Positions 1-64,000 of a stretch of 64,000 bases of DNA are shown one piece after another. Positions within the stretch are counted from its first letter, which is position 1. Every line of letters begins with the position of its first letter. The notes beneath the pieces were generated by a model. That model did not search any database, was not told the origin of the DNA, and saw only the letters and a list, made by a program, of their open reading frames with translations. Source of the stretch: Dehalococcoidia bacterium (GTDB taxonomy: Bacteria > Chloroflexota > Dehalococcoidia > SM23-28-2 > WHTN01); assembly GCA_009377715.1 (NCBI GenBank), contig WHTN01000003.1, positions 14,396-78,395 on the forward strand. Direction: 5' to 3'. Position numbers and translations under genes: made by a program.

Positions 1-1080
1 CTGGCTGTATGCCAGCGCCGGCATCACCGTAGGCACGCCATCCAGCGCTGAGCGCTCGACCCCTCGCTCGGCCTGCTTTAAGATGTCCCAGCGCTGCTCC
101 ACCTCGCGGGCGGTCGAAGCTGCCTCGTCGCCGAAGACGTGAGGATGACGCCGGACGAGCTTGCTGGCGATGCCGTACGCCAGATCGCCTAGATCGAATT
201 CGCCCTCATCCTCAGCGACCTGCGTTTGAAGGAGCACTTCGAAAAGCACATCGCCGAACTCCTCTTGCATCTTTGCCGGATCGCCCTCGTCCAGGGCTTC
301 CAGCGCTTCGTACGTCTCTTCGAGTAGGAACGGCTTGAGAGACGTGTGCGTCTGCGCTCGGTCCCACGGACAGCCGTCCGCGCCTCGTAGGTACGAGACG
401 ATACTGTGCAGCCCGTCCAACGTCCGCAGATTGCGCGTAAGCTCCAGCCGGGGGACGTAGAGACAGATCGACGAGTTCGAATTCGCGAGGCTATCCAGTT
501 CGCCGACGGATAACGAGCCTGTGACCTGACCTTTATTCACATCGACGATAGATAATTGATGGTCGGCAGGATAAGACTTCAGCAGTTGCTCTCGCAATCC
601 GCTCACTCCGGCATGGCCCACACCGAGGATTAGTACGGAGCGGCCAGGGGCGAACTTCGGCGCTATGGCATCGAATATCTGCACACTCTCGGCTACGAGG
701 TCGAGGCCAAGGGCGGTGCAGGCGATCTCTATCTGGCTAACGCCGTGAACGATGCGATAGTCGATACTTTCTTCCATGCACCGCTCGATCAGGCTCGCCA
801 CCGTCGCGTTTCCTACTAACGGGTGTCCCGGCACCGCATAAACAACGTCGCTCGACGATCTAGCCACAGATAGCAGTTCCTCGACGACGCTTTGCATCAC
901 GTGCTCTCCGTACAGCGCATGATCGAAGCTGTGTACCCGGGTATGCTGGCTCGGTGTGAAAGCACCCCGATCTTCGGAGGTTAGCGTGTATACCTCCTCC
1001 GCCGTCTCGAGGATATTCCGGGCCTCTCCGGTAAGTAGGGTAGCTGGGCCTGGGCCAAGTCCGACGATCGTAATGCTCAT
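1..1080 (-). CDS. Tetrapyrrole methylase/MazG fusion protein (YabN-like NTP pyrophosphohydrolase). The C-terminal end runs off the window.
   Basis: Reverse translation from 1080 gives MSITIVGLGPGPATLLTGEA (methylase N-terminus). The window start reads ...HPHVFGDEAASTAREVEQRWDILKQAE (MazG motif). It is absent from the ORF track only because it is truncated at the edge. Confidence 0.75.
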   Translation of the reverse strand, partial: MSITIVGLGPGPATLLTGEARNILETAEEVYTLTSEDRGAFTPSQHTRVHSFDHALYGEHVMQSVVEELLSVARSSSDVVYAVPGHPLVGNATVASLIERCMEESIDYRIVHGVSQIEIACTALGLDLVAESVQIFDAIAPKFAPGRSVLILGVGHAGVSGLREQLLKSYPADHQLSIVDVNKGQVTGSLSVGELDSLANSNSSICLYVPRLELTRNLRTLDGLHSIVSYLRGADGCPWDRAQTHTSLKPFLLEETYEALEALDEGDPAKMQEEFGDVLFEVLLQTQVAEDEGEFDLGDLAYGIASKLVRRHPHVFGDEAASTAREVEQRWDILKQAERGVERSALDGVPTVMPALAYSQ

Positions 1081-1151
1081 GTCTTTCCTCGCTTGTAACA
1101 GCTTTTGGGCTGATCAATCATGATAATGGGCATGATAATAGGTGAAATCGA

Positions 1152-1898
1152 GTGATTCTGTCGTTGACGTTACTGAGCAGGGTTGCAACGGTCGTGTTCG
1201 TGGTCTGCATTCCTATCCTGCTGATCGCCAGTAACGTTCGTTACGCGGCTAATGAGGAGCGTCTTTACCAGTATAGCTTCGATCAATACGATGCCGAAAG
1301 CGTAACTGGGATACCGAGGCGTGAGTTAGACAGGGCCGCCAGCGAACTGGTCCAGTACTTTAACGATGACCAGCATGCCATCGCGACCCGAGTCACTGCT
1401 GAGTCCGGCGAAGAGATATCGCTGTACAATGATAGAGAGACGCTACATCTCATCGATGTAAAGGCGCTCTTTAGACTGGTCTTCCGGCTCCAGGAACTAG
1501 CGCTGGTTGTAGCTCTTACCTACGTGGCCTTTTTCTTCATCCTGAGAAGGTGGACGCAACCCAGCCGGCTTGCTACAGAAGTCATGACCGGGGCGATGTT
1601 GACCGTGGCGATCGTCCTGGGCCTGGGAGCCTTCGCCCTCATCGGTTTCGACGATCTTTTCAGGCGCTTCCATCTCCTGGCCTTCACAAACGACCTCTGG
1701 CAGTTGAACCCGCGTACAGACCGCCTGATCCAGATGTTCCCGCAGGGCTTTTGGTTCGACGTTACCCTGCTGATCGGCGTACTGATGGTGTTAGAGGCTA
1801 CCGTTTTGAGCCTACCGGCCTTTGCTTACTTGCGCTGGTCTCAGCGCCATGAAGAGCACTCTCTAGAAGAGGAAAAGGCCTCCCGAACTTCGAAGTAA
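1152..1898 (+). CDS. Integral membrane protein, TIGR01906/DUF1461-like
   Basis: 248 aa with a GTG start and several predicted TM helices. General resemblance to the DUF1461 membrane family. Confidence 0.5.
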   Translation: MILSLTLLSRVATVVFVVCIPILLIASNVRYAANEERLYQYSFDQYDAESVTGIPRRELDRAASELVQYFNDDQHAIATRVTAESGEEISLYNDRETLHLIDVKALFRLVFRLQELALVVALTYVAFFFILRRWTQPSRLATEVMTGAMLTVAIVLGLGAFALIGFDDLFRRFHLLAFTNDLWQLNPRTDRLIQMFPQGFWFDVTLLIGVLMVLEATVLSLPAFAYLRWSQRHEEHSLEEEKASRTSK

Positions 1899-1901
1899 CG
1901 C

Positions 1902-3188
1902 TTATCCTTGCGCCATTAGACTTTCGAGCACGTACATGCCCATCTGTGCTGCTTCGGAGAGAAGCTCCGGTTGGATGATATCGGCAGTGTCTTGGGGCGT
2001 ATGGATGGGCGGACTATCTAAGATAGTGATGAACACGGCCGGAATGTTGGCGTTGATGAAGCTGGCGTGATCGCTATTGATGCCGGATGGGAGGTTGCCG
2101 GCCGCCGCGTCGATCCCCAACTCATCGGCGTCTTCATTCGCCAACTCTACTAGATCCTGTGAGCCGATAAGCGACCACCCGTTGCCTGCGCCTACTACAT
2201 CAAGATTGATCATTCCGCGTAGCTCTTGCCTTTGCTCCTGCGAAAGGGACGATACGAAGTGCAGGCTGCCCAATAAGCCGATCTCCTCCGCGCCGAAGGC
2301 AAGGAAGCAGGCGCCATCCATTTGGCCTCGCGCGGCGGTCGCTCGCGCCATCTCGAGGACGGCGGCCGTTCCGGACGCGTTATCATTGCCCCCGGGCGCA
2401 ATCTCCACGGAGTCGTAGTGGCCGCCGACTACTACTTCGCAATCGCCGTCTGTTGGGCGGCCGATAACGTTTTGTGAGCTGGAGGCAACCGTCTCAATGC
2501 TAACGCTGACCGTTACCACTGTCCGTCCCGCGTCGACCAGACGTTGTAACTCTAGACCGTCTTCCCGCGATATGCCCACAACTGGGATGTTCACCAACGT
2601 TGAGAGCGCGCCCTGGAAAAAGCTGGGCTGGTGATTGTATACGATCACCGCGCTCGCGCCCGCGTTTAGCGCGTTGCTGACTTTGTCCGAGAAGGTGAGC
2701 TCGCCGCGCTGGATTAAAGCGATTCGCCCCTGCAGCCCCCCGGCCGGAAAGTCCTCAGGCCTACCGATACCGGCCGAGACGACTTCGCCGCTTACTTGAT
2801 TTTGTCCGCTGTTATCGAGAGCTCGCGCCATGAAGGCGAGGGACTGAGGGACCGAAACCGCGAGCGAAGTATCTTCGATCCTCTCGTCGAACGGGAATTC
2901 CTGTAGCTCTACCTCATAGCCATAGCTGCTTAACTGCTCGCCGATGTATTCGGCCGCTTCGAGCTCGCTCGGCTTGCCGGCTGGTCTCGGCCCGATCTCT
3001 CCGGCGAGCGCTTGTACATGTTCGAAAGCGCTCTCGCCATCGATCTCCGTGCTGGTATTAAAGTTGGGCGTAGGCCTAACTGTAGACGTCGATGAAGGAC
3101 TGTTTGGTGAAAAATTAGAGCCGCGGCAGCCGGCGGATACAACCGCCAGGGACAAGATGAGGCAAAGCAGTGTTAATTTCCAAACCAT
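1902..3188 (-). CDS. M28 family aminopeptidase with PA domain, lipoprotein
   Basis: N-terminal signal plus lipobox (LAVVSAGC). PA domain followed by M28 Zn-peptidase motifs (HYDS, NDNASG, EE pair). Confidence 0.8.
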   Translation of the reverse strand: MVWKLTLLCLILSLAVVSAGCRGSNFSPNSPSSTSTVRPTPNFNTSTEIDGESAFEHVQALAGEIGPRPAGKPSELEAAEYIGEQLSSYGYEVELQEFPFDERIEDTSLAVSVPQSLAFMARALDNSGQNQVSGEVVSAGIGRPEDFPAGGLQGRIALIQRGELTFSDKVSNALNAGASAVIVYNHQPSFFQGALSTLVNIPVVGISREDGLELQRLVDAGRTVVTVSVSIETVASSSQNVIGRPTDGDCEVVVGGHYDSVEIAPGGNDNASGTAAVLEMARATAARGQMDGACFLAFGAEEIGLLGSLHFVSSLSQEQRQELRGMINLDVVGAGNGWSLIGSQDLVELANEDADELGIDAAAGNLPSGINSDHASFINANIPAVFITILDSPPIHTPQDTADIIQPELLSEAAQMGMYVLESLMAQG

Positions 3189-3229
3189 CTGCTATGTATA
3201 CGTAAACGACCGGCTGGAAGGTTTGCTTT

Positions 3230-3631
3230 CTAGCGTTGACGCCGTGTACGGCGCTGTTGCCACCACCGCTTTAGTCGGTCGCCGGGGCCAGGGCCTGGGG
3301 CCTGAAGATCGAGCGTCCTTCCCCGCCAACGCATCTCCGAACGGTACTGGCTGCGACGGAAAGAGAGGATAAAGGCTCCGAAAAAGAGCGCTAGACCGGC
3401 ATAAACGGTGTAAGGCGTAGTTGAGGAGAAGAAAAAGGCGATAAATAGCAGGGAGATGCCGAGAAACATCACTTGCGCCAGGGAGACATGGGGTAACCGT
3501 AAGCTGTGGCGTAAGTTAGCAAAAGCGCGTCCCCATCCTCTGATCTTACGATGCAGCCGCCGGCGTCTAGGCGTGGCTTTATCGTAGCGATTGAGGATCT
3601 CTTCTATCTCTCGCTGGAGTCTACTGGACAT
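3230..3631 (-). CDS. Hypothetical small membrane protein, Arg-rich termini
   Basis: ORF with two hydrophobic helices. No recognisable family. Confidence 0.35.
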   Translation of the reverse strand: MSSRLQREIEEILNRYDKATPRRRRLHRKIRGWGRAFANLRHSLRLPHVSLAQVMFLGISLLFIAFFFSSTTPYTVYAGLALFFGAFILSFRRSQYRSEMRWRGRTLDLQAPGPGPGDRLKRWWQQRRTRRQR

Positions 3632-3825
3632 GCAGTTTGCCGCTCCCTTAGTGGCGATATTTTACACTGTCCATTTAAAATGCGTCTATCGCTTACCGAC
3701 ATGCCGTCATAATACATAATAAGGCATAGCCATCGAATTACAAGCGTAAGAATCGCCCCTGATCGATTTACGCTGGTTATGCCGCGCGCAGATGCAGGCT
3801 CCCTATGCACCTGTTTCAATTTAGT

Positions 3826-3880
3826 CTTGTCTAACTTTTTTGCTATACTGTTTTCAACTCACAAGACAAGTGATCACAAG
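3826..3880 (+). promoter_or_regulatory. Putative sigma70-like promoter (TTGTCT ... TATACT) embedded in a palindrome (CTTGTCT...AGACAAG), upstream of the alpha/beta hydrolase
   Basis: AT-rich upstream region. -35/-10-like hexamers at the right spacing, flanked by an inverted repeat suggestive of an operator. Confidence 0.3.
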
Positions 3881-4628
3881 CATGCTCGTACAGGCAGTAG
3901 ATAAGTTCGTCGATCTTCGAGGGCTAGCGTTTCATTACCGCGACTGGGGAGCCTCCGGACGTCCGTTAGTGCTTCTACACGGCTTAGCGTCGAGCAGCCA
4001 CATCTGGAATCTCAGCGCGCCCGTACTCGCCGAGCGTTTTACAGTCCTGGCGCTCGATCAGCGGGGGCATGGCGAAAGCGCACGGCCTGATGACGGTTAC
4101 GATTTCGATTCTGTATCGGGCGATCTCGATGCTTTTATTACCGCATTAGACCTCGAGGCTCCGGTGCTCGTCGGCCACTCATGGGGCGGCAGCGTCGTTG
4201 TGCATTATGCTGCCAGTCACCCCGATAAGGTAGCAGGCATCGTATTGGTGGACGGCGGTTTTACGGAAATGTCATCGCGCGAGGAGATGACCTGGGAACG
4301 GGTGGAGCGCGACCTCTCTCCTCCAGACTTTATAGGCGTAACAGTGGATGCCTTCAAGGAGAGGGCGCGCGGTTGGGCTTTGGGAGGCTTGTGGCGACCC
4401 GAAATCGAAAAGGCCGTTTTGGCCAATTTCGAGGTCCTGGATGACGGCACTATCCGGGCTAGGTTATCCCGTGACCGCCATATGAAGATCTTGCGTTCCC
4501 TTTGGGAAGTGAAGTCCTCAGCGCTCTACGGTCGGATCGAATGCCCCGTCTTCCTCGTGCCTGCGGTGCAGGACCCCGTCGATGAACGGATGGCCCGGCG
4601 TATGCAGGGCAAAAAGGAAGGCGTCTAG
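3840..4628 (+). CDS. Alpha/beta hydrolase fold protein (likely ATG start at 3882). Interrupted by an in-frame TAG at 4626-4628; the conserved C-terminus continues in the same frame to 4752.
   Basis: HGLASSSHIW oxyanion region and GHSWGG nucleophile elbow. After the TAG the same frame reads ...RVLWMEDTIHDVPLQRPEALASAIGDFVAEDVDGA*, the canonical His-loop C-terminus. Confidence 0.7.
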   Translation: MLYCFQLTRQVITSMLVQAVDKFVDLRGLAFHYRDWGASGRPLVLLHGLASSSHIWNLSAPVLAERFTVLALDQRGHGESARPDDGYDFDSVSGDLDAFITALDLEAPVLVGHSWGGSVVVHYAASHPDKVAGIVLVDGGFTEMSSREEMTWERVERDLSPPDFIGVTVDAFKERARGWALGGLWRPEIEKAVLANFEVLDDGTIRARLSRDRHMKILRSLWEVKSSALYGRIECPVFLVPAVQDPVDERMARRMQGKKEGV

Positions 4629-4755
4629 AATGCTACAAACATGCTTCTCCATTCGCGTGTGCTTTGGATGGAGGACACTATTCACGACGTACCCCTGCAG
4701 CGTCCCGAAGCGCTTGCCAGTGCTATCGGCGATTTTGTCGCGGAAGACGTGGACG

Positions 4756-5080
4756 GAGCATAACTTTGGCGCAAGAACAGGCGAACCACGTCTCCAACGC
4801 CGACATCCGCAACAAACTCCAGGTCCAACTCGATGGTCTGGCCTATCTGTGGGGCACCGGCCCGGTGCCAACGGATTACGCTCAGTGGGTAGACAAGACC
4901 CTTCACCTCTTAAAATCGTCTTTCGGTGAGGGATCGTCGACCGTGACAGACTTTTTGGAAGCCATCGGGGAAGGTGGCTCTTCGGTAGCGCAGAGGCTTC
5001 CGCTGTACGGGCCTTGGGGTCTTTGGGAACGGATGCGTTCTGCTGAAGTCGTCCTCAGCAAGGCGCTAGGTGAACTTTAG
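4756..5080 (+). CDS. Hypothetical protein (possible TTG start)
   Basis: ORF downstream of the hydrolase. No family recognised. The upstream part of the listed ORF overlaps the hydrolase C-terminus. Confidence 0.25.
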
Positions 5081-5081
5081 G

Positions 5082-5822
5082 TCATTCTAGGTCGGTTGTC
5101 TTAGCCTCAGACTGTCGAACTTGCTTTTCCTTTTGGGTGGCCGCGCTGGCTATCGCTTCTGCCGTAGCTTCTAATGGCAGGCGGCCTGTATTGATTATAA
5201 GGTCGTAGAGTTTGTTATCGTAGACGTCTGCCTTAAAGACGCTGCGATGGAAACCTGCCCAGCCCTTCTCGTGGTCTTTAGCTTGTGAAGTTGCGGCCTG
5301 CTGTGATACGTGTTCACGCTCCATGATCCAGCTTACACGGTCTTCTAACGGCGCGACGCATAAACAGTGAAGCGCTGTAGGAAGGTCTTTTAATACAACT
5401 TGTCCGCCCCGCCCTGCTATTAGGATGTTGCCCTTCGAGGCGAGTTCGTCGAGTATCGAGGTAATGGTTGCTGCGTAACGTCCTTCATCCACGCTACCCT
5501 GGCCTGCTCGCGGCGCCTCAGCTAGCTCGTCGTAGCTGCGTGTGAGTAGCACCTCCAGGCCGGTGTTGCCGATAAAAGGATCGCCTGCGCCTGCCGTCGC
5601 TGATCGTTCAAGGAAGTTTCGTAGTACGCCGGCGAAGCGTTCGCCTCGGCTGGTGACGTGTTCCTCTCGCAGTGCCATCACATCAACCGGCACGCCAAGT
5701 CTCTTAGACGCGTCGACTATGATCGCCTGGTCGAGATAGTCGATGTCCAGTATCTCGGCGACCCTGGCCCCGATCTCTCTCGGCCGAGCTCCAAGCGGTC
5801 CGCTGATCGTAATTATGGGCAT
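5082..5822 (-). CDS. Cytidylate kinase-like family (P-loop) protein
   Basis: N-terminus ITISGPLGARPREIG resembles the cytidylate-kinase-like AAA family. Confidence 0.55.
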   Translation of the reverse strand: MPIITISGPLGARPREIGARVAEILDIDYLDQAIIVDASKRLGVPVDVMALREEHVTSRGERFAGVLRNFLERSATAGAGDPFIGNTGLEVLLTRSYDELAEAPRAGQGSVDEGRYAATITSILDELASKGNILIAGRGGQVVLKDLPTALHCLCVAPLEDRVSWIMEREHVSQQAATSQAKDHEKGWAGFHRSVFKADVYDNKLYDLIINTGRLPLEATAEAIASAATQKEKQVRQSEAKTTDLE

Positions 5823-5895
5823 ATAGTCCTCCTTGGCGTCCTTTCGGCAGATGACAGCTTAGAATATCATCCTGATTGAAGGCATATACCATACT

Positions 5896-6780
5896 GTGGT
5901 GTATGTCAATAGAGCGAATATGTTTCTTTTTGCGCTTGCGATTGTAGCTATGGCCTTAGCCGGCATAAGTTGGATTGGCTCCAACCGCGTGATCCATCCC
6001 AAACGTCAGATAGAGCGGTATAAGCCGGAGGACTTCGCTTTACTAGTGGAGGACGTAACTTTCTTAAGCGCCGACGATATCCTGCTATCGGGATGGTTCG
6101 TGCCCGGACACAACGGAGCGACCGTGATCCTCCTCCATGGCTACGGACGCAGCCGTGGAGAGCTTCTGCCTCAGGCGGCTTTCCTATATCGCGCCGGCTA
6201 TTCGGTATTGCTCTTCGACTTTCGCCACCGCGGCAGCAGCGGCGGCGATAGCGTAACCTTAGGCGCTAAAGAGCCACTCGACGTATTCGGAGCGTTGCAT
6301 TACCTCCAGAGCCGGCCAGAGGTAGACCCGAATAGGATCGGCGTAATGGGAGTTTCGCTGGGGGCCTCTGTGGGGATAATCGCTGCCGCTGTCACACCGG
6401 GAATAAAATTAGTCATCGCCGAAGGAGCTTTTCAGACGCTTCGGAGCGTGGTGGAAAGAGGGATGCGATCTTTCATCGGGCTGCCCGCTTTTCCCTTCGC
6501 CATAACCATACGCGCCATAACCGAGCGCCGGTTGCAAGTCAGCATTGACGATATCGAACCAGAAAACGTTATCGGCCAGATTACTCCCCGTCCGGTGATG
6601 CTAATACATGGCGTCGCCGACGAGCAGATCCCTTTCGAATCCGCGCGGACGCTGTACTGGCGAGCGAAGGAGCCGAAGATTATGTGGCTCGTGTCCGGCG
6701 CTCCGCACGCGGTTGCCTACCAGCACGATCCACAAGAGTTCGAGAGGAGAGTGCTGGAGTTCTTAGAAGAACACTTATAA
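5896..6780 (+). CDS. Membrane-anchored alpha/beta hydrolase (S9/dienelactone-hydrolase-like)
   Basis: N-terminal TM helix. HGYGRSRG and GVSLGASVG nucleophile motif. C-terminal HGVADEQIP plus His. Confidence 0.7.
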   Translation: MVYVNRANMFLFALAIVAMALAGISWIGSNRVIHPKRQIERYKPEDFALLVEDVTFLSADDILLSGWFVPGHNGATVILLHGYGRSRGELLPQAAFLYRAGYSVLLFDFRHRGSSGGDSVTLGAKEPLDVFGALHYLQSRPEVDPNRIGVMGVSLGASVGIIAAAVTPGIKLVIAEGAFQTLRSVVERGMRSFIGLPAFPFAITIRAITERRLQVSIDDIEPENVIGQITPRPVMLIHGVADEQIPFESARTLYWRAKEPKIMWLVSGAPHAVAYQHDPQEFERRVLEFLEEHL

Positions 6781-6782
6781 CC

Positions 6783-7658
6783 CTAGATGCTCGGCTCGGC
6801 CTCGAATGATACGGGGTCCAGGCCGGCAAGCTCCCGTAGTATATTGATGTTCTCTTTGTCCGGACCTTCTTTGTTGAACCCCGGCACTTCTAGCAGGAAC
6901 GGGACGTCTCGCAAGGCGCGATGCCCTAAGATTAGTTCGAAGCCCTCACGCCCGATGTAGCCATCACCGATATTCTCGTGCCGGTCAACGCCGCCGCCGA
7001 GAGGGATTTTGGAGTCGTTAGCATGGATCGCCACCAGCCGGTCTAGGCCTACGTCGCGGTTGAACTCCTCCAACGCCTCCTCCAAGCCGTCCGCTGTGGC
7101 GATGTTGTAGCCTGCCGCGTATGAATGTTGAGTGTCCACGCATACACACAGGCGCTTATCGCCGATCTCCTTGATGATCGTCCCGAGCTGGATGAACTTC
7201 GAACCGATGCCGTCTCCCATGCCGGCGCTGTTCTCTAGGATAAGGCAGGCGTCATCCGGCGAATTCGTGAGGATTTTGGTGATCGACTCGATTATTTGTG
7301 GAAGGACGCTCTCATATCCTGCGCCCTTATGACTGCCGAGGTGGAAGATGACGCCGGTTGCTCCAATTTGCGATGTAGTGTTCATGTCGGAGGCGAGCGC
7401 GTCTTCGGACTTGGTCAAGTTGTCAGGATTGGCGGTCGCAAGATTTACCAGGTAGACGCCATGAATGAACGTAGGCGTCACATCAGCATCCAGCGACTTG
7501 CTTCGGAAAGCCAGTACTTGTTCGTCCGCGAAAATACGCCGCCGCCAGGTCTGAGGCGCCGAGCTAAAGATCTGGATGCAGTTGGCGCCGATCGCCTGTG
7601 CCCTGTCGATGGCCTTATCAATGCCTCCCGAAGTTGATACGTGTGCGCCGATTTTCAT
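6783..7658 (-). CDS. nfo: Endonuclease IV (AP endonuclease family 2)
   Basis: MKIGAHVSTSGG start and conserved His/Asp/Glu metal ligands spaced as in Nfo. Confidence 0.85.
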   Translation of the reverse strand: MKIGAHVSTSGGIDKAIDRAQAIGANCIQIFSSAPQTWRRRIFADEQVLAFRSKSLDADVTPTFIHGVYLVNLATANPDNLTKSEDALASDMNTTSQIGATGVIFHLGSHKGAGYESVLPQIIESITKILTNSPDDACLILENSAGMGDGIGSKFIQLGTIIKEIGDKRLCVCVDTQHSYAAGYNIATADGLEEALEEFNRDVGLDRLVAIHANDSKIPLGGGVDRHENIGDGYIGREGFELILGHRALRDVPFLLEVPGFNKEGPDKENINILRELAGLDPVSFEAEPSI

Positions 7659-7898
7659 ATCTCTCCACCCTCGAAAAGTCTTGCTGAGACAGTTTCTAGC
7701 TAGACGTGTAAGAAAAAACCCTGCGATATTGTATCAGGAGAAGGGTAATGCGGACAGGCCGACTGTCTCTATCCGAGTCTGTTAAGAACTCTCTGCGGTA
7801 CCATTACTGACAAGCCGTGTTTCGTTTCTTGCTTTAGCAGGGGGTTGCAAAGTGGCTATAGGGATCGGGCATAATAAGCCGTTGGACTATAATATTAA

Positions 7899-9656
7899 TT
7901 GCCTATGGTTGGAACTGAAGATACAACTCCTCAGGTGAGCACCTCCCACTTCGCTTTCGATTCCCAGGCTACAATCGCTTACTTCTGTATGGAGATCGCC
8001 CTTGAGCCGGGCATGCCTACTTATAGTGGTGGCTTAGGAGTACTGGCCGGTGATACTTTGCGTGCTGCCGCGGACTTGGGCCTGCCAATAATTGGTGTGA
8101 CGTTGCTGTATCGAAATGGCTATTTCCGCCAGCATCTCGATGAAGCCGGCAATCAGACTGAAAGCCCGGTGCAGTGGTTGCCGGAGCAGTTCCTGGAGCC
8201 GCTGAACGCAAAAGCTTCGGTTGCAATCGAAGGGCGGCGAGTATTCGTAAAGGCCTGGCGCTACGTCATCCGGGGAGAGTCCGGACACGGCGTCACCGTT
8301 TACTTCCTCGATACCGATCTGCCCGAGAACGAGGACTGGGACCGCACCTTAACCGATAATCTTTATGGTGGCGATGCGCACTATCGCTTTTGTCAGGAGG
8401 CCATCCTGGGATTGGGTGGCATTGCTATCCTGTCTTCCTTAGGCCACGAGCGTATCCAAACCTACCACATGAACGAAGGGCATTCCGCTCTCTTGGTGCT
8501 GGGCTTACTGGAGAAGCAGATGTCTGGTCGTGGCCTCGGTGCAGCGACCGTCGCCGATAAAGAGACGGTAAGGAGTCGCTGCGTCTTTACCACTCATACG
8601 CCAGTGTCCGCTGGCCACGACCGTTTTTCGCTCGATCTCGTTAGCCAGGTGTTAGGAGAGGAGATAGCGAATGCCATAATTTCTATGGACGGCGCTGCGG
8701 ATGATCTGCTCAATATGACACTGCTGGCGTTGTCCTTTTCGCATCACATCAATGGCGTAGCCATGCGTCACCGCCAGGTCTCCCGCCAGCTCTTCCCTCG
8801 CTACGATATCGATGCGATCACCAACGGCGTGCACGCTTTCACCTGGACGTCGCTACCATTCATACGCCTTTTCGATAGACATATCCCGCAATGGCGTCGC
8901 GATAATTTCCATCTGCGTTACGCTATGAGCATTCCTCCAGAGGAAGTGCGTGCCGCACATCGTGAAGCGAAACGAGAATTTTTCGCTCAGGTACGGCAAA
9001 GGAACGGAGTCGACTTCGATCTCGACGTTTTCACTATCGGTTTCGCTAGGCGCGCTGCCATCTACAAACGTCCGGCACTATTATTCTCTGACATCGAACG
9101 CCTTCAAAAAATCGTGAGTTCGGTCGGGCCATTGCAAGTGGTCTACGGCGGCAAGGCCCATCCGCATGACGAAGCGGCCAAAGAGCAGATACGTAAAGTT
9201 TTCGAGGCAGCAGACGCGCTCCAGGATAGCGTCCGGGTAATATACATCGAGGATTATGACATTGCGCTGGCCAGGTATTTTTGCTCTGGCGTCGACCTCT
9301 GGCTTAACACGCCAGAGAAGCCTTACGAAGCTTCCGGCACAAGCGGTATGAAAGCAGCGCTGAACGGCGTGCCGAGCTTAAGCGTTCTCGACGGCTGGTG
9401 GCTTGAGGGGCATATAGAAGGCGTCACAGGCTGGGCGATAGGTACCGATGCACCGGATGAGGACAACGTGGAGGACGAATTGGAGTCGATGTACGGCAAG
9501 CTAGAGAAAGTGATCTTGCCCCTGTTCTATAAGCAACCCGATCGTTTCGCCGAAGTGATGCGTTCAACCGCGGCCTATAACGGATCGTTTTTTAATACCC
9601 AACGCATGCTCATACAGTACATGAGGAACATCTACCGCTTAGACCACCAGCCGTAA
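7899..9656 (+). CDS. glgP: Alpha-glucan phosphorylase (GT35, short glycogen phosphorylase type)
   Basis: IAYFCMEIALEPGMPTYSGGLGVLAGD motif and GTSGMKAALNG pyridoxal-phosphate region. Confidence 0.85.
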   Translation: MPMVGTEDTTPQVSTSHFAFDSQATIAYFCMEIALEPGMPTYSGGLGVLAGDTLRAAADLGLPIIGVTLLYRNGYFRQHLDEAGNQTESPVQWLPEQFLEPLNAKASVAIEGRRVFVKAWRYVIRGESGHGVTVYFLDTDLPENEDWDRTLTDNLYGGDAHYRFCQEAILGLGGIAILSSLGHERIQTYHMNEGHSALLVLGLLEKQMSGRGLGAATVADKETVRSRCVFTTHTPVSAGHDRFSLDLVSQVLGEEIANAIISMDGAADDLLNMTLLALSFSHHINGVAMRHRQVSRQLFPRYDIDAITNGVHAFTWTSLPFIRLFDRHIPQWRRDNFHLRYAMSIPPEEVRAAHREAKREFFAQVRQRNGVDFDLDVFTIGFARRAAIYKRPALLFSDIERLQKIVSSVGPLQVVYGGKAHPHDEAAKEQIRKVFEAADALQDSVRVIYIEDYDIALARYFCSGVDLWLNTPEKPYEASGTSGMKAALNGVPSLSVLDGWWLEGHIEGVTGWAIGTDAPDEDNVEDELESMYGKLEKVILPLFYKQPDRFAEVMRSTAAYNGSFFNTQRMLIQYMRNIYRLDHQP

Positions 9657-9660
9657 GGCC

Positions 9661-9832
9661 CGCTCATGGTGAGCCCTTCGCAGGCTCAGAATGTACATGT
9701 CGAACCATGAGCGGTTCTTTTCCGCTCACCCTGAGCTTGTCGAAGGGCCATGCCCCGATTCTTCGCTACGTCATTCTGAACAAAGTGCAGAACCTGAGCA
9801 CCAAAATCGTACGGATTCTTCGTTTCCAGAGA
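9661..9832. repeat. Composite intergenic repeat: inverted-repeat unit CGCTCATGGTGAGCC...GAACCATGAGCGG, family-A module CCGCTCACCCTGAGCTTGTCGAAGGG and family-B module GTCATTCTGAAC...CTGAGCACC
   Basis: The same modules recur at 11037, 22488, 27865, 35720, 35868, 39191, 41189, 43961, 44027, 44117, 52623, 56361 and 59255. Confidence 0.7.
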
Positions 9833-9885
9833 GTTTATCCGAAGCTTGCCGAAAGGGTCAGGTGAACTGAAAATTTAGACAAACG

Positions 9886-9945
9886 TAGCTGCAGACCCTT
9901 TAGGTCTGCCCAAAGCGTTTTGCAGGTCTGAAGACCTGCAGCTAC
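9886..9945. repeat. Nested hairpin repeat (GTAGCTGCAGACC...GGTCTGC / TGCAGGTC...GACCTGCAGCTAC), family C
   Basis: Related hairpins with shared GCAGCTACTGG / AAGCTG-CGG-TT-AA-CCGCAGG cores at 44074, 44228 and 59190-59245. Confidence 0.6.
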
Positions 9946-10052
9946 TGGGTAATGGAATTATTGACATTTTCGAACGCGAAAGCTAGACTAGCCGCGATTT
10001 TCCCACCCGTACTCTTTTCGGTTCGCTCATATAGATTCTAAGGAGTAAGAAA

Positions 10053-10250
10053 ATGGACGAGGCACGAAGAAAAGAATTGCTGGAGATGCTTGAAGCCGAA
10101 GCACGCGCCAAAGGAACGTCTAATTCAGGCGATATCGACCGCTTGAAGAAAGCGTTCGATAGCCAGTTCGGTTGGGCTTACAATAATCCGCACGCTGCTA
10201 TCGATGAAGAGAACGTCAAAAGGTTCGTTGCCCACGAGCTTAAGGGCTAA
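10053..10250 (+). CDS. Hypothetical small protein (65 aa)
   Basis: Strong RBS (AAGGAG) 8 nt upstream of the ATG. A hairpin lies downstream. Confidence 0.4.
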   Translation: MDEARRKELLEMLEAEARAKGTSNSGDIDRLKKAFDSQFGWAYNNPHAAIDEENVKRFVAHELKG

Positions 10251-10371
10251 GCATTACTCAGCGTTAGAATACGGGCGAACGAAGTTCAAGCATTTTGAAG
10301 AAACTTGAATTCCGTCCGTTCGCAATGCTTTAATTGATATGCAGCGATAGCACCGCAGTTGTTTATGCCAG

Positions 10372-10446
10372 TGCGGGAGTAGCTCAGTGGTAGAGCTCTT
10401 GCCTTCCAAGCAAGATGTCGCGGGTTCGAGTCCCGTCTCCCGCTCC
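10372..10446 (+). tRNA. tRNA-Gly (anticodon UCC)
   Basis: GCGGGAGTAGCTCAGTGGTAGAGC...anticodon loop CTTCCAA...GGTTCGAGTCC...CTCCCGCTCCA. Cloverleaf with encoded CCA. Confidence 0.9.
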
Positions 10447-10469
10447 ACTTTTGCGCTTGAGGTAAACCA

Positions 10470-10727
10470 ATGTCTGAAGATCTGAGCGGCAGCTCCAGAG
10501 TTGTTCCGGTAAAAGTTATCGCGAAGCGCATCTCCGAGATTCTCGGATCGTCGGGCGGCAGCGTTGAAGAAGCCTGCTGGGCTTTTGTCAACGAGCCGCC
10601 CGACGATCCGCTAAAGCGCCTCATGAGAGGGACGTGGGATGCCCGCGGCCGCGAGCTCCTCATTGGCTGGTACTACGAAGGCGCTAAATTCGATCTGACC
10701 GAGCCGGACAGTAACGAAAGCGCGTAA
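10470..10727 (+). CDS. Hypothetical protein (85 aa)
   Basis: ORF immediately after tRNA-Gly. No family recognised. Confidence 0.35.
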   Translation: MSEDLSGSSRVVPVKVIAKRISEILGSSGGSVEEACWAFVNEPPDDPLKRLMRGTWDARGRELLIGWYYEGAKFDLTEPDSNESA

Positions 10728-10756
10728 CTCGTTTCGGCGATCTTAGGAGGAAGCAG

Positions 10757-11022
10757 ATGCCTCGTTATATGATCAAGACTCGCATACCAAAGAAGACTGC
10801 CTAGAGCTGCTCGACGAGTTCCTCCGAGCCGGCGCGCACTATCTAACGCGCGCGGAGTGGGGCTGCAATGGTGGCGTGCACACTGCCTGGATCGTTGTCG
10901 ACGCCAAAAGCGAAGATGAGGCGCGTCACCATATCCCTCCGATAATCCGCAACAGGGCGATGCTGGTGGAGATGTGTCAGTTCACGCCGGAGCAGATAAA
11001 GGCGTTCCACGACGATAAATAA
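10757..11022 (+). CDS. Small conserved-looking protein (~88 aa) interrupted by a -1 frameshift at the CCAAAG run (~10790)
   Basis: Strong RBS AGGAGGAAGCAG-ATG. Frame A reads MPRYMIKTRIPKKTA then a stop. The -1 frame continues as ...EDCLELLDEFLRAGAHYLTRAEWGCNGGVHTAWIVVDAKSEDEARHHIPPIIRNRAMLVEMCQFTPEQIKAFHDDK*. One extra A in the homopolymer would restore a single ORF. Confidence 0.4.
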
Positions 11023-11036
11023 GCGCGGGAGAACAT

Positions 11037-11080
11037 GTCACTCTGAGCGAAGCGAAGAGTCTACGTAAGATTCAATACTA
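11037..11080. repeat. Family-B intergenic repeat copy (GTCACTCTGAGCGAAGCGAAGAGTCTACGTAAG)
   Basis: Matches modules at 22488, 27865 and 52650. Confidence 0.6.
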
Positions 11081-11134
11081 GCCAGATTCTTCTCAAATGT
11101 AGATTTGTCGCTCTGGGCGATGCGACTTACCTAG

Positions 11135-11509
11135 CTAAACAGCATCTCGTAATCGGCATTTCGAGAGCCGGTAACGGTTTCTCGCAACCCATCGATAGGC
11201 CATCACGCCCAATCGGTCCATCCCGGGCAGCGACAGGAACGCTGCTAGCGGTCTCAGCGGCGCAAACTTTCGTAAAAGCATTCTAATAGCGTAAAAGCCC
11301 TCATAGACCGCGCCGTCGTGGGTTGCATGAACGTATACACTTCTGCTGAGGTCGCTGCGCGAGACGCCTGGCGGGAGCCAGCCCGATTCCTGAGACCGTA
11401 CCCAATCGATCTCGCAGCCGGGTTCGATACGCGTAAGTGCTGCTACCGTCGCCGAGCAAAGGCCGCAGTCGCCATCGTAGTAAACCGACACTGCCATTAG
11501 ATTAGCCAT
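11135..11509 (-). CDS. Thiol-disulfide oxidoreductase DCC family (DUF393)
   Basis: YYDGDCGLC motif near the N-terminus. Likely start at the MAVSVYYDG Met (11497). Confidence 0.7.
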   Translation of the reverse strand: MANLMAVSVYYDGDCGLCSATVAALTRIEPGCEIDWVRSQESGWLPPGVSRSDLSRSVYVHATHDGAVYEGFYAIRMLLRKFAPLRPLAAFLSLPGMDRLGVMAYRWVARNRYRLSKCRLRDAV

Positions 11510-11638
11510 CCTTGGTATTCCAACTATAGATTACAATCTGGTTGAACAAAATAGCGATTTTTGTTTACCATTGTGTATGGTAGCGTTTTCAAGCGGCTTG
11601 CGAAGGATTGAATAGTCTCACTAAGAACGAGGTAAGGA

Positions 11639-12496
11639 ATGGCTAAAATTCTAAAACTGGATCACATGTTATTGGTGGGGGCAGTGATTCTTACTGTATT
11701 GTTCGCCAGCGCTATGGCGTTCTTGTTGGTATCAGGAGGTAGTCCGAAACCCACTGTGGCTCAAATTGTCGACCAGGCGTCAGAGGCATCTATTGTTCCG
11801 CCAGCGGGCAATGTGCTCTACGTCAAGACCGATATTTACCGTAGATATAAACCTGATGCGGACCAGGCGCCTGCAGAAGGCCCCGAAGGAGATAGGCCGA
11901 GTTTATATTCACTAATTCCCGAGAGAAGGATTTTTGAAGTATGGATGGAGATTGCTGATTCTGGTGGCCTCGTAAGCCAACGCTACGGGATTCTTACTGA
12001 TCAATCTGGCCAAGTTATTCAGGAGGAACTCTATGATGGGGATGCTGAATTCCTTCATGAGGCTTTTCTTAATAGGGTAATAAAGTTTCCTGATCAGGAG
12101 CCCCCAAAGGCTGGCGTAACTATCAATATTGATGAACTACTGGCAGCGGACAATGCAGAACTGATCGGTGAAGGTTCATTGGCTGGGGAATCAGTGTATA
12201 TCATTGAGGTTAGACGCGTACCTACGCCCGGAGAGCTAAAGCAGGAAGGGGACTATGTCTCCCCTTACTATGCCGATCTAGCGCCTGTTGAACTGGTGTC
12301 ACGCTATCAGATAGCGAAAGATTTCTACTTTCCATCAGGCAGGGAGCTATTTGCCGTTCAGGCGGACGGTTCTCGCCACTTGGTAAGCCATAACCTAAAA
12401 GTTGAGATATCTACGATGCCCGCAAGCCAGCTTCCGGATGACTTCTTTAGCCTCAAGCATGCTGCTGGCGCTGATGTAGTTGAGGCAAAGCGCTAG
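11639..12496 (+). CDS. Hypothetical membrane-anchored extracytoplasmic protein
   Basis: N-terminal TM helix then a soluble domain. Lies in a low-GC stretch. No confident family. Confidence 0.45.
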   Translation: MAKILKLDHMLLVGAVILTVLFASAMAFLLVSGGSPKPTVAQIVDQASEASIVPPAGNVLYVKTDIYRRYKPDADQAPAEGPEGDRPSLYSLIPERRIFEVWMEIADSGGLVSQRYGILTDQSGQVIQEELYDGDAEFLHEAFLNRVIKFPDQEPPKAGVTINIDELLAADNAELIGEGSLAGESVYIIEVRRVPTPGELKQEGDYVSPYYADLAPVELVSRYQIAKDFYFPSGRELFAVQADGSRHLVSHNLKVEISTMPASQLPDDFFSLKHAAGADVVEAKR

Positions 12497-12508
12497 GAGG
12501 CCAGGAAG

Positions 12509-13033
12509 ATGAAACTTATATTCAAAGTTAGCGTCGTTCTCGCATTGTCCTTACTTAGCGTAATTCTTTCACAAAGGGATTCGACCGCATACCACCTTAT
12601 GACTTGTAGTTCGGACTATATTGAAGGAATCGAAGGGCATACGTTATCAGGATATAACTGCATGAGTTTTGAAGACGGTACAGGATTTAGCTGGTTTAAT
12701 CGCAGCTGGGGAGCTTGGAACCCGGCTGGTTATATAATCATCGAAGAGGTCGAAGGTTATGATAGGTGTGAATCGACTGACCCATGGGACCTAAGGATTA
12801 ACGACTCAGATTACGCATTCTATACACAAGTACTGTGGGTTGACGCTTACGGCACGGTTCAGGACTGTGGGCAAACTCAACAGCATGAATATAGAAGTAT
12901 CGGCAAGCATTATTGGGAAGATCCATCAGGAGACCTATTAAGGGAGGTATGGACGTTCGTGTTCCTTTTGGGGCTGCTTAGGCTTTCACCCAGGTGCCGT
13001 TGTATCTCTCCGGGAAGCCGGGCGCCTGTTTGA
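12509..13033 (+). CDS. Hypothetical secreted Cys-containing protein (the 3' end overlaps the convergent gene; the true stop may be earlier)
   Basis: Signal peptide, several Cys and Trp residues. Low-GC stretch. No family recognised. Confidence 0.35.
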   Translation: MKLIFKVSVVLALSLLSVILSQRDSTAYHLMTCSSDYIEGIEGHTLSGYNCMSFEDGTGFSWFNRSWGAWNPAGYIIIEEVEGYDRCESTDPWDLRINDSDYAFYTQVLWVDAYGTVQDCGQTQQHEYRSIGKHYWEDPSGDLLREVWTFVFLLGLLRLSPRCRCISPGSRAPV

Positions 13034-14726
13034 ATCCGCCGACCCTTGGCGATACTGCGAACTCCCCGTTCGGTACGTAAAGGGGGATGTGGAGGGCCAG
13101 GTCGATGCTTTTCCTCATGATCTCCTGGAGGATAGACTTCCGTCTCTCGGGCTCATCGAGTATGACGGCCTGCTGGTCGATCAGTGCGTCCAGCGGAGAA
13201 CCGACCTGCTCGAATATCGTAGCGTCGTTTCCGCTGCTGTGGAACCAGGTGTAAAGCTGGCCGTTCGGGCCGCCACCACCGGGGCGATGGCTGCTCAGGT
13301 TCAATTCGAACTCGCCGCGCACGAACACGCGCTCGGTGATCTCGACCCTATCGATGATCCTGATTTCTGGAGCGAGGTTTACCTCGCGGAACTGTCCCAC
13401 GAGCAACTCAGCCGACCTCACCTGGTCCGATTGTGGCAGGCCAGCATCGAGTACGGGCTTCCAGGTGTTGAGATCGACGCCGGCAGCCTGGAACAGTTGC
13501 CTTGCTGCCTGGATGTCGCGACCCAGGAGGCTGTCGATCTCCGACTGCGGTAGGTGCCAGTCGGTCGAAGGTACGAAGAACCCCGGGTTGACGTAGCCGC
13601 TCCCGAATAGCACGGCGTCGATAAGGCCCTTACGATCGATCAACTTGGAGATGCCCTGACGCACCCGCTGGTCTCTAGTGGGTCCGTTTACGCCGGAAGC
13701 CATGAGCGGGATCCAGCCCTGCAGCTGCAACAGCTTGGCGTCCTGTACAGTTAGATCGGGAATGCTTTGCCTTAGGAGCTGCGTGATCTGGCCGTTAGTG
13801 TTTTGTATCAGCCCCTGTCCGGTGCGGAAAGCTGACTGCTCGGTCTGCTGGTCGGCTACAATGGTTCTCTGCCAGGTGGCAAGATAGGGAATACCTTGTT
13901 CCCAGTAGTTAGGATTCGCTTGCATAGTTATCTGCTGCACAGGGATGTGCTCACCGAATAGCCAGGGCCCTGAACCTATCGTAGGGCCGTTTTGCAAATT
14001 GCCGTTTACGTTAACGGCTTCCGGAGCCGCAATCTTAGCCCGCACTTCGGACATCGCCCAAACGAAGTCCGCATCCGCCCGCTTCAACTTAATTTCGACC
14101 GTCCTTGGATCAGTTGCAGTAATGGTGTCCACCGCGTTTAGAATACCGGCATTCGTACGCTCAGACCGTATACGTTCGAGGCTGAAGACAATATCCGCAG
14201 CCGTGACGTCGCGCCCGCTTACGGGAGGTACGTTTTGCCATTTCAAACCCTGGCGAACCTTGAAAACGTATGTCGTGGGGTCAACAGTCTCAAAGCTCTC
14301 AGTGACGTCGCCTGTGAACTCGATTGAATCCGGGTATTTGCCCAGATCGAGGTTTAACGGTCTCCCATAGGCGATCGCCGGCCCTGTGTCATGCAAAGCC
14401 AGGAACGATTGAGAGTGGGGGTCCATATGAGGGAAGTCGCTGGTGTCGAAGGTCACTAGGCTTAGCGTGCCTCCTCGCTGGGGCTGCTGGGCCCCACCAC
14501 CGGTGGGCGAAGTCGTACCTGACGGCGATTCCTCGTCGTCACCACAGCCGATTACCGCCGCGGCTGCTAGCCCGGCACTGCCAAGTGCTGCCCCCTGTAG
14601 CATACGGCGGCGGCTTAGTCGTCGCTGCCAGAGGCGGTTCCAATAGTTATGCTCTTCAACCATGTAAAAGTCACTCCTCCATAAACTGATTAAATAATCT
14701 ATACAATCGAAAACACTTAGTGTCAA
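12978..14726 (-). CDS. ABC transporter substrate-binding protein, family 5 (peptide/nickel), Tat-signal lipoprotein
   Basis: RRRMLQGAALGSAGLAAAAVIGC (twin-Arg plus lipobox) followed by SBP_bac_5-like sequence. The start is possibly an internal Met near 14663. Confidence 0.8.
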   Translation of the reverse strand: MTLSVFDCIDYLISLWRSDFYMVEEHNYWNRLWQRRLSRRRMLQGAALGSAGLAAAAVIGCGDDEESPSGTTSPTGGGAQQPQRGGTLSLVTFDTSDFPHMDPHSQSFLALHDTGPAIAYGRPLNLDLGKYPDSIEFTGDVTESFETVDPTTYVFKVRQGLKWQNVPPVSGRDVTAADIVFSLERIRSERTNAGILNAVDTITATDPRTVEIKLKRADADFVWAMSEVRAKIAAPEAVNVNGNLQNGPTIGSGPWLFGEHIPVQQITMQANPNYWEQGIPYLATWQRTIVADQQTEQSAFRTGQGLIQNTNGQITQLLRQSIPDLTVQDAKLLQLQGWIPLMASGVNGPTRDQRVRQGISKLIDRKGLIDAVLFGSGYVNPGFFVPSTDWHLPQSEIDSLLGRDIQAARQLFQAAGVDLNTWKPVLDAGLPQSDQVRSAELLVGQFREVNLAPEIRIIDRVEITERVFVRGEFELNLSSHRPGGGGPNGQLYTWFHSSGNDATIFEQVGSPLDALIDQQAVILDEPERRKSILQEIMRKSIDLALHIPLYVPNGEFAVSPRVGGFKQAPGFPERYNGTWVKA

Positions 14727-14819
14727 CTATTGGAGTATAAAATAGCTTTTTGAGAGGATACTTATGCAGTCGGGGATAGTACCGTGAATTTCAAGCAGGG
14801 CTGAACTATGTTTAGTCTG

Positions 14820-15356
14820 TTATCTGCCTACCTCGACCTTGTGCCGGTCGTATTCGGCCTGTTCAAGCTCCTGCGAATCGGCTATGACGCCTAGGTGATG
14901 CCGGAAGACCATCTCCCCGCCGAGCCAGCCGGATATCGCTAATATAATGACGCCTACGGCGTGCAGCGCCAGGACGGCTGTCAGACGCTGCCCGGTTACC
15001 GCGCCATCATCCGCCATCAAAATCGCGGCGGCTACGAAGATGCCTACTGTCGTTAGATTTATGATCATATGGGCGGTGGCAATGCCTCTGGCCTTGCTGT
15101 AGACGGCCATCGAGAAATAATCGGCGAACCCCGGGACGGCCGCCATTAGGCCCATAAAAGTAGCGCCGATCCCTGTCCAGAAAGAGATGTCGTACCAAGT
15201 CTGGTCTTTATCGGTCGCCAGATAAACGAAATCCGCGATCAACGTCCAGACGAATAGGCCGATCGCCAACGGCACTAGCATCGGATGTATAGGATGACCC
15301 TCAATAGCAAAACGACTCCGCATGCTAGACCTCCGATTTGATAGAACGAGACCCAA
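14820..15356 (-). CDS. DUF2231-like multi-pass membrane protein
   Basis: Hydrophobic 4-TM pattern with a conserved His pair. Directly downstream of the UbiA gene. Confidence 0.45.
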   Translation of the reverse strand: MGLVLSNRRSSMRSRFAIEGHPIHPMLVPLAIGLFVWTLIADFVYLATDKDQTWYDISFWTGIGATFMGLMAAVPGFADYFSMAVYSKARGIATAHMIINLTTVGIFVAAAILMADDGAVTGQRLTAVLALHAVGVIILAISGWLGGEMVFRHHLGVIADSQELEQAEYDRHKVEVGR

Positions 15357-15453
15357 TGTTACTTAGATAGTCTAGACTGAAATCTATTAAAACAGGGTAA
15401 ATAGAAAAGAGGTCGGCATAACAAAACGGTATCGAACTTATATGCGCGCAGAA

Positions 15454-16308
15454 CTATAAAGCCGCTAGCCAGCTGGTCGCCAAGGCGATAGAGCTTCCCA
15501 TTATCGCTGGCCAGTGCGCAGACTTGTACCGGGACGTTGTCGATATTACAGCCGTTACGAGCAGCCCGACTGATGCGAAGAACAAAGCGTTCGGCATTCC
15601 CAACCCTGGCCACAGCCCCACGGCTAGGGCTTGCGCCAGCAGGACCGATAGCCAGCAAGCCAGATACGCCTGCTTGGGTGTCAAGCGATGCGCCAGTCCT
15701 TCGATCCCATGCGCTGCGTCCGATTTGATATCTATGATGGTATCGGCCAGATGGATCGCTATCACCAAGGGAGCGCCGCTCACGTAGGCCAAGCAGAGCT
15801 GAAAATCGAAACGGCCGACTGCTTCGAAGGCAGCGAGAGGCAGAGTCGGTAGGCCTACCCAGAACGGCAGCCAGCTCAAAGCCGTGCTTTTAAGCCATGC
15901 GTTGTAGACAAAGCCGGCCGCTACGCCGATAGCGACCAAAACTGCCAGGCCTAGGCTAAGAAAGCCGGCGACGGCAATTCCAGCGCCTGCTAAGAGTACA
16001 GCAAAACCCAAAGCGGTTGACGGCTTCACGTAGCCTTGAGGCAGCGCCCGCCACGGTTTCGTTGAGGCGTCCAGTTCGCGGTCGCAGTAGTCATTATGGA
16101 GCGATATCGCGAGCTGCGTGAGCAGCAACGAACTCAACAGCACTGCCAGTTCCACCGCCGGTGGCCAGCCGGTGACCGCGGTGGCAGCGAAGGCTGTCGT
16201 GCCGAGCAATACGGCGATGATCGGCGGCAGGTGCAGCAACTCGACATAAGCGATAAGCCTAGGCCAGGAGCCGCTATGACGAAGACGGTAAACGTTCGAG
16301 GTTTCCAT
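15454..16308 (-). CDS. UbiA family aromatic prenyltransferase
   Basis: Polytopic membrane protein with the NDYCDRELD Asp-rich motif. Start placed at METSNVYRL to avoid overlap with the KAS gene. Confidence 0.7.
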   Translation of the reverse strand: METSNVYRLRHSGSWPRLIAYVELLHLPPIIAVLLGTTAFAATAVTGWPPAVELAVLLSSLLLTQLAISLHNDYCDRELDASTKPWRALPQGYVKPSTALGFAVLLAGAGIAVAGFLSLGLAVLVAIGVAAGFVYNAWLKSTALSWLPFWVGLPTLPLAAFEAVGRFDFQLCLAYVSGAPLVIAIHLADTIIDIKSDAAHGIEGLAHRLTPKQAYLACWLSVLLAQALAVGLWPGLGMPNALFFASVGLLVTAVISTTSRYKSAHWPAIMGSSIALATSWLAAL

Positions 16309-16321
16309 ATATTCGATACGT

Positions 16322-17572
16322 TTAGAGGTTGCGCCAGCGACCCAGCACAAGGCTGGCGTTGATGCCGCCGAAGCCGAAAGAGTTCTTGATCGCATAATCG
16401 GCTTCGATTTGTTGTCCACAGGGAGGCACGTGGTTCAATTCACAGGCGCTATCGGGACAGACTAGGTTCGCAGTGGGCGGTAGCCAGCCACGGTTCAACG
16501 CCATCGCTGTAATCGCCGTCTCGATAGCGCCTGTGGCGCCTAAGGGGTGGCCGTGCAGCCCTTTCGTGCCGCTTACATAAGTCGTGTCGGCGTGCTTTTG
16601 TAAGGCAAGGCGTATAGCGGCGGCCTCCGCGGCGTCGCCCAGGGGAGTGCCGGTCGCGTGGGCGTTCAAATACCCGATCTGCGCAGGAGAGATCTCGGCG
16701 TCGTCGAGGGCCTGTTCGATGGCCCGGGCCGCTTGCTTCGCGGAGGGCAACGGTTCCGTCATGTGATATGCGTCGTTCGTCAAGCCGTAGCCTAAGACCT
16801 CGGCGTGAGGTCGGGCGCCGCGCTCCAGGGCGTGTTCTAGCTCTTCCAATATAAGGACAGCAGCTCCCTCACCCATCATGAAGCCATCGCGGTCTTGATC
16901 GAAGGGCCGACAGGCGTGTTGGGGGTCGTCGTTATGTGTCGTCATGGCCTTGATCACGGAAAACGCGCCGAACGTTAGCGGCGCGAGTGGAGCTTCCGCT
17001 CCTCCGGCTAAAGCGAGGCTCGCACCGCCGGAGCGGATCAGCCGGAAAGCTTCACCGATAGCCACGACGCCGGATGCGCAGGAGTTCGCGTTGCCGATGA
17101 CCGGTCCATTTATGCCGAACTCGATTGAGACATTCGTTGCACCGGCGCCGCCGAAAACGGCGAGCGCGAGCATCGGGGCGGCCGCTTTTATACCTCCGGT
17201 CAAAAATCGCTCGTGCTGTTGCTCTGCGAAGGCGATCCCTCCCAGGGCGCTCCCTAGATAAATAGCTGTCGTTTCGCGGTCGAAGCAGGTTTCACTGAGG
17301 CCGGCGTCATGGAGCGCTTGCTTACTCGCGGCGATGGCAAACTGCGAATAGCGGTCGAGTCGGTGAGTTTTGCGCTCATCGATATAGTCCAGCGGATCGA
17401 AGTCCGAAATCTCCATCGCAACCTGTGAGCGAAAAGGAGAGGCGTCGAAGCGGGAGATCGACCGTCCAGCCAGAGTCCCTGCTTTAACGCCTCTCCAGAG
17501 GCCCTCGCGTCCCGAACCGATCGGCGTGATCGCCCCGATGCCGGTTATGACGACGCGACGGTCTGCCTTCAT
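16322..17572 (-). CDS. Beta-ketoacyl-ACP synthase (KAS I/II-like)
   Basis: Active-site Cys (NANSCASG) and His-His (LNAHATGT, GLHGHPLGA). Thiolase fold length. Confidence 0.8.
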   Translation of the reverse strand: MKADRRVVITGIGAITPIGSGREGLWRGVKAGTLAGRSISRFDASPFRSQVAMEISDFDPLDYIDERKTHRLDRYSQFAIAASKQALHDAGLSETCFDRETTAIYLGSALGGIAFAEQQHERFLTGGIKAAAPMLALAVFGGAGATNVSIEFGINGPVIGNANSCASGVVAIGEAFRLIRSGGASLALAGGAEAPLAPLTFGAFSVIKAMTTHNDDPQHACRPFDQDRDGFMMGEGAAVLILEELEHALERGARPHAEVLGYGLTNDAYHMTEPLPSAKQAARAIEQALDDAEISPAQIGYLNAHATGTPLGDAAEAAAIRLALQKHADTTYVSGTKGLHGHPLGATGAIETAITAMALNRGWLPPTANLVCPDSACELNHVPPCGQQIEADYAIKNSFGFGGINASLVLGRWRNL

Positions 17573-18045
17573 TTACCCTCCGTCGATTCGGTTGTCTGTA
17601 GAGCGCCCTGGCTTTCGGCTAAGGCTTTGATCGTCTGCAGGGTTTTGCCTGCGATGTACGCGACGAACAGCGGCCCGATGATGCGATTCGCCACCCAACC
17701 GCCGATAAGCGGCCAGCGAAGCCGCAGGTCGTGCCGTATCGTCACTTTCACCGCTTCTGGGCCGGGCTCAAACGTCCAGGCGACGTCCATCCCCTTGGTG
17801 ATGCCTCCGACGTGGTGGTAGGTTATCGTTGGCTCGTCCGGGATCAGTTCCTGCACTGCCATCCAACGGACGGGGATCCAGCCCCTCCGCGCCGCCATCT
17901 CGGCCAGGCGGCGGTTGCCTTCTTCCCGCACTACGCGCACCCAGCGGTAATGCGGCAGGATATCCGGCCAGCGGTCGATTTCGGAGGCGTACTTGTAGAC
18001 CGTTTCAAGTGACGCCTGGATTACGGCAGAATTTTCAGTATGCAT
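17569..18045 (-). CDS. SRPBCC superfamily protein (polyketide cyclase/dehydrase or Coq10-like lipid-binding)
   Basis: 158 aa with a START/Bet v1-like pattern. 4-nt overlap with the KAS gene. Confidence 0.55.
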   Translation of the reverse strand: MHTENSAVIQASLETVYKYASEIDRWPDILPHYRWVRVVREEGNRRLAEMAARRGWIPVRWMAVQELIPDEPTITYHHVGGITKGMDVAWTFEPGPEAVKVTIRHDLRLRWPLIGGWVANRIIGPLFVAYIAGKTLQTIKALAESQGALQTTESTEGK

Positions 18046-18055
18046 CTCTCTTCCC

Positions 18056-19258
18056 TTATGGCTTTAACAGCGACCACAGATAACGCGGCCTTAGCACCTT
18101 TCCCGCCGGCGAATAATCGCCCAGCACTTCCGTCAGACCGCGCGCTACCTGCGCTCTGGCAGCCAGCCGGTCGATTACGTAGTCGAACAGCTTCGGCTTG
18201 CCTAAAAAGAACTGAACGAGCGAACAAACGCGCTCCTTATCGGCGAAAGCCGACCTGCGTGCCGCCGCATAACCGATAGGAACGTTAGATTCCTCGCGAA
18301 GTGCCGCTTCTAGCGACGCCGTAGCTAGCTCCGCTCCCCGTAGCGCTCGATAGATACCTTCGCCCGTGAAGGGGTCGCGGAAGCCGGCGGCGTCGCCGAC
18401 CAGCAAGTAGCCTGGGCCTACCACGTTCCTGACTTTATGGGCCAACGGCCCGATCCCACGTACCGGCGTCACACGCCGGGCCGGCCCCAGAGCGGCCCTG
18501 ACGCCAGGGAATTCCGCAACCCTTTTGTCGAAATAAGGTTCCATCGGCCCTCGGTCGGTCGGGCGCTCGAGGTCTTCTACCAGCCCAACGTTGACTAGGC
18601 CGTTGCCGACCGGCGCTAGGCCGCAGTACACCTTCCGCCCTGTGTGCATTTCGCCGTAGTCCGTGATAGCCGCAGCGCCCTCATAACGCGCCACCAGGCC
18701 GATCCGGCGCGGCCAGTCTGGATCCGCGTTTAGGCCTAACGATCGGGAGATGACAGAGTGCACGCCGTCCGCACCAACGACGAAGCTGGCGCTTATAGTT
18801 TGTTCATCGCCATAACCTGACCTCGCTCTCACGCCTGCCACGCGGCCATCTTCGACGATCACATCCGAAACTCGTATATGCTCCCGGACCTCGGCTCCGC
18901 AATCGCGTGCATAAGTTAGAAGGGCGTTGTCGAATAGAGGCCGGGATATGCCCATCGCGTGACGGCTACATAATCCGGTCTGGGAATCAGCATAACTTTG
19001 GAGGAAGCTGTTGTGCCGGCCGAAAATCCTCATACCCCTTACTAGCGATAGGTTTAAAGCACTTACTTTCTCCATCGCGCCAAGGCGTTCCAAGACATCC
19101 ATCGTGCCTGGACTAAAGTACTCGGCGCAAGGTTTCTCACGCGGAAACTTCGCCTTCTCCAGCACCAAGACATAATGCCCTAGTCTTGCCAGCGAGGCGG
19201 CAGTAGCCGCGCCAGCTGGGCCGCCGCCTACAACAATAACGTCGAAACGCTCTCTCAT
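18056..19258 (-). CDS. FAD-dependent oxidoreductase, geranylgeranyl reductase family
   Basis: VIVVGGGPAGAATAASLARLGHYVLVLEK dinucleotide-binding motif, then geranylgeranyl-reductase-like sequence. Confidence 0.75.
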   Translation of the reverse strand: MRERFDVIVVGGGPAGAATAASLARLGHYVLVLEKAKFPREKPCAEYFSPGTMDVLERLGAMEKVSALNLSLVRGMRIFGRHNSFLQSYADSQTGLCSRHAMGISRPLFDNALLTYARDCGAEVREHIRVSDVIVEDGRVAGVRARSGYGDEQTISASFVVGADGVHSVISRSLGLNADPDWPRRIGLVARYEGAAAITDYGEMHTGRKVYCGLAPVGNGLVNVGLVEDLERPTDRGPMEPYFDKRVAEFPGVRAALGPARRVTPVRGIGPLAHKVRNVVGPGYLLVGDAAGFRDPFTGEGIYRALRGAELATASLEAALREESNVPIGYAAARRSAFADKERVCSLVQFFLGKPKLFDYVIDRLAARAQVARGLTEVLGDYSPAGKVLRPRYLWSLLKP

Positions 19259-19977
19259 GACCTAATCTCAGCGATCATCGCCGTGCGATAGCCTAGGCTT
19301 TTAATGAATGTAACTGCGCCTAATCCTGCCTCGTCGGCCAGCTCCGCCATCTCCTCTATCGTATAGGCGCGTTGCACAGATAGAGGCGCGTCGTGGCGCG
19401 TCAGCGGGTTCGTTGTTAACGTGCGACTAAGCGCCCAAGCGCTGAAATAGCCGAACCAGGTCCGCATGAGATCGTTTACGACGATACCGTGTTTGGCCAC
19501 CCTCCCCATCTCCGCAAGAGTTATTACAGCGTCCCGCGGGTTTAAGTGGTGAAGCAGTAGAGAGCATATTGCGACATCGAAGCTTCGCTTGGCGAAGGGC
19601 AAGCGTCTGGCATCAGCCAGCGCTACGTTGAGGGTTGTGTGTAACTCATCCGACAGAACATCGATGACCCCCAGGCTAAGGTCTACGGCGGTGACGGCTG
19701 CCCGGTATTCGCGGCGCTGCGCCCACGTCGCGATCGCACTTGGTATATCAGCCGCACCCGCACCAACATCGATGACCGTCAGTTCATCTCCCGGCTGTAG
19801 GTCAGGCAGCAACATCCTTAGCGCTCTTATGGTTAAACCCGTGCCTCCCAGCCACTTGTTTACCCGTTGCATGTCGGCTAGATTCGCAGCCAAAAGCACT
19901 GGATCGTGTCCCTCGCCGTCCAACATTTCTAGCTTTTCGCTTCTTATCATGCGAGGTGAGACTAACTTGATCATCAA
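19255..19977 (-). CDS. Class I SAM-dependent methyltransferase
   Basis: VIDVGAGAADIP motif I. 4-nt overlap with the downstream oxidoreductase. Confidence 0.7.
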   Translation of the reverse strand: MMIKLVSPRMIRSEKLEMLDGEGHDPVLLAANLADMQRVNKWLGGTGLTIRALRMLLPDLQPGDELTVIDVGAGAADIPSAIATWAQRREYRAAVTAVDLSLGVIDVLSDELHTTLNVALADARRLPFAKRSFDVAICSLLLHHLNPRDAVITLAEMGRVAKHGIVVNDLMRTWFGYFSAWALSRTLTTNPLTRHDAPLSVQRAYTIEEMAELADEAGLGAVTFIKSLGYRTAMIAEIRS

Positions 19978-20228
19978 TACGGTTATCCTGTCCCGAAAGA
20001 ACTAAAGCTAAGAGTTTGTGATAACTATAAAGTATACGGTTTAGGGTTGTCGCTAGCTTTTGAGTTTAGATTGCGGTCATTTCAGCGACGTAAAAAAGCC
20101 GCGATATCCCTTACAGACGTATCGCAATAGAGTTTGGTGAGCATTTTAAGCGTGGTATAACGGATTGAAGGTGCGAAAATAAAACAAAACAGTGGTCAGT
20201 GATTAAGGAGCAAATAAGGAGCGAATTT

Positions 20229-20441
20229 ATGGGATCCTCTTATGGGACGATCAACACGGTCAGCGGTGAGCGGTTGGACGTGATCAGGGGTAGTGGCGAT
20301 ATCCAGATCGTCGTCACCTGGCCGCAGGGCAGGGAAGACCGGTTGCGCTTGGCGATGAATGAGGTACGCGACCTGGCAATGCTTTTGCGTGAAGCGGCCG
20401 ATACAGAGCAGGGGCTACTCGACTCCACGGAATCAGGATAG
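20229..20441 (+). CDS. Hypothetical small protein (~71 aa)
   Basis: RBS AAGGAGCGAA before the ATG at 20229. AT-rich upstream region. Confidence 0.3.
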   Translation: MGSSYGTINTVSGERLDVIRGSGDIQIVVTWPQGREDRLRLAMNEVRDLAMLLREAADTEQGLLDSTESG

Positions 20442-20464
20442 GTCGGTGATTGCCTAGGAAGGCG

Positions 20465-21817
20465 TTAAGGACAGCCGAGAAGTCCGGCTATTTTATCGGC
20501 CGGAACCGGGCTGCTAAAGAGATAACCTTGAGCCTCATCACAGCCTATGGATTTAAGGAAGCCTAATTGTTCTTGAGTTTCTAAGCCTTCGGCTATCACT
20601 CGTAGGCCCAAAGTGTGGGCCATTTCGACGATCGATTGCACGATGCACTTTACTCGTGCGTCAGCTTCAATGCTTGAGATAAAGCTGCGGTCGATCTTCA
20701 CGGTGTTTATCGGCAGGCCGGCGAGCGCTCCCAAAGACGAATAGCCAGTACCGAAGTCGTCCATCGCTATGCTGACGCCGTCATCTTTAAGCTCACGCAG
20801 TGCCGTAATGCTGGCCAACGCATCCGACATCGCCAGGCTTTCAGTAACTTCTACCTCTAAGCTTTCGGGAGATATGCCACTGCTCTTAAGCGCCTCTGCG
20901 ACCATTCGGCGGGCGACTCCGTGCTCCAGGTCCCGTCTCGAAAGGTTAACCGCCATGTGTAGGTCTGTAGCGCTGCGCTCTTGCCACTGCCTCAGTTGAG
21001 CGCTGGCAGTCCGGAGGACGAACTCGTCGATCGAAGTTATAAAGCCTGTCGCTTCGGCAATTGGTATGAATTCAGAAGGCGGAATGATCCCTCGCTCTGG
21101 ATGTAACCAGCGCACAAGGGCCTCTACCCCGGTGATCTTTCCGGTCGTAAGAGAAACAAGTGGCTGGTAATAGACTGTAAGCTCGTTGTGGTCGAGGGCA
21201 CTGTGAAGTTCCGTCTCCAGCAGCAGCCTATCTTTCGCTTTAGCGTATCGTGTGTCGTCGAAAATGGCGATGCCCGAACGGCTCGCCTTGGCTTCGTCTG
21301 TGGCCATCTCGGCGCAGGCAAGGACGTCGTCGGCGTGGCTGTATGCGCTGCTTCCTAAGGCGACACCGAAGGTAAACTCAACAGCGATCGATCTTTCGTA
21401 AATATCGAAAGGAGCCGCAAAAACGTCTCGAACTCGTTCAGCGAACTCTCGGGCCGCCTCTCTTAAGGCGCCAGTTTCTGCAAGGATGGCGTATTTGTCT
21501 CCCCCTATACGCGCCAGCTCTGCGGAGCCGATAAAGATGCCGCTCAGCCTGCGGGCCACAGCCATCAAGAGTTGATCGCCGGCGTTGTAGCCGAACGTTC
21601 CGTTAAAGGCTTTGAGCCGGCGAACGTCTAACGCAACGACAGCGAAGTTATAGTTAGCGTCACGCCTGGAGCGCCAGAGTGCCTCTCCGATCTGGCCTAT
21701 GAAGTTGGAGCGATCGGGCAAACCGGTGAGCGGATCGCGAAAACTTGGGGACGCGATACGCTGTCCCCAACTCTCGTGCGAAGAGCTGTTTTTGTTCGAG
21801 AACCTTCTTGCTAGCAA
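20465..21817 (-). CDS. GGDEF-EAL domain protein (c-di-GMP phosphodiesterase with a degenerate GGDEF domain)
   Basis: RDPLTGLPDRSNF GGDEF start. The A-site reads GGDKY (degenerate). EAL domain with EALVRW and later conserved motifs. Confidence 0.75.
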   Translation of the reverse strand: MLARRFSNKNSSSHESWGQRIASPSFRDPLTGLPDRSNFIGQIGEALWRSRRDANYNFAVVALDVRRLKAFNGTFGYNAGDQLLMAVARRLSGIFIGSAELARIGGDKYAILAETGALREAAREFAERVRDVFAAPFDIYERSIAVEFTFGVALGSSAYSHADDVLACAEMATDEAKASRSGIAIFDDTRYAKAKDRLLLETELHSALDHNELTVYYQPLVSLTTGKITGVEALVRWLHPERGIIPPSEFIPIAEATGFITSIDEFVLRTASAQLRQWQERSATDLHMAVNLSRRDLEHGVARRMVAEALKSSGISPESLEVEVTESLAMSDALASITALRELKDDGVSIAMDDFGTGYSSLGALAGLPINTVKIDRSFISSIEADARVKCIVQSIVEMAHTLGLRVIAEGLETQEQLGFLKSIGCDEAQGYLFSSPVPADKIAGLLGCP

Positions 21818-21904
21818 GCTGAAGTTATTATCGTTGGAGGTTCTCGCCGTTTTCTCGCCAAAAACTTAAACGCGCGTCCGCGACAGCTTTCATGGCCTAT
21901 ACTC

Positions 21905-22462
21905 GTGATGGAGAACGGTGTTTTGATGCTTGTAAGCACTGCAGAACGGTACGCTTGGCTTACCGCTGGCGATCGAGAATTACTACTACAATGCCGCGAA
22001 GAGCACTATCGCTCCGGTGGCCCCGGAGGCCAGAGAAGGAATAAAGTCGAGACGGCCGTCCGAGTTTATCACTTGCCAACCGGGCTGATTGCTTACTCGG
22101 ACGACTCGCGATTAGTTGCGGAGAACCGCCCTAAGGCACTGCGCCGTCTGCGCGAAAGGATCGCCCTTGCGGTGCGAACCCCGTTTGATCTGGACTTGCC
22201 GAGGCTTCCTGCAGGGTTCGCGGCTCAACGGGGAGCTAACGGCAGCCTCTCCGTCAACAAAAGCAACCCAGTATACCCGGTGATTGTGGCGACGGCATTG
22301 GATTCGCTAGACGCTGCCGGCGGAAGTTACGCGGAAGCGGCAAAAGCATTAGGGCTCACGACTAGCCAGTTCATCCGCTTCCTACGTTCTGATCCAGAAG
22401 TATGGCGAGCGATAGAAGAGGCAAAAGCCAAGAAAGAGGCTTATGTCTCTAAGTCGAAATAA
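21905..22462 (+). CDS. RF-1 domain (GGQ motif) peptidyl-tRNA hydrolase family protein
   Basis: SGGPGGQRRNKVETAV GGQ motif typical of ArfB/class-I release-factor domain proteins. Confidence 0.6.
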   Translation: MMENGVLMLVSTAERYAWLTAGDRELLLQCREEHYRSGGPGGQRRNKVETAVRVYHLPTGLIAYSDDSRLVAENRPKALRRLRERIALAVRTPFDLDLPRLPAGFAAQRGANGSLSVNKSNPVYPVIVATALDSLDAAGGSYAEAAKALGLTTSQFIRFLRSDPEVWRAIEEAKAKKEAYVSKSK

Positions 22463-22487
22463 GGCGATTTCGCCTTGAGTTGACAAA

Positions 22488-22622
22488 CATGTCGCTCTGA
22501 GCACTTCGCTTCGCTCAGCATAAACTCCGCTAAGAGGCTGACGTACGCAGGCATTCAACGTAGATTCTTCGCTTCGGGGGGTTTATCCTGAGGCATCGAA
22601 GGGTCGCTCTAGAATGACACTA
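22488..22622. repeat. MITE-like repeat of two inverted family-B modules (GTCGCTCTGAGC...CTCAGCATAAACTCC / GGTTTATCCTGAGG...GCTCTAGAATGAC)
   Basis: Internal inverted symmetry. Modules shared with 27865, 41189 and 52623. Confidence 0.6.
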
Positions 22623-22673
22623 GTCGACGGTCGCCTTGACTGCCTTGTCGGCGCTTGCTAAGATCGATTTCAC

Positions 22674-22750
22674 GGGCGGTTAGCTCAGTCGGCCAGAGCG
22701 CAGCGTTGACATCGCTGAGGTCAGTGGTTCAAGTCCACTACCGCCCACCA
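22674..22750 (+). tRNA. tRNA-Val (anticodon GAC)
   Basis: GGGCGGTTAGCTCAGTCGGCCAGAGC...anticodon loop TTGACAT...GGTTCAAGTCCACTACCGCCCACCA. Confidence 0.9.
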
Positions 22751-22764
22751 TGTGAATATTAGCG

Positions 22765-22990
22765 CTGAATAGGACACGCGACGTCCGGTACGTCACCAGA
22801 GAAGGGGCCATGGCTGAAAGCTCCTGGCCAATGCAGGTCGTCGCACCACCTAGGAGCTGGGAGGGCGAAAGCGATCGTAAATAGCTTTCTCCGGAGGCAC
22901 CGTTAAAGGCCCGAACGAGCCCACCTTTAGGTGGGGAACGTGGGTGGAACCACGGAAGGATCTTCCTCCCGTCCCGCAAGGGACGGGAGT
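22765..22990 (+). ncRNA. T-box-like leader upstream of thrS
   Basis: AGAGA-like stem I elements. T-box-like sequence GGGTGGAACCACGG (UGGA bulge matches the U discriminator of the tRNA-Thr in this window). Followed by terminator CTCCCGTCCCGCAAGGGACGGGAG-TTTTT. Confidence 0.5.
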
Positions 22991-22992
22991 TT

Positions 22993-24750
22993 TTGTTTCA
23001 AGGAGTAGATACGATGGCAGTCGAATTAAGTAACATAAGCAAAGAGGAGCGGTTGCACAGGATGCGCCACTCCGCGGCACACATCATGGCAGAAGCCGTG
23101 CTCGAAATCTTTCCTGAGGCGAAGTTCGCTATCGGCCCGCCCATAGACACCGGTTTCTATTACGATTTCGATCTGCCCAGACCTCTCACCCCGGGGGACT
23201 TGCCGGTCATCGAAGCGAAGATGCGTGAACGCATAGCCAGTAATGTGCCATTCGTTTATTCGGACATAAGCAAAGACGAGGCGCGACAGCTTTTCGGAAG
23301 CCAGCCCTATAAGCTTGAGATCATCGAGGAGATCCCCGATCAAGAGGTAAGCCTCTATAAGCATGCGAATTTCGTAGACCTTTGCCAGGGCCCGCACGTC
23401 AATACCACCGCGGACGTCCCGGCGTTCAAGCTGGTTAGCACAGCGGGCGCCTACTGGCGCGGCGACGAGAGCCGCCCCATGTTGCAGCGTATTTACGGCG
23501 CTCTTTTTGAGACAGAGGAAGAGCTAAGCGGATACTTGCAGCACGTCGAGGAGGCGCAGCGTCGAGACCATCGCCGCTTGGGACGTGAACTCCAGCTTTT
23601 CATGACCGATCCCGTGGCGCCGGGCAGCCCGTTTTTCTTCCCGAAGGGCGCGTTCATCTATAACCGTCTAGTGCAATATGTGCGAGACCTTTACAAAGAA
23701 TACGGTTACGAAGAGGTGATAAGCCCGCAGGTCTACGGTGTAGATCTGTGGCGGCGCTCCGGGCACTACGAGAACTATCAGGAGAATATGTTCTTTATCG
23801 ACATCGAAGACCGAGAGTTCGGTCTAAAGCCGATGAACTGCCCCGGCCACGCGATGATGTACGCGGCGCGGACGCATTCTTACCGCGAGCTTCCAATACG
23901 GTACGCTGACTTCAGCAGGCTACACCGCTTCGAACGCTCCGGTGTATTGCACGGCCTAACTCGCGTTCGCAGCTTCGCCCAAGACGATTCCCACATATTC
24001 TGTACCCCTGACCAAGTTCAGGCCGAAGTCCACAATTTCCTACGCATGCTCTTGGATACGTACAAGATATTCAGCTTTAGCGATGTGCGCATTCAGCTTT
24101 CGCTGCGGCCTGAGAAGCGTGTAGGTACCGACGGGATGTGGGACCGGGCAGAAGATGCGTTGCGTAGGGCGCTGAACACTCAGGAGATCGATTTCCTTGA
24201 AATCCCCGGCGAGGGTGCGTTCTACGGCCCCAAGATCGATTTCATGGTGACGGACGCCTTGGATAGAGAATGGCAACTCGGCACCGTGCAGCTAGACTTC
24301 AATCTCCCTGAGCGCTTTGACCTCGAATACGTTACCGAAGATGGAAGCCGCGAACGGCCCGTCATGGTGCATCGTGCGGTATTAGGGTCGCTGGAGCGAT
24401 TCATTGGCGTGCTCATCGAGCACTACGCAGGCGCCTTTCCCCTGTGGCTCGCTCCAGTGCAGGCGACCCTGATCCCAATTGCCGATCGACATGCGGAGTA
24501 TTGTCGTGATGCGGCTGCCTTCCTAAGTAAATCCGGACTGCGAATCGAAGTGGACGCAAGCAATGAGCGCATGAACGCCAAAATACGGCAGGCGCAACTG
24601 CAAAAGGTGCCGTACATGCTCGTCGTCGGAGATCGAGAACTCGAAGCAGAAGCTGTATCCGTTCGCAGTAGAAGCGGTGAAGACCTAGGCTCCATGAAAG
24701 TTCCCGAACTTCAAGCCCGTCTACTTCACGAAATCGAAACGTATAAGTAA
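22993..24750 (+). CDS. thrS: Threonine--tRNA ligase (short form lacking the N-terminal TGS domain)
   Basis: Editing-domain HxxxH (HSAAHIM), class II catalytic motifs (FRVRSFAQDDSHIF, GxGxGxER) and anticodon-binding domain. Confidence 0.9.
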   Translation: MFQGVDTMAVELSNISKEERLHRMRHSAAHIMAEAVLEIFPEAKFAIGPPIDTGFYYDFDLPRPLTPGDLPVIEAKMRERIASNVPFVYSDISKDEARQLFGSQPYKLEIIEEIPDQEVSLYKHANFVDLCQGPHVNTTADVPAFKLVSTAGAYWRGDESRPMLQRIYGALFETEEELSGYLQHVEEAQRRDHRRLGRELQLFMTDPVAPGSPFFFPKGAFIYNRLVQYVRDLYKEYGYEEVISPQVYGVDLWRRSGHYENYQENMFFIDIEDREFGLKPMNCPGHAMMYAARTHSYRELPIRYADFSRLHRFERSGVLHGLTRVRSFAQDDSHIFCTPDQVQAEVHNFLRMLLDTYKIFSFSDVRIQLSLRPEKRVGTDGMWDRAEDALRRALNTQEIDFLEIPGEGAFYGPKIDFMVTDALDREWQLGTVQLDFNLPERFDLEYVTEDGSRERPVMVHRAVLGSLERFIGVLIEHYAGAFPLWLAPVQATLIPIADRHAEYCRDAAAFLSKSGLRIEVDASNERMNAKIRQAQLQKVPYMLVVGDRELEAEAVSVRSRSGEDLGSMKVPELQARLLHEIETYK

Positions 24751-24922
24751 TTGTCGCTGTGGTTAGACTATAGCGAGGCCTAGATCGTGTAACACTGTCT
24801 CGTTTAGTACGCCATAGTCTTATAGATAAATCTATGGACGTGACGGTTAACTTAATGGTAGCCTGAGTTGTTTAATATATAAACTGCTAAAGTTGGGACG
24901 ATAGTAGTAGGGCTAACTATAG

Positions 24923-25507
24923 ATGCAAAATATTATCACAGGCCACTGGGAAACCACCGATGCGGCAGCCGAGGTTGAAGAGGAAGAACGCGGGAGCACT
25001 GATGGTGGATTTGTCTCACGCTACAACGAGTATTTTCCTAAGGTCTTTGCCTATTTGTATAGCCGGGTCCAAAATAGGGAAGCTGCTCAGGATTTAGTAG
25101 GAGAAGTCTTCGAAAAAGCCTTCGCGAAGTCAGAAAACTTACGGTCAAAAGACGCATTTGGCGCCTGGCTATTTACAATAGCTAGAAATACTGCAGCTTC
25201 TTACTGGCGTAAGCAAAAACTGGCTGCTAATGCACTCAGGGCCATCGGGTGGCAGACCGAGCTTTTCGATATCTCACCGGAGGAATCAGTTTTAGAGCAC
25301 GAAAGGATCGGGGTACTGATAAGTCTGTTGCAAGAATTGCCTCAAAGAGAGCAAGATATTTTGTCGCTGCGGTTTGATGCAGATTTATCTAATCGCGATA
25401 TCGCGAAAGTTATGGGTATAAGCGAGGTAAACGTTAGGGTTATTATTTATCGCGCTATACGCAAATTACGGGATCAAATGAACGACATCCTACCTTCTGC
25501 CATGTAA
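24923..25507 (+). CDS. ECF subfamily RNA polymerase sigma-70 factor
   Basis: Region 2 (YLYSRVQNREAAQDLVGEVFEKAF) and region 4 HTH (LSNRDIAKVMGISEVNVRVIIYRA). AT-rich upstream region. Confidence 0.75.
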   Translation: MQNIITGHWETTDAAAEVEEEERGSTDGGFVSRYNEYFPKVFAYLYSRVQNREAAQDLVGEVFEKAFAKSENLRSKDAFGAWLFTIARNTAASYWRKQKLAANALRAIGWQTELFDISPEESVLEHERIGVLISLLQELPQREQDILSLRFDADLSNRDIAKVMGISEVNVRVIIYRAIRKLRDQMNDILPSAM

Positions 25508-25527
25508 TACCCTCATATACAAATAGT

Positions 25528-25558
25528 GACACCGCTTTCACCAAGGGAAAGCGGTGTC
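25528..25558. terminator. Hairpin terminator (GACACCGCTTTC-ACCAAG-GGAAAGCGGTGTC) between the convergent sigma and XRE units
   Basis: Perfect 12-bp stem directly after the sigma factor stop. Weak T-tract. Confidence 0.4.
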
Positions 25559-25577
25559 TTCGCGTACTGCCCAGTGA

Positions 25578-25754
25578 ATTACTCGGACGGGTCGTGACGA
25601 CGCTCTCGCATCATCTCGTATAACAGGTTTTCGACCGCCAGCAACAGCAGTAGCGCCATCCTCTGCTGCCGGCGAGGCATCCTTGATAAATGCTGAAGTA
25701 GATCGAAATCGATCTTTTCAGCAAGCGCGATGCGGTCTTCAAATTTGTCTGCCA
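25578..25754 (-). CDS. Hypothetical 58-aa protein downstream of the XRE regulator
   Basis: ATG at 25754. Reads MADKFEDRIALAEKIDFDLLQHLSRMPRRQQRMALLLLAVENLLYEMMRERRHDPSE. Not in the ORF track (under 60 aa). Co-directional and 20 nt after the XRE gene. Confidence 0.3.
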
Positions 25755-25773
25755 TATTAGCTGGGGATCCTCA

Positions 25774-26166
25774 CTATATTTCGTTCTTCGGTTCAGGCCG
25801 GGCGCTTAATATAGCACCCTCTACAACATTTCCAAGTCCTTCCAAGAGGTAAAGCAATCGGCGTTGGTGGTCTCGAGACATATGACCAAGGTAGCGCAAA
25901 AGATCTGGATCTACTTGTGCCTCATAGCCCTCGTAGGAGCGGCGCAAGGTGCGTACGGACGGATAACCGGCCGCCTCGAAGAGCTCATCTGGGTTAACGT
26001 GCATGGCTTCCGCAAGGCGTAGTAAGACAGCCGCACTCGGGTTCTTAACATCCCCGTTTTCGATTTGTGAAAGATATGCCTGGCTGAGGTCTGCAGCTAG
26101 CGATAATTGTCCTTGACTTGCCCCCATCGATTGCCTGAATTCTCTGATCTTACTCCCAAGTTCCAT
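25774..26166 (-). CDS. XRE family helix-turn-helix transcriptional regulator
   Basis: N-terminal HTH_3: SKIREFRQSMGASQGQLSLAADLSQAYLSQIENG. Confidence 0.75.
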   Translation of the reverse strand: MELGSKIREFRQSMGASQGQLSLAADLSQAYLSQIENGDVKNPSAAVLLRLAEAMHVNPDELFEAAGYPSVRTLRRSYEGYEAQVDPDLLRYLGHMSRDHQRRLLYLLEGLGNVVEGAILSARPEPKNEI

Positions 26167-26372
26167 TGCTTCTCCTCAATGGTAGACGTAATTCTTGCAT
26201 TCGGTCTTACAGGAGTCAAGAAGGGTTCGCTTCCGGTTGGCTGACTCCATAAAGGACGTCCTTGACCATTTATTAGTCTCTTAATAGAGACGGAGAAGAG
26301 AGGGTGGAGTTACAAAAAGAGAAGACTTCTTGGGGTTCTTAAAGGCAGAAAAAACGACCCAAATAGGGCGGG

Positions 26373-27131
26373 CTAGCGGAACATATCCAGCTCGGGGGCG
26401 CGGACTAAGTCGGTCGCCTTGCCCTCGCCTTGGGGATAATCGTAACCGCGTACGATAACCACCGGCACCCTTTCCAGCTTGCCCATCGCTAACTCTGCGG
26501 CCGAAGCGAGCTCGTCCGCTGTGGCCATAACCGTGGCCCGCAAGTTGTAGCCGTGCGGGTCTTTCTGGTCGACGTAGTCCCGCTTCGCCGACATACCGGC
26601 CACGCCAACCGCAACATCCACTATCCCATCGCGCCACGGCCGACCGAAGCTGTCCGATATTACCACTGCCACGTCGATTCCCAGCAGGTTCATAATACTG
26701 GACCGGATTCCAAAGGCAGAGCGGTCCGCATCTTCTGGAAGTAGCGCGACGACCTCCTTATCGGGAACGTTTGAGGCATCGACGCCTGAGTTCGCACAGA
26801 CGAAGCCATGCTTCGTCTCCGTTATGATGACGCCGTGGTCCATGCGAACGATCCTGCGGCTCTCCTGCAAAACGATCTCCACCAGCCGGGCGTCTTTGGC
26901 ATAGGTTTCTGCGATCTCGCAAGCGAAAGGAGACGGTGTCACGTCCCGGAGGTCTACCAGACGGCCTTCTGCTTTGGAGACGATCTTCTGGGTGATCACT
27001 ACTACGTCCCGCTCTTGCAATTCGGTTCCTTGTTCGCGGGCGGCTTCGATGATAAGCGCGGTTAGATCCTGACCCGGTAGTATTTCGGGCAGACCTCGCA
27101 GAGGGATAAGGCGTATTTCTTGACTAGCCAT
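26373..27131 (-). CDS. cofE: Coenzyme F420-0:L-glutamate ligase (CofE/FbiB N-domain family)
   Basis: VVVITQKIVSKAEGR and ISDSFGRPWRDGIVDVAVGVAGM motifs. Confidence 0.8.
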   Translation of the reverse strand: MASQEIRLIPLRGLPEILPGQDLTALIIEAAREQGTELQERDVVVITQKIVSKAEGRLVDLRDVTPSPFACEIAETYAKDARLVEIVLQESRRIVRMDHGVIITETKHGFVCANSGVDASNVPDKEVVALLPEDADRSAFGIRSSIMNLLGIDVAVVISDSFGRPWRDGIVDVAVGVAGMSAKRDYVDQKDPHGYNLRATVMATADELASAAELAMGKLERVPVVIVRGYDYPQGEGKATDLVRAPELDMFR

Positions 27132-27140
27132 GGGCCTGGC

Positions 27141-27800
27141 TTACACTCCCGTGATCTTGATCGCGGAATGCGTCTTATAGTGCCGGTTGACGCTGATTAG
27201 CGCTGCCGTGAAGCCTTCGACATAGCGGGACACGGCTAAGACGCCTCCATCTATCGCTCGCACACCCTCTATCTTGTCGGTCAGGGCCATAACAACGCTT
27301 TTCGCGTCGCGGTCGTTCCCACAGATGATGACGTCGGCATCGATCGGCTTCTCGACTTTCGCCAGTTCGCTCGCATCTAGGTGATGAAAGCCGCTAACGA
27401 CTTTTGCTCGCGGCAAGAGCGCTTGGGCTTGCTCTGCAGCTGACCCTTCGGCTACAGATATGATCCGAGGCTGCCGATCGACGAACTCTAGTGGTACTAC
27501 GACATCGACGACTACTTTGTCTTCGACAACCCCGCTTATAGATTTCAAGGCTTCCACGTGCCCTGCGATCGGGACAGCGACGAAGACGATATCGGCTGCC
27601 TTCGCAGCCTCAGCGTTGCTCATCCCGCGCACTTCGCGGTTGGGCAGCAAGCTGGCGACTTTCTCCGTGGCCTCAGCCGCTCGTTCGGCGGACCGCGATC
27701 CGATGATCACATTCTCGCCGGCGTGAGCGAAGCGCATCGCTAAACCAAAGCCCTCTTGGCCGGTGCCGCCGATTATTGCTATAACGTACCTTGCCTCCAT
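27141..27800 (-). CDS. npdG: NADPH-dependent F420 reductase (Npd/Fno family)
   Basis: IAIIGGTGQEGFGLAMRFAHAGENVIIGSR Rossmann motif with Fno-like length. Confidence 0.8.
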   Translation of the reverse strand: MEARYVIAIIGGTGQEGFGLAMRFAHAGENVIIGSRSAERAAEATEKVASLLPNREVRGMSNAEAAKAADIVFVAVPIAGHVEALKSISGVVEDKVVVDVVVPLEFVDRQPRIISVAEGSAAEQAQALLPRAKVVSGFHHLDASELAKVEKPIDADVIICGNDRDAKSVVMALTDKIEGVRAIDGGVLAVSRYVEGFTAALISVNRHYKTHSAIKITGV

Positions 27801-27864
27801 AAAAAATGACTGCGCTTAGTATAAAGGCGTGGGAGGACTAAGACTATATATAGGGACCTAAAAT

Positions 27865-27920
27865 GTCACTTTGAGCACTTCCCGCGATCAGCATAAACTC
27901 CGCGAAGAGTCTACGTAAAC
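27865..27920. repeat. Family-B intergenic repeat copy
   Basis: GTCACTTTGAGCACTTCCCGCGATCAGCATAAACTCCGCGAAGAGTCTACGTAAAC. Confidence 0.6.
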
Positions 27921-28005
27921 ATTATTCAAACGCAGTGAATTTTGTGTGGAGTTTGCCGTGAGAGGCTATCGAAGGGAGTCGCTAGGACGACGCTTGATTA
28001 GTTTA

Positions 28006-28785
28006 CTAGCCCTTTGGCTGGTGCCTACGCTCGACGAGTCGAGCAAGAACGATGCCGATGCCATAGAGGACGATTATTGGCCCTGCCACGAACGACTGGG
28101 TAACCGGGTCAATGCTTGGTGTAACGACTGCCGCCAACACGAACGCTACGATGAGTGCAGCTCGCCACATACGTATAAGTTTCCCTGAGGTCGTGAGGCC
28201 TATACGGGCCAGGAACATAAGCACGAGAGGAATTTCGAAAGTTACCCCTGTCCAAAAGACTAGGCGCGTTACGAAGTCGATGTACGGCCCTATACGTATG
28301 AACGGCTCCGCCTGGTCGTCGCCGAAGCCGAACAGGAAACCGACGGCGGGCGGCATCATTATGTAATAGGCGAAAGCTGCTCCGCCCAAAAACGATAGGC
28401 TTGCCCCGAAGACGGTTGGGAGCAGCCACCGCTTTTCGTCCTTCGTCAGCGCCGGCGTAACGAACATGAGGGCTTGATACACAACTACGGGCATAGCCAG
28501 GATAAAGCCGCCTAGAAGGGCGACGCGAAAGTAGCTGCCGATATATCCGAGCGGTTCTGTGAAGATTAAGCGAAAGTCTTCGACCTCGTTTTCGGCGGGT
28601 CGGGCAAGAAAGTCGATGATATCTTGTGTAAAATAAACCGAAACGCCAGTAGCTATGGTTACCGCTAGGGCGGAGATAAGTAGACGATTTCGTAGCTCCT
28701 GGAGGTGCTCCAGGAGCGTTAAGTACTTCCCCTCTTCAGGCTCCGGCTCTACGGTTTGGCGCTCCGGATCTTGTTGAACGCTCAT
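28006..28785 (-). CDS. tatC: Twin-arginine translocase subunit TatC
   Basis: Six-TM profile. LQELRNRLLISALAV N-terminal motif typical of TatC. Confidence 0.85.
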   Translation of the reverse strand: MSVQQDPERQTVEPEPEEGKYLTLLEHLQELRNRLLISALAVTIATGVSVYFTQDIIDFLARPAENEVEDFRLIFTEPLGYIGSYFRVALLGGFILAMPVVVYQALMFVTPALTKDEKRWLLPTVFGASLSFLGGAAFAYYIMMPPAVGFLFGFGDDQAEPFIRIGPYIDFVTRLVFWTGVTFEIPLVLMFLARIGLTTSGKLIRMWRAALIVAFVLAAVVTPSIDPVTQSFVAGPIIVLYGIGIVLARLVERRHQPKG

Positions 28786-28824
28786 AGCAATCTGCCGTCA
28801 TTACGAGCGGGGTAAGGGTTGGAA

Positions 28825-29247
28825 CTAGCGGGGCGGATCACGGCGATCGAGCGGCACAACGTTTACGGGCCTGTTCTGCACCTCGTTATCGTTGGCCTTA
28901 CTTTCGCGATCCCTACCAGGCTCTTCTTGGATCGCCCGGTTGACTTCGGATGCCGAACGGTCGATATCTTCTTCTATCGTTTTCGCTTCGCTTTCGATCA
29001 CTGCGGAGGCCTCGCCAACGCTCTTCCGAGTTTCTTCGGCCTCTTTCTTCATCGCTTCGTACTCCGCTTCGAGGTCTGCCAGTTCTTCGCTGACCTGGGA
29101 AGTTACTTCAGCGGCGTATCGCCGGACAGTCCTCACGGTGCGGCCGATTTGAGCAGCTGTCTCAGGCAGGCGGTGCGGTCCTACTACCAGCAGGGCAACT
29201 AGCAGGACTAACAGAAGCTCAAGAACACCGACGCCAAAAAAGTTCAC
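28825..29247 (-). CDS. tatA: Twin-arginine translocase TatA/TatB family protein
   Basis: MNFFGVGVLELLLVLLVALLVVGPHRLPE with a conserved hinge, then a charged coiled tail (TatB-like length). Confidence 0.75.
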   Translation of the reverse strand: MNFFGVGVLELLLVLLVALLVVGPHRLPETAAQIGRTVRTVRRYAAEVTSQVSEELADLEAEYEAMKKEAEETRKSVGEASAVIESEAKTIEEDIDRSASEVNRAIQEEPGRDRESKANDNEVQNRPVNVVPLDRRDPPR

Positions 29248-29336
29248 CCAGCCGCCTCCACGTCCAACATCCCGATCACATGGATATTATACCGCAGCTC
29301 TTCGTTATGATCGTTGGCCCAGCCAGTTTGCGGCTG

Positions 29337-29603
29337 TTAGGCCTCTTCGTCCTCTATGCCGTGCTCTTCGATGTAGTTCACGGCGTCCTGGACGGTTACG
29401 ATCTTCTCGGCGTCCTCGTCGGAGATCTCAACTGTGCGGCCTTCTTGGCTAAACTCTTCTTCGAGCGACATGATCAGCTCTACCAGGTCCAGAGAATCAG
29501 CGTTCAGGTCATCTACGAACGAAGTCGCGGGCTTAATTTCATCCTCCTCGACTCCTAATTGCTCACTGATTATCTTCCTGACTCGTTCAAAAACTGTGGC
29601 CAA
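29337..29603 (-). CDS. acpP: Acyl carrier protein
   Basis: DSL phosphopantetheine attachment motif ([19 protein letters not shown]). Confidence 0.8.
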
Positions 29604-29619
29604 TTTTGCACCCCGTTCT

Positions 29620-30063
29620 CTATGAGTCTCTTACCTCTTGTTTCTTTGCCTGCTTCTCTTCGGCCATAGCGGCGACGGATCCTAAGACCCCATTTACAAA
29701 CTTGGCGGAGTTATCCCCGCCAAAGGTCTTAGCCAGTTCTACTGCCTCGTTTATCGCTACTGGCACTGGCACCATATTATCTACGATGATTTCGTAGACA
29801 GCAAGCCTGAGGATGTTGCGGTCAATGGCTGCTACCTGGTCTAAGGGCCAGGCCGGCGCAGAGTCCGTTATTATACTGTCGATCGTCTCTTTCTCAGTGA
29901 TTACCCCATAAACTAATTGCCTCGCGAATTCTGCTCCTTCTTCGTCTAAAGACATCTCCTTGGCGAGACGTTGCAGTACGTTTATCGGTTTGTGTTCGGT
30001 AATATCGGCTTCGTATAGGGTTTGTAGCGCTGCTTTTCTGGCTGGACGTCTGCCTTTAACCAT
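29620..30063 (-). CDS. nusB: Transcription antitermination factor NusB
   Basis: [18 protein letters not shown]-terminus and [27 protein letters not shown]-terminal motif. Confidence 0.8.
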
Positions 30064-30066
30064 AAC

Positions 30067-30813
30067 TTAAGCGCCTATACCGCCGTCCAGCACTAAGACG
30101 TGCCCCGTGATGTAGGCCGCTTCGGCAGACGCAAGAAACACCGCCGCCGCTGCCACCTCCTCCGCTTTAGCCGGCCGGCCGAGCGCTACCTGGCGTAGCA
30201 GGTGAGCACGGGCTTCCTTCGGTAAATCGCTGGTGAGGTCTGTGTCCACCAGGCCGGGTGCAATGGCGTTCACGGTGATGCCGCGAGATCCCATCTCACG
30301 CGCTACAGCTTTCGTCAAGCCGACCATGCCGGCCTTTGCGGCAGAGTAATTAGCCTGTCCTGCGTTTCCCAACAGGCCACTTACGCTGGTAATGTTGATA
30401 ATACGACCCCACCTTTGTTTCATCATGGGCCTGAGTACTGCCTTCGTGCACACGAATGTACTACGAAGGTCGGTGGTGATAACATCATCCCAGTCCTTTT
30501 CCGACATCCGTAGCACCAGGCCGTCTCTGGTTATTCCAGCATTGTTTACGAGGATGTGCACCGCGCCGAACGCCTTCTGCGTCGCAGCTACGAGCCGCAT
30601 CGCGTCGCGTGAAGTGCTTACGTCGCCTTGAACCAAAATACTGCGTCCGCCCGCATCCTCTATCTCGCCAGCGACGCTCTCGGCCTGTTCGGTGTTCTGT
30701 TTGTAGTTTATCGCTATGTCCGCGCCACATTGGGCCAGCGTTACGGCTACCGCTCTGCCGATACCTCGCGACGCTCCGGTCACTATGGCGACTTTGCCGG
30801 TCAGTTCGAACAT
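30067..30813 (-). CDS. fabG: 3-oxoacyl-ACP reductase
   Basis: TGASRGIGRAVA NAD(P)-binding motif and YSAAKAG catalytic motif. Confidence 0.85.
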   Translation of the reverse strand: MFELTGKVAIVTGASRGIGRAVAVTLAQCGADIAINYKQNTEQAESVAGEIEDAGGRSILVQGDVSTSRDAMRLVAATQKAFGAVHILVNNAGITRDGLVLRMSEKDWDDVITTDLRSTFVCTKAVLRPMMKQRWGRIINITSVSGLLGNAGQANYSAAKAGMVGLTKAVAREMGSRGITVNAIAPGLVDTDLTSDLPKEARAHLLRQVALGRPAKAEEVAAAAVFLASAEAAYITGHVLVLDGGIGA

Positions 30814-30814
30814 T

Positions 30815-31777
30815 CTATTTCTTGCCTTGATCGCGTATAGAGCTCTCGGTGTTGAGGTTCATGGTGCGGACATTACTAGCGATGCGTTTAGTGAGGCCGG
30901 TGAGGACGTTCCCCGGCCCTATCTCTACTATCGTGTTGATTTTCTGCTCCGTCATATACAACACTGAGCGTTGCCAGTGTACGGGAGCGCAGATCTGCCT
31001 CAGCGACTCGTCTTTAAGCTCCCTCGCCGTTGTGAGCGGCTTTGCCGTAGTGTTGGCGATGATCGGTACTTCTGGGTCTTCGAAAGGCGCCTCGGAGAGG
31101 ACCTCGGCGAATTTCTCTGCAGCGGGTTTCATCAAGCTGGAATGAAAAGCTCCGTTAACGTTTAGGGGAATCACCCGGTTAGCGCCTCTCGCTTTCGCCA
31201 TCTCCATTGCCCGCACTACGGCTTCCTTGGTGCCGCCAATAATGATCTGGTTTGGGCTGTTCAGGTTGCATATTTCCGAGCCGGCCTGCAAGCAGACCTC
31301 CTCAACGGCGCTCTCCTCAAGGCCTATTATCGCTGCCATTGTCCCTGGATTGGCCGCGCCGGCCTCCTGCATAAGTCGACCACGCTCGTGGACTAACCGA
31401 ACCCCCTCATCGAAGTCCAGAGCATTGGCTGCTACCATAGCCGTAAATTCTCCCAGACTATGTCCCGCCATGTAAACGGGCCCGCCATCTAGACACCCCG
31501 ATTCGGCAGCGGCCGCCAGGCAGGCGATGCTTGTAGTCAAAATGGCGGGCTGGGCATTTATCGTTTGCCGCAGTTCTTCGGCCGGGCCGTAGAAGCATAG
31601 ACTAGTTAAGTTAAAGCCAAGCGCCTGATCGGCTTGATCGAAGACTTCTCTGGCAGAGGAGAAAGAATCATAAAGGTCTCGCCCCATTCCAACCTCTTGC
31701 GATCCCTGACCAGGAAAAACCCAGGCCCGCTCCCGGCGCCGCGAGCTTTTTAGAGACAACAGCCTTTGATACCACAT
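30815..31777 (-). CDS. fabD: Malonyl CoA-ACP transacylase
   Basis: FPGQGSQ and GHSLGE active-site Ser motifs. Start placed at MWYQ rather than the longer upstream extension. Confidence 0.85.
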   Translation of the reverse strand: MWYQRLLSLKSSRRRERAWVFPGQGSQEVGMGRDLYDSFSSAREVFDQADQALGFNLTSLCFYGPAEELRQTINAQPAILTTSIACLAAAAESGCLDGGPVYMAGHSLGEFTAMVAANALDFDEGVRLVHERGRLMQEAGAANPGTMAAIIGLEESAVEEVCLQAGSEICNLNSPNQIIIGGTKEAVVRAMEMAKARGANRVIPLNVNGAFHSSLMKPAAEKFAEVLSEAPFEDPEVPIIANTTAKPLTTARELKDESLRQICAPVHWQRSVLYMTEQKINTIVEIGPGNVLTGLTKRIASNVRTMNLNTESSIRDQGKK

Positions 31778-31842
31778 CTCTCCTCGTTTGGGCCAAAAGG
31801 ATCGCCGAGAGTATAGCAAAAACAGCCTTGTCGGAGAAGGCC

Positions 31843-32043
31843 TTACGCGTTGGGGCGGCGCCTCTCTTCGACCGACAAGACCTCGCGGCCTTGGTAGAAG
31901 CCGCAAACAGGGCAAACGTGATGCGGACGGCGTGGACTACGACATTGGGGACACGGTACTAGCTCCGGTAAATTGAAAACGATATGACTACGCCGCCAGT
32001 TGCGGCGCGCTTTCGAATGCTTCTTCTTTGGCAGTGGAGGCAA
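31843..32043 (-). CDS. rpmF: 50S ribosomal protein L32
   Basis: KKKHSKARRNWRRSH and CPQCRSPRRPHHVCPVCGFYQGREV Zn-ribbon. Confidence 0.8.
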   Translation of the reverse strand: MPPLPKKKHSKARRNWRRSHIVFNLPELVPCPQCRSPRRPHHVCPVCGFYQGREVLSVEERRRPNA

Positions 32044-32045
32044 CT

Positions 32046-32588
32046 CTAACTCCCTTCTTCTCGCTTTAGCTCGACTGCTAAGCCAGCGAGGGACGCCCAG
32101 CGGGCATCAACCTCGGTTTTTGGACAATCGCAGGGCCCCAAATTAAGATCCGCGCCGCAGTTTGGGCATAGGCCCGCGCAGCCCGGCTGGCACAGCGGCT
32201 GAATCGGCTGCACCATCAAGCTATACTGACGTATAGCTTCCGTTAGGTCAAGCGTCTGCCGGTGGTCGATGGGAAAGCTCTCGCTCGCGTCTGTCGCCGG
32301 GAGCTTCGCTCCGGTTACGACATCCACGGTGGGCAGATACTCTTCCTTGAAAACCACTTTGGCTGACGTTTCGAGAGGCTTAAGACAGCGGCTGCACGTC
32401 TGCCGCAGCTTAAGCCTCAGATTTACCGAGACGAGAAGGCCTTCGTCGATCCGCAAGAAATTTACGGAGCCCTCAACGTCGTCTACAACCGGCGCTTCGC
32501 CGCCGAGGCCTGTGACACGTTCGGAAAGATCGTACCGGGTGTTGGAGCCGACGGGCTGTCTTAAGTTTTGAGTGACGTCAAATCGCAT
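32046..32588 (-). CDS. YceD/DUF177 family protein (large-subunit rRNA accumulation)
   Basis: Conserved synteny upstream of rpmF. C-terminal CxxC...CxxC pair. Confidence 0.7.
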   Translation of the reverse strand: MRFDVTQNLRQPVGSNTRYDLSERVTGLGGEAPVVDDVEGSVNFLRIDEGLLVSVNLRLKLRQTCSRCLKPLETSAKVVFKEEYLPTVDVVTGAKLPATDASESFPIDHRQTLDLTEAIRQYSLMVQPIQPLCQPGCAGLCPNCGADLNLGPCDCPKTEVDARWASLAGLAVELKREEGS

Positions 32589-32745
32589 CGTCTAAAAAAC
32601 CTTCCTTAAATGGTTTTTTAGTTCACATAACCACCTTGCCAAGCGTCTAACCTAAGTCTATAATCCACCCGCACAGATGTCCAGCCGATCAAGACCATGT
32701 TTGATACCTATCCCTTCCGGGCTCTTAAACTAGCTAAGTAATTGG

Positions 32746-33447
32746 ATGAGCAGAGTAAGCGATCTTTACCAGCTTCAGGAGACAGACTTGGCGATAGATG
32801 TAGCGACCGCTTCTCTGACCGATATAGAGGAGCGCCTGAGCCACGACGAAGAGGTGGTGGCTGCTAGAGAAGCTGTTGCGTACCTGGAACAGCGCCTTGC
32901 CCATCTCCGCCGGCAGCAGCGAGACGTCGATCTTGACGCGGAAGACCTACGCCGACGGGTGAAAGCGGCTGAGGATAAGCTTTACGGTGGTTCTGTGCGT
33001 AACCCGCGTGAACTTGAGGACTTACAGAAGGATATTCAAGCTCTGACCCACCAGCTTAGGGGGCGTGAGGATGAAGTCCTTGGCCTGATGATGCAGGCAG
33101 AGGAAACGAACGGCGAGTTGGAGAACGCCAAAAGGCAGCTATCTGAGCTTGAAGCCCAGTGGACTGCCCAACATGAGGAACTACTACGCCAGCAGCAGGC
33201 GGTCCGATCGGAACTAGTAACTTTGGAGCAGCAGCGTGTCGGTCAGCTTCCCCGAGTAGACGCGCCTTCGATGTCGCTTTACTCTTCCTTACGCAAGACG
33301 CGACAAGGCAGGGCCGTGGCTCGTGTGCAGCAGGGGATGTGTCAGGGCTGCCGTATAGCGCTCCCTATGACGGTGCTTCAAAAAGCTAGACCCGGCATAG
33401 AACTCGTTCAATGCCCGAGCTGCGAGCGTATCTTATTCGTGAGCTAA
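32746..33447 (+). CDS. COG1579 zinc-ribbon coiled-coil protein (DUF164)
   Basis: Long coiled coil followed by a C4 zinc ribbon (CQGCRIALP...CPSCERILF). Confidence 0.7.
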   Translation: MSRVSDLYQLQETDLAIDVATASLTDIEERLSHDEEVVAAREAVAYLEQRLAHLRRQQRDVDLDAEDLRRRVKAAEDKLYGGSVRNPRELEDLQKDIQALTHQLRGREDEVLGLMMQAEETNGELENAKRQLSELEAQWTAQHEELLRQQQAVRSELVTLEQQRVGQLPRVDAPSMSLYSSLRKTRQGRAVARVQQGMCQGCRIALPMTVLQKARPGIELVQCPSCERILFVS

Positions 33448-33449
33448 CC

Positions 33450-34862
33450 ATGCAAGCGATCGGTTATTTTTACGTCCCAGAGGGGGGCGGCGATGCTCTG
33501 GCTGAGCGCCAGCACGAATTCGCTGCCTTCTGCAAAAAACAGGGCTATGAGATGGCAGCTACTTTCCTCGACGTATCAGGGCGCAATGGCGATATGTCGG
33601 GTTATACCCAGCTACTGGCCTTTCTTAAGCGGCCAGAGCGAGGCATGGTGGTTGTCGTCGTACCCTCACCTGGCGACCTCGGCCGGACGCCGCGCGAGAT
33701 AATGCGGTCCTACTTCGATCTCGACTCGCTTGGCGTAAACGTCGTTTGCCTTGATGGCACCCCCGATCTCGCGCGTGCCGTACTGGCCGCCTGGCCGACC
33801 TTACAGAACGGTCAGGATGCTGGCGAGAAGGTGCGCGATGCCATGCGCCGCAAGGCAATTAAAGGCGAGGTGTTGGGTCGCGCCGCTTATGGCTACAAGT
33901 CCGGCGCACGGCGTCGCTTGCAAATAGTGCCGGCGGAGGCAGCCGTTGTCCGTTACATCTTCCGGCTTTATCTCCGCGACGGCTTGGGAATACGTCTAAT
34001 CGCCCGCCACTTGAATGAAGAAGGCTTCCACACCCGGCGCGGCGGCCTTTGGAGCATGGTCGGTGTGCGCGACATTCTACGGAACCGGGTATATCTCGGC
34101 ACGTACAGCCGGCTCGGCGTGCGCGTTCCCTATAGCCACCCGGCGATCATCTCCCAGGACGACTTCCGTCGGGTGCAGGAGCGTCTGAACTCGAGGCGTC
34201 CTAGCAGCACGAACCGTGAGACGGCGCTTTTCCTGCTTTCAGGGCTGCTGTATTGCGGATCCTGCGGCAACAAGATGACCGGTGTTACTCGCCGTCAGCG
34301 CTGGCAGCGCAGCGGCGACGGCGGCGAGAGAAGCGCCATGTACCGCTATTATCAGTGCCAGTCACGCATCAATCAGAGCGTATGTAGTTACCGTACACAC
34401 AGGGCAAACGACCTAGAGGAAGCGGTCAGACAGGCGCTTTTAGGAAAGCGTGGCACGGTGGTCGAAGCGATGCCCCAGGCTGGCGATGCTGAGGCAGCTC
34501 TGCACGAAGCGCAAAAGCGATGCGACCAGCTTAAGACTAAGATGGCCCGGCTCGAAAAAAGGCTTGAGACCTATTTGGAGGCAGCCGCCACGGGTAGGGT
34601 AAGCTACGAGCGCCTCCGTAATCTGGGGTCATCTATGGCTGAACAGCGCTTGGTCTTGCTCGAAAGCCTGGAAGAAGCGCAGCAACAAGCGCAAAGGCAG
34701 TCCACAGCGGCTGAACGCCTGAAGAAGCGTTCCGAAGCGCTCGTCCAGTTGACCGGGGAATGGGACTACATGACCCCAGTCCAACGTCAGGCGCTTTTAA
34801 GAGACCTGGTCGACCGGATCACGGCGGAAGAGGGCGACATAAAAGTAACCTTGAGCCATTGA
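33450..34862 (+). CDS. Large serine recombinase homolog with a degenerate catalytic motif (predicted inactive)
   Basis: Full domain architecture: resolvase-like N-domain, recombinase domain, zinc ribbon (CGSCGN...YQCQSR...CS) and C-terminal coiled coil. Where the YxRVS nucleophile motif should be, the protein reads IGYFYVPEGGGD (Arg to Tyr, Ser to Pro). Confidence 0.7.
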   Translation: MQAIGYFYVPEGGGDALAERQHEFAAFCKKQGYEMAATFLDVSGRNGDMSGYTQLLAFLKRPERGMVVVVVPSPGDLGRTPREIMRSYFDLDSLGVNVVCLDGTPDLARAVLAAWPTLQNGQDAGEKVRDAMRRKAIKGEVLGRAAYGYKSGARRRLQIVPAEAAVVRYIFRLYLRDGLGIRLIARHLNEEGFHTRRGGLWSMVGVRDILRNRVYLGTYSRLGVRVPYSHPAIISQDDFRRVQERLNSRRPSSTNRETALFLLSGLLYCGSCGNKMTGVTRRQRWQRSGDGGERSAMYRYYQCQSRINQSVCSYRTHRANDLEEAVRQALLGKRGTVVEAMPQAGDAEAALHEAQKRCDQLKTKMARLEKRLETYLEAAATGRVSYERLRNLGSSMAEQRLVLLESLEEAQQQAQRQSTAAERLKKRSEALVQLTGEWDYMTPVQRQALLRDLVDRITAEEGDIKVTLSH

Positions 34863-34869
34863 CGTTCCA

Positions 34870-35295
34870 GTGGTAACAGAGCGCTGTTGGACCGTCTATG
34901 CCGATGGCGCCTCCCGCGGCAATCCCGGCCCAAGTTCTATCGGCGCGGTCGTCTTCGACCACGACCAAACTAAAGTGCACGAGGTCTCCCGCCGCATAGG
35001 CCGTGGCACTAACAACGAGGCCGAGTATAAGGCTGCCATCGCCGGGCTTGAAGCGGCCCTAGCGCTCGGCGCGCCGTGCATAAAGCTGTACATGGACTCC
35101 GAACTTGTCGTTCGCCAGTTGCAGGGCCGTTATCGAGTGCGAAATCCCAGACTTCAGCCCTTGTGGGGACGTATTGCTGACCTGAGGCGTCGCTTCGGTT
35201 CGTTTCAGGCCGTACACGTGCCGCGAACTCAGAACCAGTTAGCGGATGCTCTTGCCAACCGCGCGTTCACCCAAGCCGACGCCGACGTGACATAG
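34870..35295 (+). CDS. rnhA: Ribonuclease HI
   Basis: GTG start. DGASRGNPGP...NNEAEYKA...D...QN pattern of the RNase H catalytic DEDD residues. Confidence 0.75.
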   Translation: MVTERCWTVYADGASRGNPGPSSIGAVVFDHDQTKVHEVSRRIGRGTNNEAEYKAAIAGLEAALALGAPCIKLYMDSELVVRQLQGRYRVRNPRLQPLWGRIADLRRRFGSFQAVHVPRTQNQLADALANRAFTQADADVT

Positions 35296-35311
35296 CTGAT
35301 ATAATATGGTC

Positions 35312-35668
35312 TGGGCCCAGGAGGCTGGGTAGCTGCGGTCGTCGATGGCGACTCAGGAAAGTCCGAGCTCCACCGGACAGCATGCTGGGTAACGCCCAGG
35401 CGGGGTGACCCGACGGAAAGTGCCACAGAAACCATACCGCTCGCCTTAGCGAGTAAGGGTGAAAAGGTGCGGTAAGAGCGCACCAGCGGCCGGGCGACCG
35501 GCCGGCTGGGCAAACCCCATGCGGAGCAAGGCCAAATAGGAGGGCTTAGGTGTCCGGCCCGCCCTCGGGTTGGCTGCTTGAGGCAGTGGGTAACCGCTGT
35601 CCTAGACTAATGGCTACCGTTCGCTTCGGCGGACACAGAACTCGGCTTATAGGCCTGCTGGACCCTCA
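35312..35668 (+). ncRNA. rnpB: RNase P RNA, bacterial type A
   Basis: GGAAAGTCCGAGCTCC (P4), GTGCCACAGAAA, AAGGGTGAAAAGGTGCGGTAAGAGCGCACC, CAAGGCCAAATAGG and the ACAGAACTCGGCTTATAGG 3' region. Ends ~15 nt before a strong terminator. Confidence 0.85.
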
Positions 35669-35676
35669 ACGACGAT

Positions 35677-35709
35677 TAGCGCGCCGCTAGCGGCGCGCTT
35701 TTCTTTTGC
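35677..35709 (+). terminator. Rho-independent terminator after rnpB (GCGCGCCGCTAGCGGCGCGC-TTTTCTTTT)
   Basis: GC-rich 9-bp stem followed by a T-tract. Confidence 0.7.
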
Positions 35710-35719
35710 AGCTTGGTAT

Positions 35720-35893
35720 GTCATCCTGGGCCCTTCGGTAGACTCAGGATGAACCCCGCGAAGGATCTATTTTTGCACCGCGTAAGCTCAGCGAAGAACC
35801 CGACATAACTCATAGCAGCCTAGTTTAATCTGTTTCGAATCCGTTGACACATCGATGATGATCTTCTCCGCTCACCCTGAGCCTGTCGAAGGG
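35720..35893. repeat. Family-B (GTCATCCTGGGCCCTTCGGTAGACTCAGGATGAACCCCGCGAAGGATC) plus family-A (CCGCTCACCCTGAGCCTGTCGAAGGG) repeat copies
   Basis: Same modules as at 9722 and 52623. Confidence 0.6.
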
Positions 35894-35908
35894 CGTTGAT
35901 TTTGTAGA

Positions 35909-36601
35909 ATGAATACGACCACCAACATCCGCGATAACCCGCTCGAAGCGATCGCTGCCATAAAAGCTGCCGATCCTGTAATGGCTGCCGTGATCGACCA
36001 GGTCGGCCCATTCGACCTAGGCGCGCGTCGCCCGCCGTTTATGGCCTTAGCAAGAGCCATTGTCTTCCAGCAGCTAGCGACTAAGGCCGCCGCTGCCATC
36101 CTAGCGAGAGTCCTTGCTCTGTACGGTGGTGAATTTCCAACGCCGAAGCAGCTTTTAGCCACGCCCGACATCGAACTGCGCCGTGCGGGGCTATCCGGAC
36201 GCAAGGTGGAGTACCTCAAGGGCCTGGCGTCCGCGTTTTTAAATGGTCTAGTCGATGAGGCCCTCCTCGACTCGCTCACCGACGAAGAGATCGTGTTGCA
36301 GCTAACTCAGCTCAGGGGTATCGACCGCTGGTCAGCGGAGATGTTCTTGCTCTTTTGCCTCGGCCGTCCGAATGTATTGCCGCTAGGCGACCTCGGCCTT
36401 CGCCAGGCCGTCGGCCGCTTGTACGGCCTCGGCTCCTCGCCGACGGATGACGAGATTCGTTCGCTTGCCGAGCGCTGGCAGCCGTACTGTAGCGTCGCTA
36501 CGTGGTACATGTGGCGCAGCCAGTTCACCGTAGCGTTGACGATATGGACGAGCGATCCAGAGAAGGGCGATCCGTCATCGGATGGACAAAAAATGGATTA
36601 A
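35909..36601 (+). CDS. DNA-3-methyladenine glycosylase II-like (HhH-GPD family, AlkA type)
   Basis: HhH motif (LTQLRGIDRWSAEMFLLFCLGRPNVLPLGD) and WYMWRS C-terminal motif. Confidence 0.7.
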   Translation: MNTTTNIRDNPLEAIAAIKAADPVMAAVIDQVGPFDLGARRPPFMALARAIVFQQLATKAAAAILARVLALYGGEFPTPKQLLATPDIELRRAGLSGRKVEYLKGLASAFLNGLVDEALLDSLTDEEIVLQLTQLRGIDRWSAEMFLLFCLGRPNVLPLGDLGLRQAVGRLYGLGSSPTDDEIRSLAERWQPYCSVATWYMWRSQFTVALTIWTSDPEKGDPSSDGQKMD

Positions 36602-36672
36602 CAGATAGCCTGATAAAAACGTATCCGTTAATCCGTTTATGGAATCCGTTGTCAGATGCTTGTGAGGTAGAA

Positions 36673-37626
36673 GTGGCTCTCTTCATCACCGAAAACGAAG
36701 TTAAATCCCTCCTGACCATGGATATCGCGCTGGAGGCCGTAGAGTCGGCCGCGCGTGAGAACGCCAACGAAGGGGCGCTCAACAGCCCGCGTCGTCGCCT
36801 CGCGGCGAGCGGCCGCTCGCTGCAGATGATGCCGGCGGCCATCCCGGCCTGGGGTGTCATCGGCTATAAGAGCTACCTAGGCGGTGGTGGAGGCGCCTAC
36901 TTCCTGGTCTTCCTCTATAGCCTGGAGTCCGGGAAGATACTCGCCGCGATCGAGGGCAACAAGATGGGCCAGATGCGCACCGGCGCGGCAAGTGGCGTCG
37001 CGACCAAGTACATGGCACGCCCCGAAGCGAAGAGGGTTGGCATCATCGGCTCCGGTTATCAGGCGCGCTCGCAGTTAGAGGCCGTCTGCGCAGTGCGTCC
37101 CATCGAGATCGTCCGGGTCTACAGCCGCGCGGAAGAGAAACGTCGTGCCTTCGCCGACGAAATGGGTAATGCGCTAAGCGTTGCCATCGAGCCAGCCGAG
37201 AGGCCACAGACTGCTGTGAGTGACGCTGACATCTTTATCGTCGCGACGAATACGAGCGAGCCGGTGCTTTTCGGCGAATGGCTACCCCCGGGCACGCACG
37301 TCAACGCCGTTGGTGCCAACTCTATCCCCCGCCGCGAACTCGACGACGAAGTAGCGCTTCTTAGCGGCACCATCGTTGTAGAGTCGCTAGAGCAAGCCAA
37401 GCTCGAGGCGGCAGACCTACTCAGCCCCATCGAGCGTGGCAACTTAAGTTGGGACCGCGTGACCGAGCTTAAAGACGTAGTTTCCGGCCGAGCGCTGGGC
37501 CGGCAAGACGCCAACGAGATCACGCTGTTCAAGTCGCTTGGCATCGCTTTGTGGGACATAGCGGCTGGCTACCGTGTCTACGAATTGGCGAAAGCATCGG
37601 GTATCGGGCGGGAGTTGCCGTTCTAA
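36673..37626 (+). CDS. Ornithine cyclodeaminase/mu-crystallin family protein
   Basis: GTG start with an upstream GAGG. ...ITENEVKSLLTMDIALEAVE N-terminus and GIIGSGYQARSQLEA Rossmann motif. Confidence 0.75.
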   Translation: MALFITENEVKSLLTMDIALEAVESAARENANEGALNSPRRRLAASGRSLQMMPAAIPAWGVIGYKSYLGGGGGAYFLVFLYSLESGKILAAIEGNKMGQMRTGAASGVATKYMARPEAKRVGIIGSGYQARSQLEAVCAVRPIEIVRVYSRAEEKRRAFADEMGNALSVAIEPAERPQTAVSDADIFIVATNTSEPVLFGEWLPPGTHVNAVGANSIPRRELDDEVALLSGTIVVESLEQAKLEAADLLSPIERGNLSWDRVTELKDVVSGRALGRQDANEITLFKSLGIALWDIAAGYRVYELAKASGIGRELPF

Positions 37627-37644
37627 TATATGCACAGAGGGACC

Positions 37645-38125
37645 AATGGCTACAGCGGACGAAAACGAAGATCAAAAGAATATTCTTATAGAGCTTGATC
37701 TATTCGCTAACGGTATTGATTTCATTCTGACTGGCATAGATGGACTCTTTGAAGATAGCCTTGAACTACGATTCTACCCAAGCCCTTTGGAAAGGTCGTT
37801 AAGGAGTTATAAATACGGCATTCTTCATTTATTTTCAGGCTTTCTTTTGTTACTTAAAGAGCGACTACGCCGACACTTGGAAGAAATGATTTTTAAAGGA
37901 AGCGTTAACGAAGTTAGGGCAAAGCTTAAGGGCGATAGAATTCCCAACACAATCGATTTGGATGAGGCTCTAGATCGAATGGAGATGGGGCCACGTGTGA
38001 CATTCTCAGAATCTGAGTTAAAGACCATACGTAGGATGCAGGATCTTAGAACAAATTTGAACACTATAAATTCTCAGCTAACCGCTTTGAGATCTGGTCC
38101 GAAGTTTCAGACTTTTTGTCCCTGA
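37645..38125 (+). CDS. Hypothetical protein in the low-GC island (160 aa)
   Basis: About 42% GC against a ~60% background. No recognisable family. Confidence 0.4.
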
Positions 38126-38568
38126 TTGATCGGTTTTTGGTGCAACACCTGGAAGTCAATCTCGAAGTAGTGACTCAAGAGACTAGACTAATAGAGAAGA
38201 TTAAATTGATCGAATCCGTATGGAAACGGATTTTGGAGCAGAGGGAAGAGGAATGGCGCCAGCAAATGCGCCCCAAGGTAAAGTACTTCAAAGAAAATCG
38301 GGAAGATGTGCTATCGGATTTGGAGTTTGAGCACCGCACGGAAAAGGGAGCATTTGAGATGTTCACGACTTGTCCAGAGTGCTACCAGTGCACCCTAATA
38401 GCCGAAGGCGACTATCGAGGCATTTGTTCCAACACAAACTGCGAAGAGTGGTTTCCTTTGACTGCTTGTTCGGTTTGTGGTGGCCTAGCGATTGGATTCC
38501 GGTGGGAAGGTGTAGTCTGTGAAAGCTGCGAGGACAGATTTAACGAACTTGTGAATCAACCCGACTAG
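38116..38568 (+). CDS. Hypothetical protein with a C-terminal Cys4x2 zinc-ribbon-like cluster (low-GC island). TTG start or frameshifted continuation of the previous ORF.
   Basis: CPECYQC...CSNTNCEE...CSVCGG...CESCEDRF. Overlaps the previous ORF by 10 nt in another frame. No ATG is available in this frame. Confidence 0.4.
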   Translation: MSLIDRFLVQHLEVNLEVVTQETRLIEKIKLIESVWKRILEQREEEWRQQMRPKVKYFKENREDVLSDLEFEHRTEKGAFEMFTTCPECYQCTLIAEGDYRGICSNTNCEEWFPLTACSVCGGLAIGFRWEGVVCESCEDRFNELVNQPD

Positions 38569-38590
38569 TATCAGGTTGATACGATGCACC

Positions 38591-39130
38591 ATGACCTCGA
38601 ACTACGATATCGAAAAAGTGCGCGCCGAGTACATCGGCAAGGAGACGCCGCCCGTACTCGGACGCTACGCCGCCGAGCACGACCCAATCCGTCGCTACTG
38701 CCACATGGTGGAAGACCGCAATCCGCTCTTCCTGGACGCTCACTACGGCGAGAAGAGTCGTTACGGCGCCACCGTTTGCCCGCCCGCCGGTTGGCTCGCG
38801 ATGTACTTCGCCGGGCTCGGCCCCTGGCCGCCGACGATAGAGCCGCTGCTGCCCATCGTGCCGACCCCGGGCCGACGCTTCGTCAATCTTGTTGTCGAGA
38901 CGGAGAACTTCAAGCCCATCAAAGTCGGTGACCGGCTTTCGTCCAAGAAGCGCGTAGCGGATGTTTACCAGAAGGCGATACGCCTCGACCCCGAGGCCGT
39001 ATGGATCGTCGGCGAGACGATCATCTCGAACCAGGACGACGAAGTGGTGTGCATCGTGCGCAACACGTACGTAGTGCACCGCACGCTGCAGGAAGTGGCG
39101 GCTGCGCAGGCGAAAATGGGGAAGGCTTGA
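38591..39130 (+). CDS. MaoC-like hotdog-fold protein (N-terminal-type dehydratase subunit)
   Basis: ATG at 38591 (MTSNYDIEK). Hotdog-fold length. Paired with the downstream MaoC dehydratase gene. Confidence 0.55.
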   Translation: MTSNYDIEKVRAEYIGKETPPVLGRYAAEHDPIRRYCHMVEDRNPLFLDAHYGEKSRYGATVCPPAGWLAMYFAGLGPWPPTIEPLLPIVPTPGRRFVNLVVETENFKPIKVGDRLSSKKRVADVYQKAIRLDPEAVWIVGETIISNQDDEVVCIVRNTYVVHRTLQEVAAAQAKMGKA

Positions 39131-39190
39131 TCCGCTCTTTATCTTGTTGGCCCCTCGACAAGCTCGGGGTGAGCGGAAAATACGCCTAAC

Positions 39191-39325
39191 GTCATTGCGA
39201 GGTCGCCAGAGGTGGCCGAAGCAATCTCTGATTTGCGAAAACGATGTTTGTTACAAGTGGCGTGGAGGATATGCAGAGATTGCTTAGCGAAGTTTATCCT
39301 CAGGAACCGAAGGGCTCGCAGTGAG
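39191..39325. repeat. MITE-like repeat (GTCATTGCGAGGTCGCCAGAGGTGGCCGAAGCAATCTCTGA...GTTTATCCTCAGGAACCGAAGGGCTCGCAGTGAG), inverted orientation relative to the copy at 41189
   Basis: High similarity to the reverse complement of 41189-41333. Confidence 0.6.
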
Positions 39326-39342
39326 TCCGAAGGATTGAAATC

Positions 39343-39789
39343 ATGAAATCACGCCAGATCTACTGGGAAGACATTGAAGTCGAGGAAGAAATACCCGGCT
39401 ACGACATGGAGATCGACGCCCGGCGCATGGTTCTTCAGCTTAGCGGCTCGCAAGACCACTACCCCATCCATTTCGACCGCAACTTCGCCCGCGCCGCCGG
39501 CCACGAAGATGTTTTTATGAGCAGCGGCTTTACGGAAGCGGCGCTTGTACGTGTTATCACTGACTGGATGGGGGACGAAGGCTGGCTGCGGAAGCTACGC
39601 TTGGAACTGCGCCGCCAGAACCGCATTGGCGATACGATGGTCTGCAAGGGCCGCGTCGCCTCAAAGTACGTCCAAGACGGCGACCATTACGTCGAATGTG
39701 AGGTTTGGGCCGAGAACCAGCGTGAGGGCATCACGACGCCCGGCCGCGCTTGGGTGATCCTGCCGTCGCGAGAGGGCAGCCAGCGCTGA
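39343..39789 (+). CDS. MaoC-like (R)-specific enoyl-CoA hydratase/dehydratase
   Basis: Hotdog-fold MaoC signature region (HYPIHFDRNFARAAGHEDVF). Confidence 0.7.
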   Translation: MKSRQIYWEDIEVEEEIPGYDMEIDARRMVLQLSGSQDHYPIHFDRNFARAAGHEDVFMSSGFTEAALVRVITDWMGDEGWLRKLRLELRRQNRIGDTMVCKGRVASKYVQDGDHYVECEVWAENQREGITTPGRAWVILPSREGSQR

Positions 39790-39790
39790 T

Positions 39791-40285
39791 ATGCCGAGCG
39801 TCGTAGGCCATGCGATCGTCGGTTTGGCAATTGCAAAAACGCTTCGATTAAGTCGACGCGAAACGGCGCTCGCTGTCGGTCTTGCGGTTGTGCCGGATGC
39901 CGACGTTGTCGTCGGCTTCGTCGGCAAAGGCGACGGCGAAGTTTGGCACCGCGCCAAATGGAGCCATTCTTCAGCAACGTCATTAGCCGTAGGAACGATC
40001 GCAGCCGGAGCGACGCTAGTTATGCCGGCTAGGCGCAAGAACGGTTGGAGTTACCGTGAAGCGTTGCGAGCGGGATCGCTAGCTTCCGCCATGGTGGCAT
40101 CGCATCTCGTGTTAGACCGCTGGCTCCGCAATCCGCTAGAGCGGCGAAAACGGTTACGCTTCAGTGAGCCACGGCACCTACCGGGCGTGGTCCATTACCA
40201 TGTGAAGAACTTGCCAAACGATGTCGTATTTTACGGGTCGCTGGGATTAGCGTTCTACCGAATCTCGCGCTGGCTTGGTCTTTAG
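39791..40285 (+). CDS. Membrane-bound metal-dependent hydrolase (DUF457/YdjM-like)
   Basis: N-terminal HxxxG membrane segments. 164 aa hydrophobic protein. Confidence 0.45.
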   Translation: MPSVVGHAIVGLAIAKTLRLSRRETALAVGLAVVPDADVVVGFVGKGDGEVWHRAKWSHSSATSLAVGTIAAGATLVMPARRKNGWSYREALRAGSLASAMVASHLVLDRWLRNPLERRKRLRFSEPRHLPGVVHYHVKNLPNDVVFYGSLGLAFYRISRWLGL

Positions 40286-40455
40286 AAGCCGCTTGATGCG
40301 CGGAATAGCCGCGCGTGTCGCTTTTTCGCCCCGCACAATGCTTAACGGTATTTGAAAAGGCGAGAAGGAGGTTATGCCGGCCATCTGCGGCCTGATCAGA
40401 ATGTCGGGTTGCCGGCGTGGAGAGCGTCCCTTCGCCAGCAGTCGTGCCGTAAACG

Positions 40456-41091
40456 CTACTTGCGAGAGCAGCGTTGGCAGCGGCGCCCCTCGCAACCCTT
40501 CGGCGATGAGCGCTGCCGCCGGCCTAAGGACGCGCGGCAGCGCTCGTCGCCTAGGTGGATGGCAATGACTACGTCCGCTCCCAAGCCGTACGCAATGTCC
40601 ACCGGCAGCGTATTATGGACACCGCCATCGAGCAGGAACTGGTTGCCGAACGGCATCGGACGGGCCAGCATGGGCGGCGAGATGCTCGCCCGCATGGCGT
40701 CGACCACTCTACCTTCGCGCATAACGATCTCTCGGCCGGTCGCCAGGTCTAGCGAGACGGCCGCGAACGGTATCTTGAGGTCGGAGAACTTCAAGCCGTT
40801 TAATACGGCGCCCAGCCGCATCCCCAAGGCCGAAGGCGGCTCGCAGGTCAGGCCGCACAGGTACCAGCGCAGCAACTGTCTGGGCTTGATGCGTCGCATC
40901 ACCCGCTCCATACGGTCCGGGTCGCCAACGGCGGCGTAGACCGAGCCGAACAGTGCCCCCGCGCTCGCCCCAACGATGAGATCGATGGGGATCTGCTGCT
41001 TGTGCAGCATCTTCAGCGCGCCGATGTGCGCAAACCCCTTCGTCCCGCCGGCGCCGAGAACGACAGCAACTTTCGTCATGGCCTTAGTCAA
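40456..41091 (-). CDS. Patatin-like phospholipase (N-terminal 3/4). The C-terminal part continues in another frame as ORF 40247..40495, giving an apparent frameshift at ~40456-40495.
   Basis: GAGGTKGFAHIG (GxGxxG), GASAG nucleophile elbow and DGG motif. ORF 40247..40495 encodes the expected patatin C-terminus (PDILIRPQMAGITSFSPF). Confidence 0.6.
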   Translation of the reverse strand: MTKAMTKVAVVLGAGGTKGFAHIGALKMLHKQQIPIDLIVGASAGALFGSVYAAVGDPDRMERVMRRIKPRQLLRWYLCGLTCEPPSALGMRLGAVLNGLKFSDLKIPFAAVSLDLATGREIVMREGRVVDAMRASISPPMLARPMPFGNQFLLDGGVHNTLPVDIAYGLGADVVIAIHLGDERCRASLGRRQRSSPKGCEGRRCQRCSRK

Positions 41092-41188
41092 ATTTTAACA
41101 CTCGAGGAATTACACTGTCGGGCTAAAAACTTAGCGGCTGACTTTTTGTAGTCATTGCTGCTCCTCCCTTTCCCCTCCCAGCCGTTTG

Positions 41189-41333
41189 GTCATTGCGAGC
41201 CCTTCAGCAGGCTCAGGATAAACTCCACGAAGCAATCTCAGCCCGTTCTATTACGCTCGTTGGGTCGCCACTTCGGCTTTCGTTATCGCTATTCAGAGAT
41301 TGCCACGGCCACCTTTGGTGGCCTCGCAATGAC
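41189..41333. repeat. MITE-like repeat with terminal inverted repeats GTCATTGCGAG...CTCGCAATGAC
   Basis: Related to 39191-39325 (opposite orientation) and to family-B modules. Confidence 0.6.
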
Positions 41334-41400
41334 AGCACATCCTCCTTCCCACTTCCCTCCCAGAGTTGCGTTTCGATCCGATCTCCTTTAGCTTAGGAAC

Positions 41401-43245
41401 ATGTGTGGCATAGCGGGCTTCGCCGGGCTTTCCGATCTACCTTTGCTCAAAGCGATGATCGGGACGCTCGCCCATCGCGGTCCAGACGACGAAGATTACT
41501 TCATCGGCGATAACGTGTCGCTCGCGTATCGACGCCTCGCCATCATCGACGTCGCTCACGGCGACCAGCCGATCTTCAACGAAGACAACACCAAGGTCGT
41601 CGTCTACAACGGCGAAATCTACAATTTCCGTGAATTGCGAAGCCAGCTTGAGGACAAGCACCAGTTCCGTACCCACACCGACACCGAGGTCATCGTCCAC
41701 CTTTACGAAGAGCATGGCGAAGATGCTATACCGATGCTGAACGGCATGTTTGCCTTCGCATTCTACGATAGCGAAGCCGATAAGCTGGTCCTTGCTCGCG
41801 ACCGTTTCGGCATTAAGCCGCTCTACTACTTCGTCGAGGACGGCCGTCTGTACTTCGCGTCGGAGATAAAGGCACTGCTCAAATGCAAACGTGCCGAGCC
41901 GAGCGACCGCCAGATCTACCAGTACCTTGTCTATCGCGTGCACGATCACGACGAGAACACGTTCTTCGAGGGCATTCACCGGTTGATGCCCGGACACTAT
42001 TTGATATTTCAGGACGGGCGCGCAACCATAAAGCGCTACTGGGAGCCGAAACGCGTAGTCGTTAGCGAAAACGGTGGCTTATACGAACGCTTCCGAGCGC
42101 TATTCGATAACTCGGTCAGGAGCCAACTCATCAGCGAAGTTCCGGTCGGCAGCTGCCTCAGCGGCGGCATCGACTCTTCATCCATCGTCGCGACGATCAG
42201 CCTGCTCATGAAGCAAGGCCTCGCCGAAACCGAAGTCATCGGCGACCGCCAGAAGACCTTCTCGGCCGTCTTCCCCGGTGAGATCAACGACGAAAGCGAT
42301 TACGTCGAAGCTATGCTCTCTGTTACGGCGGTCGATAGCACGATCATTCAGCCGCAGAAGGCGGACCTCTGGACGGAACTTGAGAAGATCATCTATTACC
42401 AGGACGAGCCGGTCGTGAGTACTACCGTCTTCGCCCAGTGGGAGGTCATGAAAGCCGCCTCGAAGAAGGTGAAAGTGCTGCTCGACGGCCAGGGCGCCGA
42501 CGAACTGCTGGCGGGTTATATACCGTACTATTTTGCTTACTTACGCCAGCTTCTGAGGGAGCGAGCGTACTTTGCCTTCCTTAAGGAGTTCGCTCTTTCT
42601 TTCGACGTGCTTTTTAAGAGCCTCATCGAACAGGCGAAGAGGCGCGTAGGCATTACGAAGTCGGTCAGCGCCGAGTCTGTCCTCAACCCGCAGTTCGCAA
42701 CAAGCAGTCGCGTTCCGCACCCGTACACCCCTACGAATAACGACCTCAACCAGCGGTTGCTCGAAGACCTGCTTACGCTTAGCCTGCCGGCCCTGCTTCG
42801 TTACGAGGACCGCAACTCGATGGCATTCAGCGTCGAGGCGCGCGTTCCCTTCCTGGACAACGATCTCGTTGACTTCATTCTTTCGCTGCCTGCTTCGCAT
42901 AAGATTAGGAACGGCTGGAGCAAAGCGATCATGCGCTCCGCGATCGGCGGCCGTCTGCCGCGGAAGATAAGCCGGCGACGTTGGAAGGTCGGTTTCTCGA
43001 CGCCGGAGGTCGACTGGCTACGCCGTGAGAAGGCTAAGGTGCTGCAGATTTTCACCAGCGCCGAGTTCCGCTCGCGAAAGTACTTCGATGCGGATAGCGC
43101 GGTCTTTGCCTACAACGATTTCGTAGCCGGCAAGCACGACGACAGCCTGCTTTTCTGGCGGCTTATCAATCTGGAATACTGGCTCAGAGTTTTTATCGAC
43201 GGAGACCCAAGTGAACGAGTTAACCTCAACGCCGTCGCCCAATGA
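41401..43245 (+). CDS. asnB: Asparagine synthase (glutamine-hydrolysing)
   Basis: MCGIAGF N-terminal nucleophile Cys and SGGIDSS PP-loop motif. Confidence 0.85.
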   Translation: MCGIAGFAGLSDLPLLKAMIGTLAHRGPDDEDYFIGDNVSLAYRRLAIIDVAHGDQPIFNEDNTKVVVYNGEIYNFRELRSQLEDKHQFRTHTDTEVIVHLYEEHGEDAIPMLNGMFAFAFYDSEADKLVLARDRFGIKPLYYFVEDGRLYFASEIKALLKCKRAEPSDRQIYQYLVYRVHDHDENTFFEGIHRLMPGHYLIFQDGRATIKRYWEPKRVVVSENGGLYERFRALFDNSVRSQLISEVPVGSCLSGGIDSSSIVATISLLMKQGLAETEVIGDRQKTFSAVFPGEINDESDYVEAMLSVTAVDSTIIQPQKADLWTELEKIIYYQDEPVVSTTVFAQWEVMKAASKKVKVLLDGQGADELLAGYIPYYFAYLRQLLRERAYFAFLKEFALSFDVLFKSLIEQAKRRVGITKSVSAESVLNPQFATSSRVPHPYTPTNNDLNQRLLEDLLTLSLPALLRYEDRNSMAFSVEARVPFLDNDLVDFILSLPASHKIRNGWSKAIMRSAIGGRLPRKISRRRWKVGFSTPEVDWLRREKAKVLQIFTSAEFRSRKYFDADSAVFAYNDFVAGKHDDSLLFWRLINLEYWLRVFIDGDPSERVNLNAVAQ

Positions 43246-43921
43246 GGGCAAGCGCCTCGTCATCGAGGTAGACGGCAAAAAATATGCCCGCTACCCGATA
43301 AAGACGCGCGTCGTCACCGACCAAGATGACATAATCGAGGTTATCAAGGATGCGGTCGAGTCGCATCTGAGCGACGACGCCGTTGTCGTTATCACAGAGA
43401 AGATCGTCGCGATAAGCCAGGGTCGCGCCTTCCCGGTCGACCAGATCAAGCCGTCCTTCTGGGCAAAGTTCGTCTCGAAATTCGTTTCTAAGCATTCGTG
43501 GGGCATCGGCATCGGCAGCCCGGAGACGATGGAGTTGGCTATTCGCGAGGCGGGGTTATGGCGCATCTTGGCGGCAGGGCTGATCGCTTTTCCATTGCGG
43601 CTAATCGGCATCAAGGGCCTTTTCTACGTCCTCGTTGGCAAGAACGTAAACGCAATCGACGGCCCGACCCCGTACACCATCCCACCCTACAACCGCTACG
43701 CGAAGCTGCCGCCGAAGGACCCGGAGAACGTTGCGAAGCAGATCTCAACAGCGCTTTCTGGGGCGAAGGTCGTCATTATCGACGCCAACGACTTCGGTCA
43801 GCGCATCCTAGGCGCTTCGAACGGCGTTGACCGAAGCTTAATCAGGCGCACCTTCACCGACAATCCGCTCGGGCAGGAGAGCCAGCAGACGCCGATCGCG
43901 ATCGTCAAACGGGTGGATTGA
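43211..43921 (+). CDS. CofE-like (F420-0:gamma-glutamyl ligase family) paralog
   Basis: VVVITEKIVAISQGRAFPVDQI matches the CofE core. The C-terminal half diverges from canonical CofE. 35-nt overlap with asnB. Confidence 0.55.
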   Translation: MNELTSTPSPNEGKRLVIEVDGKKYARYPIKTRVVTDQDDIIEVIKDAVESHLSDDAVVVITEKIVAISQGRAFPVDQIKPSFWAKFVSKFVSKHSWGIGIGSPETMELAIREAGLWRILAAGLIAFPLRLIGIKGLFYVLVGKNVNAIDGPTPYTIPPYNRYAKLPPKDPENVAKQISTALSGAKVVIIDANDFGQRILGASNGVDRSLIRRTFTDNPLGQESQQTPIAIVKRVD

Positions 43922-43954
43922 TTGATATGCTCCTGTGGAGTATGGTCGTAAGAC

Positions 43955-44260
43955 CCTACCCCGCTCATGGTGAACCCATGAGCGGTTCCTCGCTCTTCGT
44001 CACGAGCGATCCTTCTCCGCTCACCCTGAGCTTGTCGAAGGGGTTTGGCAGTTTGAACCGACGGTTTTTTAAGCTGCGGATTTCAATCCGCAGGATTCGC
44101 GGATAATGGCGAGCAGTTCCTTTTTCCCGCTCACCCTGTCTCCGAAGGCGACTCGCGAGGCGAGAGCTTGTCGAAGGGGTTACGAATGACTGCCTAACGG
44201 TTTTAACCGGCGGCTTCTACAAGCTGAGGATTGAAATCCGCAGGCTGATTAAATGCTCCA
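43955..44260. repeat. Composite repeat region: CCGCTCATGGTGAACCCATGAGCGG, two family-A copies (44027, 44117) and two CRISPR-repeat-like hairpin copies AAGCTG(C/A)GGATT(T/G)(C/A)AATCCGCAGG (44074, 44228)
   Basis: Direct sequence comparison within the window. Confidence 0.6.
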
Positions 44261-44266
44261 GCATTT

Positions 44267-45373
44267 ATGCTGGGTCGTCCTAATATAGTCGTAATGGCCG
44301 AACCGTTAACCATCGCTTTGATCACCCTCGGCGATCCGAATAAGCTCACCGGCGGCTATCTGTACCATCGCCGTCTCGTGGAGAGGGCTGCTCATCATAA
44401 CGCCAGACTCGAATTCATATCGGTCCCGGAGCGGCCATTTCCGTTAGCGATCTTGGATGCCCGGTCGGTCTTGCGCGAGGCGCTTCGCCTAAAGCCTCAA
44501 GCGCTGGTTATCGATAGCATCGTGGCCGCTTACCTAGGCCCTGTACTCTCGATACGGCGGCCGGAGCTGCCAATCATCGGCATGCTCCACCAGCCGCCCG
44601 GCGGCATCGACTATGGCCCCACGCGCAGCGCTGTGCAGGCGTGGCTCGACAGGCTGACCTATCGACGGCTGGGCAGGTTGCTGGTGGCCAGCGAATCGCT
44701 TGCCGACGAACTAAAGGCCTTAGGTCTGCCCGACGAGAAGCTGTACGTCGTACCTCCCGGGAGAGACGTAGCGCCGTATGCAGTCGTGCCCGGCGAAGAC
44801 CTGCGCAGAGGCAGGCGCGTCGCTTTCCTCTGCGTCGCCAACTGGATCGAGCGTAAGGGCATCCGCAGTCTCCTCGACGCCTTCGCGCGGCTTCCCAAAG
44901 ACGCAGCGACGCTACACTTCGCCGGCGACGATAACGCCGACCCGCACTACGCGGCGCGTATACGCGAAAGGATTCGCAAGCCGGACCTTACGGAACGCGT
45001 AATCGTTCACGGACCATTGCCTATCGAAGAAGTAGCCGAGCTTTACGCGGAGGCAGACGCTTTCGTCCTGCCGAGCCTGAAGGAGCCGTACGGCACGGTC
45101 TACGGCGAGGCGATGGCCTACGGCCTACCCGTTGTAGGCTGGCGCGCGGGCAACTTGCCGTACCTAGCCGACCACGAACGCGAAGGGCTGATCGTCGAGC
45201 CCGGCGACACCGATGGCCTCGACGAGGCTCTGAAGCGATTGGCTCACGATGAGCCTCTGCGCGAACGGCTGGGAGAAGCGGCGCGTGAACGGGCCCTCGC
45301 CCGCCCGACCTGGGATGAGTCGGCTGCGTTGTTCTTCAGGCTCGCGCGTGAGGTGGTGGAGCAGGGATCGTAG
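44267..45373 (+). CDS. Glycosyltransferase family 4 (GT-B)
   Basis: C-terminal EPYGTVYGEAMAYGLPVVG (E-x7-E region). Alternative ATG at 44294 (MAEPLTIALITLG). Confidence 0.75.
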   Translation: MLGRPNIVVMAEPLTIALITLGDPNKLTGGYLYHRRLVERAAHHNARLEFISVPERPFPLAILDARSVLREALRLKPQALVIDSIVAAYLGPVLSIRRPELPIIGMLHQPPGGIDYGPTRSAVQAWLDRLTYRRLGRLLVASESLADELKALGLPDEKLYVVPPGRDVAPYAVVPGEDLRRGRRVAFLCVANWIERKGIRSLLDAFARLPKDAATLHFAGDDNADPHYAARIRERIRKPDLTERVIVHGPLPIEEVAELYAEADAFVLPSLKEPYGTVYGEAMAYGLPVVGWRAGNLPYLADHEREGLIVEPGDTDGLDEALKRLAHDEPLRERLGEAARERALARPTWDESAALFFRLAREVVEQGS

Positions 45374-45379
45374 CGTTTC

Positions 45380-45760
45380 TTACGATAGCTCCTTGCGGTA
45401 TGAGGCCCAGGCGATATCGTTCTCCCAAAGTTTAACGGTCATCGTGGTCAAGTTTGGCGCCGTGGACGTCTCGCCCAGCGCGTCGCATAAGATACGCGCG
45501 AAGTGCTCGATGCTCGGATTAAGGCCGTGAAAGGCGGACAGATCGTTAAGCGTCTTATCCTGATATCGGTCTATCGTCGCGTCCAAGGTCGCATCTATCT
45601 CCACGATATCGACAAGGTAGCCGTGCTCGTTGAGGCGTTCGCCTTCCAGCGTTAGCTCCACTTTGTACGCATGCGGGTGTCGCTCGTTCTCAGCGCCCCA
45701 ATCGCCTCCAATGAGAAAGTGATAAGCTCTAAAATCTCGCTGCACAGAAATAGCGTACAT
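45380..45760 (-). CDS. queD: 6-carboxy-5,6,7,8-tetrahydropterin synthase
   Basis: Start at MYAISVQRDFRAYHFL...HPHAY (Cx/His zinc triad, PTPS fold). 127 aa. Confidence 0.7.
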   Translation of the reverse strand: MYAISVQRDFRAYHFLIGGDWGAENERHPHAYKVELTLEGERLNEHGYLVDIVEIDATLDATIDRYQDKTLNDLSAFHGLNPSIEHFARILCDALGETSTAPNLTTMTVKLWENDIAWASYRKELS

Positions 45761-45786
45761 CTGACTCCTTAAAGTCTGAAGGTGGC

Positions 45787-46323
45787 TTAGCCTTTTAAAG
45801 AAAGCCTCTCGGCGATTAGCGCGGCGGCGTCGGCTGGGCTGCACGTGTCGGTATCGACCGTTAGGTCCGGCGCCGGCATTTTTGGCTCTTCGAACGTCTT
45901 AGAGGCCATTAGCTCCCTGTACATCTCTACCGAAGTCAGCTTCTTATATTCGTGCCTTGACTCCAAACTCAACCGCCTCTCTAACTCTGCCACAGGGCAG
46001 ACCAATTGTACGAAGTAGACCTGCCCTCCGTTCGAGGTAATCGTCGATACAGTGTCGTCAGGAAATCGCTGGCGCACCGTATTTTCAGGCGCGAAGGTGA
46101 AGATCAAACCGGTTTGGCCCGCTTTGCAGGCTTGGTCAAATACCGATAACCAGATGGACTCTCGCATCTCGACGAAAGGCTCGCTGCCGAAGTCGAACAC
46201 CGACAGCAGCATATCAACCGCTAAATGGTTATGGAACAGCCTGTAACCGGTGATGGCCGCTAGCTCCTTAGCGACCGTCAGCTTGCCGACAGCGGGGAGG
46301 CCATAGATAAAGACAAGTTTCAC
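45787..46323 (-). CDS. P-loop kinase-like AAA family protein
   Basis: Walker A YGLPAVGKLTVAKELA. Small NMP-kinase-like size. Confidence 0.5.
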   Translation of the reverse strand: MKLVFIYGLPAVGKLTVAKELAAITGYRLFHNHLAVDMLLSVFDFGSEPFVEMRESIWLSVFDQACKAGQTGLIFTFAPENTVRQRFPDDTVSTITSNGGQVYFVQLVCPVAELERRLSLESRHEYKKLTSVEMYRELMASKTFEEPKMPAPDLTVDTDTCSPADAAALIAERLSLKG

Positions 46324-46330
46324 ATCCAGG

Positions 46331-47335
46331 CTAATCTGTTCCGTAGTCTAAGACGACCTGCAGCGCCTCCTGAGGTCGCTCGTCGAGGAGTGTGTAGGCC
46401 TCCGCCGCTTGCGCTAGCGGAAAGCGATGGGTTATGAACTGCGCTGGCCGTATCTGTCTCAGCATCTGCCAGGCTACGTCGAAGCGCCTGGGTTTGTCCC
46501 AACGCCCGAGCAGCTCGGGGGCGATGGTGCTCACCTGGCTGCTGATCAGCCGAAGCCGGTTGCGATGGAAGTGTCCTCCCAGGTTCGGGGACGCTCGCTT
46601 CTGACCATACCAAGAGCCAACAACTATGCGGCCGCTGAAACCAGTCGCAGCGATGGCGGCGTCTAACGTCGCCGGGTTCCCGGACAGCTCGTAAGTGAGG
46701 TCTGCTTCGCCTTTCAGGGCTTCTACGTCGGCCGGATCGATGCTCCTATACGCGCCGACCGAAAGAGATCGCTCGCGGCGAAGTGGGTAGGAGTCGACGG
46801 TGGTCAGATCGGCAAGCGGGAATCGCGACAGCAGCGCCGCGGTAAGCAGCCCTACCACCCCCTGCCCGAACACGACGACCCGCTCGCCGATCATCGGTCG
46901 GCCGTCCATGACGAAGTTGACGGCAGTCTCCATGTTCGCCAGAAATGCCGCATTTTCGGCGGATAGCCCAGGCGGCACTGGCAGTAGTAGGTCTGGCCAA
47001 ATAGCGTAATGGCTTTCATGTGGGTGCAAGGAGAACACTAGGCGGTCCTTCCAAGACGGATCGATAGACCTACCGACGACTACAACCTTGCCGACCGCGG
47101 CGTAGCCGTACTTCAATGGATATGCCGTCTCGCTATCGATTTGAGCGAGCGCGTCGTCGGCGACCATATCCGGTGGTAATTGCCCGCGATAGACTAATAG
47201 CTCCGTGCCAGCGCTGATCGCCGATATGACGGTCTCGACTAAGACCTCGTTTGGCTTCGGCTCAGACAACGCCACCTCGCACACTTCCACTGAGCGCGAA
47301 CCTGTGAAGTATAGGCTCAGACGTTTGGACATCGC
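46331..47335 (-). CDS. Zinc-binding alcohol dehydrogenase family (MDR) protein
   Basis: GroES-like N-domain and GxGxxG Rossmann (VVFGQGVVGLLTA). Start placed at MSKRLSLYFTG; the longer upstream extension is probably non-coding. Confidence 0.7.
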   Translation of the reverse strand, partial: AMSKRLSLYFTGSRSVEVCEVALSEPKPNEVLVETVISAISAGTELLVYRGQLPPDMVADDALAQIDSETAYPLKYGYAAVGKVVVVGRSIDPSWKDRLVFSLHPHESHYAIWPDLLLPVPPGLSAENAAFLANMETAVNFVMDGRPMIGERVVVFGQGVVGLLTAALLSRFPLADLTTVDSYPLRRERSLSVGAYRSIDPADVEALKGEADLTYELSGNPATLDAAIAATGFSGRIVVGSWYGQKRASPNLGGHFHRNRLRLISSQVSTIAPELLGRWDKPRRFDVAWQMLRQIRPAQFITHRFPLAQAAEAYTLLDERPQEALQVVLDYGTD

Positions 47336-47405
47336 CGATATTGTACAGTACCAATGCGATGCGCTTAAGAAGCACTTGACTCGGTGTAACGAAATGCTTA
47401 CAATG

Positions 47406-47867
47406 GGCCGAATTTTGTGTCCTGGAGGTGGGGATAGGAATATAACGTCCTGGAGACTGCTCGCTGTCAAGGGGGTCGCGGCGGCAGTAGTATTAGCTCT
47501 TGGCCTTCTCGCTTCGTTGCTCAGCCCCTCGATACATTCGCCTTCTAAAGTCCACGCCGTTGATCAACAGCTTTATACGGGTTGGAACGTTGCCACCTGG
47601 CAAGCAAATAACTGTTTTCCTTCCGGCAGCGCACTCTCCAGCCTCACGCAGCAGGGTGTGCTTGGCGTAGCCGCTGGTTTCATCCCATCTTTACAAATTT
47701 GGGAGACGTTTGACGCCAATGCTCCAGAAGCAGTTAACACGCTGCGCGACATTTGCCCGGGCGATACGCTTTGGCTCTACGTCTCCTCGGATACGACCTG
47801 GGCCGGGAAGCGTCCCAAATGGCAACGTCAGTTCAGAGGAATGGCAGCTTTTTGGACTTATAAATGA
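47406..47867 (+). CDS. Secreted protein N-terminal region (signal/TM plus unknown domain). Probably the 5' part of the CAP-domain gene, separated by a frameshift near 47800.
   Basis: MGRILCPGG...AAAVVLALGLLASLL hydrophobic N-terminus. The frame changes into the 47710..48285 ORF within the GGGCCGGGA region. Confidence 0.35.
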   Translation, partial: GRILCPGGGDRNITSWRLLAVKGVAAAVVLALGLLASLLSPSIHSPSKVHAVDQQLYTGWNVATWQANNCFPSGSALSSLTQQGVLGVAAGFIPSLQIWETFDANAPEAVNTLRDICPGDTLWLYVSSDTTWAGKRPKWQRQFRGMAAFWTYK

Positions 47868-48285
47868 GTACCGTGCCGGAAGTTCGTCCTGCTTCGACGT
47901 CTATAGCCGCTCGTGGCGTTCTTGGCATGGCGCCGATGCTGTCTGGCTCGCGCTTTCGCCGGCCCTCTCTCGGGCAGCCCATGATTATGCTTACCACATG
48001 GCCGTCGCCGGTTGGTTCAGTCATGTTGGTATCAACAACGACGGCCCGGCCGACAGGATAGTCGCCGCGGGTTACAGCGGCTTCACTTGGTACGGCGAAG
48101 TCATAGCGGCCGGGCAACATAGTGCCGCAGAGGTTATGAACGGCTGGCGCAATAGCGAAGGTCATAACAGCGCGTTGCTCGCTTGCCAAGCGCGCGCCAT
48201 GGGCGCAGGGTATGGCGTCGATGCGTTCGGCACGCGCTGGGTCGTCGACTTCGGCAATCACATCGATGGTAATTTAGCCCAATAA
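47710..48285 (+). CDS. CAP/SCP (PR-1-like) domain protein, C-terminal part
   Basis: LINEYRA, HY..MAVAGWFSH and MNGWRNSEGHNSALL CAP motifs. Confidence 0.55.
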   Translation: MTPMLQKQLTRCATFARAIRFGSTSPRIRPGPGSVPNGNVSSEEWQLFGLINEYRAGSSSCFDVYSRSWRSWHGADAVWLALSPALSRAAHDYAYHMAVAGWFSHVGINNDGPADRIVAAGYSGFTWYGEVIAAGQHSAAEVMNGWRNSEGHNSALLACQARAMGAGYGVDAFGTRWVVDFGNHIDGNLAQ

Positions 48286-48455
48286 CGTGCTTTCACTACC
48301 ACACCATGTGTGGGACTGCTACAGCGATGGCAGTACTGATGCGTTATGCTTTGCTAAGAATTGATACACTTCGTTGACTTTCAAGGGTTAAAGTTTATAG
48401 TTCTGTAATTCCTCCGGTGTAATGCTTAATGCCATCACCTCGACGGAGGAGCGAA

Positions 48456-48679
48456 ATGGAGAAGGTGCGGACAGGTTACCCTGTGGTCACTCTAGACGGA
48501 GAGTATCTCGGCGTCGTTGCAGAAGTCGAGGAGACGGGGTTGGATATGCTCGCGCATGGATAACGAAGTCCCTATCTTTCAACGTGGACTATGACTCCGT
48601 CACTCTGCTGTTTACGGAATCCGAGCTCGCCACTTACGGCCTCGAAAAGCTCGGCGCGCTTACTGCTAACACTCGCTAG
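48456..48679 (+). CDS. Small PRC-barrel/DUF2171-like protein (~77 aa) with a +1 frameshift at CATGG (~48558)
   Basis: Strong RBS GGAGGAGCGAA-ATG. Reads MEKVRTGYPVVTLDGEYLGVVAEVEETGLDMLAHG then a stop. The next frame continues as ITKSLSFNVDYDSVTLLFTESELATYGLEKLGALTANTR*. Confidence 0.35.
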
Positions 48680-49042
48680 CCCTCGCTTCGCAGCTTCAAC
48701 CCCTCGGCCTCCATATCGACGTAGCTGCGCTATAGCTTTCCATAGAACAATCTGATAACCGGCGCCAACGGGCCGTTCCAGTTTAGTGAAAGCGTCACGC
48801 GAGAAGCTCCGCGTCTGCTCGCCTCGATCCGGTGCCCGGCTTCGGTCTTTACGCCCGGCCCTGTATTCTGCCATTCGAAATAACGCTCGGCTTCGATAGT
48901 GGTGATTGTCCATACTGCGACCGGCAGCCGCGGCTTGACGTATGCGTGCCCGGCTGCCGACTCCGAATGACGCGCCATCCAGAAGCTCAACGCTGCTTAT
49001 CGAAGCCGTCCACTCCGGCCACCGCACGACGTCCATCATCAC
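48572..49042 (-). pseudogene. SRPBCC (polyketide cyclase/START-like) gene fragmented across several frames
   Basis: SRPBCC-like segments in two minus-strand frames (MDVVRWPEW...; AGHAYVKPRLPVAVWTITTIEAERYFEW...). No single intact ORF. Confidence 0.35.
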
Positions 49043-49148
49043 AGCCCATACCGTAGCGGGCGGCGCTGCTATATCGATACTGGTTCAATATCCATGTTTA
49101 GAGTTGTAGCCTAACACAGAACCGCCGATGGGGCTGGTGTACTGTAAG

Positions 49149-49224
49149 TGGAGCCGGCGGGGGGACTCGAACCCTCGACCTGCGGTTTACGAAACCGCTG
49201 CTCTACCACTGAGCTACGCCGGCC
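49149..49224 (-). tRNA. tRNA-Thr (anticodon CGU)
   Basis: Reverse complement reads GGCCGGCGTAGCTCAGTGGTAGAGC...loop TTCGTAA...GGTTCGAGTCCCCCGCCGGCTCCA. Confidence 0.9.
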
Positions 49225-49455
49225 AGAAGCGCCTTTCACATCATACCAACATCTACATTCTTCGACTAGGATTATTTCAAAGGTAGTCAGCTCTTCGTGC
49301 TGCACTAGGTTAGCATGTGGCAGCATCATGAACCCAAGATATGCGCGTTGTTATACGCTTGTTATCTAGGCAAAACGGCATTGATACGATTGTAAGGCAA
49401 GTTGTATGAAGCTGTACACATCAGCCTGTGTGCTTCGGTTAAGGAGTTATCAATG

Positions 49456-49689
49456 TCCAGTGAACGACCTATCGAGGAAGAGACTATACAATATGCGGCG
49501 AGCCATGGCACCCTTACTGAACCATCCGGCAGGACAACGGCTATCAGCGAGCCGGCCTCATACGGACGCGTAGCCATTTACCGGCGTCCGCTGCACGCTT
49601 TCGGGAGGCTTACGCGCAAACATACCACTATGGCTATTGTAGGGGCGCTCGGAGTAGGGCTGTTGCTTGGCCGCATCGCTCGATCCTAA
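49456..49689 (+). CDS. Hypothetical tail-anchored small protein (78 aa)
   Basis: RBS AAGGAG 7 nt before the ATG at 49456. C-terminal TM helix. Confidence 0.35.
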   Translation, partial: SSERPIEEETIQYAASHGTLTEPSGRTTAISEPASYGRVAIYRRPLHAFGRLTRKHTTMAIVGALGVGLLLGRIARS

Positions 49690-49771
49690 TCCACCTTCTC
49701 CGTGCCTTCTGTTCAGCGCGGCAGCATACTACAATTGGCGAGCCGATTACCCCCATCGAAGAGTATGACCG

Positions 49772-50476
49772 TTGACCGGAAACAGAAAGCGCGACGTTAA
49801 GCTTAGCCCCGCCGAAATGCAAGCTTTCGACATCGATATCGCCATGGCTCGTATCCGGGAAGCCGTGGGGCCGTTTCCCAAAGCCGTCCTCTTCGAATTA
49901 GCCGCCGATGGCTACAAGACAATCTTCGAGCAGCTTATCGCTTGTATCATTACCATCCGAACAATGGAAGAGGTCAGCGGCCCGGCCGCTCGGCGGCTCT
50001 TCGCGCGGGCCCGTAGGCCGGAGGCGATGGCTGCTCTTACTCCGAACGAGATCGATGAATTGATCTGGGATGTTGCCTTCCACGAGCCGAAGTCGCGGCA
50101 GATCCTCGCGATCACCCGGCGAGTTATTGACCAGCATCAAGGCGAACTTCCCTGCAATTACGACGTCTTGCTGTCCTTTAACGGCGTAGGGCCGAAGTGC
50201 GCGAACCTAGCGCTCGGCATCGCCTGCGGGCAGCCTCGCATTGGCGTGGATATACACGTCCACCGCGTGACCAACCGCTGGGGCTATATAGCCGCCGCGA
50301 CGCCAGAACGAACTACTTTAGCGTTGCAAAGTGTCCTGCCCACCGATTACTGGCTGGAGATCAATCGTCTGCTGGTGCCTTTCGGCAAGTACATCTGCAC
50401 TGGCCGTCTGCCCCGCTGCTCCACCTGTCCAGTACTCGATATGTGCCAGCAGGTCGGTGTCACGTCCCATCGCTGA
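49772..50476 (+). CDS. nth: Endonuclease III family HhH-GPD glycosylase with a 4Fe-4S cluster
   Basis: HhH-GPD (LLSFNGVGPKCANLAL) and the C-x6-C-x2-C-x5-C cluster CTGRLPRCSTCPVLDMC. The start is uncertain (TTG at 49772 or an internal Met at 49844). Confidence 0.75.
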   Translation: MTGNRKRDVKLSPAEMQAFDIDIAMARIREAVGPFPKAVLFELAADGYKTIFEQLIACIITIRTMEEVSGPAARRLFARARRPEAMAALTPNEIDELIWDVAFHEPKSRQILAITRRVIDQHQGELPCNYDVLLSFNGVGPKCANLALGIACGQPRIGVDIHVHRVTNRWGYIAAATPERTTLALQSVLPTDYWLEINRLLVPFGKYICTGRLPRCSTCPVLDMCQQVGVTSHR

Positions 50477-51184
50477 GTGGGCGAATGCCATTCCCACTGG
50501 ACGGCTCGCCTGCCTTCGTGCTATACACTTTTGGTAATGCCCGACGATATCTGGCCGAAGCATCTCTTCGCTCGTGTAGACGAGAGCGAGGACGTTCTCT
50601 TCTACGCGTACCCGCGGAAGGTCGTTCACATCGACAACGGCGCGATCGCTGCCGTGAAGCAACTCTATAGTGAGGTGCTGCCGCGCGAAGCCAGGCTGCT
50701 CGACCTGATGAGCAGCTGGCGTAGCCATCTGCCGGATGGTCTCGCGCCGAAAGCGGTCGTTGGGTTGGGGATGAACGCAGAAGAGATGGCTGACAATCCC
50801 CAGCTAACCGAGGTGGTGCTTCACGACCTCAACCGAGATACAACGTTGCCGTTCGAGGATGCCGCGTTCGATGGTGTTATGTGCTGTGTGTCCGTCCAGT
50901 ATATGATCGAGCCTGTGGCCGTCTTTCGAGAGGTCAACCGGGTTTTGCGTCCGGGCGGACCTTTCGTCCTGACCTTCTCCAACCGCTGCTTTCCGATGAA
51001 GGCGGTGGCCCTCTGGCGCGAATCTAGCGATGAAGAACATATGCGTATCGTCAAGGCGTACTTCGAGGCTTCGAGCGGCTGGAGCGACGTTAAGGTCGAA
51101 GACCGTTCGCCGAATCCAGCCGGATATAGCGATCCACTGTACGCCGTCTGGGCTCGTAAAGCTGAGGACGCTAGCAAGGAATAA
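50477..51184 (+). CDS. Class I SAM-dependent methyltransferase
   Basis: VVGLGMN motif I, DAAFDGVMCCVSVQYM and LRPGGPFVL motifs. Probable start at the internal Met ~50537. Confidence 0.65.
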   Translation: MGECHSHWTARLPSCYTLLVMPDDIWPKHLFARVDESEDVLFYAYPRKVVHIDNGAIAAVKQLYSEVLPREARLLDLMSSWRSHLPDGLAPKAVVGLGMNAEEMADNPQLTEVVLHDLNRDTTLPFEDAAFDGVMCCVSVQYMIEPVAVFREVNRVLRPGGPFVLTFSNRCFPMKAVALWRESSDEEHMRIVKAYFEASSGWSDVKVEDRSPNPAGYSDPLYAVWARKAEDASKE

Positions 51185-51192
51185 CCCAAGCG

Positions 51193-52578
51193 ATGAACGA
51201 AAAATCCACTTTAAAGATCGAACATGCGCGGTTCATTATCACGGTCGACCCACAGCGTAGGATTATCACGGACGGCGCGATCGTGATTACGGGCGATCGT
51301 ATAACCGAGGTCGGCAAAACGGCTGAGCTTGCACATGTCCCTGCCGAGCGCATCATCGACGCCAGCGAAATGGTCATCACGCCAGGTTTTTGCAATGGGC
51401 ATCTGCACGTCAGCTACGCTCACGCGGTACGCGGCATCTTTCCGGACAACCTCGATGCGAACGACTACCTCGCCTACGTCTTCAAGCTGCAGTCCGCGAT
51501 GGAAGAAGAGGAGGAGTATTACACTTCGCTACTCGCCATCACCGAACTGCTCAAGTACGGCACCACCTGCTTCCTCGATCCAGGCAGCACTAAATATCTG
51601 GACGCGTGTCTCGATGTCTACGAAAAGTCCGGCTGCCGCATCATCGTCGGCAGCCAGGTCGTAGACCAGCCGAATCCCATTAACCTGCCGCAGCTAACGC
51701 TGTCGGAGGCGGTCAGTCGCATGGAGGACACCATCCAGAAGTACGATGGACGGCTTAACGGGCGTGTGCGCGCGTGGGCCATGCCCTTTTCGGCTGAATA
51801 TTCGTCTACTGAGCTTCTTAAGTCGGCCAAACGCCTTGCGGACGAACACCAGACGGGTATGACGATGCACCAGGTCAATAACCCAGGCGTTATCGAAGCT
51901 TACCTGCAAAACTTCGGCCAACTGCCAATTGAATATCTGGAGGATATCGGTGTGCTGGGCCCGAACGTGCTCCTTTCGCACAGTTTCGGTTTAAGCGATA
52001 GCGAGATCGCCATCCTCGCCCGCACCGACACTAAAGTGGCCGTCTGCCCGAGTGCTTCCCTGAAGATGGGCATGAGTGTGACGACCAAGGGTCGTCTGCC
52101 GGAGATGCTCGCTGCGGGCGTATGCGTTGGCCTCGGCACAGACGCCGGCAACAACTCCAACCTCATCGAAACGATGAGGTCGATGTACCTAACGTCCGTC
52201 CTTTATAACGACACGCAACAAGCCACGGGCGTCGTGCCGACGGAAACCGTCGTCGAGATGGCGACGATCCAGGGCGCACGGGCTCTCGGCCTGGACGGCG
52301 AGATCGGCTCGCTTGAAGTGGGCAAGCGCGCCGATCTAGTGCTGTTCGACACGCGGAGGCCGGAGTGGCGCACTCTACATAATCCGATCAACAACCTGGT
52401 CTTCAACGCTGACGGCCGCAGCGTTCACACCGTGATCGTAGACGGCCGCATAGTCGTAGAAGACCACAAGCCCATGTACATCGACGAATGGGAACTCATC
52501 CAAAAAGTGCAAGGACTTGGCGAAGGGCTGCTCGCCAGGACCGGCGTCGAGTTCCCAACGCGGTGGCCCGTAGTTTAG
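51193..52578 (+). CDS. Amidohydrolase family protein (MTA/SAH-deaminase-like)
   Basis: PGFCNGHLHV metal-binding HxH, then later His and Asp ligands (GLGTDAGNNS). Confidence 0.8.
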   Translation: MNEKSTLKIEHARFIITVDPQRRIITDGAIVITGDRITEVGKTAELAHVPAERIIDASEMVITPGFCNGHLHVSYAHAVRGIFPDNLDANDYLAYVFKLQSAMEEEEEYYTSLLAITELLKYGTTCFLDPGSTKYLDACLDVYEKSGCRIIVGSQVVDQPNPINLPQLTLSEAVSRMEDTIQKYDGRLNGRVRAWAMPFSAEYSSTELLKSAKRLADEHQTGMTMHQVNNPGVIEAYLQNFGQLPIEYLEDIGVLGPNVLLSHSFGLSDSEIAILARTDTKVAVCPSASLKMGMSVTTKGRLPEMLAAGVCVGLGTDAGNNSNLIETMRSMYLTSVLYNDTQQATGVVPTETVVEMATIQGARALGLDGEIGSLEVGKRADLVLFDTRRPEWRTLHNPINNLVFNADGRSVHTVIVDGRIVVEDHKPMYIDEWELIQKVQGLGEGLLARTGVEFPTRWPVV

Positions 52579-52622
52579 CCATGTCCACAACTGCGCGTCC
52601 TACCGGGAGAGACCGTTATATG

Positions 52623-52710
52623 CCATTCTGAACCCTTCGGCAAGCTCGGGATAAACTCCGTGAAGAATCTACGTTGGCTCAGGATAAACTCCGCGAAGAG
52701 TCCATCTAGT
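52623..52710. repeat. Two tandem family-B modules (…CCTTCGGCAAGCTCGGGATAAACTCCGTGAAGAATCTACGTTGGCTCAGGATAAACTCCGCGAAGAGTC)
   Basis: Module identity with 22488, 27865 and 41189. Confidence 0.6.
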
Positions 52711-52727
52711 TAGGTACAGGAAAAGCC

Positions 52728-53492
52728 ATGAACACACCTGAAACGCCTCGCTACCACCTCACCATACGCGACATGCCCGCGAACGAGCGGCCACGTGAGA
52801 GACTGCGCGACTACGGCGCAAGCGCCTTGAGCAACGCTGAGCTTCTGGCGATAGCGTTGCGCACAGGCACTAGCGCGGAGAACGTCATCAGCGTAGCGTC
52901 CAGGCTGCTATCGCAGTATGGTGGCCTTGCCGGTCTGTCGCGCGCCGACTTTCGTGAGCTTTGCAACCAGCACGGCGTCGGCGAGGCGAAGGCGTCCCAG
53001 ATCAAGGCCGCTTTGGAGCTAGGCCGCCGGCTGGTGATTACCCAGCCGGAGGAGCGGGCGACCATCTCCAGCCCGCAGGACGTGTACAACCTGCTGGCGG
53101 CGGAGATGGCGCACTTGGAGCAGGAGCACCTACGGGTACTGCTTCTCGACACTCGGCACCGCGTCACAGCCATGCCGGAACTTTACAAGGGCAACGTCAA
53201 CAGTTCGGTCGTCCGCGTGGCTGAGGTCTTTCGAGATGCCATCCGCCAGACAAGCCCGGCGCTTATCGTCGTCCATAACCACCCATCCGGAGACCCCGCG
53301 CCTTCTAGCGATGATATAGCGGTCACGCGCCAGCTAGTCGCCGCTAGTGAACTGCTTGACATCGAAGTCCTCGACCATATCGTCATCGGCGAGCAGGGCT
53401 TCGTCAGCATGCGCGAGCGCGGCCTTGGCTTCGAGGCGACTCAAACGCCGGAAGTCAAGCGCGCTGCCTCGCCGAGCGCTAAGGCCGAGTAA
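52728..53492 (+). CDS. radC: RadC-like JAB/MPN domain protein
   Basis: HhH N-terminal region and the JAMM motif [14 protein letters not shown]. Confidence 0.8.
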
Positions 53493-54885
53493 GACACTGG
53501 TCGGGGCCGCATACCCAGGCGATAAGGTTCCAGCCCGGGTAGAGCGGGCGCTCGTTGGGATAAGCGGTAATTGTGCAGTGCTCTGATGCATGGATGAAGT
53601 ATCCCCTGCCCGCCGAGAAGCGTGCAATGTTTGGAGTTCTGCCAGAGCGCCAGGCTTGAAGGCTAACCATTGCTTGCTCGTATTATCGTGCCCCCAGACG
53701 ATATCGATTTCGTCCAGGCAATCTCCCAGTTGCACTTCGATCGGCAAAGTCACGACTTTATATTCGTAAGCGCCGATATCGCAGACCGGTCCTTGCGGCC
53801 GCGTCATCCCGCGCTGGTCAGTGGCAGGCGGCGGACAGTCCGGGCTTCCCGCGTCGATGGCTGGACTGCCTTGCTGTAAGTAGTACCCGGGCGTGAGCCC
53901 GCCGATGTTGCCAAGCGGCCCAAGCATCGGGTCGGTGTTAGTGATGTCCCCTTCGGCATCGAAGCCACACGTGTCTGAATCTTCGAGGTTGTGGCCTGCG
54001 GAGATGATCTGGCCGTCGATGCCGAAGGAGCAATTTCCGCCGCTATTATCAGCAACGATCGTATTCTTAAGTGTGAGCACCCCCGGGCTAAACACTGCAG
54101 GCGCATGGTCCGATTGGGCATCGTTGCCGGAAATCGTGATGTTCGTTAGAGAGGCAGTACCGCTATTGGCGAGAGCAGCCCAGACCTGAGTGTCCGGGAA
54201 ACCGCCTCCTAGGTTGCCGCTTATGGTCGCATTGAGCATCGTTAACGTCCCTGCATTCGATATCGCTCCGCTTGCGTTCCCAATGATGGCGCTGTACCGG
54301 ATCTCCAACGTTCCATGATTGCTGATCCCGCCGCCACCGTCGGACGCGTTGTTAGCTACCAGAACGTTGGTAAGAAGAACGTCGGCTTCTGCTTCTATTC
54401 GTATTCCTCCACCACTTTGAAGGGGAGCTAGTCCTCCGCTTGAGATAGCACCATGCTGGATGTCCAGATTTTCGAATTTAACGGTTGTCAATTCACCGAC
54501 GTGGAACACGCGGTCTATACCCCCGCCGTCTACAACTGCATTAACCGCTCCCCCCGTTCCTGAGATCAGCAGGTCGTCAGTGATGTCCAGATCGCCAATA
54601 CCTGCCTCATCCTCGCCTTGCCCCTCGATCGTCAGCGTATACATACCGGCCCGGAACGTAGATCGTATCGTGGCCGGCGTGGGCGTTCGCCTCTTGGATC
54701 GCGGCGCGTAGTGTGCATTCGCCGAGGAACGTCGCGCAGGCGCCGTCGCCCGGCACTTCGTCGCCGGCGTCTCGCAAGTTATCGACCGTAAATGCGGCGT
54801 GCTCGGACTCGCCGCTTTCGGCTGGCCAGCCGGCAATCGCTATAAGGACGGCGATGACGGCCAGCCATATCGAGCGGTTCCTCAT
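53479..54885 (-). pseudogene. Secreted right-handed beta-helix protein, paralog of 54902..56266, disrupted by at least two frameshifts (~54640 and ~53595)
   Basis: N-terminus in frame of ORF 54607..54885 (MRNRSIWLAVIAVL...GDGACATFLGECTLRAAIQEANAHAGHDTI). Middle in ORF 53334..54836. The C-terminal shared domain is in ORF 53479..53670 (GRGYFIHASEHCTITAYPNERPLYPGWNLIAW). Confidence 0.5.
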
Positions 54886-54901
54886 AAGCCCACCTCTATC
54901 T

Positions 54902-56266
54902 CTAATCTTCCCTCCACCCGATGAGGTTCCAGCCGGCGTATAGATCGATCACGTTGATGCCTGAGCTTATCGTGCAGTCTGCGCTAGTGTGGACGTAGTA
55001 GCCGCCGAACGGCACGAATTCCGTTAACGTCTGCAACGCTGGTGGGCCACCCGGCTCGAAGGCGAGCCATATGTCCGCCTGGTTATCGCGACCGTATGCG
55101 ATGTTGGTGACCGCTAAACACTCGCCGAGTTGCGTTCTATACCCTCTGCCTGCTCCCTCGAGCTCGTAAGCGCCGATATCGCAGGCATCGCGTTGTGACC
55201 GCTGCACGCCGCGCTGGTCGGTCGCCGGTGGTGGGCAATCGGGGCTGCCGGCGTCGATAGCCGGGCTATTCGCCAAAAGCGCGTGCGTCATTGTAGGGCC
55301 ACCGTTGTCAGCCAACGGCCCGAGCAGCGGATCGGTGTTCGGCAGATCGGTAGCGGCGCTGAAGCCGCAGGTGTTTGTGTCTTCTAGGTTGTACGCCGTA
55401 GAAGTTAGGACGCCGCCCCCGCAGTTAGCGCCCAGGTTTTCGGTGACGATGCTGTTTTTGATAGAGACGCTGCCGGCAGTGTAGATGCCGGCGACGCTAT
55501 AACCAGCCCTGTTCTCGACGACGGTGACGTTATTAAGAGTGACCACCCCGTCGGTGCGGATGCCGCCGACTCCGGATGAGTCGGGGAATGGGTTGCCGCC
55601 GTTATTGCTGACCGTTACATTGGTCGTAGCGAGGTTCGCGCCCGCTCTGGTGATAACGCCCGTGCCGCCGTTGTTTGTAATAGCGCTGTCGTTAATAGTC
55701 AACGTGCCGGTATTTTCGATGCCGCCACCGGCCGGCGAAACGTTCCGGTCTATCGCGACTTCGTTCAGATCGAGCGTGCCGGCGTTGTGAATGCCGCCAC
55801 CGCCTTGAATTGGCTCTAGCGGTAGATAAACCGTTACGCCGTTCTGTATAGTCACGCCCGACATCTCAACGCTGGCGTCGCTAGATACATCGAAGACCCT
55901 GTCGGCGCGATTGCCGTCGATGATCGTGGTTTGAGCGCCATCGCCGACTATCGTTAAGTCATCCGTAATATCGAGGTCGCCGCTGCCTGCCGCGTCCTCG
56001 TTGTGCCCCTCGATGGTGAGCATATACGTGTCCGCGGGCAGGATTATCGTATCGTGGCCGGGGTGTGCATTCGCTTCTTGGACCGCTGCACGCAGGGTGC
56101 ATTCGGCCAAAAACGTCGCGCACGCGCCATCGCCCGGGACTTCATCGCCGCCGTCGTTAACGCTGTCAACCGTAAAATCGACGTGATCGGCTCCGGCATT
56201 TCCGGCGGGCCAAGCCACGATTAGAAGAGCAGCCACGGCTAACCAAACAAAGCGCTTCCTCAACAT
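54902..56266 (-). CDS. Secreted right-handed parallel beta-helix repeat protein with a C-terminal ~75-aa conserved domain
   Basis: Signal peptide. GDGACATFLAECTLRAAVQEANAHPGHDTI. Repetitive NxxG/T beta-helix turns. C-terminal QLGECLAVTNIAYGRDNQADIWLAFEPGGPPALQTL...GGYYVHTSADC...LYAGWNLIGW. Confidence 0.7.
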   Translation of the reverse strand: MLRKRFVWLAVAALLIVAWPAGNAGADHVDFTVDSVNDGGDEVPGDGACATFLAECTLRAAVQEANAHPGHDTIILPADTYMLTIEGHNEDAAGSGDLDITDDLTIVGDGAQTTIIDGNRADRVFDVSSDASVEMSGVTIQNGVTVYLPLEPIQGGGGIHNAGTLDLNEVAIDRNVSPAGGGIENTGTLTINDSAITNNGGTGVITRAGANLATTNVTVSNNGGNPFPDSSGVGGIRTDGVVTLNNVTVVENRAGYSVAGIYTAGSVSIKNSIVTENLGANCGGGVLTSTAYNLEDTNTCGFSAATDLPNTDPLLGPLADNGGPTMTHALLANSPAIDAGSPDCPPPATDQRGVQRSQRDACDIGAYELEGAGRGYRTQLGECLAVTNIAYGRDNQADIWLAFEPGGPPALQTLTEFVPFGGYYVHTSADCTISSGINVIDLYAGWNLIGWRED

Positions 56267-56360
56267 CGATCGCCTCCTTCTTTTTCGATCCGTAACTTCC
56301 CTCTATACTCGGCCTTGCACAAAAAGCGACGCAAAGGCTGATCTTGTAATAGACCTTCTA

Positions 56361-56458
56361 GTCATTCTGAACCAAGTGAAGAATCCGAGCACCAAACGGT
56401 ACGCTTCTTCGCTCCCGGAGTTCATCCTGAGCTTGCCGAAAGGGCCACTCGGAATGAC
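56361..56458. repeat. MITE-like repeat with GTCATTC...GAATGAC termini, containing family-B and family-A-variant (TTCATCCTGAGCTTGCCGAAAGGG) modules
   Basis: Sequence identity with 9770-9802 and 9722-9747. Confidence 0.6.
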
Positions 56459-56482
56459 ATTTGTGCAAAGCATCAGTACTTC

Positions 56483-57301
56483 TCAGCGCCAGCCGAACAG
56501 ATTCCAACCGGTATATATATTGAAGTGGTTGTTCCCGAAAGCGAGGTGACAATCGCTGCTGGCGTTAATAAAATAGCCACCGCCCCGTACGAACTCGCCC
56601 AACGTCTGTAGGAAATCGGGAGCCCCCGGCTCGTATGTGGCCCAAACCTTGGTCTGGTTGTTCATCCCGTTCGCTATATTCACCGAACTCAGGCAGAACT
56701 CCAAATGCTCCTCGATGTCGCCTCCTGAGGTAGGCTCCGCTAGCGGCCAGCCGAAGATGTTCCAGCCTGGATAGAGGCTGAGCGAACTGGCTCCAGCCGA
56801 CATCTGGCACGTCGTTTCCAGGTTAATTAGATAGCCGCCGCCCGCGACCAACTCGGTCAACGTCTGCAAGAAGTCCGGCGCGCCCGGCTCGAAGGCAAGC
56901 CACTGTTCGGTCTGGTTGTTATGCCCGTATACGATGTTGGTCGCTTCGAAACAGCCCTCTAGCTGGCCTTCGATCTCAAGGCTTGGTGATGGGGTGGGCG
57001 TGGGCGTTGCCGTAGCGGCTGGAGTGGGAGTCGGTGTTGGCGGTCCTATCGGCACGTTATTGCAAAGGCAGGGAAGACTCTCGCAGGCGACGCCGTGATC
57101 GGTATCGAGTTCGTCAGGGTCCGTCGGATGTGCTCTAAGGTGGGCTTGAGCCGCCGCCTGCGTCGAGAAATCGGTGCAGTTGACATCGCCGCGGTGATCC
57201 GCCTCGGACGGCTGTGTCCCAAGCTGCGTGATGAGCACAATCGAAAGCGTCGCTAGGGCTAAAACTAAGGCGATCCGCAGAACATTCTACTTCGTAGAAC
57301 T
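56483..57301 (-). CDS. Secreted Excalibur (calcium-binding) domain protein with two copies of the shared C-terminal domain. The annotated frame has no ATG upstream.
   Basis: NCTDFSTQAAAQAHL...DTDHGVACE Excalibur motif. Pro/Thr linker. Two repeats of GCFEATNIVYGHNNQTEQWLAFEPGAPDFLQTL...GGGY..N....C.....LYPGWN.FGW. The in-frame upstream signal-like segment (RIALVLALATLSIVLITQ) lacks an ATG (CTG or a frameshifted ATG at ~57285). Confidence 0.6.
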
Positions 57302-57323
57302 CAGATGCGTCCTCATTAATGCT

Positions 57324-59117
57324 CTATTCCCGTACCACCCGGATGTGCAACTCTTTTAGCTGCTCCTCTGAGACCAGCGATGGCGCTCCGAACAGCGGGT
57401 CCGACGCGCTTTGCGTCTTCGGAAAAGCCATAACGTCGCGGATGTTGCTTGCCCCAGCTAGCAACATCGACAAGCGGTCAATGCCGATAGCGACGCCGCC
57501 ATGGGGCGGCGCGCCGTATTCGAACGCTTCGAGTAGGTGGCCGAACTGCTCTTGCGCCTCGTCCATCGATATGCCGAGCGCGCCGAATACCTTCTCTTGC
57601 TTGTCGCGTTTGTGAATGCGGATGCTGCCGCCGCCAACCTCGTAGCCGTTGCAAACCAGGTCGTATTTACGGGCCCGCACCCTACTCGGGTCCGTGGCGA
57701 AAAGCGGCGCATCTTCGTCCGGAAAGTCGGTAAAGACGTGCTGCGTAGGGTCCCAACGCTGCGTCTTTTCGTCCCATTCGAAGTAGGGCCAGTCGACGAC
57801 GTGGCAGAAGGCTAGCGTTTTTTCGTCGATCAATCCCAGGCGCTGGCTCAGTTCCCTCCGCAAGCCGTCGAGGGCGTTGTTCGCGACGCGAGGCTTATCG
57901 GCGACGATGAGAAGCAGGTCGCCACGCTTTGCCCCGGCAAGGCGGGCGACGGCTTTAACCTGCTCGACCTTTAGATACCGGCTTATCGGCGAACGAACAT
58001 CGTCTTCGGCGAGCAAATCGACTTCGCCGCTGCCGAGCAGTGCTATCGATACGAGCCCTTTCGCTCCGTACGTCTGCACTAGGGTGGTCAGCGTATCGAT
58101 ATCGCGGCGGCTGAACCCCTCCGCCCCATCCGGCACACAGAGGCCGCGGATTTGGCCGCCGTCTGCCAGGACGCTGCGAAAGATGGCGAACTCCGACTCC
58201 GCAAACGCCGACGAAAAGTCGCGCAGTTCGAGGCCGAAACGGATATCAGGCTTGTCGCTGCCGTAGCGGCTGAGCGCATCATCGTAGGTGATGCGCGGGA
58301 ATGAGGACGCAATTCGCATGTCCGGCCGTAGCATACGCGCCATTCCGAAATGCATCCGTTCCATCAGCTGAATGATATCCTCTTCGTCCACGAAGCTCAT
58401 CTCGAGATCGAGTTGCGTAAACTCCGGCTGGCGGTCGGCCCTAAGGTCTTCATCACGGAAGCAGCGGGCGATCTGAAAATACTTCTCGAAGCCGGCCACC
58501 ATAAGTAGCTGTTTAAGCTGCTGTGGGGACTGCGGCAGAGCATAGAACGCCCCAGGCGAGACCCGGCTTGGCACGAGGTAGTCGCGCGCTCCTTCTGGTG
58601 TGCTCTTTAGCAGGATCGGCGTCTCGATCTCTAAGAAGCCGCGCTCAGCTAAGAAATCGCGAATGTACTTCACGAGTTTGTGTCGCAAAATGATGTTCTG
58701 ATGTATGGCCGGGCGACGTAGGTCGAGATAGCGATAGCGTAGGCGTAGAAGCTCGTCCACATCCTGCTCTTCGTTGATATAGAACGGCGGCGTCTTGGCC
58801 GCGTTCAGTATCTCGGCTGACTTGGCATGCACCTCGATTTCGCCTGTCGCTAGATCAGGGTTCTCCGTGCCGGGCCGGCGACGATGGACGACTCCTCTAG
58901 CCTGGAGAACGTACTCGCTACGTGCCTGTTCGGCGACATCATGGGCTTCGGACATCTCGGCCGGGTTGAACACAACCTGGACGAGGCCGCTATTATCCCG
59001 CAGGTCGATGAAGATCAGGCCGCCGTGATCGCGCCTGCGATGTACCCAGCCGGCTAGCGTTACCTCTTGGCCTACGTTCTCTTCCCTCAATTCGCCACAG
59101 GCATGCGTCTTCAACAC
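57324..59117 (-). CDS. aspS: Aspartate--tRNA ligase
   Basis: N-terminal OB fold (VTLAGWVHRRRDHGGLIFIDLRD), class II motifs (FRDEDLRADRQPEFTQLD, GGGSIRIH) and the GAD insertion. Confidence 0.9.
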   Translation of the reverse strand: MLKTHACGELREENVGQEVTLAGWVHRRRDHGGLIFIDLRDNSGLVQVVFNPAEMSEAHDVAEQARSEYVLQARGVVHRRRPGTENPDLATGEIEVHAKSAEILNAAKTPPFYINEEQDVDELLRLRYRYLDLRRPAIHQNIILRHKLVKYIRDFLAERGFLEIETPILLKSTPEGARDYLVPSRVSPGAFYALPQSPQQLKQLLMVAGFEKYFQIARCFRDEDLRADRQPEFTQLDLEMSFVDEEDIIQLMERMHFGMARMLRPDMRIASSFPRITYDDALSRYGSDKPDIRFGLELRDFSSAFAESEFAIFRSVLADGGQIRGLCVPDGAEGFSRRDIDTLTTLVQTYGAKGLVSIALLGSGEVDLLAEDDVRSPISRYLKVEQVKAVARLAGAKRGDLLLIVADKPRVANNALDGLRRELSQRLGLIDEKTLAFCHVVDWPYFEWDEKTQRWDPTQHVFTDFPDEDAPLFATDPSRVRARKYDLVCNGYEVGGGSIRIHKRDKQEKVFGALGISMDEAQEQFGHLLEAFEYGAPPHGGVAIGIDRLSMLLAGASNIRDVMAFPKTQSASDPLFGAPSLVSEEQLKELHIRVVRE

Positions 59118-59187
59118 TCTTGAACGTCCTCCTCACTGGAGTTTCGCATGCGGGTAAGAACGCGTCAACGACGTGGGGAATTAGGGA

Positions 59188-59282
59188 GCCGCTCTGCGGG
59201 TTGAAACCCGCAGCTACTGGAAGCTGTCGGTTTTAACCCGCAGGCGTTACTTTTCCGCTCACCCCGAGCCTGTCGAGGGGCA
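59188..59282. repeat. Family-C hairpins (CTGCGGGTTGAAACCCGCAGCTACTGG; AAGCTGTCGGTTTTAACCCGCAGG) plus a family-A copy (CCGCTCACCCCGAGCCTGTCGAGGGG)
   Basis: Matches 9886-9945, 44074 and 9722. Confidence 0.6.
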
Positions 59283-59619
59283 TGGCCATGCAAATCCTCA
59301 GTATGAATGCTTGGGAATTGAACGGTTTCATGCCTCAGGCTTTAGCTGGAGTTACAAGAGCCGCGCAGGTGACCCTGTCGAAGTTGTGGCCACATGCCAC
59401 GTAGGGACAGACAGGTCTGTCCGCTTATAACGTCCCACAGCGAGCCATACGCCTAGTAAACAGACCTCCCATACCCGCCCGACGATGTAGGAGCGCACGG
59501 GGCCGTCGCCCCTACATTCCTTAATTGCAAAAACCTTCGATATTACACAAGTTTTCGTTTGCCCACTTACCTTGAGCCCTTTGACGAGCTTGGGAAGTAC
59601 TTGCCGAGGGACGTTCGAC

Positions 59620-60384
59620 TTAAACCTCGCGCCAGTACTCCTGAAGAAGCGCGAACGGCCGAAATCCCATGCGCTTGTACATCTCCTTCGGCGTATCGTT
59701 AGGGTCTGCCTGCAGGAAGGCAATATCGCCGCCTTGCGCCCGCAGTTCACGCGTCACGCGATGTATCAATGCAGTTGCAATGCCCCTGTTGCGGAAGTCC
59801 GGATGGACGAAGAGGTCTTCAAGGAAGCATAAACCGGAGTGGGTCCAGCCCGACAAAAATCCAGCTGGCTGTCCATCCCATTTTGCAATCCACCACATAA
59901 TAGCCGGCTTCGCTATGACGTGGTCGCTGGCGCTCTGAGCCAACACCTCCCCAAAGTGCGGAGCCTTAAACATGATTATTAGCTCTCTTAGGGCAGAACG
60001 GTCTTCCATAGTGGTCACGAGCGAGATCGGCACGTTTGCCGGTCGCCCGCCTGGCTCTCCTTCTAATACCATGAGCAAGGCCGTGCTCAGCTTGTATCCG
60101 CTGAAACTTAGGGCGGCTTCGACCTGCGGTGGTGTAAACGGATCGAGGTCGAAGCGGCGATGTGGAATGCCGGCGTAAACTTCCTCCGCGTTTGCCAGCA
60201 GCCGTTCGATCTCGTCCTGGCTGGAGGCACAGATATGGCTCACGTGATTCGCGTCACGGATAAACGATACGGCAGGGTTGCTGATGAATAAAGCTCCGTC
60301 CTTCTCTGCCGTTCGATTGCCAAGGGCAGAATACGCGTCTATGACCTTCAGCATCTGTCCTAGAAGCTCATTATCTGTCATCAC
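59620..60384 (-). CDS. GNAT family N-acetyltransferase
   Basis: C-terminal acetyl-CoA motif A (VHPDFRNRGIATALI). Start at MTDNELL. 4-nt ATGA overlap with the upstream deacetylase gene. Confidence 0.7.
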   Translation of the reverse strand: MMTDNELLGQMLKVIDAYSALGNRTAEKDGALFISNPAVSFIRDANHVSHICASSQDEIERLLANAEEVYAGIPHRRFDLDPFTPPQVEAALSFSGYKLSTALLMVLEGEPGGRPANVPISLVTTMEDRSALRELIIMFKAPHFGEVLAQSASDHVIAKPAIMWWIAKWDGQPAGFLSGWTHSGLCFLEDLFVHPDFRNRGIATALIHRVTRELRAQGGDIAFLQADPNDTPKEMYKRMGFRPFALLQEYWREV

Positions 60385-61433
60385 GCGAGTCCATTCGCCT
60401 GCTTGATCGCCGCAAGCAGGCCTTCGATATCTGGTGCTGGTCTTGCAGGGGCGCGCCCGAGCGGGTCTGCCGCGAAGTCGTTGCCCAACAGCACGTCCAC
60501 GCAAGCCTGTGCCGACCACGCAATCGCCGTGAGGTCGTAGCCGCCCTCAAGCGCAAAAACTACTCGTCCGCCACAAAGCTCGTCGGCCAGCGACTTGATC
60601 GTCTCCGCGAGGTCATAGTAGCCGGCGGCGCTCAGGCGCATCTGGGCCAGCGGGTCGGCGAAGTGAGCGTCGAAGCCCGCGGATACGAGGATAAGGTCAG
60701 GCCTGTAACGCCGGATGACCGGTACTAATATCTCTTCGAAGACGCGTTTATACTCGGCATCACCGCAGCTGGCGGGTAGCGGCACATTGACGTTCGTGCC
60801 GGCCCCTTCGCCGGTGCCGCTCTCCTCCCAGTGGCCTGTACCCGGATAGAACGGGTATTGATGGGTCGAAAAGTAGAGGACTGAAGGATCGTCATAGAAC
60901 GCGTCCTGCGTACCGTTGCCGTGGTGGACGTCGAAGTCGATGATCGCGACGCGGTTGAGGCTGCGCCTGGCGAGAGCGTGCTGTGCCGCGATAGCGACGT
61001 TGTTGAAAATGCAGAAGCCCATCGCCCGGTTGGGCGTGGCGTGGTGGCCGGGCGGCCGCACCAGACAAAACGCGGAGGAGACCTGGCCGTCAAGCACCGC
61101 ATCCACCGCCCGCAAGCAGCCGCCTGCTGCTCGCAAGGCGACTTCGTACGAACGCGGCGACACTACGGTATCGGGGTCGATGTATCCTCCTCCCGTCGCT
61201 GCGAACCGCTGTATCGCTTCGGCTAGCTCCGGGATGTGGATGAGGTTGAGATCGTCGAGGGTTGCATCATCGATGGCAATCGGCGTCAACTCCTCCCATA
61301 GCCCCTGCTCTTTTAAATGCGAGACGATAGCGCCGAGCCTTTCCGGCCGCTCGGGGTGCTGAGCGCCAGTGTCGTGTTCGAGATATAAGGGATCGTAAAC
61401 TAGGCCAACGCTCATAACATTAAAGAGTGACAA
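60381..61433 (-). CDS. Histone deacetylase family protein (AcuC/HDAC-like, arginase fold)
   Basis: YDPLYLEHDTGAQHPERPERL and later DFDVHHGNGTQ with the FDAH zinc-binding motifs. Confidence 0.85.
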   Translation of the reverse strand: MSLFNVMSVGLVYDPLYLEHDTGAQHPERPERLGAIVSHLKEQGLWEELTPIAIDDATLDDLNLIHIPELAEAIQRFAATGGGYIDPDTVVSPRSYEVALRAAGGCLRAVDAVLDGQVSSAFCLVRPPGHHATPNRAMGFCIFNNVAIAAQHALARRSLNRVAIIDFDVHHGNGTQDAFYDDPSVLYFSTHQYPFYPGTGHWEESGTGEGAGTNVNVPLPASCGDAEYKRVFEEILVPVIRRYRPDLILVSAGFDAHFADPLAQMRLSAAGYYDLAETIKSLADELCGGRVVFALEGGYDLTAIAWSAQACVDVLLGNDFAADPLGRAPARPAPDIEGLLAAIKQANGLA

Positions 61434-61505
61434 AGCCCGCTGGACGCCGTTTCTCGTATGTTACAATAAGGCCGCCCAAGACATTAAGTGTTCTAATTTT
61501 GCAGT

Positions 61506-63383
61506 ATGTACGTAATTGGCACCGCCGGCCACGTCGATCACGGTAAATCGGCCCTAGTCCAGGCCGTGACTGGCATCGACCCCGACCGCCTGCGCGAAGA
61601 GAAGGAGCGGGGAATGACGATCGACCTCGGCTTCGCTTGGCTGAACCTGCCCTCAGGCGAGGAGGTCGGCATCGTCGATGTGCCGGGGCACGAGCGCTTC
61701 ATCAAGAATATGCTCGCCGGAGTCGGCAGCATCGATCTTGCTTTGCTCGTTATCGCTGCCGACGAAGGCGTCATGCCTCAGACGCGCGAGCATCTTGCCA
61801 TCCTCGACTTTCTCGATATCCATCACGGCATAGTCGCCATCACCAAAAGCGATCTCGTCGACGAAGACTTGCTCGCGCTCCTGGAGACCGAGGCGCGCGA
61901 CCTGCTCAGCGGTACGACTTTAGCCGCGGCGCCTATCGTGGCTTGCTCCGCTACGACGGGAGCAGGTCTTGGCGAATTTCTCGCATCGCTGGATGACGCG
62001 CTGGCAAACATGCCGCCAAAGCGTGACCTAAGCAGGCCGCGACTGTCCATCGACCGCGTATTCTCGGTCGCTGGGTTCGGCACCGTAGTTACGGGAACAC
62101 TTGTCGATGGCACGCTCAGCGTTGGGCAGGGGGTCGAAGTCCTGCCGGGTCGCGAGCGCTACCGCATTCGCGGCTTACAAAATCACCAGCGCAGAGTGGA
62201 GGTCGCCCATCCGGGCAGCCGCACCGCCGTCAACCTGGTGGGCGCGGAGAAAGAAGACCTGGATCGCGGGATGGTGCTCACGTCGCCCGGCTGGCTGCAG
62301 CCGACCTCGGCCGTCGACGTAATACTCCGAACGGCGCGCGATACACATCCGCTTCGCCATGGCCTCGAAGTGACGTTCCACAGCGGCGCGAGCGAAGTGC
62401 CTGCCCGCCTGTTGCTTCTCGATAGCGAGGAGCTTAAGCCGGGCGAGGGCGGCTGGGCGCAGGTGCGTTTGGACGCTCCTGTAGCCGTTGTGCGCAGCGA
62501 TTTTTTCGTTATACGTTCGCCGAACGAGACGATCGGCGGCGGCCGTATTGTAGACGTGGATGCGCCGCGTCACCGTCGCTTCCATGCGTCGACACTCGAG
62601 GCTTTGGCAAAACTGGAGCGCGGCTCGCCTGACGACCTGCTTTTAACGGGCTTAGAAAAGATGGGGCCGTGCGCGCTGGCCCAGGTCGCCGAGACTCTGG
62701 CGTTGCCAGCCGATCGGGTGCTGGCAGCCGCGGCGCAGCTTATCCAAAGTGGTCGCGCGGTCTTACTGAGTCAGGGCGAGTTTGGGATAAATTCGCTCGT
62801 CTCTTCGACGGCGGGCTTTGTGCATCTGACCGAACGAGCGACGGAGACGTTAGGGGCGTACCACGGTCAGCATCGCCTACGCGCCGGTATGCCTAAAGAG
62901 GAGCTTCGCAGTCGTCTCGGCTTATCGCCTGCTGTCTTCACCGAACTCATAGAATTTTGGGTACGGCAGGGGCAGATCGAAGAGAGGGGAAACGCAGTTA
63001 GCCTGCCCGGCCACACTCCTCGGCCGACGGCCGCGCAGCAAAAGTCTATCGAAAATTATCTCGCAGGATTGAAAGCTGCGCCTTACTCTCCGTCCATAGA
63101 TAGCCTTCCGGTCCCTGAACTACTCGCGCATCTTGAGTCTGAGCGCCAAATTGTGCGCGCTGGCGACATCGTCTTTGCCGCTGCCGCCTATGATGAAATG
63201 GTTACGCGTATCATCGATCATGTCCGTGATCACGGCAAGATCACATTGGCGGAAGTCCGCGACATGTTCGGCACCAGCCGTAAGTACGCGCAGGCCGTCC
63301 TCGAACACCTGGACGAGCGCCACATCACTCGCCGGATCGGCGACGAACGGGTATTGCGTAACGCGGAGGCCCTGTTGCGGTGA
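61506..63383 (+). CDS. selB: Selenocysteine-specific translation elongation factor SelB
   Basis: G-domain [17 protein letters not shown] and TKSDLVD. Domains II-III. Long C-terminal winged-helix extension (625 aa), as in bacterial SelB. Confidence 0.85.
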
Positions 63384-64000
63384 GTCTCGACTTCACTCGC
63401 GTCGCTGGCCAGCTACAGGCGATGTCACAGCGTATGGCGTCCGACGAACAAGACCGTTGGGACCGTCTGGCAAGAGCACGCCAAGAACTTAGCGCTGCCG
63501 CCGTCTTAGCCGATACGCTTACTGCTCGCATCGATTCAGCGAGGACGAGCTGGCTTCTTGCGAAGCCTTTCGCCGAACCGCTCGACGCCACGTACGCGCC
63601 TTCGCAGGCCCCACGTGACTACATCGTCGTCGCCACCGACGGTTCGCACATCGATGTCGATAGGCATATTCCGGTGCGTTGCTATTTGCTTAACGTCGGC
63701 TGGGCTATCATCGGTTATGGCGCGTATTCGAACCTCACCGAGCTCAAGAGCGAACCCTCGCTCGGCATCACCGACGAAGAGCTGACCCTCAGCGATGATG
63801 AAGACGCCAGCCGCGAAGAAAGGGTCGCCGGGAGCTTCCTCTCGGCGCTGCGTGCCGTCGAAGAGATAGAGAAACTGGCGGATCTGGTCAAAAAACTTCC
63901 TCCGGATGCTCCCACTATCGCTTTGTTGGACGGCACTCTCGTACTCTGGGGGCTTAGCTTCGTCTCTGTTTCCAGCCGGGCTCGTCGCCGCATCTTAGAC
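63380..64000 (+). CDS. NurA-domain nuclease-like protein (partial; the 3' end is beyond the window)
   Basis: GTG start overlapping the selB stop. DYIVVATDGSHIDVDRHIPVRCYLLNVGW and ALLDGTLVLWG motifs typical of NurA 5'-3' nuclease domains. Confidence 0.5.
   Translation, partial: MSLDFTRVAGQLQAMSQRMASDEQDRWDRLARARQELSAAAVLADTLTARIDSARTSWLLAKPFAEPLDATYAPSQAPRDYIVVATDGSHIDVDRHIPVRCYLLNVGWAIIGYGAYSNLTELKSEPSLGITDEELTLSDDEDASREERVAGSFLSALRAVEEIEKLADLVKKLPPDAPTIALLDGTLVLWGLSFVSVSSRARRRILD

Follow-up and report, generated by a model that had tools for sequence, protein, structure and literature searches.

The window analyzed here is a stretch of 64,000 nucleotides (64 kb) from a Dehalococcoidia bacterium. 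In it, an ornithine cyclodeaminase/mu-crystallin family gene (OCD; 36679..37626, + strand; Pfam OCD_Mu_crystall, 1e-61; GC 0.62, GC3 0.74) and a FAS1_DH/MaoC-like dehydratase gene (FAS1_DH; 38591..39130, + strand, assigned by Pfam; GC3 0.81) enclose positions 37627-38590, the lowest-GC stretch in the 64 kb (0.43 versus a mean of 0.565). Measured in 200-nt windows, the GC content drops from 0.60 to 0.385-0.50 between ~37600 and ~38600 and then returns to 0.635, and the minimum over the 64 kb is the 930-nt window starting at 37651 (0.434; mean 0.565, sd 0.035, z ~ -3.7), which bears out the low-GC island with sharp borders that a preliminary description of this DNA had reported. The two parts of the gene inside the island have a GC3 of 0.39 and 0.52, versus 0.69-0.81 for the flanking HhH-GPD, OCD, FAS1_DH and MaoC genes. 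The insertion is bordered on the left by the OCD gene and on the right by the FAS1_DH gene, both at native GC.

Read directly from the sequence, a 19-nt spacer (37627..37645, + strand) separates the OCD stop codon (TAA, 37624-37626) from the ATG of the island gene, and it contains a Shine-Dalgarno-like GAGGG at 37637-37641. A sigma-70 scan of 36400-39400 gave no + strand promoter for this gene, no excess of promoters or terminators was found at the island, and its borders carry neither a target-site duplication nor a terminal inverted repeat, only short chance repeats. A small inverted repeat with 10-nt arms and a 6-nt loop spans the stop codon of the gene (38555..38580, + strand); it has no T-run and may be of chance origin.

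Two overlapping open reading frames in different frames occupy the island, as first described. ORF1 runs from an ATG at 37646 to a stop at 38123-38125, ORF2 from a TTG at 38116 to a stop at 38566-38568, and the overlap is 10 nt. At the composition of the island, the probabilities of the two frames being open by chance are ~1.5e-4 and ~1.2e-5. In the three-frame translation, the ORF2 frame is open already from 38050, directly after a TAG at 38047-38049, and the frame switch is thus placed at 38050/38051, ~65 nt upstream of the interval 38095-38125 to which a frameshift had been provisionally assigned. Treating ORF1 and ORF2 as separate units was dropped, and the joint reading was adopted because the ORF2 frame opens at 38050 and the join yields RNKFEH, an Rx4H motif (R135-N-K-F-E-H140) whose R135 is encoded by 38048-38050 and H140 by 38062-38064. 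The lesion itself (38048..38052, + strand) was located by the three-frame translation and by comparison with the codons of 13 homolog loci: AGA-AAY (Arg-Asn) there reads AGA-AC in the window (AGAAC), one A of the A-run at 38050/38051 being lost.

After repair, the 5' segment (37646..38050, + strand; defined by translation, alignment A1 and AF2 secondary structure) supplies codons 1-135 (M1...R135) in the ORF1 frame, and the 3' segment (38050..38568, + strand) supplies codons 136-307 (N136...D307) and the stop TAG at 38566-38568 in the ORF2 frame. The repaired protein aligns end to end with its homologs, gap-free across the junction, and all 92 of these are single ORFs of ~297-307 aa with 30-54% identity to it. 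This comparison shows 37646-38568 to be, by homology, one gene of 307 codons made of the two joined ORFs; of the two possibilities raised earlier, one protein of ~310 aa split by a frameshift is borne out, and an overlapping gene pair falls to the same 92 uninterrupted homologs. The out-of-frame read-through tail of ORF1 (38051..38125, + strand; …TNLNTINSQLTALRSGPKFQTFCP*) has no counterpart in any homolog and, judging from these alignments, lies outside the ancestral protein. The TTG start of ORF2 at 38116 is an artifact. A genuine pair of overlapping genes and one product of programmed -1 ribosomal frameshifting would both be suited by two open, overlapping frames and by a protein that a one-base shift restores. 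We regard either as effectively refuted, considering that every homolog is one uninterrupted ORF, that the break falls inside an invariant catalytic motif, that ORF2 lacks an ATG and would start, with the TTG at 38116, only downstream of the HEPN motif, and that no Rfam element was found at the locus. Programmed frameshifting was also rejected at the site itself: CTT AGA ACA is not an X-XXY-YYZ slippery heptamer, and in the -1 frame a TAG directly precedes it.

The gene is inactive as sequenced, because the lesion falls between R135 and N136 of the predicted catalytic motif, and the proposal of a working defense cargo in this island thus fails for the window copy. The copy keeps 53 of the 56 family-conserved positions, the three differences being conservative, which points to a recent lesion. 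The missing A may instead reflect a mistake of sequencing or assembly within a short A-run, with an intact and functional HEPN-zinc-ribbon gene in the organism. Such an error would suit a copy that is undecayed apart from one base, with those 53 positions kept and both halves open; indels are possible in MAG consensus sequences, and frameshifts occur in some other MAG copies of the family (two in the one at locus L031), which could likewise be errors. We consider this unlikely, though with a real chance of being right. The lesion is also present in a separately assembled Logan contig (SRR10173838), which is identical to the window over 3,124 nt (100% identity), and an AA/AAA run is too short for typical short-read homopolymer errors. 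Toxic HEPN effectors are, moreover, often inactivated in nature, and we count this against an assembly error. An exact look-up of the ORF1 product and of AsnB in the contig index gave no match.

The alignment and the structure model together show a predicted order of an N-terminal HEPN domain, a helical hairpin and two Cys4 zinc ribbons in the repaired protein. The HEPN domain (~residues 15-170; 37688..38154, + strand) was delimited by the invariant columns of alignment A1 and by hhalign against the HEPN domain of HEC-08. R135, N136 and H140 are invariant in the 25 sequences of A1, where the motif consensus is R135-N-x-x-E-H140, and further invariant columns are N22, D25, F26, K56, Y57 and H61. 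The 5' segment encodes HEPN helices H1 (19-34) and H2 (52-77), an inserted subdomain (79-114) and most of H3, and in the AF2 model the Rx4H motif closes a helix of residues 122-140. A long helical, coiled-coil-like hairpin (residues 178-232; 38176..38340, + strand; AF2 helices 178-217 and 219-232, block pLDDT ~79-96) links the HEPN domain to the ribbons. Zinc ribbon 1 (C243-x2-C246 ... C261-x4-C266; 38371..38442, + strand) has C243, C246 and C266 invariant in A1 and C261 at least 90% conserved; zinc ribbon 2 (C275-x2-C278 ... C292-x2-C295; 38467..38529, + strand) has C275 invariant and C278, C292 and C295 at least 90% conserved, with modeled strands at 272-274 and 281-283. These eight conserved cysteines in two Cys4 sets agree with the C-terminal double zinc ribbon noticed at the outset. 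The AF2 model of the whole repaired protein is confident (pLDDT 84.5, pTM 0.74) and has four core helices, the hairpin and a small beta module, and its best Foldseek matches in the PDB are HEPN toxins, HepT and Csm6, none of them significant (E>=0.29).

No family had been recognized for the N-terminal part, which is nevertheless not an orphan; it carries the Rx4H motif and is a DUF3644/HEC-08-type HEPN domain. HEC-08 (Hma-embedded candidate 08; E. coli ECOR52, WP_001313577, 366 aa) is a validated single-gene anti-phage HEPN and zinc-ribbon protein in which mutation of H128 abolished defense (Payne et al. 2024, bioRxiv 10.1101/2024.01.29.577857). Alignment A1 matches it by hhalign at 96.2% (E 2.7e-9; query 18-172, HEC-08 23-164, 138 columns), and H140 pairs with H128. 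Two family members match the models directly, one (P0092) at 8e-24 for HEC-08 and 4e-21 for DUF3644, the other (P0089) at 5e-7 and 1e-10. The window protein itself has no match to the HEC-08 HMM (PDLC04162) at E<=1 among the PADLOC models, and it thus represents a related subfamily, not HEC-08 itself; its match to Pfam DUF3644 is below threshold (E 0.015). Its PADLOC match is to PDC-S64, through PDLC05059 (E 4.4e-13; residues 51-257 across the junction, profile 29-216 of 339) and a second model, PDLC05058 (3.8e-7). Family members reach PDLC05059 down to 7e-26, and HEC-08 matches the PDC-S64 model at 3e-8. A literature search for PDC-S64 by name found no mention in the papers covered. These profile comparisons show the family to be homologous, at the sequence level, to PDC-S64 and, distantly, to HEC-08. 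The Pfam HEPN_Apea model has no match to the window protein at E<=1; among the homologs, only P0078 passes its gathering threshold (26.4 versus 24.4 bits). Sub-threshold Pfam/NCBIfam matches of the repaired protein to DUF6537, DUF3644, zf-C4, GrpE and Bgr_08870 were set aside as evidence, and matches from a PDB sequence profile search to a primase small subunit (22 bits), TniQ and nuclear-receptor zinc fingers are weak and were judged spurious or generic.

The family comprises 2,550 cluster representatives with a patchy spread, mostly in filamentous cyanobacteria, and it reaches Cyanobacteria, Anaerolineaceae, Myxococcota, Acidobacteriota, Bacteroidota and Bacillota. Most members are annotated as hypothetical and some are mislabeled 'GrpE' or 'Nop10'; variants of 411-425 aa exist, and P0009 of Nostoc sp. 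FACHB-892 is one of the intact homologs. At every one of the 40 loci examined, the flanks are less AT-rich than the gene. Its neighbors within two genes on either side elsewhere include Type I R-M, GmrSD, HicAB, DUF4411, HEC-05, PD-Lambda-1, integrases and transposases. One copy adjoins a prophage integrase, and the copy at locus L011 has Mrr next to it, inside a low-GC island. The neighbors in the window are OCD, FAS1_DH/MaoC, YdjM and patatin, with no BREX, DISARM or Type I R-M among them; the window is thus no defense island, its neighbors being metabolic.

In HEPN-MNT toxin-antitoxin systems, HEPN domains commonly act as the toxin (Anantharaman et al. 2013, PMC3710099), and this family may accordingly serve not against phages but its own horizontal spread, as a stand-alone toxin, an addiction-type selfish element or an RNase that responds to stress. 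The gene is AT-rich and patchy, and a Nostoc copy lies beside small toxin-antitoxin pairs, both as such an element would have it. We think this distinctly improbable. No MNT antitoxin gene adjoins the window copy, none is seen among 144 neighbor ORFs in the 25 most-matched of 102 families, and no conserved partner gene of any kind adjoins in the window or across the loci; the nearest characterized relative, HEC-08, defends as a single gene; and the best library match is a defense-candidate model.

The origin of the island is best seen in a close relative of the host. In a Dehalococcoidia MAG contig from JGI 3300056388 that carries P0101, a FAS1_DH at least 90% identical to that of the window, the gene is absent between OCD and FAS1_DH: a 142-nt spacer, from the end of OCD at 383 to the start of FAS1_DH at 526, stands where the window has 964 nt. 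On this sequence comparison, that contig is an empty site and the window copy an insertion. The comparison is informative only with members of the FAS1_DH cluster at 90% identity or more; metagenome relatives of FAS1_DH at 45-64% identity have no OCD upstream and are therefore uninformative as an empty-site test. The gene is also absent at the FAS1_DH-MaoC loci of other relatives. The empty site, the GC3 contrast and the patchy phyletic spread together uphold the horizontal acquisition proposed in the preliminary description. The vehicle might have been a serine recombinase 2.8 kb upstream, but this is rejected for now, because HhH-GPD and OCD in between keep native GC.

A housekeeping role in RNA processing or regulation, with the low GC reflecting only a composition rich in Lys, Glu, Ile and Asn, was also considered. 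The place of the gene in several Nostoc genomes is indeed conserved, between aat and rplU-rpmA or close by, and a GC content below that of the flanks in every host may partly be amino-acid composition. Against this role stand the empty site in the close relative described above, other relatives whose FAS1_DH-MaoC loci lack the gene, a GC deficit that is greatest at third codon positions, broken or truncated copies in several genomes and the sporadic phyletic pattern, and we give it very little credence.

We therefore consider it probable that a bare single-ORF HEPN-zinc-ribbon gene, a relative of HEC-08 and PDC-S64, was inserted between OCD and FAS1_DH of a Dehalococcoidia (Chloroflexota) genome and then broken by the loss of one A. 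Our verdict is that the gene belongs to a known defense-associated HEPN-zinc-ribbon family, and that this copy was acquired recently and has recently been inactivated (or was mis-sequenced). For intact members, we infer RNase activity, a role in defense and a sensor role of the zinc ribbons. We propose the following: First, the HEPN domains would dimerize and form a composite metal-independent RNase site. Second, cleavage may be licensed by the zinc-ribbon and coiled-coil module when it binds nucleic acid or a cue derived from phage. The cutting of tRNA, rRNA or mRNA would then stop translation in the infected cell, that is, abortive infection. The defense or abortive-infection role originally suggested for the island is thus favored by homology (PDC-S64, the HEC-08 profile) for the family, and it does not extend to the window copy, which is inactive as sequenced.

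More tentatively, and with somewhat less than even confidence, the cyanobacteria-centered clade (HEPN, coiled-coil hairpin and double Cys4 ribbon in ~300 aa) may be a distinct single-protein abortive-infection RNase, in which the hairpin/ribbon module is the sensor and the C-terminal modules are swapped in the 411-425-aa variants. It would move between phyla as a bare ORF that no recognizable mobility gene or repeat accompanies. In the Dehalococcoidia copy, we would be seeing a toxic effector that was acquired and nearly at once inactivated.

Since the window gene is probably dead, its biological consequence at this locus is small. Two 'hypothetical' ORFs have nevertheless become one interpretable gene with an exact lesion, and a large unannotated family is now tied to the validated HEC-08 type of HEPN and zinc-ribbon defense protein. 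This provides researchers of cyanobacteria and Chloroflexota with a testable candidate immune gene, and the locus presents a clean single-ORF insertion with its empty site, followed by the knock-out of a probably toxic RNase.

Among known systems, the HEPN-MNT toxins (HepT/SO_3166; PDB 5YEP, 7AE8, 6M6W) serve as the reference fold for HEC-08 and ApeA. They top the Foldseek list without reaching significance (E>=0.29) and have the four-helix HEPN core with Rx4-6H that is predicted for the repaired protein; the repaired protein adds the insertion, the hairpin and the zinc ribbons, and no MNT antitoxin adjoins it. ApeA is a HEPN RNase that acts as a single-protein abortive infection system and cleaves tRNA anticodon loops; in its ~580 aa, an N-terminal and a Mid domain precede a split HEPN at the C-terminus, and the protein assembles into decamers or dodecamers that have a dinucleotide-binding pocket (bioRxiv 10.64898/2026.01.26.701840). 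The likeness is in the HEPN domain, as the HEPN_Apea match of P0078 also indicates, whereas the protein described here has 307 aa, an N-terminal HEPN domain and zinc ribbons in place of the other domains of ApeA.

PDC-S64 (and, more weakly, PDC-S19) of PADLOC is the best library match; it spans the HEPN domain and the linker and leaves the C-terminus uncovered. It is an untested PADLOC candidate defined by embedding in BREX, DISARM or Type I R-M, and the window copy is not so embedded, whereas some homolog loci have Type I R-M, Mrr or GmrSD neighbors. HEC-08 shares ~17-22% identity with this protein, in the HEPN domain only. It has eight CxxC pairs (~four ribbons) and lacks the long hairpin; in this family, a helical hairpin of 55 residues precedes two ribbons. 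The zinc ribbons are alike in kind only. The hosts also differ, being Enterobacteriaceae for HEC-08 and cyanobacteria and Chloroflexota for this family, and the window copy is frameshifted. Indeed, what unites HEC-08 and this family is the plan: a single gene encoding an N-terminal DUF3644-type HEPN domain with RNxxxH and C-terminal CxxC zinc-ribbon-like modules.

The low-GC island at 37640-38570 holds a single gene broken by a frameshift. The two ORFs with a 10-nt overlap reported in the preliminary description are both present in the sequence: ORF1 runs from an ATG at 37646 to a stop at 38125, and ORF2 from a TTG at 38116 to a stop at 38568. That description left open an overlapping gene pair or one ~310-aa protein split by a frameshift, and it is the second reading that the homologues bear out. 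The ORF2 frame is open from 38050, not 38116, directly past a TAG at 38047-38049, and starts with NKFEHYKF; ORF1 up to 38050 reads ...RRMQDLR, and the join gives ...MQDLRNKFEHY.... With the joined 307-aa protein as query, 92 homologues were found, all of them single ORFs, typically of 297-307 aa and with identity up to 54%; in a 25-sequence alignment there is no gap at the junction, and R135, N136 and H140 are invariant. At the lesion site, the window has AGA-AC where homologues have AGA-AAY, indicating that one A of the A-run was lost at 38050/38051, so the frameshift lies ~65 nt upstream of the region proposed earlier for it (38095-38125). Two features are artefacts: ORF2's TTG "start" and the final 25 codons of ORF1.

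An assembler-specific error is argued against by a Logan contig (run SRR10173838; its reads may be the same ones) that matches 37755-40878 at 100% identity, lesion included. Programmed frameshifting is implausible: the slippery heptamer is absent, a -1-frame stop lies directly before the site, and the homologues are all contiguous. Apart from the missing base, the copy is undecayed: of 56 positions with at least 80% conservation across the family it keeps 53, a figure that falls in the range seen for intact members, and its differences at the other three are conservative (F/L, M/L, M/L); thus, the lesion is either recent or an error. The deletion splits R135 from N136-H140: the ORF1 product lacks the motif His and helix 4, and any ORF2 product from the TTG at 38116 lacks the entire motif. 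Since neither product holds the complete motif, the locus is non-functional as sequenced, and the gene is probably a pseudogene.

The invariant R-N-x-x-E-H is the Rx4-6H motif of HEPN domains, which places in a known superfamily a protein for which no known family had been recognised. The window protein has no significant Pfam match; a homologue (P0078) exceeds the Pfam gathering score for HEPN_Apea, and in PADLOC the window protein itself matches the candidate defence model PDC-S64 (E 4.4e-13, residues 51-257, spanning the repaired junction) and, more weakly, PDC-S19. The alignment gave a confident AlphaFold2 model (mean pLDDT 84.5, pTM 0.74). Its core is four long helices (19-34, 52-77, 122-140, which bears the motif, and 147-167); besides these it has a helical subdomain inserted at 79-114, a long hairpin of helices (178-232) and a small beta module with the Cys residues. 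Sequence searching gave no credible relative among solved structures. The double zinc ribbon of the preliminary description holds: eight conserved Cys form, by their spacing, two Cys4 zinc ribbons, C243-x2-C246...C261-x4-C266 and C275-x2-C278...C292-x2-C295. Several JGI records label family members "molecular chaperone GrpE" or "rRNA maturation protein Nop10", probably through spurious coiled-coil and zinc-ribbon matches; against the window protein, Pfam GrpE scores no better than E 0.14.

The sharp GC drop noted earlier is real. In 200-nt windows, GC of about 0.60 gives way to values of 0.385-0.50 over ~37600-38600 and then recovers to 0.635, and the lowest value of the entire 64 kb, 0.434, is that of the 930-nt window from 37651 (mean 0.565, sd 0.035). 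The contrast is strongest at third codon positions, with GC3 of 0.39 and 0.52 in the two parts of the gene and 0.69-0.81 in the flanking HhH-GPD, ornithine cyclodeaminase (OCD), MaoC-like dehydratase (FAS1_DH) and MaoC genes. The island is almost coding sequence only, beginning 19 nt from the OCD stop and ending 22 nt before the FAS1_DH start. The second- and third-lowest patches of the window (both 0.45-0.46 over 930 nt) lie at ~24600-25800, with a sigma-70/ECF-like gene (24923..25507) just past ThrRS, and at ~11600-13050, with two ORFs (11639..12496 and 12509..13033) that have no Pfam match; these may be further acquired cargo.

The window is chromosomal, carrying ThrRS, AspRS and SelB, and belongs to a 78.6-kb NCBI contig. 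Among named proteins its AspRS resembles only those labelled Dehalococcoidia or Chloroflexi, at 63-68% identity, which makes the host an uncultured member of the class Dehalococcoidia in Chloroflexota. On a JGI metagenome contig whose FAS1_DH (P0101) clusters with that of the window at 90% identity or more, the end of OCD (383) and the start of FAS1_DH (526) are separated by a spacer of 142 nt, against 964 nt in the window; the HEPN gene is therefore an insertion in, or strain-variable within, the host lineage. More distant relatives keep FAS1_DH-MaoC(-patatin), with neither OCD nor the HEPN gene upstream. Of the horizontally acquired cargo proposed earlier, the acquisition is supported by this spacer, by GC3 and by the patchy phyletic spread of the family; the cargo as sequenced is probably a pseudogene. 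Target-site duplication, terminal repeat, tRNA and adjacent mobility gene are all absent from the island borders. Upstream by 2.8 kb, with native-GC genes between, is the gene of a large serine recombinase (domains Resolvase, Recombinase and Zn_ribbon_recom; 33411..34862, + strand); it and the end of a CT398-like coiled-coil/Zn-ribbon gene (32746..33447) overlap. In the stretch 36502-36678, the listed OCD ORF (GTG 36502) shares 100 nt with the end of the HhH-GPD gene (36601), and residue 60 is the first that Pfam matches; the true OCD start is probably further downstream.

The family is large. At E<=1e-3, an exhaustive profile search returned 2,550 cluster representatives, of which 1,258 reach E<=1e-10 and 140 reach E<=1e-30; most of the representatives measure about 270-330 aa and match from end to end. 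Species-representative genomes yielded 40 loci, mainly in filamentous cyanobacteria (Nostoc, Microcoleus, Nodosilinea, Lyngbya, Tychonema), the others being scattered over Anaerolineaceae, Polyangiaceae/Archangium, Acidobacteriota, Bacteroidota, Bacillota and others; the gene is below flank GC in 40/40, by 0.02-0.19. Only one of 2.9 million viral contigs (L047) has a relative, which adjoins a large serine integrase and an M23 peptidase; a large serine recombinase is near both this homologue and the window island. Frameshifts occur elsewhere, one each in L023 (~10450-10474) and L044 (~3049-3063) and two in L031 (~10281-10290, ~10396-10441), due either to the repeated decay of a toxic gene or to sequencing errors in the MAGs. 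Three proteins of 411-425 aa (L021, 38-1273; P0080; P0081) keep the N-terminal ~200 aa (HEPN and linker) and have, in place of the zinc ribbons, another C-terminus with a weak HEAT-repeat signal. Together with N-terminal-only copies in L019 and L026 (198-206 aa), their sequences suggest modular exchange of the C-terminal module.

In Nostoc, aat is followed by the gene as a stand-alone ORF, and then come rplU-rpmA or small toxin-antitoxin pairs. In L001/L003 (7650-12350) its position behind aat (Leu/Phe-tRNA protein transferase) is fixed, and what stands downstream varies: either rplU-rpmA directly, or first DUF433/DUF5615 and UPF0175 toxin-antitoxin-like pairs. About 1.6 kb upstream there is an HhH-GPD glycosylase gene, and HhH-GPD is also upstream in the window, probably by coincidence. 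The closest non-cyanobacterial copy (49% identity), in an Anaerolineaceae MAG (L011, VFKN01000105.1), is in a 33-40% GC island (6600-10500) of a roughly 55% GC genome, ordered as an Mrr_cat nuclease (512 aa), a 7-nt spacer, the homologue and a DUF7718/DUF5647 pair; the whole resembles a compact defence islet. The 144 ORFs within two genes of homologues include Type I R-M subunits, GmrSD/type IV enzymes, HicAB, DUF4411, Hypoth_Ymh, HEC-05, PD-Lambda-1, mad3, DUF3800, integrases and transposases, and housekeeping genes as well; this tally of neighbours, not a statistical enrichment, is suggestive.

No promoter of its own was detected for the HEPN gene; it is preceded by a Shine-Dalgarno-like GAGGG and points the same way as its neighbours, so any expression would probably be by read-through. 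An inverted repeat at 38555-38580 (10-nt arms ATCAACCCGA / TCAGGTTGAT, 6-nt loop), with no T-run, straddles the stop and may be due to chance. HEPN dimers build a composite metal-independent RNase site from an Arg and a His of each subunit (Anantharaman et al. 2013, PMC3710099). Drawing on this established biology, HEC-08 and ApeA, we propose as the most likely mechanism that in intact members the module made up of the coiled-coil hairpin and the two zinc ribbons would bind nucleic acid or respond to a cue of infection, which would license RNA cleavage by HEPN, and translation arrest in the infected cell would amount to abortive infection. The preliminary interpretation was largely right, and needs amending to a single gene of a known superfamily, frameshifted at 38050/38051 and probably a pseudogene.

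HEC-08, a validated anti-phage protein, is a single-gene system from E. coli ECOR52; the study that described it (Payne et al., bioRxiv 10.1101/2024.01.29.577857) also defined the 145 PDC candidates, as yet untested, that PADLOC now includes. Using its sequence (Table S2 of Payne et al.), hhalign of the family alignment gave 96.2% probability and E 2.7e-9 (query 18-172, HEC-08 23-164), pairing H140 with HEC-08 H128, the residue whose mutation removed defence in that study. Family members P0092 and P0089 match the HEC-08 model (8e-24 and 5e-7) and the DUF3644 model (4e-21 and 1e-10), and HEC-08 itself matches PDC-S64 (3e-8). The window protein itself gives no direct hit to the HEC-08 model, and pairwise BLASTP yields a marginal E of 0.018; we therefore consider it a member of a sister subfamily in the DUF3644-type HEPN + zinc-ribbon group, not HEC-08 itself. 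ApeA, a decameric tRNA anticodon nuclease, has a different architecture, with about 580 aa, N and Mid domains and a C-terminal split HEPN (bioRxiv 10.64898/2026.01.26.701840). By sequence, the window gene is a new, broken member of the HEC-08/PDC-S64-type HEPN + zinc-ribbon proteins, and being able to annotate its large, cyanobacteria-rich "hypothetical" family as HEC-08-like is the more valuable by-product.
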